From contig CAZAQG010000005.1 in the NCBI GenBank assembly GCA_964487445.1, forward strand, positions 1 through 44,612: a stretch of DNA of 44,612 nt, given 5' to 3'. The stretch comes from an uncultured Chromatiales bacterium (GTDB lineage Bacteria > Pseudomonadota > Gammaproteobacteria > 21-64-14). A program made the position numbers and the translations under genes. The notes below the pieces were generated by a model. That model was not told the origin of the DNA, ran no database searches, and was given only the letters and a program-made list of their open reading frames with translations. Below, in pieces: positions 1 through 44,612 of the stretch. The stretch's first letter is position 1. Each line of letters begins with the position of its first letter.

Positions 1-147
1 ACCCCACACGCCGAACAGGCCACCCTGCGCAGGGCGTACATCAGAAACACCGGGTCGCTCCCCTCGAACTACTTTGTAGAGCTTCCCGTCCCCCCGCTTC
101 TCGACCAAAATCACGGCACATCCACCCGCAAATTCTGCCGAGGAGCC
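1..147 (-). mobile_element. Left end of a decayed or internally deleted ISL3-family insertion sequence (runs off the window start)
   Basis: The minus strand from 147 reads GGCTCCTCGGCAGAATTTGCGGGTGGA, matching the ISL3 terminal inverted repeat pattern. Positions ~55..1 on the minus strand translate as PVFLMYALRRVACSACG, resembling the ISL3 transposase zinc-finger segment (VF..Y..RRV.C..CG). An in-frame TAG lies just upstream, so the N-terminus is missing. Confidence 0.7.
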
Positions 148-228
148 TCTTTTCCTGCCGCGCTGGTGTGTGGTGGCGGTGTGGACGCACCGATCTCGCG
201 GTTTACGCCGCAGAGGGGGGACGACACA

Positions 229-420
229 GACGACGAGACGAAGAACAGTCCCGCCGTGCCCGAACCGAACAGCCACACGGCGGCGGATACCCGTACCACG
301 GCACCCGGCGGAAAGGCGGTCAGGACCCGGACGTAGTCGCCGGGCGTACCGGCGGTCCAGGTCACCGTACCGGTCTGGGTGGCGAGGTTCAATGGGGCGG
401 AAGATGTGGCAAAGATGGGC
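229..420 (-). pseudogene. Decayed C-terminal fragment of a VPLPA-CTERM (PEP-CTERM-like) sorted protein
   Basis: The minus strand reads ...AVVRVSAAVWLFGSGTAGLFFVS, close to the VPVPAAVWLFGSGL.GL sorting motif. Both Pro codons appear changed (CGG, TCC), and an Arg-Arg (CGTCGT) follows out of frame. No plausible start codon. Confidence 0.4.
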
Positions 421-438
421 CGACGGCGGTCGATCGAT

Positions 439-747
439 TTACTCCTGGTATAGTGTTTCACGCTTGGAACGGCACGGTCCTCCGCATCCGGCGTCCGCGA
501 GGGCCCGTTTGTCCGCACGGCGCAGGCGCCGCAGAACATGCTCGCGGCGCGAGGCCGCCGCGCGCGAGGCCGCCGGCTCCTGATAGACCAGGCGAACCGG
601 GCGCCGGGCGCGCGTGTAGCGGGCACCCGACGCGCCGCGATTGTGCTCGGCAAGGCGGCGCGCCGGATCGGTGGTGATACCGGTGTAGAAGGTGCCGTCG
701 CAACACTCGAGGATATAGACATACCAGCTCGCCGCTCCCCGGGGCAT
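439..747 (-). CDS. GIY-YIG nuclease family protein (UPF0213/YhbQ-like)
   Basis: WYVYILECCDGTFYTGITTDPARRLAEHNRG..GARYTRARRPVRLVY; ATG at 747 inside the long ORF 439..1272. Confidence 0.9.
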   Translation of the reverse strand: MPRGAASWYVYILECCDGTFYTGITTDPARRLAEHNRGASGARYTRARRPVRLVYQEPAASRAAASRREHVLRRLRRADKRALADAGCGGPCRSKRETLYQE

Positions 748-823
748 CGGCCTATTCCGACACTGCGACGACGACGCCCGAATCCGACTTGAGGGGCCAC
801 GTGCCGGCGCGTACCCTGACCCG

Positions 824-1246
824 ATGATCCCTATCACCCCCAACCTCTCGCTCGACGAGGACGAGATCGAGGAGCGGTTCATCCGCGCCTCGGGGCCCGG
901 CGGCCAGAACGTCAACAAGGTGGCCACCGCGGTGCAGTTGCGCTTCGACGTGGCCGGCTCGCGCTCGCTCCCCGAGGAGGTGCGCACGCGGCTGCGGCGC
1001 CTGGCGGGGCGGCGGATCAACGCCCGCGGGGTGTTCATCATCGAGGCGCAGCGGTTTCGTACGCGCGAGCGCAACCGCCGCGATGCCCGCGAGCGCCTCG
1101 TTCGCTGGATCCGGCGCGCCGCACAGCGCCCGGTACCGCGCGTCGCGACCCGCCCGAGCACCGCGGAAAGGAAACGCCGCCTGGAGGACAAGCGCCGCCG
1201 CGGGGACGCCAAGCGGCTCCGCGGCGCGGTCGCGCCCGAGGATTGA
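824..1246 (+). CDS. arfB: Alternative ribosome rescue peptidyl-tRNA hydrolase ArfB
   Basis: RASGPGGQNVNKVATAVQLRFD (GGQ motif) and a basic C-terminal tail (KRRLEDKRRRGDAKRLR). Confidence 0.95.
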   Translation: MIPITPNLSLDEDEIEERFIRASGPGGQNVNKVATAVQLRFDVAGSRSLPEEVRTRLRRLAGRRINARGVFIIEAQRFRTRERNRRDARERLVRWIRRAAQRPVPRVATRPSTAERKRRLEDKRRRGDAKRLRGAVAPED

Positions 1247-1278
1247 GAACGCCGGGGACGCCGGGCGAACATTCGCGC

Positions 1279-1485
1279 TCATGCGTCGAGATCGGGTATC
1301 AGCCGGCTCGCCATCCTGGCGATCAGATCCTTCAGCAACAGCTTGCGCTTCTTGAGCCGGCGCAGTTGCAGTTGATCCACCAGGAGATCGGACGAAAGGC
1401 GGGTAATGGCGTCATCCAGGTCACGGTGCTCCACGCGCAGTTCACCCAACCTGCGCTTGAGCGACTCCACCTCTTCATCCAGCAT
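1279..1485 (-). CDS. DUF465/YdcH family small coiled-coil protein
   Basis: LRVEHRDLDDAI...LRRLKKRKLLLKD signature; 68 aa. Confidence 0.9.
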   Translation of the reverse strand: MLDEEVESLKRRLGELRVEHRDLDDAITRLSSDLLVDQLQLRRLKKRKLLLKDLIARMASRLIPDLDA

Positions 1486-1624
1486 GGCCGTACATCCCTT
1501 ATCACCGCGTTCAGAATATCACAAGCCCGTACAGGGTCGCCTCGCAAGCGCCCTACTGCGTTACCATGGGCGGGGCCGAACGGCGCGGCGGGTGCCGGAG
1601 ATGTCACGGCGAGCGAGGTGGATC

Positions 1625-1828
1625 ATGGAACAGCGTATGACCGATCTGGAGATCCGCCTCACGCATCAGGAGGCGGCCATCGAGACACTCGACCGCACCG
1701 TGGTGGAGCAGCAGCGGGTGATCGAACGACTCCGGGAACGCGTGGAACGACTGACGGAACAGGTGCGCGAACTCGCCCCCTCCCCCGTGGCACCCGCCTC
1801 GGAGGAGACGCCGCCGCCGCACTACTGA
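1625..1828 (+). CDS. slyX: SlyX family protein
   Basis: MEQRMTDLEIRLTHQE..IETLD coiled coil ending in the diagnostic EETPPPHY. Confidence 0.92.
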   Translation: MEQRMTDLEIRLTHQEAAIETLDRTVVEQQRVIERLRERVERLTEQVRELAPSPVAPASEETPPPHY

Positions 1829-1873
1829 GCGCGGCAGAGGTGGCTGGATCTGTATGCCGGTCACTCGTTTCCC

Positions 1874-1895
1874 GTAGGGCGGGGCTCGCCCCGCC
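1874..1895 (+). repeat. GTAG-type REP-like palindrome between convergent genes
   Basis: GTAG followed by a GGCGGGG-CTCG-CCCCGCC hairpin; a second hairpin (CCGTTCG...CGAACGG) follows. Confidence 0.55.
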
Positions 1896-1974
1896 GACGA
1901 CGCTCGACACCGTTCGGTCCGGCTCGAACGGCGGGGGCTTGGCTATCCCGTCCGGGGTCTTTCCCAACATCCCG

Positions 1975-2598
1975 TCAGTGGACCGGAACATCGCCCCCGC
2001 GCGCGGCCTCCGCGAGCCGCCCGGTCGGCACCGCGCCGGCCACCCGTGTGTCACCGAAGAAGTAGGTCGGCGTATCCGTGACATCGAGTTGCATGGCCAG
2101 CAAGCGGTTGCGCGCCAAGCGTTCCTCGTAGCGCGGTTCGGACCAGGCGCGCTCGGGGGTGCGCGGACCCAGCCCGCACTCCGCCGCCAGTTCACACAGC
2201 ACCGTCTCCCGGCCGATGTTGCGGCCCTCGCCGAAATAGGCGCGGTAGATGCGCCGGTGCAATCGATAGAAGGGCTCGCGCCCGTCCTCCTTCGCCGCCT
2301 CCGCCAGCAGCAGTGCCCGATGCGAGTTGGTCGACACCGTGAGATCGGCGAAATGCAGACCCTCCTCCTCGGCCATGCGAGCGAGGCGTTCCATCTTGCG
2401 CCTGAGCCGCTCCGGCTCGTAGGGCAGCGTCTCCACCGGCTCGGTGTCCGGGGAATTCTCCGGACGGATCTCCAGGAAACACCAGTTGACCCGGAGATCG
2501 TAGGTGGCGCGCAAGGCGTCCAGACGAGTCACGCCCACATAGCAGAACGGACAGATGTAGTCGACGAACACCGTGACCAATCGTGTCGGTTTGCCCAT
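1975..2598 (-). CDS. DsbA family (FrnE-like) oxidoreductase
   Basis: DYICPFCYVG (CxxC), NSHRALLL, AYFGEGRNIG, and cis-Pro loop DTPTYFF..RVAGAVP; ATG at 2598. Confidence 0.88.
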   Translation of the reverse strand: MGKPTRLVTVFVDYICPFCYVGVTRLDALRATYDLRVNWCFLEIRPENSPDTEPVETLPYEPERLRRKMERLARMAEEEGLHFADLTVSTNSHRALLLAEAAKEDGREPFYRLHRRIYRAYFGEGRNIGRETVLCELAAECGLGPRTPERAWSEPRYEERLARNRLLAMQLDVTDTPTYFFGDTRVAGAVPTGRLAEAARGGDVPVH

Positions 2599-2653
2599 GA
2601 CCACCGCGCCGCACCCGGGAGTTTCCAGCCTCAAGTATAGTCCGGATCCGCGA

Positions 2654-3046
2654 TCACGGCGCCCGCGCGCCCTCCCCCGGATCCTGCGCCAAGCCTCGCA
2701 ACCCATGCGCCCAGTCGGCGACGAACCGTTGCAGCGAAGTGACGAAGTCCGGATCGGGGTCGCTGCGATCGATGGTGCAATGGACCAACATCCCCGCGGA
2801 CCCGTCACGGCGCACGGTCCACGCGAGCGCGTTGGGACAACCGGGCAGCGTGAAGCGCACACCGTCGCGAATCTCCTCGCGGTGCACCCGGAATTGCCCC
2901 CATACAGTATAGATCTCGCCGTCCGTACCGTGATCGGCCAGCACCCGCTCGATGGAGGCGCACCAGCGCGGCAGATCGGCCACGGTCAGCCGCGCGTGCA
3001 GGCGCGCGGCATCCGGACGGCACGCGACGGTGGCGAAAAATTCCAT
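2654..3046 (-). CDS. Hypothetical protein (possibly SRPBCC/helix-grip-like)
   Basis: 130-aa ORF with globular composition, co-directional with its neighbours. DLPRWCASIERV and a C-terminal amphipathic helix loosely recall SRPBCC proteins (inference). Confidence 0.7.
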   Translation of the reverse strand: MEFFATVACRPDAARLHARLTVADLPRWCASIERVLADHGTDGEIYTVWGQFRVHREEIRDGVRFTLPGCPNALAWTVRRDGSAGMLVHCTIDRSDPDPDFVTSLQRFVADWAHGLRGLAQDPGEGARAP

Positions 3047-3091
3047 GGTGCGATTATACCGACCGCGCCGGGCGTGCGTCCGGCACCACCG

Positions 3092-4135
3092 TCATGACCA
3101 GACCAGCGGCGGCTCGTCCATGAGCGCGGCCTGCTCGCGCAGCGACAGGATATGCTCGTCCCAGTAGCGACCGCCGGCGAACCACGGGAACGCCCGCGGG
3201 AAGGCGGGATCGCCCCAGCGTCGTGCGATCCAGGCCGCGTAGTGCAGCATGCGCAACGTGCGCAGCGCCTCGATCAGATGCAGTTCCCGAGGATCGAAGG
3301 ACTGGAACTGCGTGTAACCCTCCAGCAGGTCCGCGAGTCGGGCGGTCATGAAGGCCCGATCGCCCGACAGGAACATCCACAGGTCCTGTACGGCGGGACC
3401 GGTGCGCGCGTCGTCGAAGTCGACGATGTGCGGACCCTCGTCGGTCCAGAGGATATTGCCGGGGTGGCAGTCCCCGTGCAGGCGCAGCCGCGCCGGTGCA
3501 CCGGCGCGCTCGTAGCAGGTGCGCACGCGTACGATCAGGTCTTCGGCGAGCGTGCGGTAGGCCGCCTCCAGGCCGCGCGGGATGAAGCCGTGTTCGAGCA
3601 GGTACCGGTAGGACTCGACCCCGAAGTGCTCGACACTCAGCTCCGGGCGATACTCGAATGGACGCACCGCGCCGTAGGCATGGATACGCCCCAGAAACCG
3701 CCCGCACTGCTCAAGCTGCCCGGGGTCTTCCAGGTCCGGAGCGCGCCCGCCGCGACGCGGATAGAGTGCGAAGCGGAACGGACCGTGGCACAGCAAGGTA
3801 CGACCTTCGCCGTCGGCGAGCGGCGCCACCACCGGGATCTCCCGCTCGGCCAACTCCAGGGTGTAGCGGTGCTCCTCCAGGATCTGTGCGTCGCTCCAGC
3901 GCCCCGGGCGGTAGAATTTCACGACCAGCGGCGGCGCATCATCGAGGCCGACCTGGTAGACCCGGTTCTCGTAGCTGTTGAGCGCGAGCAGGTGCCCGTC
4001 GCAAGAGTAGCCCGCGCTCTCGACCGCGGCCAGCACCGTCTCCGGACCGAGGCGCGCGTACGGCGCTGCGGCCTCGTCCGGGCCGCCCGCATCATCCGCC
4101 CCGGTGCGCCCGTCATCGAGTCCCCCGCCGTTCAT
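3092..4135 (-). CDS. srkA: Stress response Ser/Thr kinase SrkA (RdoA/YihE)
   Basis: LNSYENRVYQ, VVKFYRPGRWS, LHGDCHPGN, DFDD, PAVQDLWM, DPAFPRAFPWF. Start chosen at ATG 4135, overlapping the pncA stop. Confidence 0.93.
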   Translation of the reverse strand: MNGGGLDDGRTGADDAGGPDEAAAPYARLGPETVLAAVESAGYSCDGHLLALNSYENRVYQVGLDDAPPLVVKFYRPGRWSDAQILEEHRYTLELAEREIPVVAPLADGEGRTLLCHGPFRFALYPRRGGRAPDLEDPGQLEQCGRFLGRIHAYGAVRPFEYRPELSVEHFGVESYRYLLEHGFIPRGLEAAYRTLAEDLIVRVRTCYERAGAPARLRLHGDCHPGNILWTDEGPHIVDFDDARTGPAVQDLWMFLSGDRAFMTARLADLLEGYTQFQSFDPRELHLIEALRTLRMLHYAAWIARRWGDPAFPRAFPWFAGGRYWDEHILSLREQAALMDEPPLVWS

Positions 4136-4785
4136 CCCGGCAACCGGTCCGAGGTGATGATCTCGACGCCGCGACGTGCCAGGTCGGCGCGCAACGCCTC
4201 GTCGGCCCCGGGATCGACCGCGCAGGTCAGATCCCAGAGCAGGCAGGTCTGGAAGCCGGCCTCCGCGGCATCCTCCGCGGTCCACTTCACGCACACATCG
4301 CGCGCCAGCCCGCACAGATAGACCTCACGCACACCGCGTTCGCGCAGGTAACCGGCCAGCCCCGTGGCGGGGCGCTCGCCGCGCGGGTCCCAATTGTTGC
4401 GAAACCCGCTGTAGGAGTCGACCTGTGGGTCGGTCCCCTTGCGCAGGATCAGATCGACGTGCTCCCAGGGCAGGGCCGGGTGCAGCGCCGCACCGTCCGT
4501 ACCCTGTACGCAGTGATCCGGCCACAGCATCTGCGGGTGGCCGTAGAGTCCGAGGGTATCGAACGGCGCGCGACCCGAATGATGGCTGGCAAAGGAGATG
4601 TGTCCGGGCGGATGCCAGTCCTGGGTCGCGACCCGGTGCCGGAAACGACCGGACTCGAGCAACCGGCGCAACGGCGCGAGGATCCGGTCGCCTTCGGCCA
4701 CCGGCAGCGCGCCGCCGGGCATGAAGTCCGGCTGCACATCCACCACCAGCAACACCGCGTGTTCCCAATCCGGCTCGGTACTCAT
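4132..4785 (-). CDS. pncA: Nicotinamidase/pyrazinamidase
   Basis: LLVVDVQPDFMPGGALPV, TQDWHP, WPDHCVQGTDGA, KG...DSYSGF, GLARDVCVKWTA; GGAGG RBS before ATG 4785. Confidence 0.93.
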   Translation of the reverse strand: MSTEPDWEHAVLLVVDVQPDFMPGGALPVAEGDRILAPLRRLLESGRFRHRVATQDWHPPGHISFASHHSGRAPFDTLGLYGHPQMLWPDHCVQGTDGAALHPALPWEHVDLILRKGTDPQVDSYSGFRNNWDPRGERPATGLAGYLRERGVREVYLCGLARDVCVKWTAEDAAEAGFQTCLLWDLTCAVDPGADEALRADLARRGVEIITSDRLPG

Positions 4786-4923
4786 AGCCCCCTCCACACC
4801 GGGCGGTACGGCCACGCCCCTGTAAGCATGATAGCGCGCCGCCGGGGCCGCACGCACGGTCGGACTCGGGACGATTGCCACGCACACATCGAATCCCCTA
4901 CAGTGGCGTCGAAGTCCGGTATT

Positions 4924-5097
4924 CCCCTCACCCCCGGCCCCTCTCCCGAAGGGCCGAGGGGCGGGGTTTAACGCACCGCAGCGGGAACACCCATGCCAAC
5001 ATACCCGTGTCGTGGCGAAGAAATGTTACGCCCGATGCACACGACAACGCCGATCCATGCGTCCCCTCCTCCTCCGGGGGAGGGACAGGGAGAGGGG
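4924..5097. repeat. Inverted pair of C/G-rich boxC-like extragenic palindromic elements (4924-4961 and 5063-5097)
   Basis: Copy 1 is CCCCTCACCCCCGGCCCCTCTCCCGAAGGGCCGAGGGG. The reverse complement of copy 2 is CCCCTCTCCCTGTCCCTCCCCCGGAGGAGGAGGGG. Confidence 0.55.
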
Positions 5098-5201
5098 CTC
5101 GAATCCCCTGCGTCGCATCGGCGTGCCGCGGAACAGCGGGCGACACGAGATCGCTGCGCGGCACTTGCCGTCGCCGGTCCGAGCGAAGAGAGGGCGGGCA
5201 A

Positions 5202-5915
5202 TTGGACTTGGTGACGACCGCACGCCGGCTCGGCGCCGAGGTGGGGGAGCTGCGCTTCGCGGCACCGGTCACCCACGTGTACAACCCCCTCGAATACGCC
5301 TGGGCGCCGCACCGCGACTACCTGCGCCGCTACGGTACCGGCACCCGCGAGGTGATCCTGGTGGGCATGAACCCCGGCCCCTGGGGCATGGCCCAGACCG
5401 GCGTGCCGTTCGGCGACGTGGAGATGGTACGCGACTGGCTGGGCATCGAGGCCCCGGTCGCACGGCCGCGCCGGGAACACCCCAAGCGGCCCGTGCTCGG
5501 CTTCGCCTGCCGACGCCGCGAGGTCAGCGGCGGGCGCCTGTGGGGATGGGCGCGCGAACGGTTCGGCACGCCGCGACGCTTCTTCGCCCGCTTTCTGGTA
5601 ATCAACTACTGCCCGCTGTGCTTCATGGAGAGCACCGGGCGCAACCGCACGCCGGACCGGCTTCCGGTCGCAGAGCGCGCCGGGCTGTTCGCGGCCTGCG
5701 ACCGGGCGCTCGCCCGCTCGGTCCGCACCCTGGCGCCGCACCATGTGCTCGGCGTAGGCCGCTTCGCCCAAACCCGCATCGCGGAGGTGCTCGCCGGCAG
5801 CGGCGTCGCCACCGGCTGGGTTCCCCATCCAAGCCCGGCCAGCCCGAGCGCCAACCGCGGCTGGGCCGATCAGATGGACACCGCCCTGCGCCGGATCGGT
5901 ATCCGCGTACCGTGA
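5202..5915 (+). CDS. SMUG1-type (family 3) single-strand-selective uracil-DNA glycosylase
   Basis: VYNPLEYAW, GMNPGPWGMAQTGVPFG, EVSGGRLWG, NYCPL and HPSPASP are family-3 UDG motifs. The TTG start at 5202 is inferred. Confidence 0.9.
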   Translation: MDLVTTARRLGAEVGELRFAAPVTHVYNPLEYAWAPHRDYLRRYGTGTREVILVGMNPGPWGMAQTGVPFGDVEMVRDWLGIEAPVARPRREHPKRPVLGFACRRREVSGGRLWGWARERFGTPRRFFARFLVINYCPLCFMESTGRNRTPDRLPVAERAGLFAACDRALARSVRTLAPHHVLGVGRFAQTRIAEVLAGSGVATGWVPHPSPASPSANRGWADQMDTALRRIGIRVP

Positions 5916-5937
5916 CGGGCATCGCGCCGCATCGTCC

Positions 5938-6534
5938 TCAATGCACGGGTCCCGACGGCATCATCGGCGGCATGACCATCCCGGCGATGAGGCCTATTGC
6001 GATATAGACCAGCACCACGGCGATCACCACCGCAATGGTATAGCTCAACGCGCGCTCGCGTGGCGCCCCCATCACGGGCGGCAGGCCGAGATAAAGGAGA
6101 TACAACCCGTACAACCCCGCCGCCAGCGCCAGGACGGTCAGCATCGGGATCAGCACGAACACGCTGGCGATCCAGCCCGGGGTGCTGGCATAGGCGGCGA
6201 CCTTCAGGGCCTGGATCGGGTTTTTGCGCCCGCCGAAAATCGGCGCTAACACGTCCACCAACAGAGCCACCACGAACACCGCCGCCATGTTGAGGGCGAA
6301 CGCGAGCACCGCCGGACCCAGACCGGGCAGGGATGAGGACTGGAAGCGTCCGCCGCCCGACATTCCCGCGCCCATGAGCGAAAAACGCAGCAGCAGAGCC
6401 ACCGGTCCGATGGCTGCGAGCGGGATGATGTACCCGCGGTACAAGGCGCCGATGCCGGTGTCCTCATCGGCGATGATCTCCCATTCGTGCTTTGGCTTGA
6501 GAAGGATGTTACGCACGCGCTCCTTAAGCTGCAT
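5938..6534 (-). CDS. Yip1 family membrane protein
   Basis: RVRNILLKPKHEW..I, YIIPLAAIGPVA, KVAAYASTPGW, YGLYLLYLGLP; multiple TM segments. Confidence 0.88.
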   Translation of the reverse strand: MQLKERVRNILLKPKHEWEIIADEDTGIGALYRGYIIPLAAIGPVALLLRFSLMGAGMSGGGRFQSSSLPGLGPAVLAFALNMAAVFVVALLVDVLAPIFGGRKNPIQALKVAAYASTPGWIASVFVLIPMLTVLALAAGLYGLYLLYLGLPPVMGAPRERALSYTIAVVIAVVLVYIAIGLIAGMVMPPMMPSGPVH

Positions 6535-6685
6535 TTACCCTCCCCTACCGACGCGGTTCATCTGCGAGCGCGCTTAGGGTACCATCGTTGCGCGTCGCCG
6601 ACACGCCCGCGGCGCAGGACCGGAGCGGCCGCGGCCATCCGCCCCGACCGGCAAGTTTTTCCGTGCCTCCGGGGACACCGCCTCC

Positions 6686-7519
6686 TTGATCGACACCGCA
6701 CATATCCTGCTTTTCGCCGTAATGCAGGGCATTACGGAACTGTTTCCCATCAGCAGCCTGGGGCACGGTGTGCTGCTCACCACACTGCTGCACTGGAACC
6801 TGAACCGATACAATCCGGACTTCCTCCCGTTCCTCGTCGTCCTGCACCTGGGCACCGCCGGCGCCCTGTTCCTGTTCTTTCTACGCGACTGGATGGGGCT
6901 GTTCTCCGGCGTGGCGCGCGCGCGCGGGCGCGCGGACAATCCCGAGGCGCGGCTGTTCTGGCTGCTGGTCGTGGCGACGGTGCCCGCCGGACTGCTGGGC
7001 TTGGCGTTCGAGAAGCATCTGCGCCTGCTGTTCTCGGATGCCGGCGTGGTGGCGGCGTTCCTGGCGCTCAACGGTGTGGTGCTGCTGGCGGGGGACCGGC
7101 TCAAGCACCGCGGCGCGAACCGCCGCCCGGACACCCTCTCCTGGGGCAAGGCGCTGCTCATCGGCTGCGCCCAGGCGCTGGCGCTGATCCCCGGTATGTC
7201 GCGCTCCGGCGTGACGCTGGTGGCCGGGCTCGGGACCGGGCTCGGCTACGCGGACGCGGCGCGTTTCTCGTTCCTGATGGCCACGCCGATCATCGGCGCC
7301 GCCGGACTCCTCGAGGTACCGAAGCTCTTCGCCGCCCACGCGCGCATGAGCGTGGGGCCGGTATTCCTCGCCGGAGCGGTGGCGGGCGCGTTCGCCTATG
7401 CGAGCGCCTGGATCCTCATGCGCTACTTCAACCGCCATGAACTCCAAGCGCTGCGCCCGTTCGCCTTCTACTGCGTGGCGGTGGGTCTCAGCGCGCTCGG
7501 TTGGGTGCTGCTGGGCTAG
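6686..7519 (+). CDS. uppP: Undecaprenyl-diphosphate phosphatase
   Basis: QGITELFPISSLGH, HLGT, ALIPGMSRSG, AARFSFLM motifs of UppP/BacA. Confidence 0.93.
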   Translation: MIDTAHILLFAVMQGITELFPISSLGHGVLLTTLLHWNLNRYNPDFLPFLVVLHLGTAGALFLFFLRDWMGLFSGVARARGRADNPEARLFWLLVVATVPAGLLGLAFEKHLRLLFSDAGVVAAFLALNGVVLLAGDRLKHRGANRRPDTLSWGKALLIGCAQALALIPGMSRSGVTLVAGLGTGLGYADAARFSFLMATPIIGAAGLLEVPKLFAAHARMSVGPVFLAGAVAGAFAYASAWILMRYFNRHELQALRPFAFYCVAVGLSALGWVLLG

Positions 7520-7555
7520 TGCCGCCGGAAAGCATCGGCGCCTGGAAACCGACAT

Positions 7556-7954
7556 TCAGAACATATTGAACAGGCCGCCGACCACGTCGTCGGCCACCGC
7601 GAATCCGGCGCCCATGCCCAGGCCGCTGGTGATGCTGCCCCAGAAACCGCCGCCCGACATCGGGGACCGGTTGCCCCAGCCGCGCGGCTGCACCGTGGGG
7701 TTGGGGTGCGATTGCAGCTGCCCCTCCAGAGTCTTGATGTACTCGGCCATCTGATCGACCAGCGTCACCACGGACTGGTTCTGCTGCTGGACGGCCAGCG
7801 CGATCTCGCGCAGGTCCATGGCCTGCTCGCGGCCGCTGGTTTCATCGGTGGCGGGGGTGCGCAGTTTCTGGGCCAGCGCCTGCATCTTCTGCAGTGTCGT
7901 CCGGCCCTGTTGCTCCACCTGTACGATCTGATTCTCCGCGTTTGCATAATCCAT
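7556..7954 (-). CDS. Hypothetical protein with Gln-rich coiled coil and C-terminal Gly-rich hydrophobic segment
   Basis: GAGGAGAG RBS before ATG 7954; 132 aa; C-terminus GGGFWGSITSGLGMGAGFAVADDVVGGLF (loosely DUF2076-like architecture). Confidence 0.75.
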   Translation of the reverse strand: MDYANAENQIVQVEQQGRTTLQKMQALAQKLRTPATDETSGREQAMDLREIALAVQQQNQSVVTLVDQMAEYIKTLEGQLQSHPNPTVQPRGWGNRSPMSGGGFWGSITSGLGMGAGFAVADDVVGGLFNMF

Positions 7955-8172
7955 GGGGGCTCTCCTCGATCTCGGTTTGGTTCGGGGCTGATTTTGGTTG
8001 GTTCGGTGGAACGAAGAATGAGACCGCATCCCCTGCGCGGGGTTCCCGATGAGAGCGGTGCGGGCCCGTGGCGACGGTTCCACATGAACCTGTATACTGG
8101 ATGCCACAATTCGCATACCTTCGGCGGGCCGCCGCGCGACGGCCCGCCGGACGATGGACCGCACCGACGCCG

Positions 8173-8622
8173 ATGCGTCTGACCCGTTACACCGACTACG
8201 CCCTGCGGGTACTCATGTATCTGGGCGACCAACCGGGGAGGACCGGCACCATCTCCGAAATCGCCGGGCGCTACCGGATCTCCCGCAACCACCTGCTCAA
8301 GGTGGTCCATGGACTGGCTCGCGCAGGATACCTCGTCACCCGGCGCGGCAAGGGGGGCGGCCTGCAACTCGCCCGCCCGGCCGAGCAGATCAACCTCGGC
8401 GAGGTGGTGCGTCGGATGGAGGGATCCCTGGCGGTGGTGGAATGTATGGGTGAGGACGTCGCGGACTGCCTCCTCGACCCGTGCTGCGCGCTGAAGGGGG
8501 CGGTCAGCGACGCACGCGCGGCGTTTCTTGCGGCGCTCGACCGATATACCCTCGCCGCTCTGGTCAATCCCGCCGTTTCACAACGGCTGCACCCCACGGG
8601 CCGGGCGCGCACCGTTCCCTGA
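8173..8622 (+). CDS. nsrR: Rrf2 family transcriptional regulator, NsrR-like
   Basis: MRLTRYTDYALRVLMYL, ISRNHLLKVV, RGKGGGLQLAR, and Fe-S ligand cysteines ECMGEDVADCLLDPCCAL. Confidence 0.85.
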   Translation: MRLTRYTDYALRVLMYLGDQPGRTGTISEIAGRYRISRNHLLKVVHGLARAGYLVTRRGKGGGLQLARPAEQINLGEVVRRMEGSLAVVECMGEDVADCLLDPCCALKGAVSDARAAFLAALDRYTLAALVNPAVSQRLHPTGRARTVP

Positions 8623-8791
8623 TGTTCATCCGCGGGGTGAGCGAAGCGCGCCGCCACGTTCGGACCGTTCGCCTTGCCGATTCGCCGGCAGCCGGACCGG
8701 CATCGCGCACAGATCCTCGATCCGCCCATGGCAGGTCGCGAGCAGGCCTACGGAATCGTCGAAGCCCGGCGCATCGCGCAGGAAGGACGCC

Positions 8792-9049
8792 TCAGCGCCT
8801 CGCGAAATCGATGACCACGCGCTCGGGCCCACGCTCCACATAGGCTACGTGTACGGTGTCCCTGTAACGGGTCTTCATCTGCTCCAGCAGCGGGAGGGGA
8901 TCGTGGTCGTTCAGAAAGCGCATCGTCTCCCCAGGATGCAGGGCATCGAGGGCACCGAAAATCGCCGCGTGGCGAAACCGCTTGGCGACGCCGCGCGCAT
9001 CGAACGCGTAGGGCGCCTGATCCACCAGGTTGAAGACCGGTCCTGCCAT
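8792..9049 (-). CDS. DUF2249 domain-containing protein
   Basis: FDARG....RHAAIFGALDALHPGETMRFLNDHDPLPL signature; GGAGA RBS. Confidence 0.88.
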   Translation of the reverse strand: MAGPVFNLVDQAPYAFDARGVAKRFRHAAIFGALDALHPGETMRFLNDHDPLPLLEQMKTRYRDTVHVAYVERGPERVVIDFARR

Positions 9050-9149
9050 CGGGAATCTCCCGTTTCGATTGTCCTGATCCGGCGAGGGCGCCGCCCTCGC
9101 GAGGGACCGGCGACACCGGGGCGCATGCCCCGTCGCGCGGAGGCCGTAT

Positions 9150-9188
9150 AAGTTGTATATTGTTTACTCTTTAATGGGCGGCTGTCAA
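9150..9188 (-). promoter_or_regulatory. Promoter of the DUF2249 gene with a candidate NsrR operator
   Basis: Minus-strand TTGACA at 9188-9183. AAGTTGTATAT-T-GTTTACTCTTT (9150-9172) partly matches the NsrR 11-1-11 box (one good half-site) and overlaps the -10 region. Confidence 0.45.
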
Positions 9189-9356
9189 TTCGGAGATCGT
9201 CGACGACGAGGGTCAACGCGTCATCGAAGATCATGTTCTCCCTGGAGCCGCACCGGGGCATTCACAGGACGGTAGTCCGGGCCGCACCATCCTGAGTACA
9301 ATGGTCCGCGACTCGCCCGCACCGGGACCGACCCACGCCGGCACAAGGAACCTCCT

Positions 9357-10199
9357 ATGCCCCGCACCCGCACCGCTGCGCTCTCCGTACTTCTTTCGTC
9401 GCTGATCCTGACCGGAGTCCTGTGGTTCTCCCCGGCGAGCGCCGCGCCGACCCTGAAACAGACCCGCGAACACATCGCCCGCATCAGCCACGGGCGCGCC
9501 CGGGTCGAGAAGATCTTCCCGGGTCCGGCGGGACTGACCGGCGTGCTGCTCGAGGTCCAGAGCCGCAAGATGGTCGGCTGGCTCACGGCCGACGGTCAGT
9601 ACCTGCTGCTCGGCAACCTGATCGGCCCCGGCGGCACCAGCGAGACACGTGCGGCGATGGAACACCTGGGGCTGATTTCTAAACCGATGCCGGCCGCGAA
9701 GTTCGCGCTCAGCAGCGTGCGGGCCGAGGGTTTTACCGTGGGCCGGAAAGGACCGCTGCTCACCGCCTTCATCGATCCGAACTGCATCTACTGCCACAAG
9801 TTCTACGCCGAGGTCATGCCCCTGGTGAAGGCAGGCCGCGTGCGGGTGCGCTTCATCCCGGTGGCCTTCCTCAAATCCAGCAGCACCGGCAAATCCGCGG
9901 CCCTGCTGAGCGCGAAAGACCCGGCGGCCGCCCTGGCGAAGAACGAGAAGGGCTTCGATGTCGCCCGGGAAGAGGGCGGCATCCCCCCCGTGGCGAATCC
10001 GTCCGCGGCCGTCCAGGCCAAGGTGAAAGCCAACACCAAGCTGCTGGCGAAGACCGGCCAGGTCGCCACCCCCACCCTGCTCTACTGTGACCGCCGGGGG
10101 AAACCGGTGATCCTTCATGGCCTGCCCAAGGACGCCATAACCCGGATGATGAAGACCATCGGTCCGTTCCACGGCGGGCGCTGCACGCCCGCCGGCTGA
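9357..10199 (+). CDS. dsbG: Thiol:disulfide interchange protein, DsbG-like
   Basis: Signal peptide (..ASA-AP), dimerisation-domain motif TADGQYLLLGNL, FIDPNCIYCHKFY, and cis-Pro loop ATPT. Confidence 0.82.
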   Translation: MPRTRTAALSVLLSSLILTGVLWFSPASAAPTLKQTREHIARISHGRARVEKIFPGPAGLTGVLLEVQSRKMVGWLTADGQYLLLGNLIGPGGTSETRAAMEHLGLISKPMPAAKFALSSVRAEGFTVGRKGPLLTAFIDPNCIYCHKFYAEVMPLVKAGRVRVRFIPVAFLKSSSTGKSAALLSAKDPAAALAKNEKGFDVAREEGGIPPVANPSAAVQAKVKANTKLLAKTGQVATPTLLYCDRRGKPVILHGLPKDAITRMMKTIGPFHGGRCTPAG

Positions 10200-10253
10200 C
10201 ACCGCAGGAACGTTCCCGACCCGCCGATCCCCCCGTGGTCTGACCCCGTCCCC

Positions 10254-10282
10254 TTGACCACCCGTTAAACGAGTGTTTAATA
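10254..10282 (+). promoter_or_regulatory. Promoter with TetR-type operator for the ABC efflux operon
   Basis: TTGACC at 10254; palindrome TTAAAC-GAGT-GTTTAA (10265-10280) overlapping a TTTAAT -10 candidate. Confidence 0.55.
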
Positions 10283-10326
10283 GGGGCGCGGGTCGTATGC
10301 GGATCCGGATCCGGGAGAAGGGGGAA

Positions 10327-11016
10327 GTGAATCACGCCGTCAAACTAGCCGTGGGACGATCGGGCCGCGCCGAGGCCGCGGTGCGCAACGCCCTGCTGGA
10401 CAGTGCGCGGCGCCTGTTCGCCGCGCACGGCTACGCCGGCGCGTCGTTACGTCGCATCGCGCGCGAGGCGGGCGTCAATCCGGCGATGGTCCATTACTAT
10501 TTCGGGGACAAGCGCGGACTCTACCGGCATATCTTCGAGGAAACCGCCGCGCCCGTCCTCGCCCGGTTGCGGCGCCTCCTCGCCTCCGAGTCCACCGAAC
10601 GCGACCCGATCCGCGCCTTCGTCTCGACCCTCATGCGGACCCTCGCGGCGGCACCCTGGCTGGCCGCGCTCATCACCCGGGACGTACTCGCACCCGCGGG
10701 GGAGTACCGCGAGGAGTTCGTGCGCACCTGTGCCGTCCCCGGCGGTTCCGGATTGACTGAACTGCTCACCCGCGAGATCTCCGCCGGGCGGCTGCGCGCC
10801 GACCTCGACCCGGAACTCGCGGCGCTCTCCCTGATGAGTCTCGCCCTGCATCCGTTCCTCGCCCTGCCCGTCGCGCAACGCGTGTTCGACGTCCCGGCGG
10901 AGCCGGAGCGGGTTGCGCGCCTCGTGGACCACACCGTACGGCTGTTCCATTCCGGGGCCGGCGCCACGGCCTGCACCACCTCATCCGCCACCATCAGAGA
11001 GGGAGCCGCACCGTGA
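10327..11016 (+). CDS. TetR/AcrR regulator (CecR/YbiH-like) heading the ABC efflux operon
   Basis: LLDSARRLFAAHGYAGASLRRIAREAGVNPAMVHYYFGDKRGLY HTH; the GTG start is inferred. Confidence 0.88.
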   Translation: MNHAVKLAVGRSGRAEAAVRNALLDSARRLFAAHGYAGASLRRIAREAGVNPAMVHYYFGDKRGLYRHIFEETAAPVLARLRRLLASESTERDPIRAFVSTLMRTLAAAPWLAALITRDVLAPAGEYREEFVRTCAVPGGSGLTELLTREISAGRLRADLDPELAALSLMSLALHPFLALPVAQRVFDVPAEPERVARLVDHTVRLFHSGAGATACTTSSATIREGAAP

Positions 11017-12053
11017 AACACAAGGCCCGTATCCTGCCGCCCATCCTGCTCGCACTCGCCGTCGCGGGCGGCGGTGCCTGGTGGTGGCGCACGGATCATG
11101 CCGGCACCTCCGCCGACCGGCTGACCCTATACGGAAACGTGGACATCCGCCAAGTCGAAGTCGCCTTCAACGACAGCGAACGCATCGTCGCCATGGAGGC
11201 GCACGAGGGCGACCACGTCCGGACCGGCCAGTTGCTGGCGCGTCTCGATACCCGGCGGTTCAAGGCGGCGGCGGACGAGGCGCGCGCCCGGGTGGCGGCG
11301 CAACGCCAGGTGGTGGCACGGCTGCTGGCCGGAAGCCGCCCGGAGGAGATCCGCAAGGCGCGCGCCGACGTGGTCGCCGCCGGGGCCGAGGCCCACAACG
11401 CGACGCTCGACGAGCGGCGCCAGCGCGACCTCGCGCGTCGCAAACTCGTACCGCAGGCAGCCGCCGATGCCGCCACGGCGGTCGCCGTGGCGGCGCGCGC
11501 GCGGCTCGAGGCCGCCGGAGAGACCCTGAAGCTGGCGCTCGCCGGCCCGCGCAAGGAGGACATCGCCGCCGCGAAGGCGATACTGCGGGCGAACCAAGCG
11601 GCCCTGGCGTTGGCCAAACGGCGACTCGCCGACGCCCGACTCTACGCCCCCGCCGACGGGATCATCCAGAACCGCATCCTCGAACCCGGCGACATGGCCT
11701 CGCCACAGCGTCCTGCGTACACCCTGGCACTCATCAATCCGGTGTGGGTGCGCAGCTATGTCCCGGAACCCGATCTCGGACGGATCCGCGAAGGCATGCG
11801 CGCGTGGATCACCACCGACAGCTATCCCGGCAAGCGCTACGCCGGCTGGGTCGGCTATATCTCACCCACCGCGGAGTTCACCCCCAAGTCGGTGGAGACC
11901 TCGCAGGTGCGCACGCGCCTCGTCTACCAAGTGCGCGTCTATGCCTGCAACCCGCAAGGCGAGTTGCGCCTGGGCATGCCGGCCACGGTCGAGATCCCCC
12001 TGAATGCGCCGGAGGGCACCGCCGGGCGCCCGGCGGACTGCGCGGGCCCGTGA
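11013..12053 (+). CDS. ybhG: HlyD family membrane fusion protein (YbhG-like)
   Basis: LYGNVDIRQV, ISPTAEFTPKSVET, LRLGMPATV; N-terminal membrane anchor. Confidence 0.88.
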   Translation: MKHKARILPPILLALAVAGGGAWWWRTDHAGTSADRLTLYGNVDIRQVEVAFNDSERIVAMEAHEGDHVRTGQLLARLDTRRFKAAADEARARVAAQRQVVARLLAGSRPEEIRKARADVVAAGAEAHNATLDERRQRDLARRKLVPQAAADAATAVAVAARARLEAAGETLKLALAGPRKEDIAAAKAILRANQAALALAKRRLADARLYAPADGIIQNRILEPGDMASPQRPAYTLALINPVWVRSYVPEPDLGRIREGMRAWITTDSYPGKRYAGWVGYISPTAEFTPKSVETSQVRTRLVYQVRVYACNPQGELRLGMPATVEIPLNAPEGTAGRPADCAGP

Positions 12054-13846
12054 CCGGGAACCCGGCACCCGCGTCGGGGCCGATCGCCGGGTCCGATATC
12101 GTGCTCACCTTCCGCGGTGTGGACAAGGCCTTCCGCACCGGCGGGCGCACCGTACAGGCGCTACGCGGTGTGAACCTCGAGGCGCGCAGTGGACAGGTCA
12201 CGGGGCTGGTCGGACCGGACGGAGCCGGCAAGACCACCCTCATGCGCATCAGCGCGGGCCTGCTGGTGCCCGATGCCGGCGCGGTCACGGCGCTCGGTCT
12301 GGACGCCGCACACGACTCGCTCGCGGTGCAGGCGGCACTGGGCTACATGCCGCAACGTTTCGGTCTCTACGAAGATCTCACCGTGCAGGAGAACCTCGAC
12401 CTGTATGCGCGGCTGCAGGGGACGCCCAAGAAAGAGCGCGCGGCACGCTACGAAGAACTCATGCGCATGACCGGGCTCGGGCCGTTCACCGCCCGGCTCG
12501 CCGGCCATCTCTCGGGGGGCATGAAGCAGAAGCTCGGCCTCGCCTGCACGCTGATACGCCCGCCGCGACTGTTGCTGCTCGACGAGCCCACGGTCGGCGT
12601 GGACCCGCTCTCGCGCCGCGAACTGTGGACCATCGTCTACCGACTGGTGCGCGAGCAGGGGATGAGTGTGCTCCTGAGCACCGCCTATCTGGACGAGGCC
12701 GAGCGCTGCGACGAGGTGATCCTGATCCACGAAGGGGAAGTGCTCGGCCACGGCCCCCCGCAGCGGTTCACGGCACCGCTGACCGGACGCACCTACGCGG
12801 TGAGCGTTCCGAAATCGCTGAAGAAACGCACCGTCCACGAGCGACTCGCCGACGCCCCGGGCGTGGTCGACGCGGTCATTCAGGGTGACCACGTCCGCCT
12901 GGTGATGGCCGCGCACACCACGCCCGACCTGCAACGGCTGCTGCCGGGCGTTCGGGGCGCCTCCATCGAGTCGGTCGCGCCGCGCTTCGAGGACAGCTTC
13001 ATCGCCACCTTGCGCAGCGGCGCGGACGCAGAAGGCGCCGGCGCGGCCCCGGCCGACGCGGCCCCCGCCCCCGGCGCCGACCATGAAACGGTAATCGAGG
13101 TGCGCGACCTGCAGCGCCGCTTCGGGGACTTCTATGCAGTGCGCAGCCTCACCTTCGAGGTGCACCGCGGCGAGGTCTTCGGTCTGCTCGGGGCCAACGG
13201 CGCCGGCAAATCGACCACCTTCCGCATGCTCTGCGGCCTATTGCCCCCGAGCGGGGGCGAACTGCGCGTGGCCGGCGCCGATCTGCGCACCGCCGCCGCC
13301 GATGCGCGCGCGCGCATCGGCTACATGTCGCAGAAGTTCTCGCTCTATGGAAACCTGAGCGTGCGCGAGAATCTCGAGTTCTTCGCAGGCGCCTACGGCC
13401 TCGGTAGGCGACGCCGGCGCGAGCGCATCGCCTGGGCGCTCTCCGAGTTCGACCTCGCACCGGTGCGCGAGGCCGCAGGCAGCGAGCTGCCGCTGGGGTT
13501 CCAGCAGCGCTTGGCGCTCGCCTGCGCGCTCATGCACGAACCGCAGATCCTGTTCCTCGACGAACCCACCTCCGGGATCGACCCCGTCGCGCGGCGCGGC
13601 TTCTGGCGGCGCATCAACGCGCTCGCCGAGCGGGGCGTCACGGTGCTCGTGACCACCCACTCCATGGAGGAGGCCGAGTACTGCGACCGGCTCATGCTCA
13701 TCGCCGCCGGCGAGATCCTGGCCCTCGGTACCGCGAACGAAATCAAGGCGCGCGCACGCGCCCCGGGGCGTACCCACCCGACCATGGAGGACGCCTTCAT
13801 CGCGCTGATCGAGGAACACGAGCGACGGCGGGGGGCGGCGGCGTGA
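12050..13846 (+). CDS. ybhF: ABC transporter ATP-binding protein with two NBDs (YbhF-like)
   Basis: GPDGAGKTT/LSGGMKQK/LLLDEPT and GANGAGKST/LPLGFQQR/LFLDEPT; GTG start overlaps the upstream stop. Confidence 0.92.
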   Translation: MTGNPAPASGPIAGSDIVLTFRGVDKAFRTGGRTVQALRGVNLEARSGQVTGLVGPDGAGKTTLMRISAGLLVPDAGAVTALGLDAAHDSLAVQAALGYMPQRFGLYEDLTVQENLDLYARLQGTPKKERAARYEELMRMTGLGPFTARLAGHLSGGMKQKLGLACTLIRPPRLLLLDEPTVGVDPLSRRELWTIVYRLVREQGMSVLLSTAYLDEAERCDEVILIHEGEVLGHGPPQRFTAPLTGRTYAVSVPKSLKKRTVHERLADAPGVVDAVIQGDHVRLVMAAHTTPDLQRLLPGVRGASIESVAPRFEDSFIATLRSGADAEGAGAAPADAAPAPGADHETVIEVRDLQRRFGDFYAVRSLTFEVHRGEVFGLLGANGAGKSTTFRMLCGLLPPSGGELRVAGADLRTAAADARARIGYMSQKFSLYGNLSVRENLEFFAGAYGLGRRRRRERIAWALSEFDLAPVREAAGSELPLGFQQRLALACALMHEPQILFLDEPTSGIDPVARRGFWRRINALAERGVTVLVTTHSMEEAEYCDRLMLIAAGEILALGTANEIKARARAPGRTHPTMEDAFIALIEEHERRRGAAA

Positions 13847-14988
13847 ACGCGCCGGCGCCCATGCGACGCGGCGGCGGCGTCATGCGCCTCGAAGGACTCA
13901 TACGCAAGGAGTTTCTTCAGATCCTGCGCGATCCGAGCAGTATCGCCATCGCCTTCCTGCTGCCGGTGGTGCTGCTGCTGATCTTCGGTTACGGCGTGTC
14001 CTTGGACGCCAAGCATGTACCCGTAGCGCTGGTGGTGGACCAACCGAGCGCCGACACCGCGAGCTTCACCGGCGCGTTCTATCACTCGCGCTATTTCGCT
14101 CCGCTGTCCCTGCCCGACATGGCGAAGGCCACCGAGGCGCTCATGCAGGGCCGGGTACAGGCGATCGTGCGCCTGCGCGCGAATTTCGCGCGGCGCCTGC
14201 ACGGGCCGCGCGGCGCGCCGATCCAGTTGATCGTCAACGGCGTCGACGCCAACAGCGCGCGGCTGATCCAGGGCTACGTGGAGGGGGTATGGATCGGCTG
14301 GCTGAGCCGGCGCGCGCACACCCGGGGCGTCGCGTTTCGCATCCCGGTACAGCTCGACCCGCGCGTGTGGTTCAACAGTGAGCTTCGCAGCCGCAACTAT
14401 CTCGTGCCGGGACTGATCGCGGTGATCATGACCCTGATCGGCGCGCTGCTCACCGCACTGGTGATGGCCCGGGAGTGGGAACGCGGCACCATGGAGGCGC
14501 TCATGGTCACGCCGGTGGCGATGCGCGAGGTGCTGCTCGGAAAGCTCATCCCCTATCTCATTCTCGGCATGGGCGGCATGGCGTTGTCGGTGGCCATGGC
14601 GGTATGGTTGTTCCACGTCCCGTTGCGCGGCTCGCTCGCGGTGCTGTTCCTCTGCGCGGCGCTGTTCCTGCTCGCCGCGCTCGGTATGGGGTTGTTGATC
14701 TCGATCATCGCCAAGAACCAATTCGTGGCCGGACAGACGGCGATCATCGCCACCTTCCTCCCGGCCTTCGTCCTCTCGGGCTTCGTGTTCGACATCGGCA
14801 GCATGCCGCAGGCGGTGCAGGGGATCACCTACCTCGTGGCGGCCCGTTACTTCGTCTTCATCCTGCAGACCGTATTCCTGGCCGGCGACCTGTGGCACAT
14901 CATCGTGCCCAATGCGCTGGCGCTCATCGCAATCGCGGCGATCTTCCTCGGGTTGGCACGGCACCGCGCCCGCAAACGGCTGGAGTGA
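13843..14988 (+). CDS. ybhS: ABC-2 permease (YbhS-like)
   Basis: KEFLQILRDPSS, WFNSEL.S.NYLVPG, AREWERGTMEAL. Confidence 0.9.
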   Translation: MNAPAPMRRGGGVMRLEGLIRKEFLQILRDPSSIAIAFLLPVVLLLIFGYGVSLDAKHVPVALVVDQPSADTASFTGAFYHSRYFAPLSLPDMAKATEALMQGRVQAIVRLRANFARRLHGPRGAPIQLIVNGVDANSARLIQGYVEGVWIGWLSRRAHTRGVAFRIPVQLDPRVWFNSELRSRNYLVPGLIAVIMTLIGALLTALVMAREWERGTMEALMVTPVAMREVLLGKLIPYLILGMGGMALSVAMAVWLFHVPLRGSLAVLFLCAALFLLAALGMGLLISIIAKNQFVAGQTAIIATFLPAFVLSGFVFDIGSMPQAVQGITYLVAARYFVFILQTVFLAGDLWHIIVPNALALIAIAAIFLGLARHRARKRLE

Positions 14989-15012
14989 GCGCACCGCGCA
15001 GAGGACATCCCG

Positions 15013-16122
15013 ATGTGGCAACGGATCATCGCCCTGGTCAAGAAGGAGTTCCTGACTCTGCTCAAGGACAAGCAGAGTCGCTTCGTACTGATCGGCCCGC
15101 CCATCATTCAGCTCCTGGTATTCGGCTATGCCGCCAGCTTCGACCTCAACCATGTCCCGTTCGCGGTCTACAACGAGGATCCGGGGTTGGCGGCGCGCGA
15201 ACTGGTGGCCGATTTCCGCGGCTCGCCCAACTTCCGCGAGGTCGCCCGAATCACCCGCGACGGGCAGATCGCACCGACCCTGGACGACCGGCGCGCGTTG
15301 CTGGTGATCCATATCGGGCCGCGCTTCAGCCGCGACCTGCAGACCGGGCGACCCGCCGACCTGCAGGTGCTCCTCGACGGGCGCAACTCCAACACCGCGC
15401 TCATCGCCCTCAACTACGTGCGCGACATCGTCATCCGCTTCAATGAACACTGGGCCGCCGGGCACGGCTTGGCCGCGCCGCCCGCACACCTCGCCGTGCG
15501 CGCCTGGTTCAATCCCAACCTCGAGAGCCGCTGGTTCATCGTGCCCGGGATCGTGGGGCTGCTCACCCTGGTGGTGACCATGATGGTCACCGTGATGTCG
15601 GTCGCCCGGGAACGGGAACAGGGCACCTTCGACCAGCTCCTGGTCACGCCGTTGCGCCCGATCGAAATCCTCCTCGGCAAGGCGCTGCCGGGGTTGCTGA
15701 TCGGCCTGGCCGAAGCCACGTTCATCATCGCACTGGCCGTGCTCTGGTTCCGGGTGCCGCTGCTCGGCAGCCTGGCGACCCTCTATACGGGCGTCGCCGT
15801 GTTCCTGCTATCGGCCATCGGTGTGGGCCTGATGATCTCCTCCCTGGCCGCCACCCAGCAACAGGGCATGGTGGGGGCGTTCCTGTTCCTGGTCCCGGCC
15901 ATTATCCTCTCGGGCTTCGCCACGCCCATCGCCAACATGCCGGAGATCGTACAGAAGCTCACCCTCATCAATCCGATGCGCTACCTGATGGTCGTACTGC
16001 GGGGGGTGTTTCTGGAGGGGACCCCGTTCTCCCTGCTGTTCGCCCAGCTCTGGCCCATGGCGTTGATCGGCGTCGTCTCGCTGGCCCTCGCCGGCTGGCT
16101 GTTCCGGCATCGCATGTATTGA
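15013..16122 (+). CDS. ybhR: ABC-2 permease (YbhR-like)
   Basis: WFNPNLESRWFIVPG, SVAREREQGTFDQLLVTP, LSGFATPIANMP. Confidence 0.9.
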   Translation: MWQRIIALVKKEFLTLLKDKQSRFVLIGPPIIQLLVFGYAASFDLNHVPFAVYNEDPGLAARELVADFRGSPNFREVARITRDGQIAPTLDDRRALLVIHIGPRFSRDLQTGRPADLQVLLDGRNSNTALIALNYVRDIVIRFNEHWAAGHGLAAPPAHLAVRAWFNPNLESRWFIVPGIVGLLTLVVTMMVTVMSVAREREQGTFDQLLVTPLRPIEILLGKALPGLLIGLAEATFIIALAVLWFRVPLLGSLATLYTGVAVFLLSAIGVGLMISSLAATQQQGMVGAFLFLVPAIILSGFATPIANMPEIVQKLTLINPMRYLMVVLRGVFLEGTPFSLLFAQLWPMALIGVVSLALAGWLFRHRMY

Positions 16123-16161
16123 CGCACGCCGGCACACCGGAACTTGATTTGTGCGCTATTC

Positions 16162-16190
16162 ATTCGTAGACTAATGATTCGTTACCTTAT
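16162..16190 (+). promoter_or_regulatory. Candidate tandem MarR/SlyA-type operator
   Basis: AT-rich tandem imperfect palindromes ATTCGTAGACTAAT-G-ATTCGTTACCTTAT just upstream of the MarR gene. Confidence 0.4.
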
Positions 16191-16205
16191 CGTTTAGGGG
16201 TTTCC

Positions 16206-16643
16206 ATGGCCGGTGCCTGTGTGCCGGAGAACTTCGGGGCGTTGCTCTGCGAGACGGCGCGCGCTTGGCGTCAACGCCTGGACCAGCGGCTCAAGCCGCT
16301 CGGGCTCAGCCAGGCACGCTGGCTGGTGCTGCTGAAGCTGGCACGCGACGGCGACGGCATGGTCCAGAAGAAACTGGCCGGGCGCGTCGGGATCGAAGGG
16401 GCGACGCTGGTCGGCCTGCTCGACCGCATGGCCCGCGACGGCTGGATCGTACGCCGCGACTCGGAGCACGACCGGCGCAGCAAGAACGTGTATCTGACCG
16501 CCCGGGCGCGCTCGGTGCTACCGCGCATCGAGGCGGTGGCCGCCGAGCTGCGCCGCGAACTGCTGGCGGGGATCCCGGCGCGCGACCTGGAGCGTTGCAC
16601 GCGGGTGCTGCTGCACATCAAGGAACGGGTCGAAGGCGTCTGA
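16206..16643 (+). CDS. MarR family regulator (SlyA-like)
   Basis: ARAWR..LDQRLKPLGLSQARWLVL, GIEGATLVGLLDRM, DRRSKNVYLT. Confidence 0.92.
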   Translation: MAGACVPENFGALLCETARAWRQRLDQRLKPLGLSQARWLVLLKLARDGDGMVQKKLAGRVGIEGATLVGLLDRMARDGWIVRRDSEHDRRSKNVYLTARARSVLPRIEAVAAELRRELLAGIPARDLERCTRVLLHIKERVEGV

Positions 16644-16688
16644 GCGGCCCGCGCGGGACCGCAACCCCGGTATCCAGGAGGTAGTTCG

Positions 16689-17699
16689 GTGCGCGTGATG
16701 ACATGGACCCTCGTCGCAGTGACGGGCCTCGCCGTCGCGGCCGGGGGCTACCTCTATTGGGAACACGTCAAACACTATCCGAGCACGGATGACGCGTTCG
16801 TCGACGCCCACGTCGTGCGCGTCGCCGCGCAGGTCTCCGATCGCGTGGACCGGGTGTTCGTGCACGACCAGCAGGACGTCGCCGCCGACGCGCCGCTGTT
16901 CTCGCTCGACCCGCGTCCGTTCGAACTCGCGGTGGACCGTGATCGTGCGGAACTCGGCATCGTACGCGAGACCCTGCGGGCGCAGGCGGCCGCGGTGCGC
17001 GCCGCCGGGGCCGCGGTGCGCGAACGCAAGGTACTGCTCGCCAACCTCCGCGATCGCGCGCGCAGGCTGCGCAGCCTGCTCAAGCGCCGTTACGCCTCGA
17101 TCCAGGAGGTCGAGGACGCCGACGCCGCCGTACGCGGCGCGCAGGCGCGGCTCGCCCTCGCCGGGTCGCGCCTGCACCAGGCACGCGCGACCCGGGGTGC
17201 GGGCGGGGAGCGCAATGCACGCCTGCGCGCGGCCGCCGCGGCGCTTGCGCAGGCCCGGGTCGAGTTGGGGTACACGCGCGTGACGGCCCCCTGCACCGGC
17301 AAGATCGCGGCGCTCTCGCTGCGCCCGGGCGACGTCGTCTCGCCCGGCATTCCGCTCTTCGCGCTGATCTGCAATCAGGAATGGTGGGTCAACGCGAACT
17401 ACAAGGAGACCAAGCTCGAGCGGATCCGGGCGGGACAGCCGGCGACGGTGCATGTGGACATGTACCCGGGCCACCCCTTCCACGGGCGCGTGGAACACAT
17501 CGGGGGCGCGAGCGGCGTGGCGTTCTCGCTGCTGCCGCCTCAGAACGCCACCGGCAACTGGGTCAAGGTCACCCAGCGCGTCCCGGTGCGCGTGCGCATC
17601 ACCGACCCCGACCCGCGCCTTCCCTTGCGGGTCGGCACCAGCGCCGAAGTCACCATCGATACCACCGTCTCCGCCCCACCGCGACCCCGTGCGCGCTGA
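16689..17699 (+). CDS. emrA: EmrA-like membrane fusion protein
   Basis: STDDAFV, ANYKET.L, FSLLPPQNATGNWVKVTQRVPVR. Confidence 0.9.
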   Translation: MRVMTWTLVAVTGLAVAAGGYLYWEHVKHYPSTDDAFVDAHVVRVAAQVSDRVDRVFVHDQQDVAADAPLFSLDPRPFELAVDRDRAELGIVRETLRAQAAAVRAAGAAVRERKVLLANLRDRARRLRSLLKRRYASIQEVEDADAAVRGAQARLALAGSRLHQARATRGAGGERNARLRAAAAALAQARVELGYTRVTAPCTGKIAALSLRPGDVVSPGIPLFALICNQEWWVNANYKETKLERIRAGQPATVHVDMYPGHPFHGRVEHIGGASGVAFSLLPPQNATGNWVKVTQRVPVRVRITDPDPRLPLRVGTSAEVTIDTTVSAPPRPRAR

Positions 17700-17732
17700 A
17701 TCGGGACCGGCACCCCCCAAAGCCGGCGGCGC

Positions 17733-19259
17733 ATGATGACCAGAGCGGGGTCGGAGCGGGCGCTGATCACCGTGGCGGTCATGTCCGCCACGGTGATGCA
17801 GGTGCTCGACACCACGATCGTCAACGTGGCGCTGCCCCACATGGAGGGTCAGCTCTCCGCCGCACCCGACCAGATCACCTGGGTGCTCACCAGCTACCTG
17901 GTGGCCTCCGGCATCTTCATGCCGCTCACCGGCTATTTCACCGACCGCCTGGGCCAGAAACGCTACCTGCTGCTGAGCGTCCTCGGCTTCGTGGTCGCCT
18001 CCGCCCTCAGCGGGCTGTCCACCAGTCTCACCGAGATCGTCGTGTTCCGCCTGCTGCAAGGCGTATTCGGCGCCTCGCTGGTGCCGCTCTCCCAGTCCAT
18101 CCTGGTCAACACCTACCCGCCCGAGGAACGCGGAAAGGCCATGGCGATCTGGGGCATCGGCGTGATGATCGGCCCGATTCTCGGGCCGACGCTCGGCGGT
18201 TACCTGACCCAGGTCCTGAGCTGGCGCTGGGCGTTCTATATCAACGTCCCGGTCGGGATCTTTTCGATGCTGGCCATCTGGCGCGCCGTGCCCGACACCG
18301 AGCGACGACCGCGGACCATGGACTGGTTCGGCCTGGTACTGCTCTCGTTCGCGGTCGGCGGACTGCAGTTCGTACTCGATCGCGGAAACCAGGACGACTG
18401 GTTCGATTCGCACACGATCCAGATCGCCGCGCTGCTCAGCGTGATCGGGTTCCTCGGCTTCGCCTGGCACGGACTGGTCCACCGGGAAAGGTCGCTGTTC
18501 GACCTGCACATCTTCCGGGATCGGAACTTCTCGACATCGAGCCTGCTCCTGGCGGTGTTCGGTCTGGGGCTCTACGGGATGCTGGTACTGCAACCCATGA
18601 TGCTCGAATCGCTGCTCGGCTACCCCACCTTCACCACGGGGCTGGTAATGGCCCCGCGGGGCATCGCGAGCATGCTCAGCATGTTCCTGGTGGGCGCTCT
18701 GATCAACCGGGTCGGAGCGCGCCCGCTCATCACCGTCGGAATCTTCTTGAGCATCATCGGTACCTTCGCGACGACGCACTACAACCTCTACATCAGCCCG
18801 TTCTGGGTCATCTGGCCGATCGTGGTGCAGGGTCTCGGGCTGGGAATGATCTTCGTGCCGTTGGCGGCGGTGGCGTTCACGACCCTGCGCACGGAGCAGT
18901 CTGCGGAGGCCGCCGGCATGTACAGCCTACTGCGCACCATCGGTTCATCGATCGGGATCTCCATCGTCACCACGGTGATGACCCGTCAGACCCAAGTGGT
19001 CTGGAACCAGTTGGGCGGACACATCCAACCGTTCAACCCGTCCCTGTATCTGTACCTGGACCGCCTGCACCTGGCCCCGACCGACCCGCACGCCGCCGCG
19101 GTGCTCGGCCTGGAACTCGGGCGCCAGGCCCGGATGGTCGCGTTCGCCGACGCCTTCACGTTGATTGCGTGGAGCTTCGTGGCCATGGTACCGATGGTCC
19201 TGCTGCTGCGCGGATCCGGCCGCAGGGCGCGGGCGACCGGGATACCCGCCCTCGAGTAG
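17733..19259 (+). CDS. emrB: DHA2 MFS efflux permease (EmrB-like)
   Basis: MQVLDTTIVNVALP, WVLTSYLVA, GPILGPTLGGY, WRWAFYINVPVG, LDRGNQDDWFDS. Confidence 0.92.
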   Translation: MMTRAGSERALITVAVMSATVMQVLDTTIVNVALPHMEGQLSAAPDQITWVLTSYLVASGIFMPLTGYFTDRLGQKRYLLLSVLGFVVASALSGLSTSLTEIVVFRLLQGVFGASLVPLSQSILVNTYPPEERGKAMAIWGIGVMIGPILGPTLGGYLTQVLSWRWAFYINVPVGIFSMLAIWRAVPDTERRPRTMDWFGLVLLSFAVGGLQFVLDRGNQDDWFDSHTIQIAALLSVIGFLGFAWHGLVHRERSLFDLHIFRDRNFSTSSLLLAVFGLGLYGMLVLQPMMLESLLGYPTFTTGLVMAPRGIASMLSMFLVGALINRVGARPLITVGIFLSIIGTFATTHYNLYISPFWVIWPIVVQGLGLGMIFVPLAAVAFTTLRTEQSAEAAGMYSLLRTIGSSIGISIVTTVMTRQTQVVWNQLGGHIQPFNPSLYLYLDRLHLAPTDPHAAAVLGLELGRQARMVAFADAFTLIAWSFVAMVPMVLLLRGSGRRARATGIPALE

Positions 19260-19349
19260 GCGCGCGGCCCCCGCCGGGCGTGGTCCGAGGCGATCGCCAA
19301 GCGTAAAATGCACCGCGCGGGCGCCCCGCCGAACATGGAGAATCCGAAG

Positions 19350-19853
19350 ATGTATCGCATGATCCTGCTCGCCTACGACGGATCTCGCGAGGGTCGGCTG
19401 GCGCTGCGCGAGGGCGCCGAGGTGGCCGCGGCGTGCCGTGCCAAGACCTGCCTGCTGGCGGTGCTCAACCTGGCACCGGAGATCGCACTCGGCGAAGGCT
19501 TCGACGCCGGACACGTGGTCGACCGCGACATCGCCCGCTACCGGGAGGTTCTCGACCAAGGCGTCGAACGGCTGCGCAGCCACGGACTCGCCGTCGAGGG
19601 CCGCATGGTGCAGGGACAACCGTCCGAGCGCATCGCCGACGTCGCGCGCGAGGTCGGCGCCGATCTCATCGTGGTCGGACATCGCAATCTCAGCCGCTTG
19701 GCGCGGTGGTGGCAGGGCGCCTCGGTCAGTGCCTCGCTGCTGGAACAGGCGCCGTGCAGCGTTCTCGTGGCCATCGACGCCGGCGAGCCGCAGACCGACG
19801 GAGATGCAGGCCGGAACCCCGGCCGGGAATCTGTCGGATTCAGGGGTTCGTAG
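19350..19853 (+). CDS. Universal stress protein
   Basis: MYRMILLAYDGS, ADLIVVGH, SVSASLLEQAPCSVLV; GGAG RBS 9 nt before ATG 19350. Confidence 0.88.
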   Translation: MYRMILLAYDGSREGRLALREGAEVAAACRAKTCLLAVLNLAPEIALGEGFDAGHVVDRDIARYREVLDQGVERLRSHGLAVEGRMVQGQPSERIADVAREVGADLIVVGHRNLSRLARWWQGASVSASLLEQAPCSVLVAIDAGEPQTDGDAGRNPGRESVGFRGS

Positions 19854-19912
19854 CGAGGGGGGGGTGCCGATCCGGCGCAGCCGTGTTTTGTGTCGTCCGG
19901 CGGCGCAGGGAT

Positions 19913-20320
19913 TCAGTCCCCGCCCCAGTGCCGCCGGCGGCGCTCGTGCCGCTCATGTCGGCGCCACGCGCGTTCGCGCCATTCATGTCGGCGCCATGCG
20001 CGCCGTCGCCACACATGCCGCCGCCACGCATGCTCGCGCCACCCGTAGGCGCGCCAGCGCGGGTATCCGTAGTATCCGTAGAAATAAGGACGGTAGCGAT
20101 ACGAGAAATAGGGACGGTAGCGGTAGGTATAATAGCCGCCAGGCACCACGGTGACCGTCGCGAGCGGGGCATAGTAGCGATACACCGGCTGCGGAGCCAG
20201 CACGCTACCGACCACCACACCCAGCGCGAAGATCCCCGCGTCATCACCGTCGGCGAGCACCCGGCTGGAGGCGGAGGCCAGCACCAGACCGGCGACTGCG
20301 GCAATCATCAGCTTTTTCAT
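19913..20320 (-). CDS. Secreted low-complexity Tyr/Trp/Arg/His-rich protein
   Basis: AAGGAGG RBS; signal peptide MKKLMIAAVAGLVLASASSRVLA; (YRYRPYF)x2; six WRx[H/R]x pentapeptides. Confidence 0.75.
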   Translation of the reverse strand: MKKLMIAAVAGLVLASASSRVLADGDDAGIFALGVVVGSVLAPQPVYRYYAPLATVTVVPGGYYTYRYRPYFSYRYRPYFYGYYGYPRWRAYGWREHAWRRHVWRRRAWRRHEWRERAWRRHERHERRRRHWGGD

Positions 20321-20404
20321 CGAGGCCTCCTTGGGCATCGGTTGAAACCCGTCATCGCCACCGCTCCTGCGGAACCCCCCGCGGGCCGGCGTTCCATGAG
20401 CGAT

Positions 20405-20438
20405 ATCCTACGCCCGCGCAACTTAACGGCGCCTGAAC
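20405..20438 (-). promoter_or_regulatory. Candidate OmpR-family (PmrA/QseB/BqsR-type) activated promoter
   Basis: Minus strand GTTCAG-N5-GTTAAG direct repeat (11-bp period), 11 nt upstream of a TAGGAT -10 element. Confidence 0.45.
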
Positions 20439-20544
20439 GGGCAACCGCTCCACCTCCCCTGGGGCGACGGATCCGCAACAGCACCCGGAGAACCCTGCGC
20501 GTCATCGCCCGCAGCCCGACGGAAACCTGTGCGAAGCGCTTCCC

Positions 20545-20594
20545 TTGACAGCCGGGGTGATGGGCGTATGGTCTAAGTCAGCTTTATGACTGAG
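20545..20594 (+). promoter_or_regulatory. Sigma70 promoter with TetR operator
   Basis: TTGACA (20545), N16, TATGGT, then the inverted repeat CTAAGTCA-GCTTTA-TGACTGAG (20573-20594). Confidence 0.6.
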
Positions 20595-20602
20595 TTGTAC
20601 CG

Positions 20603-21163
20603 ATGCCCCGTGTCAGTGACAAACGTGAGCGCCTGCTGGCCGCCGCCCGGACCCTGATCCACCGCCGGGGCTTCCGGCCGACTACGCTGGCCGACATCGC
20701 CAAGGCCTCGGGCATCCCCCCCGGGAACGTCTATTACTATTTTAAGACGAAAGACGACCTGGGCGCCGCGGTAATCGAGGGTCGCGCCGCCGAGTTCCAC
20801 GACCTGTTCGACGAATGGGACCGCACCCTGCCCGATCCGCACCGCCGGCTCGCGGCGTTCATCGATTTCGTCGAGGCCCATCGTGAAGAACTCGCGCGAC
20901 ATGGGTGTCCGGTCGGCAGCCTCTGCCAGGAACTCGACAAGGAAACCGCCCCGCTGGCGAAGAAGGCCGACGGGATCCTCCAGCAGCAGGTCGATTGGGC
21001 GGTCGGACAGTTTCGCGCCCTGGACCGCGGCGATGCCGAGGGGCTGGGCGCCTACTTCGTGGCCATGCTGCAGGGCATCACGCTGGTGGCCCATGCGCGC
21101 CGCGATCCCGAGATGCTGAAACGCCAGGCTGCGCGGCTGCGGGCCTGGCTGGAGCAGGCCTGA
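20603..21163 (+). CDS. TetR/AcrR regulator (NemR/LmrA-like, Cys-containing)
   Basis: GFRPTTLADIAKASGIPPGNVYYYFKTKDDL HTH; HGCPVGSLCQEL. Confidence 0.9.
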   Translation: MPRVSDKRERLLAAARTLIHRRGFRPTTLADIAKASGIPPGNVYYYFKTKDDLGAAVIEGRAAEFHDLFDEWDRTLPDPHRRLAAFIDFVEAHREELARHGCPVGSLCQELDKETAPLAKKADGILQQQVDWAVGQFRALDRGDAEGLGAYFVAMLQGITLVAHARRDPEMLKRQAARLRAWLEQA

Positions 21164-21202
21164 ACGGAGAAACAGTCCGCCTGAAACCGACGGGAGAAAC
21201 CC

Positions 21203-21580
21203 ATGCAACCGACCATGATCGATCTCGGCGGACGCCCGTTGCGGGTAGAGATCAGCCACGCGGCGCAACGCGCGCTCGACGCGCGCCGCACGCCGCTGCT
21301 CGTCGAGATGGAACTCTATTTCAGTTGCCTGATCCGCAAGGCGGTTCGCTTCCGCGATCAGGGCGACGAGTCCGATGCGACACCGGTGACCGCGATCTTC
21401 GCGGTGCGCTTCCGACCGGTGATGACGGCCGGTTGCCGTATTGGGGACCGCGAGCACACACCGCAGCTCACCGATTTCCCGATCCGACGCCCCGGGCCCT
21501 TCACTCCTCACTGGTTACGGATCGACTACCGTCGCGGACAGTGGCGCGGTGAGTTCGGTTACCGCGAGGGCGCGCGGTGA
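21203..21580 (+). CDS. Hypothetical protein co-transcribed with TetR
   Basis: GGGAGA RBS; 125 aa; globular composition (LLVEMELYFSCLIRKAVRF, VRFRPVMT, PHWLRIDYRRGQWRGEFGY). Confidence 0.78.
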   Translation: MQPTMIDLGGRPLRVEISHAAQRALDARRTPLLVEMELYFSCLIRKAVRFRDQGDESDATPVTAIFAVRFRPVMTAGCRIGDREHTPQLTDFPIRRPGPFTPHWLRIDYRRGQWRGEFGYREGAR

Positions 21581-21610
21581 GCAACACCGCGGACAACGGC
21601 GACCGGTCTC

Positions 21611-22213
21611 CTAACGCAGGTTGTCGAGAATCTTGCGCAGATCCTTGGGGCTTGGAGCGCCCGGCACCAGGGTCGGCCCGCGTTCGCGATCAACGATGAC
21701 CATGGCCGGTACGCCGTCGGCACCGGTGGCCTCCAACAGGCGGTAGTTCTCCTCCAGTTCGCCGATGATTCGGGCGGAGGGCAGGATCTCGTCGATGCCG
21801 CCGAGGTCGTTGTTACGCCCGAAGTGGCGCTCGTTGTACTTCAGCGCCTTGAACGAGTCCTTGGCGGCGAGGATCGCGGCGGCCTTGCCCTGGCTGGTAC
21901 TGGTCAGGTACCCGACCACGATCCAGCGCACCTGCAGATCCCGCGTGCCGATATACGGTTGGAGTTCATCGAAGAGCTTGCGACAATACGGGCAGTTCGG
22001 ATCCGTAAAGACATAGATGATGCGCTTGCCGTCGCCTTCGCCGATCCAGCGGGCGGCCGCGAAGCGGGCCATCACCTTCTCGATCTTGGCCTGCGCGGCG
22101 GCGGTCGCGACCCCGCGCGGCGCTCCGGCGGCGGAAACTACACCGACCGCGCACAACACCGCCGCCAGGGCCAACGATCCGCCCCACCATCGCATCGATT
22201 TCAGCACATTCAC
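21611..22213 (-). CDS. Exported thioredoxin-fold DsbG/DsbC-like protein (catalytic domain only)
   Basis: Signal peptide; IYVFTDPNCPYCRKLF; GVPAM cis-Pro loop. Confidence 0.85.
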   Translation of the reverse strand: MNVLKSMRWWGGSLALAAVLCAVGVVSAAGAPRGVATAAAQAKIEKVMARFAAARWIGEGDGKRIIYVFTDPNCPYCRKLFDELQPYIGTRDLQVRWIVVGYLTSTSQGKAAAILAAKDSFKALKYNERHFGRNNDLGGIDEILPSARIIGELEENYRLLEATGADGVPAMVIVDRERGPTLVPGAPSPKDLRKILDNLR

Positions 22214-22395
22214 CTCCAGTCGATCTCATGCATGCCCCGGGGAAAGGCCTTGCCCCGACCGCCCGCCGCATCGGGCGCCCCGGCGTATCGATCCCGGGAC
22301 GCACAGCGATCCTTACATTTCAAAAGGAGACGCATGGCGCGCGTCTGACATTCCCTCCGGGCACCCGACGCCTCCGCCGGGGGCCCCGAAGGGCC

Positions 22396-23022
22396 TCAGA
22401 ACGGCCACCACCAGGGACCGCTTTCGAGTTCGCTCCGGCAACGTGCGATCTGCGCGCGATAGCGTCGGGCGTTGGCCGCGACCTTGCGCGCCACGCGCAT
22501 CAGCCAGGGCTTTTCCCGATAGGTACGGCGCCGGTAGCCGCCGGGGCCTTCATGGTAGGCCAGGTATTGATGATAGGTGTCCCACTTGGAGATCCCGAGG
22601 GTGCGGTGCACCATCGAGACGTACCAACCGATGAAATCGGTCACATCCCCGAAGTCGTCGCGGTCGGCGCCGTAATGACCGGTCGCCCGCTGGTACCACC
22701 GCCAAGTCCCGTCCTGAATCTGGGCGTAGCCGTAGGCCGACGACACGCGGCCCCAGGGGATCACCCACAGCAGTCGCCCACGCGGCGGCTTGGCATCATC
22801 CCGAAACCGCGACTCCTGATAGATGATGGCGAGTTGCACCTGGATGGGGACACCCCAGCGCTTATAAGCACGCTGAGCATCGCGGTACCACCCGGATTTC
22901 TCCTTGAGCATCGCACAGGCATTGCGCGGATTAGCGGGCGGCGTGGCACATCCGGAGACCCCGACCGCCAACACGGCGACCAACGCGAATGCACCGAGTC
23001 TGAGCCGTCTCGTCTGCGCCAT
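22396..23022 (-). CDS. Transglycosylase SLT-domain lipoprotein
   Basis: Lipobox VSGC; AIIYQESRF (catalytic Glu); SSAYGYAQ; YLAYHEG. Confidence 0.85.
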   Translation of the reverse strand: MAQTRRLRLGAFALVAVLAVGVSGCATPPANPRNACAMLKEKSGWYRDAQRAYKRWGVPIQVQLAIIYQESRFRDDAKPPRGRLLWVIPWGRVSSAYGYAQIQDGTWRWYQRATGHYGADRDDFGDVTDFIGWYVSMVHRTLGISKWDTYHQYLAYHEGPGGYRRRTYREKPWLMRVARKVAANARRYRAQIARCRSELESGPWWWPF

Positions 23023-23456
23023 GCCCCCGACCGATACCGACCGCCTCCGCCCGAAACGCGGTCGAAAACCGCTTATGGAAGGATATCGGCCCGAAGGCCG
23101 CCACCCACCAGGATCCCGAAGCTTACCCGGTTTCGACGAGTGGGGGAAAGCAAAGATCGCCGCATCGCCCCGGCTCTGCCCGAGCGCGCAACGCCGGGCA
23201 GGGGGGGGCCTGCAGGTGGGTTTCACCCCCCGTTCCCACACCTTGCAACGGATCGGGGCCACCGATCGGTGCGGTCCCGACGCCGATTGGCGGCCCATCG
23301 AGCGAGCGCTGCGGGCGCAGACATCCTCCGCTATTACGCTACACGGCTCGCGATAGTATACTATTAGAATGATATTCGCGACGGTCGGCGCGAAAAGTTC
23401 GCCGCCCGTCCCGAACCCCTCCCACCGCCCGCCGCCGGGTTTCAGGAGCACAGGTT

Positions 23457-23663
23457 ATGGATTTCGGCTTCAAGGAACTGCTGGTCATTCTGGTTATCGC
23501 GCTGGTGCTGTTCGGCGGCAAGCGCGTCAAGTCGCTGGGCTCGGATCTCGGTACCGCGATCCGCGGCTTCCGCAAGGCGATGAAGGAAAGCGAAGGAGAG
23601 TCCGGCGCGCAAGCGCAGGTGATCGAGCACGCCGCGGAGGCGCAGAAGAATCACCCGACCTGA
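23457..23663 (+). CDS. tatA: Twin-arginine translocase subunit TatA/E
   Basis: ELLVILVIALVLFGGKRVKSLGSDLGTAIRGFRKAM; AGGAG RBS. Confidence 0.95.
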   Translation: MDFGFKELLVILVIALVLFGGKRVKSLGSDLGTAIRGFRKAMKESEGESGAQAQVIEHAAEAQKNHPT

Positions 23664-24009
23664 GCCCCCTCCGCACGTCCGGCGAGCGATCACTCCGTTT
23701 TCCAGCGTCCCAGGCGCGGTGTCCGCCGCACCCCGTGCCCGGTCGCGAACTGCGCCATGACCTTGGGCGCAACCCGCCGCACCTGCTGCGGTATCGGTTC
23801 GGGCCGGCGGAACCGTCCATATTGACGTAGCAGCAACTCTAATACCGCCCCATTCGCCGCGGTGCCGCCGCCGGCCTTGTCCCGGGCCGGCGCCATACCG
23901 CAACTCCGGCATCGCCCGGCCTTCACCACCACGCCCATCCGCAACCCGTTTCGTCCCGACACACGACCCCGCGCACCCCATACCGGCTCCGGCGCCGCCG
24001 GCAACCGAA

Positions 24010-24054
24010 TCGTCATCATCCGATCACCTTCAGGTCATCACGCCGCCCTACCCT
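24010..24054 (+). promoter_or_regulatory. Candidate Pho-box promoter of the phosphoesterase gene
   Basis: GTCAT (24012), ATCAC (24023) and GTCAT (24034) recur at an exact 11-bp period, ending 10 nt before a TACCCT -10 (24049). Confidence 0.5.
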
Positions 24055-24188
24055 GGCTCGCGTCCCGACCTGCGGTGACCGGTGCGACCCGGCGAATCCG
24101 CGAGGCGGGAGTCCCACCCACTGCCGCGCGGGCCGCAACGGATAAGTAAACGCCGAGCGGCGCGGCAAACGCACTGGAGAACCGATTC

Positions 24189-25742
24189 ATGCAAATGCGA
24201 AACCTGCATCACATCAAAACCGGGGCGCTCGCTCTGGGCGGACTCATGCTCGGTGCATTCGGCGCATTCGGTCCGACGGCGCATGCGCGTCCGGCGGCCA
24301 CACCCATCCGACACCTGGTCGTCATTTTCCAGGAGAACGTCTCCTTCGATCACTACTTCGCCACCTACCCGCATGCCGCCAACCCGCCGGGCGAGCCCCG
24401 CTTCACCGCGGCGCACGGCACGCCGTCGGTCAACGGCCTCACCCGTTACCTGCTCACACACAACCCGAACAGCGCCAATCCCTTCCGCCTCGATCGCTCG
24501 CAGGCGATGACCTGCGACATGGACCATGCCTACGCCGCCGAGCAGCACGCCGCCGACGCGGGCCTCATGGATCGCTTCGTCGAGTCGACCGGCGCGACCT
24601 ATGACGGCTGCAACCCGGCGCAGGTGATGGGCTACTACGACGGCAATACCGTCACGGCGCTGTGGAACTACGCGCAACGCTTCGCCATGAGCGACAATTC
24701 GTTCGGCACCACCTTCGGGCCCTCGACGGTCGGCGCCCTCAACTTGGTCGCGGGGCAGACCCACGGGGCCACCCCCGCCAACCTGCCGAACAAGGTCGCC
24801 AACGGGACCGTGATCGGCGACCTGAATCCGACCTACGACGACTGCTCGCCGACCGACAAACCGACCTTGGCCATGCGCGGGACCAATATCGGCAACCTGC
24901 TCAACGCCGCGCACGTCACCTGGGGATGGTTCCAGGGAGGCTTCCGGCCGACGGCGCGCACCGACGGGAAGGCCGTGTGCGGAGCCACGAGCACCAACAT
25001 CGCCGGCCGGACGGTGTCCGACTACAGCCCGCACCACGAGCCGTTTCAGTATTACGCGTCGACGGCCAACCCGCATCACCTGCCGCCCACCGCGGTAGCC
25101 ATGATCGGGCGCACCGACCGGGCCAAACACCAGTACGACCTGCGCGATTTCTGGGCCGCGGCACATGCCGGCAATCTACCGGCGGTGAGTTTCCTCAAGG
25201 CCAAGAAGTACCAGGACGGCCATGCCGGCTACTCGGACCCGCTCGACGAGCAGACCTTCCTCGTGCGGACGCTGAACCGGCTCCAGCGCCTGCCGCAGTG
25301 GAAGCACACCGCCGTAATCATCTCCTACGACGACTCCGACGGCTGGTACGACCACGTGCTCGCCCCGATCGTCAACCAGTCCAACGACCCGAACTACGAC
25401 GCCCTGACCGGTCCCGGCACCTGCGGGAGCGCGGCCACCGGCGCCTATCCCGACCGTTGCGGCTACGGTCCGCGCCTGCCGCTGCTGGTGATCTCGCCGT
25501 GGGCCCGGGAGAACTTCGTCGACCACGGCATCACCGACCAATCCTCCATCCTGCGCTTCATCGAGGACAACTGGCACCTGGGTCGCATCGGCGACCAATC
25601 CTTCGACGCCAAGGCCGGTTCGCTCCGGAACCTGTTCGACTTCCGCGGCGGTGCGCACATGCGCCGGTTGTTCCTGAGCCCGCGCACGGGCGAGCGGGTA
25701 GACCACAAGCGCGGGGGTGACGACGCATCTATGGGCGAGTGA
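24189..25742 (+). CDS. Secreted phospholipase C/acid phosphatase (phosphoesterase family)
   Basis: Sec-type signal peptide (..AHA); TPIRHLVVIFQENVSFDHYF, FGPST, LPAVSF, YDDSDGWYDHV, GPRLPLLVISPWA, SILRFIEDNW. Confidence 0.92.
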   Translation: MQMRNLHHIKTGALALGGLMLGAFGAFGPTAHARPAATPIRHLVVIFQENVSFDHYFATYPHAANPPGEPRFTAAHGTPSVNGLTRYLLTHNPNSANPFRLDRSQAMTCDMDHAYAAEQHAADAGLMDRFVESTGATYDGCNPAQVMGYYDGNTVTALWNYAQRFAMSDNSFGTTFGPSTVGALNLVAGQTHGATPANLPNKVANGTVIGDLNPTYDDCSPTDKPTLAMRGTNIGNLLNAAHVTWGWFQGGFRPTARTDGKAVCGATSTNIAGRTVSDYSPHHEPFQYYASTANPHHLPPTAVAMIGRTDRAKHQYDLRDFWAAAHAGNLPAVSFLKAKKYQDGHAGYSDPLDEQTFLVRTLNRLQRLPQWKHTAVIISYDDSDGWYDHVLAPIVNQSNDPNYDALTGPGTCGSAATGAYPDRCGYGPRLPLLVISPWARENFVDHGITDQSSILRFIEDNWHLGRIGDQSFDAKAGSLRNLFDFRGGAHMRRLFLSPRTGERVDHKRGGDDASMGE

Positions 25743-25753
25743 TCCCACCCGCC

Positions 25754-25783
25754 GGGCGGCCCTGCGAGGGGCCGCCCTTTTTT
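25754..25783 (+). terminator. Rho-independent terminator
   Basis: GGGCGGCCC-TGCGAG-GGGCCGCCC followed by TTTTTT, just after the phosphoesterase stop codon. Confidence 0.9.
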
Positions 25784-25819
25784 CATTTCCGCAGCCTATC
25801 GTCCCTCTGACCAATCAGA

Positions 25820-25888
25820 CATAATTTAAATTGTGGGCCGCTGAGAATGAAGCGATGCTTGCATCGGCGCGGGGGTCGGGGGTAATCT
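25820..25888 (+). promoter_or_regulatory. Promoter of the riboswitch-led operon with an upstream palindromic operator
   Basis: TTGCAT (25859), N18, TAATCT (25883) would place the start site just 5' of the riboswitch. Palindrome CATAATTT/AAATTGTG at 25820-25835. Confidence 0.45.
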
Positions 25889-25898
25889 TTACACCGAC

Positions 25899-25956
25899 GG
25901 CGAAGGAGTTCGCCGCGGCGCGCGCCGGAATCGCCCTCTCGGCTGATAACTCCTGC
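25899..25956 (+). ncRNA. Fluoride riboswitch (crcB motif)
   Basis: GGCGAAGGAGUUCGCC...GAAUCGCC-CUCUC-GGCUGAUAACUCCUGC. P1 is GGCG/CGCC; the pseudoknot GGAGUU/AACUCC is a perfect 6 bp; the AAUCGC and GCUGAU..CUCCU conserved blocks are present; fluC lies downstream. Confidence 0.9.
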
Positions 25957-26010
25957 TACGGGTGGCAGCTGTTGGAGCCGCGGGAATGGTGCCCCGTGTG
26001 AGGAGGGTGT

Positions 26011-26973
26011 GTGCCGGATCTCGTTCATCATCTGCTTGCCAATCTTCTCCAAGTCGCCTTTCTGGTCCTCTTCTCGCCGCTGGTAAGCGGCGTACTCGCT
26101 CGCATCGAGGAGATGTTGCAGGGCAAACACGGTCCGAGCATCTTTCAGGGCTACCGCGACATCGCCAAGCTCTTCACCAAGGAAGAGTTGATTTCCGAAG
26201 ACTCCTCCTGGGTGTTTCGCTTCGCACCGCCGATACAGTTCGTGATGCCGATCTTCGTCGTCCTGCTGGTGCCGGCGCTCACCGCCTATCCGTTGTTCTT
26301 CGCCTTCATGGGCGACATGGTCGCGGCCGGCTTCTTCCTTGCGCTCGGTGGATTCTTCGTCGCGCTGGCGGCCATGGACACCGGAAACGTATACGGCCCG
26401 GTCGGGGCAAGCCGAACGCGCATGGTCGGCTTTCTCTCCGAACCGGTGTTCATCATGGTATTCTTCAGCGTCTCCTATATCGCCAATTCGACCATCCCCT
26501 ATGCGGTGAACGCCGCGTTCTCGGCGTCCTGGGCGACGAGTCTCGAGCCCGCGCACCTGCTGGTACTGGTCGCCTTCTTCATGCTCATCCTCGCCGAGAA
26601 CGACCGCATTCCGGTCGACAGCGCCGCCGGGAAAATCGAGATCGCCATGATCGGACATTCCAAGAACCTCGAGTATTCGGGGCCGGGCGCCGCCCTGATG
26701 AAATGGGGCGGGTCGATGAAACTGATGCTGCTCGCGATCATCTTTCTCAACGTGCTGCTCACCCCCTGGGGGCTCGCGACCACCATGGCCTGGAGCGACA
26801 TCTTCCTCGCCATACCCCTGGTACTCGCAAAGATACTGGTGTTTCTATTGGTGCTGGCGACCGTCGAGATGAGTCTCGCGAAGTTGCGCCTGTTCCGCAT
26901 CAGCGAGTTCCTGGCCACCGCCTTCGTGATCTGCGTGTTCGCGATGAGCGTCAGACTGGTGGGAATCGCATGA
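26011..26973 (+). CDS. HyfC/HycD (NuoH-like) membrane subunit of an Ehr-type complex
   Basis: MLQGKHGPSIFQGYRDIAKLF.KE, AENDRIPVD, LEYSG; AGGAGG RBS before GTG. Confidence 0.9.
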   Translation: MPDLVHHLLANLLQVAFLVLFSPLVSGVLARIEEMLQGKHGPSIFQGYRDIAKLFTKEELISEDSSWVFRFAPPIQFVMPIFVVLLVPALTAYPLFFAFMGDMVAAGFFLALGGFFVALAAMDTGNVYGPVGASRTRMVGFLSEPVFIMVFFSVSYIANSTIPYAVNAAFSASWATSLEPAHLLVLVAFFMLILAENDRIPVDSAAGKIEIAMIGHSKNLEYSGPGAALMKWGGSMKLMLLAIIFLNVLLTPWGLATTMAWSDIFLAIPLVLAKILVFLLVLATVEMSLAKLRLFRISEFLATAFVICVFAMSVRLVGIA

Positions 26974-27653
26974 GCGCGCAGGCACTGGAACTCGCCCGCG
27001 CGTTCGACGGCTTTTTCGCCGCGCTGTTCGTACTCGCCGGCCTGGGCGTAATCGTGGCACGGCAGATGCGCGGCACCCTGTATCTGTTCATGTCGCATGC
27101 ACTGATGCTCAGCGCCTCGGCCGTCGTGCTCGCCGTGGCTCTGCACAGCACCCATCTCGCCTGGGTGGCGCTGATCACCTTCAGTACCAAAGTGGTGGCC
27201 GTGCCGTTGGTGTTGGTCTGGGCGACGGGCGCCAAGGTCTATGGGCGGCGCGAAGTCGACCACGTGCTTTCCGTCCCCCTGTCGCTGTTGATCGCCGCCG
27301 GGCTGGCGTTCGCCGCCTGGATCGTGAGTCAGCCGCTGGTCCATGCCATCCCCGGACGGCCCTTCGCGGCGATCAATTTGCCTACCGGCCTCATAGCGAT
27401 CTTCTTCGGGGCCTTCACGGTAGCGGTACGCCGCGAGGGCGTGGCTCAGCTCATGGGCCTGCTGATCATGGAAAGCGGCGCCTTTTTCGCGTCGATCTCG
27501 ATCGTTCATGACCTGACCATCATCGCCGAGATCGCCGCGGCGGTGGACGTCCCCATCGCGGCGTTGGTCATCGGGCTGCTCCTGCGTTCCATAGGGGCGG
27601 TGACCGGCAGCACCCGCGTCGGACACATGGCCACCTTGCGCGAGCGCCGTTGA
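26970..27653 (+). CDS. HyfE-like (NuoK-related) membrane subunit
   Basis: Multi-TM protein with TKVVAVP, RRE..AQLMGLLIMESG and IIAEIAAAVD; ATGA overlap with the upstream stop. Confidence 0.85.
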   Translation: MSAQALELARAFDGFFAALFVLAGLGVIVARQMRGTLYLFMSHALMLSASAVVLAVALHSTHLAWVALITFSTKVVAVPLVLVWATGAKVYGRREVDHVLSVPLSLLIAAGLAFAAWIVSQPLVHAIPGRPFAAINLPTGLIAIFFGAFTVAVRREGVAQLMGLLIMESGAFFASISIVHDLTIIAEIAAAVDVPIAALVIGLLLRSIGAVTGSTRVGHMATLRERR

Positions 27654-29107
27654 TGGTACTCACCCTCATCCTCATCCTTCCGATCGGCGCGGCGCTGCTC
27701 ACCGTGGCGCGCCGCCGCGCCGCGCCGTGGGTCACCCTGGCCTCCGCCCTGGCGGTGCTGGGTCTGGCCGTCGTCGCCGCGCGGGACGTGATGGCGACCG
27801 GGCCGCTGGTGGGGGCGCACGGCGGATTTACGCTGGATGCACTGGGTGCGCTGTATCTGCTGCTCGTCGCCTTCGTGGGCGTGACCGCTTCGTTGTATTC
27901 GATCGGCTACCTCGAGGCCCGCCACCGCGAGGCGGGCCGTGTTGCGCCCCGCTACCGCCAGTATTACCCGCTGTTCAATCTCTTCCTCGCTTCCATGCTG
28001 GCGGTGCCCCTGCTTACCAACCTTGCGGTGATGTGGATAGCGATCGAACTCACCACCATCTTCTCCGCCTTCCTGGTGGCCTACGAAGACCGCGCCGAGG
28101 CACTGGAAGCGGCCTGGAAGTACGTCGCCCTCACCACCATGGGCGCGATGATCGCGCTGCTGGGTATCCTGGTGATCTACTACGGCGTCCACCATGCGGG
28201 CCAACCGCCGAGCTGGGCGGGACTGGTCGCCGCCGCGCCGCACATACCGCCTGCGGTACTGCTCACCGGCTTCGTGCTCGCGCTGGTCGGCTTCGGCGCC
28301 AAAGCCGGCTTGGTGCCGATGCACACCTGGCTCCCGGATGCACACAGCCAGGCGCCGGCTTCGATCTGTGCGTTGCTCTCCGGTGTGGAGACCAGCGCCG
28401 CGCTGTACATGATTCTGCGCCTGTACCCGGCGCTGGCGCGCAACCCCGGCATCCCCGATGCAAACGCCTGGTACCTGGTCGCCGGCCTCATGTCGGTGGG
28501 AGCGGCCGCGCTCCTCATTCTTCAGGTCACCGATTTCAAACGCCTGTTCGCCTACTCCACGGTGGAGCATATGGGCATCATCCTCACCGCCTGCGGACTG
28601 GGCACCCCCGCCGCCCATCTGGGTACGGTGTACCAGCTTTTCGCCCATGCCCTGACCAAGTCATTCTGCTTCTATGCCGCGGGCCTCGCCGCCGTCACCC
28701 TGGGCACGCAGCGTATACGCGGCAGCAGCGGGCTCCTCAGCAGTTCGCCGCTGGTCGGTTGGGCGTTGCTGCTGGGTGCGCTGGCCATCGCCGGCGCACC
28801 GCCTTTCGCCATCTTCATTTCCGAGTTTCAGATTCTGCGCGCCGGGTTCGGAGCCGGCGAGTACCTGGCCACGGGCCTGCTGACCGTTTTCATCGTGGTC
28901 GCCTTCATCGCCATCGTGTATCAGATCGGCGGCATCGTGTTCCGCCAGCCCGCGCCCGAGCGCGCCCCTGCTCACCCGCTCCCGGTGAGCAGCGTGTTTG
29001 CGATGGCGATCGCCTTCCTGCCGCTGCTGGTATTCGGCTTCTATCTGCCGCCGCCGCTGCTGCGGCTGGTCCACCAAGCCGCCGCCCTGCTCGGAGGCAC
29101 GCCGTGA
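27650..29107 (+). CDS. HyfF-like proton-conducting (antiporter-like) subunit
   Basis: WIAIELTT, ALEAAWKY, GFGAKAGLVPMHTWLPDAHSQAP, FKRLFAYSTVEHMG, PPFAIFISEF. Confidence 0.9.
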   Translation: MMVLTLILILPIGAALLTVARRRAAPWVTLASALAVLGLAVVAARDVMATGPLVGAHGGFTLDALGALYLLLVAFVGVTASLYSIGYLEARHREAGRVAPRYRQYYPLFNLFLASMLAVPLLTNLAVMWIAIELTTIFSAFLVAYEDRAEALEAAWKYVALTTMGAMIALLGILVIYYGVHHAGQPPSWAGLVAAAPHIPPAVLLTGFVLALVGFGAKAGLVPMHTWLPDAHSQAPASICALLSGVETSAALYMILRLYPALARNPGIPDANAWYLVAGLMSVGAAALLILQVTDFKRLFAYSTVEHMGIILTACGLGTPAAHLGTVYQLFAHALTKSFCFYAAGLAAVTLGTQRIRGSSGLLSSSPLVGWALLLGALAIAGAPPFAIFISEFQILRAGFGAGEYLATGLLTVFIVVAFIAIVYQIGGIVFRQPAPERAPAHPLPVSSVFAMAIAFLPLLVFGFYLPPPLLRLVHQAAALLGGTP

Positions 29108-30669
29108 ACCGACTCGCGACATTGGCCGCGGCGCTGGCCGATCATCCGGGCCTCGAGTCATCCCGGCTCACGCAAGATCAACTGGAACTTACCGCGGTGC
29201 CCGGAGCGGTTTCGGTGCTCGTGGAATTGCTGACTCACGAGTACGGCTTCGAGTTTGCGACACTGCTCGCCGAGGATCTCGATTGCGGCTTTACCCTGCA
29301 TTATTCCTTCTTCCATCCGGCGGATCACGTGCTCGTCTCGATCGGGACGAGCGCAAGCGGGGAACTGCCGACCATCAGCGACCGCATCTATGCGGCCGAC
29401 TTGTACGAGCGCGAGGCCGAGGATCTGTTCGGGCTGCATTTTTCCGGACATCCCTTCCTCGGGGACTTCGTGCTCCATGACGACGTCTGGCCGGAGGCCG
29501 TAGCGCCGATGTGCCGGCGCTACGCCGCGACGACCCCGTCGGCGAGTGCCGAGCGAGCCTCCACGTGGCACCCGCGGCGCCAACTCACCGAATCCGGGAG
29601 TGTCGTGTTTCCGATCGGACCGGTGTGGGGCGATTACCTCGAGGCGGGGCTCTACGTGCTCGAAGGACCCGGCGAACAGATCCGCCTCGCCCACACACGA
29701 CTGTTCTACAAGTACCGGGCGGTGGAGAAGATCGCCGAAGGCCTGCCGGTGCCCGCCGTGCTGCTGCTCGCGGAACGCTTCAGCGGCAACGCCGCCGTGG
29801 CGCACGCACTGGCCTTGTGCCAAGCGGCGGAGCGTATCTCGCACACGACGGTACCCGAGCGGGCGCGTCGCCTGCGCGTGGTGCTCGCCGAACTCGAGCG
29901 CATGCGCTACCACATGGCGGTGCTGGCGGAGCTTGCCGGTTCCACCGGCCTGGCGATTGGAAAGGCCATGGGCCAGGAATTGGAAGAGGCGCTGCTGCGC
30001 CTCGCCGCGCGCGTCGGCGGCCACCGTTACTTGTTCGGCCTGATCGCCCCCGGCGGGCTCGCTCGCGACCTGGATGCCGGCGCACTGGCGACGCTCGGCG
30101 CCGAACTCCCCTCGCTCCTGATACGTATACGCCGATACCAACGGCTGCTGGAGGCGAGTTCGAGTTTTCTCGACCGCATCGAGGAGGTGGGCGCACTCGA
30201 TGCGACGCTCACCGCGCGCTACGCCACCGTCGGCCCGATCGGACGCGCTTCCGGTCGTACCCTGGACCTGCGCTGCGCCCTGCCCTATGCCGGCTACGCG
30301 AGCCTGCCCCCCGCAGTGGCGGTAGAATCCGAAGGGGACGGCTACGCGCGCATGCGGGTGTTCTTCCATGAAATCGAGGACTCGGGCGCGTTGATAGGCG
30401 CGGCGCTCGACGCGCTGCCGACCGGCGCGGCGACCGCCGGCTGGGAGCCGTGCGAGGGTTCCGCCCTCGGCTGGGCCGAGGCGCCGTCCGGAGCGTTCTT
30501 CGACTGGCTGCGACTCGACGCCGACGGCCGTGTGCAACGCTGGTCGGCCGGCACGCCGGGATACCGTAACTGGCACGCCTTCCACCGCGCGGTGGAGGGC
30601 GCCGCATTCCAGGATTTCCCGATCATCATGGCGAGCTTCGGACTTTCGGTGGCGGAGAACGATCGCTGA
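29104..30669 (+). CDS. HyfG/HycE-like (NuoCD) large subunit lacking Ni-Fe ligands (EhrL-type)
   Basis: NuoC-like YEREAEDLFGLHFSGHP plus NuoD-like LAELERM..H and EAPSG. The L1 site reads ERFSGNAAVAH and the L2 site DFPIIMASFGLSVAENDR, both without CxxC. Confidence 0.88.
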   Translation: MNRLATLAAALADHPGLESSRLTQDQLELTAVPGAVSVLVELLTHEYGFEFATLLAEDLDCGFTLHYSFFHPADHVLVSIGTSASGELPTISDRIYAADLYEREAEDLFGLHFSGHPFLGDFVLHDDVWPEAVAPMCRRYAATTPSASAERASTWHPRRQLTESGSVVFPIGPVWGDYLEAGLYVLEGPGEQIRLAHTRLFYKYRAVEKIAEGLPVPAVLLLAERFSGNAAVAHALALCQAAERISHTTVPERARRLRVVLAELERMRYHMAVLAELAGSTGLAIGKAMGQELEEALLRLAARVGGHRYLFGLIAPGGLARDLDAGALATLGAELPSLLIRIRRYQRLLEASSSFLDRIEEVGALDATLTARYATVGPIGRASGRTLDLRCALPYAGYASLPPAVAVESEGDGYARMRVFFHEIEDSGALIGAALDALPTGAATAGWEPCEGSALGWAEAPSGAFFDWLRLDADGRVQRWSAGTPGYRNWHAFHRAVEGAAFQDFPIIMASFGLSVAENDR

Positions 30670-31406
30670 TGGCCAACTGGGTAGCACACAGTCTGATCGA
30701 CGGTATCCGCAGCGAACCCGGCCTCGACGCCGGGCGCCTGCCGGCGGGCGCGACCCCCGGCCGAGCGGTATCGCAGCCGCTCGCGGCACAGGCCGCGGCA
30801 CGAATGGCCGCAATCTGCCCCAGCGGAGCGATAACGGCGCGCGGGGATGCGGTCGACGTGGATTTCGTACACTGCGTGCATTGCCAGCGATGTCGCCGGC
30901 CCGACGGTGATCTCGCATGGCGGGAAGATGCGCGATGGGGCGCATGGCGTGATGCGGCGCCCAACCCCTTGCCGCGCCGCTTCCGCCGCTCGGTCCATGT
31001 GCGCTACCTCGACGCCGGTGCTTGCGGCGCTTGCATGGGCGAAGTGCGTCTGATCGACGCGCCGCCGTACAACCTGCATCGCTACGGTATCTTCATCACA
31101 GCCACGCCGCGCGACGCCGACGTATTGCTGGTCGCCGGGCCGGTCACCGAGGCGATGCGCCTGCCGTTGCGCAAGACCTACGAGGCGATGCCGGAGCCGA
31201 AGCGGGTGGTGGCGATGGGGGTCTGCGCGATCGACGGCGGCGTTTTCGGTCGGAGTTTCGCCAGCATCGGCGGCGTGCGAAACGTGGTGCCCGTGGACCT
31301 CGTCATCGCCGGCTGCCCACCCCCGCCGCTCGCAATCGCGCATGGCCTGTTGCTCGCCGCCGGGCAGTTGCAACCGGAGCAGGGCAGCGATGCCCCCGAG
31401 TCATGA
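30669..31406 (+). CDS. NuoB/HycG-like small subunit fused to an N-terminal ferredoxin-like domain
   Basis: DAGACGAC, TPRDADVLLVAGPVT, GVCAIDGG, IAGCPPPP; N-terminal ICPSGAI and CVHCQRC. Confidence 0.9.
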   Translation: MANWVAHSLIDGIRSEPGLDAGRLPAGATPGRAVSQPLAAQAAARMAAICPSGAITARGDAVDVDFVHCVHCQRCRRPDGDLAWREDARWGAWRDAAPNPLPRRFRRSVHVRYLDAGACGACMGEVRLIDAPPYNLHRYGIFITATPRDADVLLVAGPVTEAMRLPLRKTYEAMPEPKRVVAMGVCAIDGGVFGRSFASIGGVRNVVPVDLVIAGCPPPPLAIAHGLLLAAGQLQPEQGSDAPES

Positions 31407-33511
31407 CGTGGTTCGCCGCCGCTTTCGCCGCTCTGGCCGCGAGCATCGTAGTGGTCTGGATTTCGCCGGCCCGGGCTCGGGTCCGGGCGAGCGGGTGCGC
31501 CTTTTTCGCGGCGAGCGGATTGGTGTTCATCACCGGCGTAGAGGCCATATCGACCGGCGGCGCAACCGTTTCCCTCGGCCCCCTCTCGTTGCTGGGAGAG
31601 ATCGGCTTTGTGCTGAATCCGCTGCGGGGGTTGTTTCTCATCGTCACCGCCGTCGTTTTCCTGGCCGCGACACCCCTGATGATTCGCGACGCGGCTCAGT
31701 ACCCGCGTCATCGGGCGGCGCTGTTTCTCACCCTGGTCGCGATATTGTACGCCGGCATGCTCGCATTCTTCACCGCGGCCGACATAGTGTCTTTCGTCTT
31801 CTTCTGGGAAATCAGCGCGTTGGCTATCTGGGGGCTGGTTACCTTTCACGCTCAGGAAGCGCGCCCGGTCGCGGCGGGCTATCTGACACTGATGTTGAGC
31901 GAAGCCGGAACGCTGGCCGGCATGGCCGGCCTTTTCCTGCTCGCCTCCCACGCACATGGCACGGCGTTGTCGTCCATCGCGGCGGCGGGGAATCAACTGC
32001 CGGCAGGCACATTGTGGATCGCTTTTCTGCTCACGTTCTTCGGCTTCGGCGTCAAGGCCGGCATCGTGCCCGTCAATGCCTGGCTCCCCGAGGCGCACGG
32101 CTCGGCCCCGCGATCGGTTTCACCGATCCTCTCCGGCGCGACGCTCAACCTCGGCGTGTTCGCACTCTTCGTCATCGACGGCCCCATTGCGATCCATCAC
32201 CCGCAGATGGCGCTGCTCGTTCTTTTCGTCGGCGCGGTAACGGCATTGACCGGTATCGTCTATGCGCTTACCGAGCGCGATCTGAAACGGTTGCTTGCGC
32301 AAAGTTCGATCGAAAACCTGGGGATCGTGGTAGCGGCGTTGGGAGCGGGATTCACCTTTGTCTCGCTGGGCCACCCGGTGCTCGGCGCCATGGCGATGGT
32401 GGCCGGTCTCTACCACATGATCAACCACTCCGCCTACAAGACATTGCTGTTTGTGGGGGCGGCCGGCATCGACCAGGCGACCGGCACCCACGACCTGGAT
32501 CGCTTGGGCGGACTCATGCGGCGCATGCCGGTGTTCGCCACGGCCTTTCTCATCGGCGCGCTGGCGATCGCCGCACTGCCGCCTTTCAACGGCTTCGTCA
32601 GCGAGTGGCTGCTGTTCGAATCGCTGTTGCGGGTGGTGGAGATCGCCTCGCATCCGGTGCGCGCCGTCTTCGCGCTTTCGGGGGCGATGCTCGCGCTGAC
32701 CGTGGGACTCGCACTGACCTGCTTTGTAATGCTGGCCGGCTCGGCGCTGCTTGGACGGCCGCGGTCCGATGTGGTCGCCGCAGCGACGCCGGCACCGGCG
32801 AGCGCGACCATCCCGATGTGGGGGCTCGTCGCAGTCTGTTTCGGGCTCGGGGTACTGGCCACTGCAGTGATTCCGCTGCTGGGGAAACTGGTTCACCCGC
32901 TGGCCGGCGCCAACCCCACCGCGGCACTGGTCCCGGCCTTCTTCGCCACCCCGCATGGGCTGCCCGCCGGACTGACCACCACCTTGTCGGGGATAGGCGC
33001 CGAGGTCGGGCGCGGCGTGCTGCCGTTGCGTTCTCTGGTGGTGATGCATTCGGGCGGAGCCGCCACGCCGGTGGTCTTTGCGATGTCCACCGCACTTGCA
33101 TTCGCGGTGATCGTCCTTTTGCTGCTAAGCACCTGGGGTGCAACGCGCCTGCTGCGCCGGCGCCGCCCCCGTCGCGTCGGCGTCTGGGATGCCGGCCTGC
33201 CGAGCCTGCAACCGCAGATGGGCTACACCGCCACCGCCTTCTCCGCCCCCGTGCGGGTGCTCTTCGAATCGCTGTTGCGCCCCGTCGTGCAAGAGCGGCA
33301 ACACTCTCAAGGCAGCTTTCTCATCGGCATCGAGCGCGAAACGCATGTGGTCCACCTCGTTGACCGCCTGTTCTTGAACCCGATGTCCTATGCGGTGAAG
33401 GCGATTGGGCGATCATTGGCCTGGTTACACCAAGGTGCCGTCACGCTCTATGCCACCTGGGTGCTGGCGACGCTGTTCGCCGCACTGATGGCCATGAAAT
33501 TCTCCTTGTAA
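31403..33511 (+). CDS. HyfB/HycC-like antiporter-like subunit, copy 1
   Basis: FFWEI, GFGVKAGIVPVNAWLPEAH, LKRLLAQSSIENLG, HMINHSAYK, PPFNGFVSEW; ATG 31403 overlaps the upstream stop. Confidence 0.9.
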   Translation: MTWFAAAFAALAASIVVVWISPARARVRASGCAFFAASGLVFITGVEAISTGGATVSLGPLSLLGEIGFVLNPLRGLFLIVTAVVFLAATPLMIRDAAQYPRHRAALFLTLVAILYAGMLAFFTAADIVSFVFFWEISALAIWGLVTFHAQEARPVAAGYLTLMLSEAGTLAGMAGLFLLASHAHGTALSSIAAAGNQLPAGTLWIAFLLTFFGFGVKAGIVPVNAWLPEAHGSAPRSVSPILSGATLNLGVFALFVIDGPIAIHHPQMALLVLFVGAVTALTGIVYALTERDLKRLLAQSSIENLGIVVAALGAGFTFVSLGHPVLGAMAMVAGLYHMINHSAYKTLLFVGAAGIDQATGTHDLDRLGGLMRRMPVFATAFLIGALAIAALPPFNGFVSEWLLFESLLRVVEIASHPVRAVFALSGAMLALTVGLALTCFVMLAGSALLGRPRSDVVAAATPAPASATIPMWGLVAVCFGLGVLATAVIPLLGKLVHPLAGANPTAALVPAFFATPHGLPAGLTTTLSGIGAEVGRGVLPLRSLVVMHSGGAATPVVFAMSTALAFAVIVLLLLSTWGATRLLRRRRPRRVGVWDAGLPSLQPQMGYTATAFSAPVRVLFESLLRPVVQERQHSQGSFLIGIERETHVVHLVDRLFLNPMSYAVKAIGRSLAWLHQGAVTLYATWVLATLFAALMAMKFSL

Positions 33512-33537
33512 CCTCCCGGCCGAAGGATAAGGCGCGC

Positions 33538-35658
33538 ATGATCTGGACCTTGTTTACTTTGGTTTTCGTTGCCTTGCTCGCGGCGTTGGGGGGTGCCGCC
33601 CTGGCCGGTTCTCCGATCGGGCGCAACCTGCACCGCTTGGCCGGATGGAGCGCCGCGGCGCTGGCCTTGGCCGCCGGTGTACTGGCCATGCTGGGGCACA
33701 CGCTGTCGGCGCATGTCCCCTTGTCTTTGCTCGGATCGATGCTGTTTATGCTGAATCCGTTGCGAGGCTTCTTTATCGTTATCGCCGCCTGCGTATATGC
33801 GGCCACGCTCGCGGGCGCAACCGCCGGCGCCGGGCGTGAACCGCCCCGGCGGGCCGTTTTGTTCCTCATTCTCTACACGGTGCTGTTCGCGGCCCTGCTC
33901 GCGGTACTTACGGCGGGCGATGTCCTCTCCTTCGTATTCACCTGGGAGATCATGTCGCTAGCGCTGTGGGGGCTGGTGAGCTTTCGCGTAGAGGGCGAGC
34001 AACGCTGGCAGGCGTCGCTCGGCACCATCGCGTTCAGCGAGGCCGGTACCATTGCCGGGCTTGCCGGGCTGCTGATACTCGCCGCCGGCGCCGGAAGCCC
34101 GGATCTCGCCGTGATCGCCCAACGCGCGGCCGATCTGCCGCCGGCCATCCGCTGGACCGGCTTTCTGCTCACCTTCTACGGCTTCGGAGTAAAAACGGGC
34201 ATCGCCCCGGTGAACCTTTGGATGAACGACGGCTACGCCGCCGCGCCGCCCGCGGCGCGCGCGCTGTTCTCCGGCGCAACCATCAACCTCGGCGTGTTCG
34301 CGCTGTGGACCATCGACGGCCCGCTTGCGGTCCACGAACCGTGGATGGGGCTGCTGGTGCTGGTGACCGGCGCAGTCACCGCACTGCTCGGCATCCTCTA
34401 TGCGATCCTCTCACGCGACATCGGCCGCCTGCTCACCGAGAGTTCCATCGAAAACCTCGGCATCGTGGTGGCGGCAAGCGGCGCCGGTTTCGCCTTCGTC
34501 GCCTACGGTCACCCGGTGCTCGGGGCCATCGCGTTGGTGGCCGGTCTCTACCACATGCTCAATCACTCCGCCTTCAAAACGCTGCTCTTCCTCGGCGCAG
34601 ACGGCATCGAGCAGGCGACCGGCACCGCCGATCTGGACCAATTGGGCGGGCTCATGCGACACGTACCGCTGTTCGCCACGGCCTTTCTCATCGGTACGAT
34701 CGCGATCGCCGCGCTGCCGCCGTTCAACGGCTTCGTGAGTGAGTGGCTGGTACTTGAATCCCTGCTGCGCGTGGTGGCGATCGCTTCGGTGCCCGTTCGT
34801 CTCGTCTTTGCGCTCTCCGGTGCGCTGCTCGCGCTTACCGCGGGACTTGCACTCACCTGCTTCGTATCGCTCGCCGGCACCGCGCTGCTCGGCCGGCCGC
34901 GTTCGTCCTATGCCGCCAACGCGCGCGTCGCGCCGATGAGCGCAACCTTGCCGATGTGGCTGCTGGCGGGCGTATGCCTGGCACTCGGCGTCTCCGCGAC
35001 CGCCGTCATTCCGCTGCTCGGCGCGCTGGTGCACCCGCTGGCCGGCGCCGATCCCACCAACGCGCTGGTACCCGCCTTCTTCGGTGTCCCCCAAGGTCTT
35101 CCCGCCGGCCTGGCAACCGCGCTTTCGGGGATAGGCGCCGAGATCGGGCGCGGCGTGCTGCCGTTGCGCTCGCTGGTCGTCGTACATTCGGGCGGCGCCG
35201 CCACACCGGTGGTCTTTGCCATGTCCACCGCCCTCGCCTTCGTCGTGATCACCATCATGTTGTTCTGCGTCTGGCTCGCGGTCCACTTACTGCGCGGGGC
35301 GCGGGCACGGCGCGTGCGAGCCTGGGATGCCGGCCTGTCGCAGTTGCAGCCGGAAATGCTCTACACCGCCACCGCCTTCTCCGCCCCTGTGCGGGTGCTC
35401 TTCGATACCCTGCTTCACCCCGTGGTCGACGAGCAACAGCACCAGCACGGCGTGTTTCGGATAGGCCTGGAACGCGAAACCCATCTTGTACACGTCGCCG
35501 AACGATGGACATTGCGCCCGCTGGTCGCCGCGGCGAACGCCGCATCGAGCGGGCTTGCGCGCATGCATCGCGGGCGGGTGACGCTCTACGCCGCCTTCAT
35601 CCTCGCGAGCGTGGTGCTGGCGCTGCTGCTCGCCGCGGCCCTGATGCTGATAAATTGA
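33538..35658 (+). CDS. HyfB/HycC-like antiporter-like subunit, copy 2
   Basis: FTWEI, GFGVKTGIAPVNLWMNDGY, SSIENLG, HMLNHSAFK, PPFNGFVSEW; clear paralog of copy 1. Confidence 0.9.
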   Translation: MIWTLFTLVFVALLAALGGAALAGSPIGRNLHRLAGWSAAALALAAGVLAMLGHTLSAHVPLSLLGSMLFMLNPLRGFFIVIAACVYAATLAGATAGAGREPPRRAVLFLILYTVLFAALLAVLTAGDVLSFVFTWEIMSLALWGLVSFRVEGEQRWQASLGTIAFSEAGTIAGLAGLLILAAGAGSPDLAVIAQRAADLPPAIRWTGFLLTFYGFGVKTGIAPVNLWMNDGYAAAPPAARALFSGATINLGVFALWTIDGPLAVHEPWMGLLVLVTGAVTALLGILYAILSRDIGRLLTESSIENLGIVVAASGAGFAFVAYGHPVLGAIALVAGLYHMLNHSAFKTLLFLGADGIEQATGTADLDQLGGLMRHVPLFATAFLIGTIAIAALPPFNGFVSEWLVLESLLRVVAIASVPVRLVFALSGALLALTAGLALTCFVSLAGTALLGRPRSSYAANARVAPMSATLPMWLLAGVCLALGVSATAVIPLLGALVHPLAGADPTNALVPAFFGVPQGLPAGLATALSGIGAEIGRGVLPLRSLVVVHSGGAATPVVFAMSTALAFVVITIMLFCVWLAVHLLRGARARRVRAWDAGLSQLQPEMLYTATAFSAPVRVLFDTLLHPVVDEQQHQHGVFRIGLERETHLVHVAERWTLRPLVAAANAASSGLARMHRGRVTLYAAFILASVVLALLLAAALMLIN

Positions 35659-35894
35659 AGTGCGCCCGCCCCCGGCAGCCCCCCGGCGCCGCAAGGGGCT
35701 GCAAATCACCGACGGGGGCCCTGATGCCCTCCTGCTTGGCGCGACGACTCGACATGCTCCGGCTTTCCCGTGACGTGGACACACTCGGCGACAGATGAAG
35801 CCCATGAATGCCTGCTCCGCGCCGATCGGCGTGCTATTCTTGCCCGTCCTGGCGACGGACCCCTTTACATTTATGAAGAAGGAGGAAGATACGT

Positions 35895-36269
35895 ATGTGG
35901 CTGTTCCTGTCGGTAAGCCTCGGCGCCGTGGCCGGGGCGTGGGCCCGCTACGGCATGACGATGTTGATACAAACGGTGGCCGGACAGCGCTTTCCCTGGG
36001 CGACGCTCGCCATCAACGTGCTGGGCTCATTCCTGATGGGCTTTTTGTTCTTCGAGACCCTGGAGCGCGTCGTCGTTTCACCGGAACTGCGCGCCGGGCT
36101 ACTCACCGGAGGACTCGGGGCGTTCACTACCTTCTCCACCTTCACGATGGAGTCGCTGCTGCTCGTCGAGGACGGTCGGCTGGCGGCGGCGCTGGCCTAC
36201 GTAACCCTGTCGGTCGTGGTCGGCTTCGGCGCCGCCTTCGCCGGCGCCTATCTATCACGTAAACTGTAA
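35895..36269 (+). CDS. crcB: Fluoride efflux channel FluC/CrcB
   Basis: GAVAGAWARY, FPWATLAINVLGSF, TGGLGAFTTFSTF; 124 aa with four TM segments; AGGAGG RBS. Confidence 0.96.
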   Translation: MWLFLSVSLGAVAGAWARYGMTMLIQTVAGQRFPWATLAINVLGSFLMGFLFFETLERVVVSPELRAGLLTGGLGAFTTFSTFTMESLLLVEDGRLAAALAYVTLSVVVGFGAAFAGAYLSRKL

Positions 36270-36300
36270 CAAAGACCCACTTTACCGGGAGGATACCGGC

Positions 36301-36663
36301 ATGCTCAAAGACATCACCGTCGTGCGCATCTATCTCACCGAGGGCGATCACCGAGAGCATCACCTGCTACTCGAGGAGATCCTCTCGATCCTGCACGATC
36401 GCCGCCGCGTGCGCGGCATGACGGTGTTCCGTGCGATCAGCGGCTTCGGCGCACGCGGCGTGGTGCACTCCGCCGACCTGCTGCGCCTCACCGCCCACCT
36501 TCCGCTGGTGGTGGAGTTCTTCGACGAACCGGCGGTCGTCGAAAATGCCCTCGAGCTGATCGAAGCACTGATGCCGCCCGGCCATATCGTTTCGTGGCCG
36601 GCGCGCTGCAATTGCGGGTCAGGTGCCCAAAGCCCGTCACCCCCCGCACCCGGGAACGACTGA
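36301..36663 (+). CDS. DUF190 (PII-like) protein
   Basis: RIYLTEGD, GMTVFRAISGFG, LPLVVEFFD; the usual neighbour of crcB. Confidence 0.9.
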   Translation: MLKDITVVRIYLTEGDHREHHLLLEEILSILHDRRRVRGMTVFRAISGFGARGVVHSADLLRLTAHLPLVVEFFDEPAVVENALELIEALMPPGHIVSWPARCNCGSGAQSPSPPAPGND

Positions 36664-36994
36664 GAAGCGCCGGCGCCACCCCCTCGCGGCAAGCCCTTGC
36701 ACGCCCGCCCCCTCGGCGATCCTCGGTCCGGAATCACGGCCCTGCACCCGCACGGCCGTGGATGGCGTATCGGAGGTCCCGTATGCACCCGCCGCACCGT
36801 TCACCGGGGACCGCATGCACGAATCCCGGCGGGCACTTGTAGTTGAAACCACCAAGCGAATGTCGGACGATCGCCATTGGAAGCGACACGCGCCACGCCC
36901 GGACGGGGCGCCATGTTGCTATACTGGAAGCAATGCCGGCGAGCCGATGATGGCCCGTGGTGAGAAACCCGAAAAAAAACGAGTCCGCTGACGC

Positions 36995-37891
36995 ATGACA
37001 GGGGCAACCACAGAGCGAAACGTGGCCGTAGAGCACGCACTGCTGAGACTGCGCGAGTTACCGCCGCTGCCGCTGGCGATCCGGGAACTCTCTGCAACCC
37101 TCAGCGACGACCAGGCAAGCTACGCGGTGATCGCCAAGGCCCTGAACCGCGACCCGCCTCTCACTGCGCGCATCCTCGGGCTGGCCAATTCCGCCTTCTA
37201 CGGCATGGCGGGGCGCGTACACTCGGTGCAGGATGCGGTCCGGATACTCGGGCTGACCCTGGTACGCGGCGTGGCCATGGGCATGTGCCTCATGGAACCG
37301 CTGGACACCCGACGCTGCGCAAGCTTTCGCCCCCGGGACTACTGGCTGTCCTCACTGCTCACCGCGCTTGCGGCGCGGCGCCTGTCGTCGCTGGTGACCG
37401 CCAGGACCGCCGCGTTCTCTACGATTTCCGAGGATCTCGCCTATCTCGGCGGCCTGTTGCACCGCATCGGAGTCATCGCACTGGTCTTCCTGCGCCCGGA
37501 CGTAATGGAGCCGTTGCTGGGCGGCCTGCGCGGACGTGACGGCACGCCGCTGAGCAGCCTGGAGGAACACTACCTGCAGCTGAATCACCGACAGGCCGGG
37601 GCATGGCTGCTGTGGCGCTGGCGACTGCCCGGGCCGCTGCCGCACGTCGCGGCGCACTACGCGGAGCGCGGCTACCGCGGCGAGGACTGGGGACTGTGCG
37701 CCCTGGTGGGACTTGCCTCGCGTTGGGCCGATGGGATCCTGGCCGGCGATTCGGAAACACCGTGGGACGACACGACCCTCTCGATCTTGGGCATCGCACC
37801 GAAGCCTGCGGGCCGCCTGCGCGACGAGTTGGCGCCGACCGCCGAGTCGCTGCGCGAGACCGCGCGGGAGATGGCGGAGCACGGCGCGTGA
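36995..37891 (+). CDS. HDOD domain protein
   Basis: LPPLP, DPPLTARILGLANSAFYG, V.SVQDAV..LG, GLLHRIG, H.QAGAWLLWRWRLP. Confidence 0.9.
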   Translation: MTGATTERNVAVEHALLRLRELPPLPLAIRELSATLSDDQASYAVIAKALNRDPPLTARILGLANSAFYGMAGRVHSVQDAVRILGLTLVRGVAMGMCLMEPLDTRRCASFRPRDYWLSSLLTALAARRLSSLVTARTAAFSTISEDLAYLGGLLHRIGVIALVFLRPDVMEPLLGGLRGRDGTPLSSLEEHYLQLNHRQAGAWLLWRWRLPGPLPHVAAHYAERGYRGEDWGLCALVGLASRWADGILAGDSETPWDDTTLSILGIAPKPAGRLRDELAPTAESLRETAREMAEHGA

Positions 37892-39093
37892 GTCGCGAGC
37901 CGCTGCGCGACGCAGTCCGCGACCTGCAGGACGGCGTCCTGAACCTGCTCGACGCCCTCTCGGTACTCGGCGCCACCTGGGCCCTGCCGGCCGAAGGGCA
38001 AGGCGAGGAGGCGTTGCTGTCCGCCGTTCTGGAAATCGTGCTCGGCCATCCGAACGTGCAGGGCGCTTCGATCCATCTGCTGCGCGGCGAGTGGCTCGAA
38101 CGCGTCGCCGCGCGCGACGTCGCCGACCTGCTCGGTCCCGATGCCCCGGCACCGGGGCCCCCGCCCGGAGCCGAACGGATCGCGCCCGGCGACGGGGTAA
38201 TCGGCCGCGCAGCCGCCGCCGCGACGCTGCAGCACTGCGCGGACTGCGCTCGGGAACCGGCGGGTGCAGGCCAGCCGAACGTCGGCTCGTTGATCGCCGC
38301 GCCCATCCCCGGAAGCGAGAGGGCGCCCGAAGTACTCGGCGTCCTCAGCCTCACCCATGCCGACCCCGGGCAATTCACCCGCTGGCACGAGCGACTCGCC
38401 GCAACGCTCGCCGGTGCCGTGGGGCAACTCCTGCGCAGCAACCGCCTCTCGCGCGACCTCGAGGCCGAGGTCCGCGAGCGTACCCGGGCGCTCGCCGAAG
38501 CGCTCGCCGAGTCACAACGCCTGCGCGAGCGCTTCGAGGAGTGGGCCCTGGTCGACGAACTCACCGGGCTGCGCAACCGCCGTTTCTTCTTTTCGGAGGG
38601 CGAGATCCTCGTGCAGCGCTCGTTGCGCTACGACGATCCCCTGAGCCTCATCATGCTCGACCTCGACCGCTTCAAGGAGATCAACGACACCTGGGGACAC
38701 GGTCAGGGCGATGTGGTGTTACGCGAGATCGCCCAGCTGCTCGAGGCCGGAATGCGCCGCGGCGATCTGCTCGCACGCTTCGGCGGCGAGGAATTCGTCC
38801 TGTTGCTCTCTCATACCGATTGCGACGGCGCCAAGCGCTTCGGCGAGCGCCTGTGCGAGCGGGTGGCGCAGCATCCACTACGCTATCAAGGCACCGAGCG
38901 GCGCACGACCATCACCGTCGGGGTCTCCTGCCACCGCCCCGGCCACCCGGAGGACTCCGCGCAACTGCTGGCTCAGCTCATCCGCGAGGCCGACGACGCC
39001 CTCTACTACGGAAAGGCCCATGGGCGCAACTGCGTACACACCTACCCCGACCTGACCTCCTTGGGAATCACCCACCTCAAAGGAAAGTCCTGA
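37888..39093 (+). CDS. GAF-GGDEF diguanylate cyclase
   Basis: GAF-like GVIGRAA..GSLIAAPI..VLGVL, a coiled-coil linker, DELTGLRNRR, DLDRFKEINDTWGH, RxxD I-site and GGEEF. Confidence 0.92.
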   Translation: MSREPLRDAVRDLQDGVLNLLDALSVLGATWALPAEGQGEEALLSAVLEIVLGHPNVQGASIHLLRGEWLERVAARDVADLLGPDAPAPGPPPGAERIAPGDGVIGRAAAAATLQHCADCAREPAGAGQPNVGSLIAAPIPGSERAPEVLGVLSLTHADPGQFTRWHERLAATLAGAVGQLLRSNRLSRDLEAEVRERTRALAEALAESQRLRERFEEWALVDELTGLRNRRFFFSEGEILVQRSLRYDDPLSLIMLDLDRFKEINDTWGHGQGDVVLREIAQLLEAGMRRGDLLARFGGEEFVLLLSHTDCDGAKRFGERLCERVAQHPLRYQGTERRTTITVGVSCHRPGHPEDSAQLLAQLIREADDALYYGKAHGRNCVHTYPDLTSLGITHLKGKS

Positions 39094-39156
39094 TCACGGA
39101 TTCGGATTCGCAGCCGGTCGCGGGGACCCTTTCTCCCGGACGTCTCAACCACATGA

Positions 39157-41859
39157 ATGACCAGATCTGAACTCGGCATATTGCCCTCGGGACACCTGCA
39201 CTGGTTCCCGACGGAGGACGACCGCGATGCCGACCGGGAAACCGGGCGGGCGGTCGCGATCGCCGATGCGTTTGCGCGCGGCATCGCCGAAGGCCTGATT
39301 GCACTGGCGGCGAAGGAATACGCCGCCGATCTTCCCCCCGTCCTTGGCTATTGGCGGGCATTCGCCTGCCGGTATCTGGCCGAGCGGTGTCAGATGACGC
39401 CGGCCGACCCGGCGCATCCCGATCCGATCGGCGCACTCGACGAACACCAAACGGGATCGCTGCTCGAAGGCGTACCCCCGATGCGCGGCGCCGAGTATCT
39501 CTCCCCGCAGGTGCTGAACGGCATCTGGTCCTGGCTCGACGATCAGGTATGCGCACAAATCCGTCGACACGGCGGCCTCGGCGCATTCCTGGAAGAAACC
39601 GCGCCACGCTGGCATCAGGTCGGCCGTGTCTGCTTCCACTTGGCGGAAAACAGGCTCGACCGGGACTATCCGTTCGCGTTTATGGCGACCTATGCCCCGG
39701 AGCTCTCCCGGCGGAGCCGGGGCCAAATCCGCCACCAACCCTTGGCCAAGGCCTTGCAGGAGTATGCGGGTACCCGAAACAAGCAGGCCCTCATCCGCCT
39801 GCTGTCCCCCGTGCAGCGTGTATCCGAGTCCAGTGTTCTGATCAGGGAACTGGTCGAGAGCGGGGATCTGTATCACCCACTCGCATGGACCCCGGCCGAG
39901 GCCTATGAATTTCTCAAGGAGACACCACGTTACGAGCAATGCGGTGTGATCGTCCGCCTGCCCGACTGGTGGAAAAAACGCACCCGGCCGCAGGTCAGCG
40001 TCACCATCGGCAGCGTTAAACAGCAGAAGCTCGGTGCCGATGCGCTACTGGATTTCAAACTGGGGATCGCCCTGGGTGACGAGACCCTGACCAAGCGCGA
40101 GTTACAGGCGCTGCTCGCGGCACAAGAGGGGTTGGTATTCATCAAGGGTCGATGGGTGGAGGTGGACCGCGAGAAACTGGCCGAGGCCCTTGCGCACTGG
40201 GAAAAGGTCGCCGCCGGAGCGGCCGAAGACGGGCTGTCCTTTTCCGAAGGGATGCGATTGCTGGCCGGCGCCCCGGCGGACCTGGGCCGACCGGACGTGC
40301 CGGTCGACGATCGGCAATGGGCCTTCGTCCAACCGGGCCCGTGGCTGGGATCCTTGCTGGACGAACTGCGGGCGCCGGAAACGCTCGAGGGCATCGACCC
40401 CGGCGGCGCCCTCAAGACCCGGCTGCGCCCGTATCAGAGAAGCGGCGTCAGTTGGCTGTGGCTCCTGTCACAACTGGGACTCGGCGCCTGCCTGGCCGAC
40501 GATATGGGCCTGGGAAAGACCATGCAGATCATTGCGCTGCTGCTGGTGCTGAAAAAGCGGCGCGGCAAGACACCTTCCCTGCTGGTGCTGCCCGCGTCGC
40601 TGCTGGCCAACTGGAAAAGCGAACTGGAGCGCTACGGACCCTCCCTACGTTGCCTGTTCGTGCATACTTCGCAGATGTGCAAACAAGACATCGAAGCCCT
40701 TGCCGGCAATCATCAGGCCGGGCTGACAGGCATCGACTTGGTGTTGACGACATACGGCATGTTGCAGAGGCAACCCTGGCTGCAGGAGCGGGACTGGCGG
40801 CTGCTTATCCTTGACGAAGCACAAGCCATAAAGAATCCCGCCAGCCGACAAACCCGCGCAACCAAGAAATTGAAAGCCGCCTCCCGGATCGCGTTGACCG
40901 GGACTCCCATAGAGAACCGGCTCGGCGATCTCTGGTCCCTGTTCGATTTCCTGTGCCCGGGCCTGCTCGGATCGGCGACGCGATTCAAGGACTTCGTCAA
41001 ATCGTTGTCCGCCGGAGAAAGCGATCGATACGCCCCATTGCGCAACCTGGTTCGCCCCTACATCCTGCGCCGGCTCAAGACCGACAAGACCATTATCAGC
41101 GATCTACCGGAAAAAACCGAGGTGCATGCGTGGTGCGGTCTGACCAAAGCCCAGGCCGCGTTGTACCGGGGAGAGGTCAAAAAACTGGCCACCTCACTCG
41201 AGACATTGGACGGGATGCAGCGGCGCGGCCTGGTGCTTGCCTACCTCATACGTTTCAAGCAGATCTGCAACCATCCCTCGCAGCTGCTGGGCGATCACCG
41301 GTATGATCCCGGTAACAGCGGCAAGTTCACCCGGCTGGCCGAGTTGTGCGAAGAGATCGCCTCGCGTCAGGAAAAGATGCTGGTCTTTACCCAGTTTCGC
41401 GAGATAACCGGCCCATTGGCCTCGTTTCTGGCCGAGCAGTTCGGCCGGCCCGGACTGGTTCTGCATGGCGGCACTCCGGTCGGACAGCGCAAGCGACTGG
41501 TGGACGATTTTCAGCAGGAAAGCGGGCCACCCTTTTTTATACTGTCACTCAAGGCCGGCGGTACCGGGTTGAACCTGACCGAGGCGTCCCACGTGGTCCA
41601 CTTCGATCGCTGGTGGAACCCGGCCGTGGAAAACCAAGCCACCGACCGGGCGTTTCGTATCGGACAACGGAACAATGTACTGGTCCACAAGTTCGTCTGT
41701 CAGGGAACGGTGGAAGAGAAAATAGACGCACTGATAACGGAAAAGACGGCGTTGGCCGGCGACATTCTGGAAGGCGGCGCCGAAACCCTGCTGACCGAGA
41801 TGAACAACCGGGAACTGCTGGAACTGGTTTCGCTCGACGTCAACAAGATACAAGTCTGA
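39157..41859 (+). CDS. SNF2-family helicase/ATPase
   Basis: LRPYQ, ADDMGLGKT, DEAQ, LTGTPIENRL, SLKAGGTGLNLT, WWNPAVENQATDRAFRIGQ. Confidence 0.95.
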   Translation: MTRSELGILPSGHLHWFPTEDDRDADRETGRAVAIADAFARGIAEGLIALAAKEYAADLPPVLGYWRAFACRYLAERCQMTPADPAHPDPIGALDEHQTGSLLEGVPPMRGAEYLSPQVLNGIWSWLDDQVCAQIRRHGGLGAFLEETAPRWHQVGRVCFHLAENRLDRDYPFAFMATYAPELSRRSRGQIRHQPLAKALQEYAGTRNKQALIRLLSPVQRVSESSVLIRELVESGDLYHPLAWTPAEAYEFLKETPRYEQCGVIVRLPDWWKKRTRPQVSVTIGSVKQQKLGADALLDFKLGIALGDETLTKRELQALLAAQEGLVFIKGRWVEVDREKLAEALAHWEKVAAGAAEDGLSFSEGMRLLAGAPADLGRPDVPVDDRQWAFVQPGPWLGSLLDELRAPETLEGIDPGGALKTRLRPYQRSGVSWLWLLSQLGLGACLADDMGLGKTMQIIALLLVLKKRRGKTPSLLVLPASLLANWKSELERYGPSLRCLFVHTSQMCKQDIEALAGNHQAGLTGIDLVLTTYGMLQRQPWLQERDWRLLILDEAQAIKNPASRQTRATKKLKAASRIALTGTPIENRLGDLWSLFDFLCPGLLGSATRFKDFVKSLSAGESDRYAPLRNLVRPYILRRLKTDKTIISDLPEKTEVHAWCGLTKAQAALYRGEVKKLATSLETLDGMQRRGLVLAYLIRFKQICNHPSQLLGDHRYDPGNSGKFTRLAELCEEIASRQEKMLVFTQFREITGPLASFLAEQFGRPGLVLHGGTPVGQRKRLVDDFQQESGPPFFILSLKAGGTGLNLTEASHVVHFDRWWNPAVENQATDRAFRIGQRNNVLVHKFVCQGTVEEKIDALITEKTALAGDILEGGAETLLTEMNNRELLELVSLDVNKIQV

Positions 41860-41873
41860 CGGGAGAATAGTCG

Positions 41874-42911
41874 ATGTCTTATGGTGGGTGGCGGCCCTAT
41901 GTGCCGGTAGCGAGGCGACGCGCCAACACGGCCGAGAAAATAAAAAAGCTGCGCAACAAAGGAATGGACATCGAACCCATCGAGATCCAGGGCCGCAAGA
42001 TCGCTCATACCTTCTGGGGTGAGGCTTGGTGCAAGCACCTGGAACGATTCAGCGACTTCTCCAACCGCCTGCCGCGCGGCCGGACCTACGTCCGTAACGG
42101 TTCGGTCTGTCACTTGGCGATCAAGAAGGGAAGAGTCGAAGCCATCGTTTCCGGTTCGGAGCTATACAATGTCGCCATCCACATCGCCCCCCTGGCGTCG
42201 GACAAGTGGAAAAACATACGCAGGCAATGCGCCGGGCGGATCGGCTCCATGTTGGAATTGTTGCAGGGGCACCTCTCCGACCACGTGATGGGAATCGTGA
42301 CCGAGCCCGAAAAAGGGCTATTTCCAAAACCCGGAGATATCAAACTCCACTGCGACTGTCCCGACTGGGCCGTCATGTGCAAGCACGTGGCCGCCGTGCT
42401 GTACGGAGTCGGCGCCCGCCTGGATGAAAAGCCGGAACTGCTCTTCGCGCTGCGCAAGGTCGATCACCAAGACCTCATCTCGTCGGACCTGGACATACGG
42501 GCGGCGACCGCCGGGCGGGGGAAACGGCGGCGGCTCGCAAATCAGGATCTCTCGAATATGTTCGGTATCGATATCGAGGACACGACTCCGCCGACAAAAA
42601 GGAGAAAAACACCACCGAGAAAAACCGCACGCCGTTCAAACAACGGGGAATCGGCCAAGAAGAATGCGACGCAAGGAAACGGGAAACCCAGGGTCCGCAA
42701 CGCAAAAGCGACTCCGGGGAAGAGAGCGTTTACTCCTACCGGCACGGCGGTTTCCCGGCTGCGCAAGCAGCTCGCCATGACGCGTCCCCGGTTCGCGGAT
42801 CTGCTGGGCGTAACCCCACAAACCGTCGCAAACTGGGAAACCAAACGTGGCAGACTCAAACTCCAGAAGCGAACGCTGGCGGCACTCACTCAGGTATGGT
42901 TACGGAAATGA
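41874..42911 (+). CDS. SWIM zinc-finger protein with C-terminal XRE-type HTH
   Basis: NRLPRGRTYVRNGSV, CDCPDWAVMCKHVAA (SWIM), a Lys-rich linker, and LRKQLAMTRPRFADLLGVTPQTVANWE (HTH). Confidence 0.9.
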   Translation: MSYGGWRPYVPVARRRANTAEKIKKLRNKGMDIEPIEIQGRKIAHTFWGEAWCKHLERFSDFSNRLPRGRTYVRNGSVCHLAIKKGRVEAIVSGSELYNVAIHIAPLASDKWKNIRRQCAGRIGSMLELLQGHLSDHVMGIVTEPEKGLFPKPGDIKLHCDCPDWAVMCKHVAAVLYGVGARLDEKPELLFALRKVDHQDLISSDLDIRAATAGRGKRRRLANQDLSNMFGIDIEDTTPPTKRRKTPPRKTARRSNNGESAKKNATQGNGKPRVRNAKATPGKRAFTPTGTAVSRLRKQLAMTRPRFADLLGVTPQTVANWETKRGRLKLQKRTLAALTQVWLRK

Positions 42912-43221
42912 TCCGGGTCGGAACAAACCCCGCGATGCCGTAAAGCACAAATCCGCCGAGCGTGCCGAACATGGCATTCAGGCCCAACGCAGTCCGGATG
43001 CAGGAACCGCGGTATCGTCACCAGGCCTACGGAAACGAGGGGCAGGCTGCCGACGAGGCAGGAAACGCCCGACCACGAACGGCGTCGTGCGGGGCAACCA
43101 CCCGCCGCGCCCCCGCTCGCAGTCGATCCACTGGGGCACGAAAACCTTTTCCGGCCGGCACCCCACCCCGACGCATGGAGAGCTGAGCGCAATCGTGGAC
43201 CATATCGATAACGGCTGCGCG

Positions 43222-43247
43222 GGTGGCGTCCCCTTGGGGACGCCACC
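43222..43247. repeat. Perfect 12-bp inverted repeat
   Basis: GGTGGCGTCCCC-TT-GGGGACGCCACC, directly before an abrupt AT-rich tract. Confidence 0.8.
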
Positions 43248-43393
43248 TTCCCCCGCAACTCCGGCTGTACTCGAGGCCTATCGTAATTAATTGAATTAAA
43301 TAAATATATACAAGTACGCACTCACATCATCTTGTTTACTTCGAGTAGATATTGCTGTTTGACGATTATATCGTCATTTTGTATAGTTCAGAT

Positions 43394-44548
43394 ATGATCC
43401 ATCGAGATATCCAACCTGCACTTGTTCAGATGAGCACCCAATACCCGGTGGTTACAATCACCGGGCCACGCCAGAGCGGAAAGACCACCCTTTGTCAGGC
43501 GACCTTCGCGCATAAACCCTATGTCAATTTTGAAGCGCTGGATACCCGGACTTTCGCGCGAGAAGATCCGCGGGGATTCCTCGCGACCATCCCTGACGGA
43601 GCTGTTCTCGATGAAATCCAGCGCGTCCCGGATCTGCCTTCGTACCTGCAAGAGATCGTGGACAAAGACCCACTACCGGGCAAGTACATTCTGACCGGCA
43701 GCCAGCAATTCGAATTAATGAACCAGGTCAGTCAATCTCTGGCGGGACGCACGGCCCTGTTGCGGCTCTTGCCGCTCTCCATCAATGAACTGAAAAATGC
43801 AGACCGTCTCCCTCCCCTGTTCTCAGTGATGCATAGCGGTTTCTATCCCCGCATATACCGGGACAACCTGGACCCGACACAAATGCTGGGAGGCTATTTT
43901 TCAACCTATATCGAGCGGGATCTTCGGCAGTTGAGCACCATCCACGACCTGCAAAAATTTGAGCGTTTCGTGCGTCTCTGTGCAGGACGCACAGGTCAGC
44001 TGCTGAACATGAACAACCTGGCCAACGATACAGGGATTTCACACAGCACCGCGCATCAGTGGATCGACCTCCTGCAGGCGAGCTACATTATCTTTCTGCT
44101 TCCCCCCTGGTTCACCAATACGCGCAAGCGATTGGTGAAATCACCCAAACTCTACTTTTATGACGTTGGCTTGGCGGCTTGGTTACTGGGCATACACCAG
44201 CCGGAACATATCCAGCGCGACCCGCTGTATGGCTCGTTGTTTGAAAACATGATCATCATCGACCGGCTTAAATCAAAGTACAATGCAGCGCTTCCGGTCG
44301 AGTGTTATTTCTATCGCGACAATACCGGAAACGAAGTTGACCTGATCGAACCCGAAGGGCATCAAGTGCATGCCATTGAGATCAAAGGTGGAGCAACCAT
44401 AAGTAGCGATTACTTCAAGGGACTGGCCAAGTTCAAGAACGCTTTTCCTGAGACGTTCCTCGATGGCACCGTGATCTATGCGGGCGACCAGTCACAACAA
44501 CGTTCGGAATGGACCGTTCGCTCTTGGTCGAATGCCATAACGCTGTAA
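43394..44548 (+). CDS. AAA+ ATPase (AAA_14) with C-terminal DUF4143 nuclease-like domain
   Basis: GPRQSGKTT, LDEIQ, LTGS, SLAGR, KSPKLYFYDVG, GSLFEN, YFYRD..GNEVDLI...AIEIK. Confidence 0.92.
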   Translation: MIHRDIQPALVQMSTQYPVVTITGPRQSGKTTLCQATFAHKPYVNFEALDTRTFAREDPRGFLATIPDGAVLDEIQRVPDLPSYLQEIVDKDPLPGKYILTGSQQFELMNQVSQSLAGRTALLRLLPLSINELKNADRLPPLFSVMHSGFYPRIYRDNLDPTQMLGGYFSTYIERDLRQLSTIHDLQKFERFVRLCAGRTGQLLNMNNLANDTGISHSTAHQWIDLLQASYIIFLLPPWFTNTRKRLVKSPKLYFYDVGLAAWLLGIHQPEHIQRDPLYGSLFENMIIIDRLKSKYNAALPVECYFYRDNTGNEVDLIEPEGHQVHAIEIKGGATISSDYFKGLAKFKNAFPETFLDGTVIYAGDQSQQRSEWTVRSWSNAITL

Positions 44549-44612
44549 GAACAGGGCCAGGCAACCAAACGAGACAACCCAAAGAAGAAGCGTGCTGAAT
44601 AAGGGTAACGTC

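What the first reader, a model, noticed from the sequence alone, without database searches (positions are those of the whole stretch)
25820..36663. Fluoride-riboswitch-controlled Ehr (Ni-less hydrogenase-4-like) membrane complex clustered with the Fluc channel and DUF190: a candidate energy-driven fluoride/HF defence system
Seen: a complete fluoride aptamer sits 55 nt upstream of seven same-strand genes (HyfC-E-F-G-I-B-B homologues; five junctions overlap and one has a 26-nt gap), followed by crcB and DUF190. Established: these riboswitches turn genes on in fluoride, and genes annotated as formate-hydrogenlyase subunits are known riboswitch neighbours, but to my knowledge their role is unexplained. 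Fluc is a passive channel. It needs an inside-negative potential to expel F-, while HF influx acidifies the cytoplasm. Inference: the redox-linked complex with three antiporter-like subunits is induced to pump out H+ (or to move Na+ or F-), restoring pH and the membrane potential that Fluc needs. That would matter most in an acid-exposed organism. It would be an active, complex-I-like fluoride resistance module.
Basis: partly seen in the sequence, partly recalled or inferred. Interest (0 to 1): 0.9.

Follow-up and report, generated by a model that had tools for sequence, protein, structure and literature searches.

The report
Fluoride-switched nickel-free hydrogenase-like membrane complex
A fluoride-sensing RNA switch controls genes for a nickel-free, complex-I-like membrane machine that sits beside the cell's only fluoride channel gene, and nearly every relative examined has the same switch, which points to an unstudied ion-handling part of bacterial fluoride defence.

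Summary
Rfam finds one fluoride aptamer at 25890-25962. It is the only one in this genome. It lies 48 nt before seven tightly packed genes (HyfC-E-F-G-I-B-B-like), followed by the genome's only crcB and a DUF190 gene.

The large subunit has lost both Ni-binding Cys motifs, so this is an Ehr-type complex and not a formate hydrogenlyase. The small subunit keeps the 4 Cys of the NuoB-type cluster and carries a fused one-cluster ferredoxin-like domain.

The new result is comparative. Of 66 evaluable species-level loci of this protein family, 57 carry a fluoride riboswitch within 600 nt upstream of HyfC. Four more carry one 816-1262 nt upstream. The five without are all Acidithiobacillus. The carriers span many phyla. 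In 20 control loci of other Ehr/FHL types, none has a full-length riboswitch.

One derived clade (15 loci) has lost all Fe-S ligands but keeps the riboswitch and the membrane-arm charged residues. crcB lies nearby in only 20 of 80 loci.

The fluoride-defence reading is therefore strongly supported. "Redox-driven proton pump" is plausible for this window but is neither shown nor universal. The neighbourhood has been known since 2012, labelled "formate hydrogen lyase". The family-level link and the Ni-less and Fe-S-less anatomy were not found in print.

The parts
25754..25777 (+). Strong intrinsic terminator of the upstream phosphoesterase gene (24189-25742). It marks the 5' boundary of the fluoride operon.
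   Evidence: 10-bp stem with 9 GC pairs, followed by TTTTTT; the upstream ORF matches Pfam Phosphoesterase.
25890..25962 (+). Fluoride riboswitch aptamer (crcB motif) with an extra 11-nt hairpin between P1 and P3.
   Evidence: RF01734, 36.1 bits, E 1.7e-6; the only one in the genome; aligned with 9 relatives.
25951..26013 (+). Probable expression platform. The 3' pseudoknot strand CUCCU (25951-25955) can pair with the Shine-Dalgarno AGGAG (26001-26005), which lies 5 nt before the GTG start at 26011. There is no terminator here. This would be a translational ON switch.
   Evidence: the MFE fold shows the CUCCU/AGGAG helix in the window, L001 and L029, but not in L003. Z-scores are not significant except for L029; no terminator between the aptamer and the start codon. 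Inference.
26011..26973 (+). HyfC/NuoH-like membrane subunit.
   Evidence: Pfam NADHdh, E 1.8e-27..
26970..27653 (+). HyfE-like membrane subunit.
   Evidence: NF008556 hydrogenase 4 membrane subunit, E 7.6e-14, below the curated cut-off..
27650..29107 (+). HyfF-like antiporter-like subunit (NuoM/N type). E133, K218, H333, K337 and E392 are conserved. The TM8 Lys is absent.
   Evidence: NF005044, E 3.6e-98; alignments to MbhH and MBS; conservation across 76 loci.
29104..30669 (+). HyfG-like large subunit (NuoC+NuoD fusion). It has no Ni-Fe ligands.
   Evidence: 7z0s_E, E 1.7e-48.
30669..31406 (+). HyfI/NuoB-like small subunit. All 4 Cys of the proximal [4Fe-4S] cluster are present (C119, C122, C186, C216). 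It carries an N-terminal ~110-aa extension with a one-cluster ferredoxin-type motif (C50-P, C69xxC72xxC75).
   Evidence: Fer4-type hits, E 1.3e-4, below the gathering score.
31403..33511 (+). HyfB-like antiporter-like subunit 1 (NuoL type, 702 aa).
   Evidence: NF005086, E 2.1e-125..
33538..35658 (+). HyfB-like antiporter-like subunit 2 (706 aa). A second copy was found in only 14 related loci.
   Evidence: E 1.3e-119..
35659..35894 (+). 236-nt spacer with only a weak terminator-like hairpin (35818-35833). Read-through into crcB is possible but not shown.
35895..36269 (+). crcB (Fluc fluoride channel). It is the only copy in the genome and has a strong SD.
   Evidence: E 4.5e-27. TIGR00494, above the cut-off; 1 match in the genome.
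36301..36663 (+). DUF190 (COG1993) protein, a frequent partner of crcB.
   Evidence: E 2.2e-23. DUF190 lies beside crcB in 20 of the 20 loci that have crcB.

Best explanation
The region is one fluoride-responsive unit.

The switch. When cytoplasmic fluoride rises, the aptamer's pseudoknot captures the CUCCU strand. That frees the ribosome-binding site of the first gene, and translation then runs through six translationally coupled genes and a seventh.

The product. It is a seven-subunit, nickel-free, hydrogenase-4/complex-I-like membrane complex, an Ehr-type family that as a whole belongs to the fluoride regulon. The genome's only Fluc channel gene and DUF190 follow, and are probably read through from the same transcript.

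Proposed action (inferred). HF leaks in and dissociates. Fluc then lets F- out. Together these two steps amount to a net inward proton leak that drains pH and membrane potential. The induced complex moves protons (or another cation) outward through its three antiporter-like subunits and the HyfC/E channel, which restores the gradient that Fluc depends on.

Energy source (inferred). In this window's version the drive is most likely electron transfer. Electrons would pass from a ferredoxin-like donor through two [4Fe-4S] clusters (the fused Fd-like domain plus the NuoB-type cluster) to an unknown acceptor at the remodelled former Ni-Fe site. In the derived Fe-S-less clade the same architecture must instead run as a secondary transporter.

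Shown: the anatomy, the regulation signal, and the family-wide link to fluoride. Inferred: induction, the ion moved, the direction, and the energy source.

Odds by layer: about 0.9 that this is a fluoride-regulated Ehr complex serving fluoride defence; about 0.5 that it acts by proton or cation translocation for pH/PMF homeostasis; about 0.35 that the window's version is redox-driven. The confidence given is for the statement as a whole.
For: Family-wide link to the riboswitch:
- Aptamer and genes are confirmed. This is the sole riboswitch and the sole crcB of the genome.
- Of 80 loci fetched, 66 have an evaluable leader. 57 of the 66 carry a same-strand riboswitch within 600 nt upstream of HyfC (median 213 nt). 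4 of the 66 carry one 816-1262 nt upstream, with crcB, DUF190 or DUF211 in between.
- 2 of 2 further carriers from an even phylum sample have the riboswitch at the expected distance.
- 0 of 20 control loci have a full-length riboswitch. The controls are 18 loci of another Ni-less Ehr type and 2 true NiFe FHL loci.
- Whole-genome counts: the Ehr leader holds the only riboswitch in 2 further genomes. In A. montserratensis both riboswitches precede Ehr operons. All 9 riboswitches of Eoetvoesiella lie in one 22-kb stretch that includes this operon.

Fluoride-regulon context:
- Neighbouring riboswitches control enolase, pyrophosphatase, crcB, a Na+/H+ exchanger, MutS-V and a FlK-like thioesterase.

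Ion path:
- The charged residues TM5 Glu, TM7 Lys, TM11 His/Lys and TM12 Glu are nearly invariant across the family. Examples: K218 in 71 of 71 HyfB and in 73 of 76 HyfF, with the other 3 HyfF loci unscored.

Redox parts:
- All 8 Cys are present in 49 of 74 HyfI sequences, including the window's.

Physiology:
- From passages of review PMC11139923: HF entry acidifies the cytoplasm and lowers the PMF, and Fluc export depends on the electrical gradient.
Against: - There is no expression or transport data of any kind, and no RNA run holds this DNA.
- No electron-donor module is encoded (no FdhF, HycB/HyfA or NuoEFG).
- The Ni ligands are gone. The position of complex I's quinone-binding Tyr holds Gly (alignment to 7q5y_B; the role of that Tyr is recalled). 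The acceptor is therefore unknown.
- 15 of 74 HyfI sequences lack the Fd-like domain and 2-3 of the 4 NuoB Cys, yet keep the riboswitch and the membrane residues. Redox drive therefore cannot be the family's common denominator.
- The TM8 Lys of canonical antiporter-like subunits is replaced in all three subunits. In HyfF it is Glu/Ser. In HyfB it is Asn (placed by eye). The ion path is non-canonical.
- crcB is nearby in only 20 of 80 loci.
- Five Acidithiobacillus leaders have no riboswitch.
- Whole-leader folds are not better than shuffles.
Confidence: 0.5

Rival explanations
1. Redox-independent secondary transporter. In all members, including this one, the complex would work like an Mrp-type cation/proton antiporter, for example K+ or Na+ against H+, for pH homeostasis. 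The hydrophilic cap would be structural or regulatory, and the Fe-S clusters a relic.
For: - The Fe-S-less clade (15 loci) keeps the riboswitch, gene order and membrane charges.
- No donor module is encoded anywhere in the 80 loci.
- Na+/H+ antiporters are the next most common riboswitch-linked class after the exporters (PMC11139923 passage).
- Deactive complex I is reported to act as a Na+/H+ antiporter (PMC3464577, abstract seen only in the listing).
Against: - 49 of 74 HyfI sequences keep all 8 Cys and 10 more keep 7, across several phyla. That argues for selection on the clusters.
- The Fe-S-less state is a single derived clade.
- Homologues of the Mrp small subunits MrpE/F/G, linked to Na+ handling (recalled), are absent.
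- HyfG and HyfI are very strongly conserved (mean column identity 67%).
Confidence: 0.2
2. Direct fluoride handling. The remodelled cavity at the HyfG/HyfI/HyfC junction, where Ni-Fe or quinone once sat, would bind F-, HF or a metal-fluoride species. The antiporter-like subunits would couple proton flow (or redox energy) to its expulsion. That would make an active fluoride pump. The analogy is cyanobacterial NDH-1MS, which couples a complex-I-like module to CO2 hydration.
For: - The regulon link is near-universal and specific.
- The complex is often the only riboswitch target in a genome.
- Most loci have no fluoride exporter nearby: crcB is absent from 60 of 80 loci.
- The active-site residues are replaced but invariant within the family: W175, E180, R225-F-x-G228, H234, C239.
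- In the Fe-S-less clade the Cys positions became Asp, Glu or Asn, which are hard-metal ligands.
- The NDH-1MS precedent comes from abstracts seen only in the listing.
Against: - There is no direct evidence of any kind.
- The antiporter-like subunits keep cation/proton-type Lys/Glu pairs.
- This window and 19 other loci encode Fluc alongside, which would be partly redundant.
- Exported F- re-enters as HF at low pH.
Confidence: 0.1
3. Fluoride-insensitive stand-in. Like the extra enolase and pyrophosphatase copies in the regulon, the complex would replace a fluoride-sensitive respiratory or PMF-generating enzyme during stress. It would not be a response to HF-driven proton influx as such.
For: - The same loci hold riboswitch-controlled enolase, pyrophosphatase, citrate synthase and a histidine phosphatase.
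- The genome also has a canonical NuoD.
Against: - The complex lacks the donor and acceptor sites of complex I.
- Fe-S-less members cannot respire.
- I know of no complex-I-type enzyme that is a recognised fluoride target (recall only).
Confidence: 0.1
4. Genuine formate hydrogenlyase / H2-evolving hydrogenase-4, induced to shift metabolism towards fermentation. This is how the gene class is described in the fluoride literature.
For: - Database names such as 'formate hydrogenlyase subunit 5'.
- Review PMC11139923 describes the riboswitch-linked genes this way.
- The closest solved structure is E. coli FHL.
Against: - Both Ni-binding Cys pairs are absent in the window and in all 26 aligned relatives.
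- No formate dehydrogenase gene, HycB/HyfA-like gene or hyp maturation gene was seen in the operon or among the flanking genes tested.
- All NCBIfam hydrogenase-4 matches fall below their curated cut-offs.
Confidence: 0.02

Closest known systems
E. coli hydrogenase-4 / formate hydrogenlyase (Hyf, FHL-2; FHL-1 structure 7Z0S)
   Same: - The subunit set and names match: HyfC, E, F, G, I and B homologues.
- The large subunit is a NuoC+D fusion, and HycE is its closest solved chain (E 1.7e-48).
- The small subunit keeps the proximal-cluster Cys motif.
   Different: - There are no Ni-Fe ligands.
- HyfA, HyfD, HyfJ and FdhF are absent, and there are no hyp genes.
- HyfH (NuoI-like) is reduced to a one-cluster domain fused to HyfI.
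- The gene order is C-E-F-G-I-B(-B).
- Control is by a fluoride riboswitch. The 2 true FHL control loci have none.
Ehr (energy-converting hydrogenase-related) complexes
   Same: [quoted passage not shown] This definition comes from passages of PMC6349859 and PMC10284858.
   Different: - This is a discrete family (invariant ...ERFSGxAAFAH... and C-terminal ASFGLSVAEN/SDR) tied to fluoride riboswitches.
- Another Ehr type, in the same genome (contig C97) and in 18 control loci, has no riboswitch.
- Neither Ehr paper contains the word 'fluoride'.
- One subclade lacks Fe-S ligands altogether.
Fluoride-riboswitch regulon class 'formate hydrogen lyase' (Baker et al. 2012; not held here, cited through PMC11139923 and PMC8004769)
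   Same: It is the same neighbourhood: crcB-motif RNAs upstream of genes annotated as formate hydrogen lyase.
   Different: The literature seen treats these genes as a real FHL and a metabolic shift. Here they are shown to be Ni-less. The link is shown to be near-obligate for one protein family (61 of 66 loci) and absent from true FHL.
Respiratory complex I and ferredoxin-dependent NDH-1
   Same: - NuoH, NuoB, NuoC/D and NuoL/M/N homologues are present.
- Like NDH-1, there is no NuoEFG module.
- The membrane-arm Glu/Lys residues are conserved.
   Different: - The quinone-site Tyr position holds Gly.
- There are no separate NuoA, J, K or I genes.
- Only 2 clusters are predicted.
- The TM8 Lys is replaced.
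Mrp cation/proton antiporter
   Same: MrpA/MrpD-type antiporter-like subunits are present (PDB 7qru and 6z16 matches). It is a possible working model for the Fe-S-less clade.
   Different: It has NuoH-, NuoB- and NuoCD-like subunits, which Mrp lacks. It lacks the MrpE/F/G-type small subunits.
MBS/Mbx, the Ni-free membrane-bound sulfane-sulfur reductase (6U8Y)
   Same: It is a Ni-free member of the superfamily in which an Fe-S cluster does the chemistry. It matches HyfF and HyfG.
   Different: The match is much more distant (HyfG E 4.8e-14). MBS has Mrp-type Na+ module subunits. It has no link to fluoride.

Membership tests
Fluoride riboswitch (Rfam RF01734) | Full-length covariance-model match at or above the gathering score | tested here: met
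   36.1 bits against 34, model positions 1-64; same result in the whole-genome search.
Fluoride riboswitch (Rfam RF01734) | P1, P3 and pseudoknot (GGAGU with ACUCC), with the conserved GAUGG/CUGAUGA-type core | tested here: met
   P1 GGCG/CGCC, P3 GCC/GGC, and pseudoknot strands are present. The core has A in place of U/G at two positions (GAAGG, CUGAUAA).
Fluoride riboswitch (Rfam RF01734) | Binds fluoride and switches expression on | not testable with these tools
   Only a plausible SD-sequestering helix was found.
[NiFe] group 4 hydrogenase / formate hydrogenlyase | N-terminal RxCGxCxxxH and C-terminal DPCxxCxxH/R Ni-Fe ligands in the large subunit | tested here: not met
   RFSGNAAVAH and ...SFGLSVAENDR. 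The true FHL controls show RVCGICGFAH and DPCYSC.
[NiFe] group 4 hydrogenase / formate hydrogenlyase | Curated equivalog scores for Hyf/Hyc subunits | tested here: not met
   all hydrogenase-4 models score below their cut-offs, for example HyfB 419.8 against 667 and HyfF 329.7 against 610.
Ehr (energy-converting hydrogenase-related complex) | Homologous to group 4 hydrogenase subunits but lacking the Ni/Fe-coordinating residues (definition from PMC6349859 and PMC10284858) | tested here: met
Ehr (energy-converting hydrogenase-related complex) | Antiporter-like membrane subunits in the same operon | tested here: met
   three Proton_antipo_M proteins.
Respiratory complex I | NADH-oxidising N-module (NuoE, F, G) | tested here: not met
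   None is present in the operon or in the 80 related loci, by synteny.
Respiratory complex I | Quinone-headgroup Tyr in NuoD (role recalled) | tested here: not met
   alignment to 7q5y_B: 'tdRmdY' lines up with 'aeRfsG'.
Mrp antiporter | MrpA-G subunit set without NuoB/D/H homologues | tested here: not met
   NuoB-, NuoCD- and NuoH-like genes are present. No MrpE/F/G-like genes were seen.
Fluc / CrcB fluoride channel | CRCB domain above the curated cut-off, about 120 aa | tested here: met
   94.8 bits against 32.9. TIGR00494, 84.3 bits against 80.45.
Fluc / CrcB fluoride channel | Fluoride-selective channel activity | not testable with these tools
   Inferred from family membership.
DUF190 (PF02641) | Domain match above the gathering score | tested here: met
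   82.8 bits against 23.4. It lies beside crcB in 20 of the 20 crcB-containing loci.

The most novel reading that the evidence does not exclude
This family would not be a redox enzyme at heart. It would be a complex-I-architecture machine rebuilt to handle fluoride itself. The former Ni-Fe/quinone pocket would bind F-, HF or a metal-fluoride species, and the antiporter-like arm would couple proton flow (or, in Fe-S-bearing members, electron flow) to its active expulsion. This would parallel the way NDH-1MS couples the same scaffold to CO2 hydration. It would be the first primary or multi-proton-coupled fluoride pump, and the first assigned function for an Ehr complex.
Probability: 0.1. Interest if true: 0.95.

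Novelty: new variant of a known kind. Interest (0 to 1): 0.72.

Why it matters
Ehr complexes are widespread relatives of complex I, and the Ehr papers read here describe their function as unknown or unproven. Genes called 'formate hydrogen lyase' have been listed among fluoride-riboswitch neighbours since 2012, and they have been explained as a metabolic shift. This analysis joins the two puzzles. One discrete Ni-free family, plus a second in Acidithiobacillus, is almost always wired to a fluoride sensor. It often holds the only such sensor in the genome.

That gives Ehr biology its first clear physiological cue. It gives fluoride biology a candidate energy-coupled defence layer beyond passive export. 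Such a layer matters for acid, fluoride-rich settings (vents, mines, bioleaching) and for engineering organofluorine metabolism.

The naturally Fe-S-free clade is also a ready-made test of whether a complex-I scaffold can work without redox chemistry.

Tried and rejected
- RNA evidence. The look-up of sequencing runs listed only DNA holders, all hydrothermal-vent or marine metagenomes. No RNA holder was listed.
- Leader folding. The whole-leader fold was no better than shuffles (z -0.69) and was not used as evidence. The sub-leader folds show the SD helix, but with non-significant z-scores except for L029.
- Promoter scan: no sigma-70-like site was found upstream of the aptamer.
- A conserved extra operon gene, whether donor module or maturation factor, was searched for downstream of HyfB and between the riboswitch and HyfC. 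None is shared family-wide. Small leader ORFs do not cluster, apart from DUF211 in Acidithiobacillus.
- A degenerate riboswitch in the riboswitch-less Acidithiobacillus leaders was sought with filters off. Nothing scored above 5 bits.
- Literature searches:
  - 'fluoride riboswitch' + hydrogenase
  - fluoride/Ehr/complex I/crcB
  - fluoride + riboswitch + 'formate hydrogen'
  - energy-converting hydrogenase/Ehr/fluoride
  - Acidithiobacillus + fluoride + hydrogenase
  - Ehr terms
  - crcB/hydrogenase-4/hyfB/NADH dehydrogenase/fluoride riboswitch
  - fluoride-riboswitch terms with antiporter-like/complex I-like/Mrp/hyf terms
  
  No paper seen links this complex type to fluoride beyond the 'formate hydrogen lyase' label.
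- The DUF190 search returned only DUF190x word-start matches and was useless.
- Baker 2012 and McIlwain 2021 are not held. Their content is cited only through the review or from recall. Their supplements, which may list these gene neighbours in detail, could not be seen.
- Marreiros et al. 2013, the origin of the name Ehr, is recalled and was not read.
- Acidophile enrichment was not tested. Only organism names in record titles were available.
- Rows dropped. 14 of the 80 loci were left out of the leader count: 13 have no HyfC on the contig and 1 has HyfC at the contig edge. Riboswitch hits with E > 0.001 (9 hits) were ignored. HyfI could be scored in 73 of the 80 loci. The tree is the quick IQ-TREE search and not the finished careful one.
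- Genome G388, marked unpublished, is one of the 401 genomes in the tallies.

Full report
**What is in the window**

Rfam's fluoride model (RF01734) matches 25890-25962 on the + strand over its full length, at 36.1 bits against a gathering score of 34 (E 1.7e-6). It is the only Rfam family found in the 44.6-kb window. It is also the only fluoride riboswitch in the 2.47-Mb, 97.8%-complete genome. The modest score comes from an 11-nt hairpin inserted between P1 and P3. Relatives carry the same insert with compensating changes.

A strong terminator at 25754-25777 closes the upstream phosphoesterase gene, so the aptamer begins a new transcription unit.

Seven genes follow, starting 48 nt after the aptamer's last Rfam position:
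- HyfC/NuoH-like (26011-26973)
- HyfE-like (26970-27653)
- HyfF-like (27650-29107)
- HyfG-like NuoC+D fusion (29104-30669)
- HyfI/NuoB-like (30669-31406)
- two HyfB-like subunits (31403-33511 and 33538-35658)

The first five junctions overlap by 1-4 nt and the sixth has a 26-nt gap. A 236-nt spacer follows, with no convincing terminator. Then come crcB (35895-36269), which is the only crcB in the genome, and a DUF190 gene (36301-36663).

**What kind of complex it is**

The closest solved chain to the large subunit is E. coli formate hydrogenlyase HycE (7z0s_E, E 1.7e-48). In that alignment HycE's Ni ligands 'drvCgiCgfah' face 'aerfSgnAavah'. The C-terminus reads ...ASFGLSVAENDR, with no Cys where DPCxxC would be. 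Both replacements hold in all 26 aligned homologues at 52-95% identity. All NCBIfam hydrogenase-4 models score below their curated cut-offs. By the definition used in PMC6349859 and PMC10284858 (passages read), this is an Ehr complex and not a hydrogenase.

The small subunit keeps all four Cys of the NuoB-type cluster (CGAC ... GVCAIDG ... GCPP). It has an N-terminal extension of about 110 aa with a CP ... CxxCxxC arrangement that would bind one further [4Fe-4S] cluster. Fer4-type Pfam hits are weak, at E 1.3e-4 and below the gathering score.

No donor module is encoded: no formate dehydrogenase, no HycB/HyfA, no NuoEFG. In the alignment to a NuoCD chain (7q5y_B), the residue I recall as complex I's quinone-binding Tyr faces Gly.

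**The comparative result**

The large subunit has more than 2,300 homologues in the protein collection. A scan of one genome per species found 314 loci encoding a relative, and the best 80 were fetched with up to 10 kb of flank on each side.

Rfam at gathering threshold found the aptamer at the expected place in 6 of the 7 loci tried. I built a covariance model from those aptamers and searched all 80 loci. It gave 109 hits at E <= 0.001.

Mapping the nine window proteins by tblastn shows the order HyfC-E-F-G-I-B, with an optional second B, in every locus that is long enough.

- 66 loci have HyfC with at least 300 nt of upstream sequence.
- In 57 of them a riboswitch lies on the same strand within 600 nt upstream of HyfC (median 213 nt).
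- In 4 more it lies 816-1262 nt upstream, with crcB, DUF190 or DUF211 in between.
- 5 have none, and all five are Acidithiobacillus. Unfiltered searches confirm the absence in two of them.

In Acidithiobacillus a second, distant Ni-less operon (Ehr-2) lies just upstream and runs straight into crcB-DUF190. In both genomes examined, a riboswitch sits about 45-85 nt before that operon. This includes A. ferruginosus, one of the five 'none' cases.

Two further carriers turned up in an even sample of 400 other genomes of the phylum (2 of 400). Both have the riboswitch 3.8-3.9 kb upstream of HyfG on the same strand.

Whole-genome counts:

| Genome | Fluoride riboswitches | Where they lie |
|---|---|---|
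| This genome | 1 | Ehr leader |
| Salinisphaera MAG | 1 | Ehr leader |
| Acidobacteriaceae MAG | 1 | Ehr leader |
| A. montserratensis | 2 | Both precede Ehr operons |
| Eoetvoesiella caeni | 9 | All within one 22-kb stretch that includes this operon |

**Specificity control**

The same genome carries another Ni-less Ehr type on contig C97. Its order is HyfB-C-E-F-G-I, with 'RVSGDSTVAH' at the former Ni site. I fetched 18 loci of that type and 2 true NiFe FHL loci (RVCGICGFAH, DPCYSC). Each has at least 1.5 kb of sequence upstream of the first gene. None has a full-length riboswitch. The best hit is a partial 23-bit match. The link therefore belongs to this family, and to Ehr-2. It does not extend to Ehr or FHL complexes in general.

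**Context in the related loci**

The other riboswitches control the following genes:
- enolase
- crcB
- DUF190
- inorganic pyrophosphatase
- a Na+/H+ exchanger
- MutS-domain-V proteins
- MFS transporters
- a histidine phosphatase
- citrate synthase
- a FlK-like fluoroacetyl-CoA thioesterase
- dynamin-like GTPases

Genes just downstream of HyfB are of the same kinds, plus a cyclopropane-fatty-acid synthase in Acidithiobacillus. The operon therefore lives in fluoride-response islands.

crcB itself is within the fetched sequence in only 20 of 80 loci, and DUF190 in 27 of 80. The Fluc adjacency seen in the window is common but not defining.

Carriers include Gamma-, Beta- and Alphaproteobacteria, Thermodesulfobacteriota, Nitrospirota, Acidobacteriota, Actinomycetota and Spirochaetota. 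Acidobacterial and Desulfobacterales sequences nest among proteobacterial ones, which suggests horizontal spread. Many names point to acid or vent habitats: Acidithiobacillus, Rhodanobacter, Rhodopila, Acidobacteriaceae, bog and sulfidic-cave MAGs. The window's own DNA is held by hydrothermal-vent metagenomes. This is anecdote and not a test.

**A clade without any Fe-S ligands**

Of the 74 HyfI sequences aligned:
- 49 keep all eight Cys
- 10 keep seven
- 15 lack the whole Fd-like segment and have Asn/Asp/Ser, Leu (or Cys) and Asp/Glu in place of the first three NuoB-type Cys (DAGADGAL, IGDEAIDGG)

On the HyfG tree these 15 form one derived clade inside the gammaproteobacterial branch. The clade has SH-aLRT 99 and 14 scored rows, plus 3 rows whose HyfI is off the contig. 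The tree is the quick search. All 11 members of this clade with an evaluable leader have the riboswitch.

Across both groups the membrane-arm charged residues are essentially invariant. In HyfF these are E133, K218, E247, H333, K337 and E392. In HyfB they are E136, K218, H338, H342, K346 and E401. The canonical TM8 Lys is replaced throughout. For HyfF this comes from the alignments to MbhH and MBS. For HyfB I placed it by eye. The TM labels are recalled from the complex I literature.

**How it most likely works**

The aptamer's 3' pseudoknot strand CUCCU (25951-25955) pairs with the Shine-Dalgarno AGGAG (26001-26005) in the minimum-energy folds of the window, L001 and L029. No terminator intervenes. 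The likeliest design is a translational ON switch. This is inferred, and the fold statistics are weak.

Passages of the 2024 review PMC11139923 state three things. HF entry acidifies the cytoplasm and lowers the PMF. Fluc export depends on the electrical gradient. Cells answer with Na+/H+ antiporters. Taken together, HF entering and F- leaving through Fluc amount to a proton leak.

A fluoride-induced complex with a conserved ion-translocating arm is therefore best read as a device that restores pH and membrane potential. In this window it has two predicted clusters and may be driven by electron transfer from a ferredoxin-like donor. The Fe-S-less clade shows that the scaffold must also be able to serve fluoride defence without redox chemistry. 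That keeps two rivals alive. One is a purely secondary, Mrp-like antiporter. The bolder one is direct handling of fluoride at the remodelled pocket. The FHL reading is contradicted by the sequence.

**Novelty**

The neighbourhood itself is old knowledge. Review PMC11139923 and PMC8004769 both cite 'formate hydrogen lyase' among riboswitch-associated genes, and the review interprets it as fermentative metabolism.

In eight full-text searches I found no paper that does any of the following:
- recognises these genes as Ni-less Ehr complexes
- reports the near-obligate family-level link
- reports the Fe-S-less clade

The two Ehr papers read do not mention fluoride. Baker 2012 and its supplements were not available, so some of this may be implicit there.

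I rate this a new variant of a known kind. It is of real interest to both the fluoride-resistance and complex-I fields, and it is directly testable.

Noticed in passing
Own genome, contig C97 (locus L082, 172-7539, minus strand): A second Ni-less Ehr operon of a different type. Its order is HyfB-C-E-F-G-I. The large subunit has 'RVSGDSTVAH' and ends '...NGSYSGHDL'. No fluoride riboswitch was found, but only about 190 nt of leader lie on the contig. Matches to its large subunit, which include cross-family FHL hits, are common: 92 of 401 sampled genomes at E <= 1e-60.
   Followed up: partly
L022 1-6900, L135, L136 (Acidithiobacillus montserratensis and A. ferruginosus): Two Ni-less Ehr operons lie in tandem. 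The layout is riboswitch -> Ehr-2 (its HyfI has a full two-cluster ferredoxin motif plus the NuoB Cys) -> crcB -> DUF190 -> ORF, then (riboswitch ->) DUF211 -> Ehr-1. The iron-oxidising group lacks the second riboswitch.
   Followed up: partly
L024:4231-6315(-), L013, L044, L069, L072, L008:8523-9899: Dynamin-family GTPases of about 590-690 aa lie directly downstream of fluoride riboswitches in 5 loci. Related ones lie after HyfB in 3 loci. I do not recall this as a described fluoride-regulon member.
   Followed up: no
L073:1076-1501(+): A FlK-like fluoroacetyl-CoA-specific thioesterase (Pfam FlK, E 1.1e-34) lies under its own fluoride riboswitch in a deltaproteobacterial MAG that also carries the Ehr operon.
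   Followed up: no
L016/L035 300-6800 (Eoetvoesiella caeni, Castellaniella sp.): A fluoride island with five riboswitches in 7 kb (nine within 22 kb of the genome). They control a histidine phosphatase, citrate synthase, unknown ORFs and the Ehr operon. Pyrophosphatase follows HyfB.
   Followed up: partly
L048:9417-9740, L044, L069, L072, L075: A family of 94-107-aa ORFs with no Pfam match lies directly downstream of fluoride riboswitches in 5 deltaproteobacterial loci (6 ORFs, two of them in L044).
   Followed up: no
window 25915-25928, and the same place in L001, L016, L029, L012, L019: Some aptamers of this operon family have an extra small hairpin between P1 and P3, with compensatory changes. 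It lowers the Rfam score to just above threshold.
   Followed up: partly
HyfI of L046, L049, L056, L063, L067, L071, L076, L080: In 8 otherwise Cys-complete small subunits, the last cluster ligand (GCPP) is Asn, Gln or His. This may be a three-Cys cluster variant.
   Followed up: no
window 36995-39093 and 39157-41859: Downstream neighbours are an HDOD protein, a GAF-GGDEF diguanylate cyclase and a SNF2-family helicase with DUF3670. They show no apparent link to the fluoride unit.
   Followed up: no
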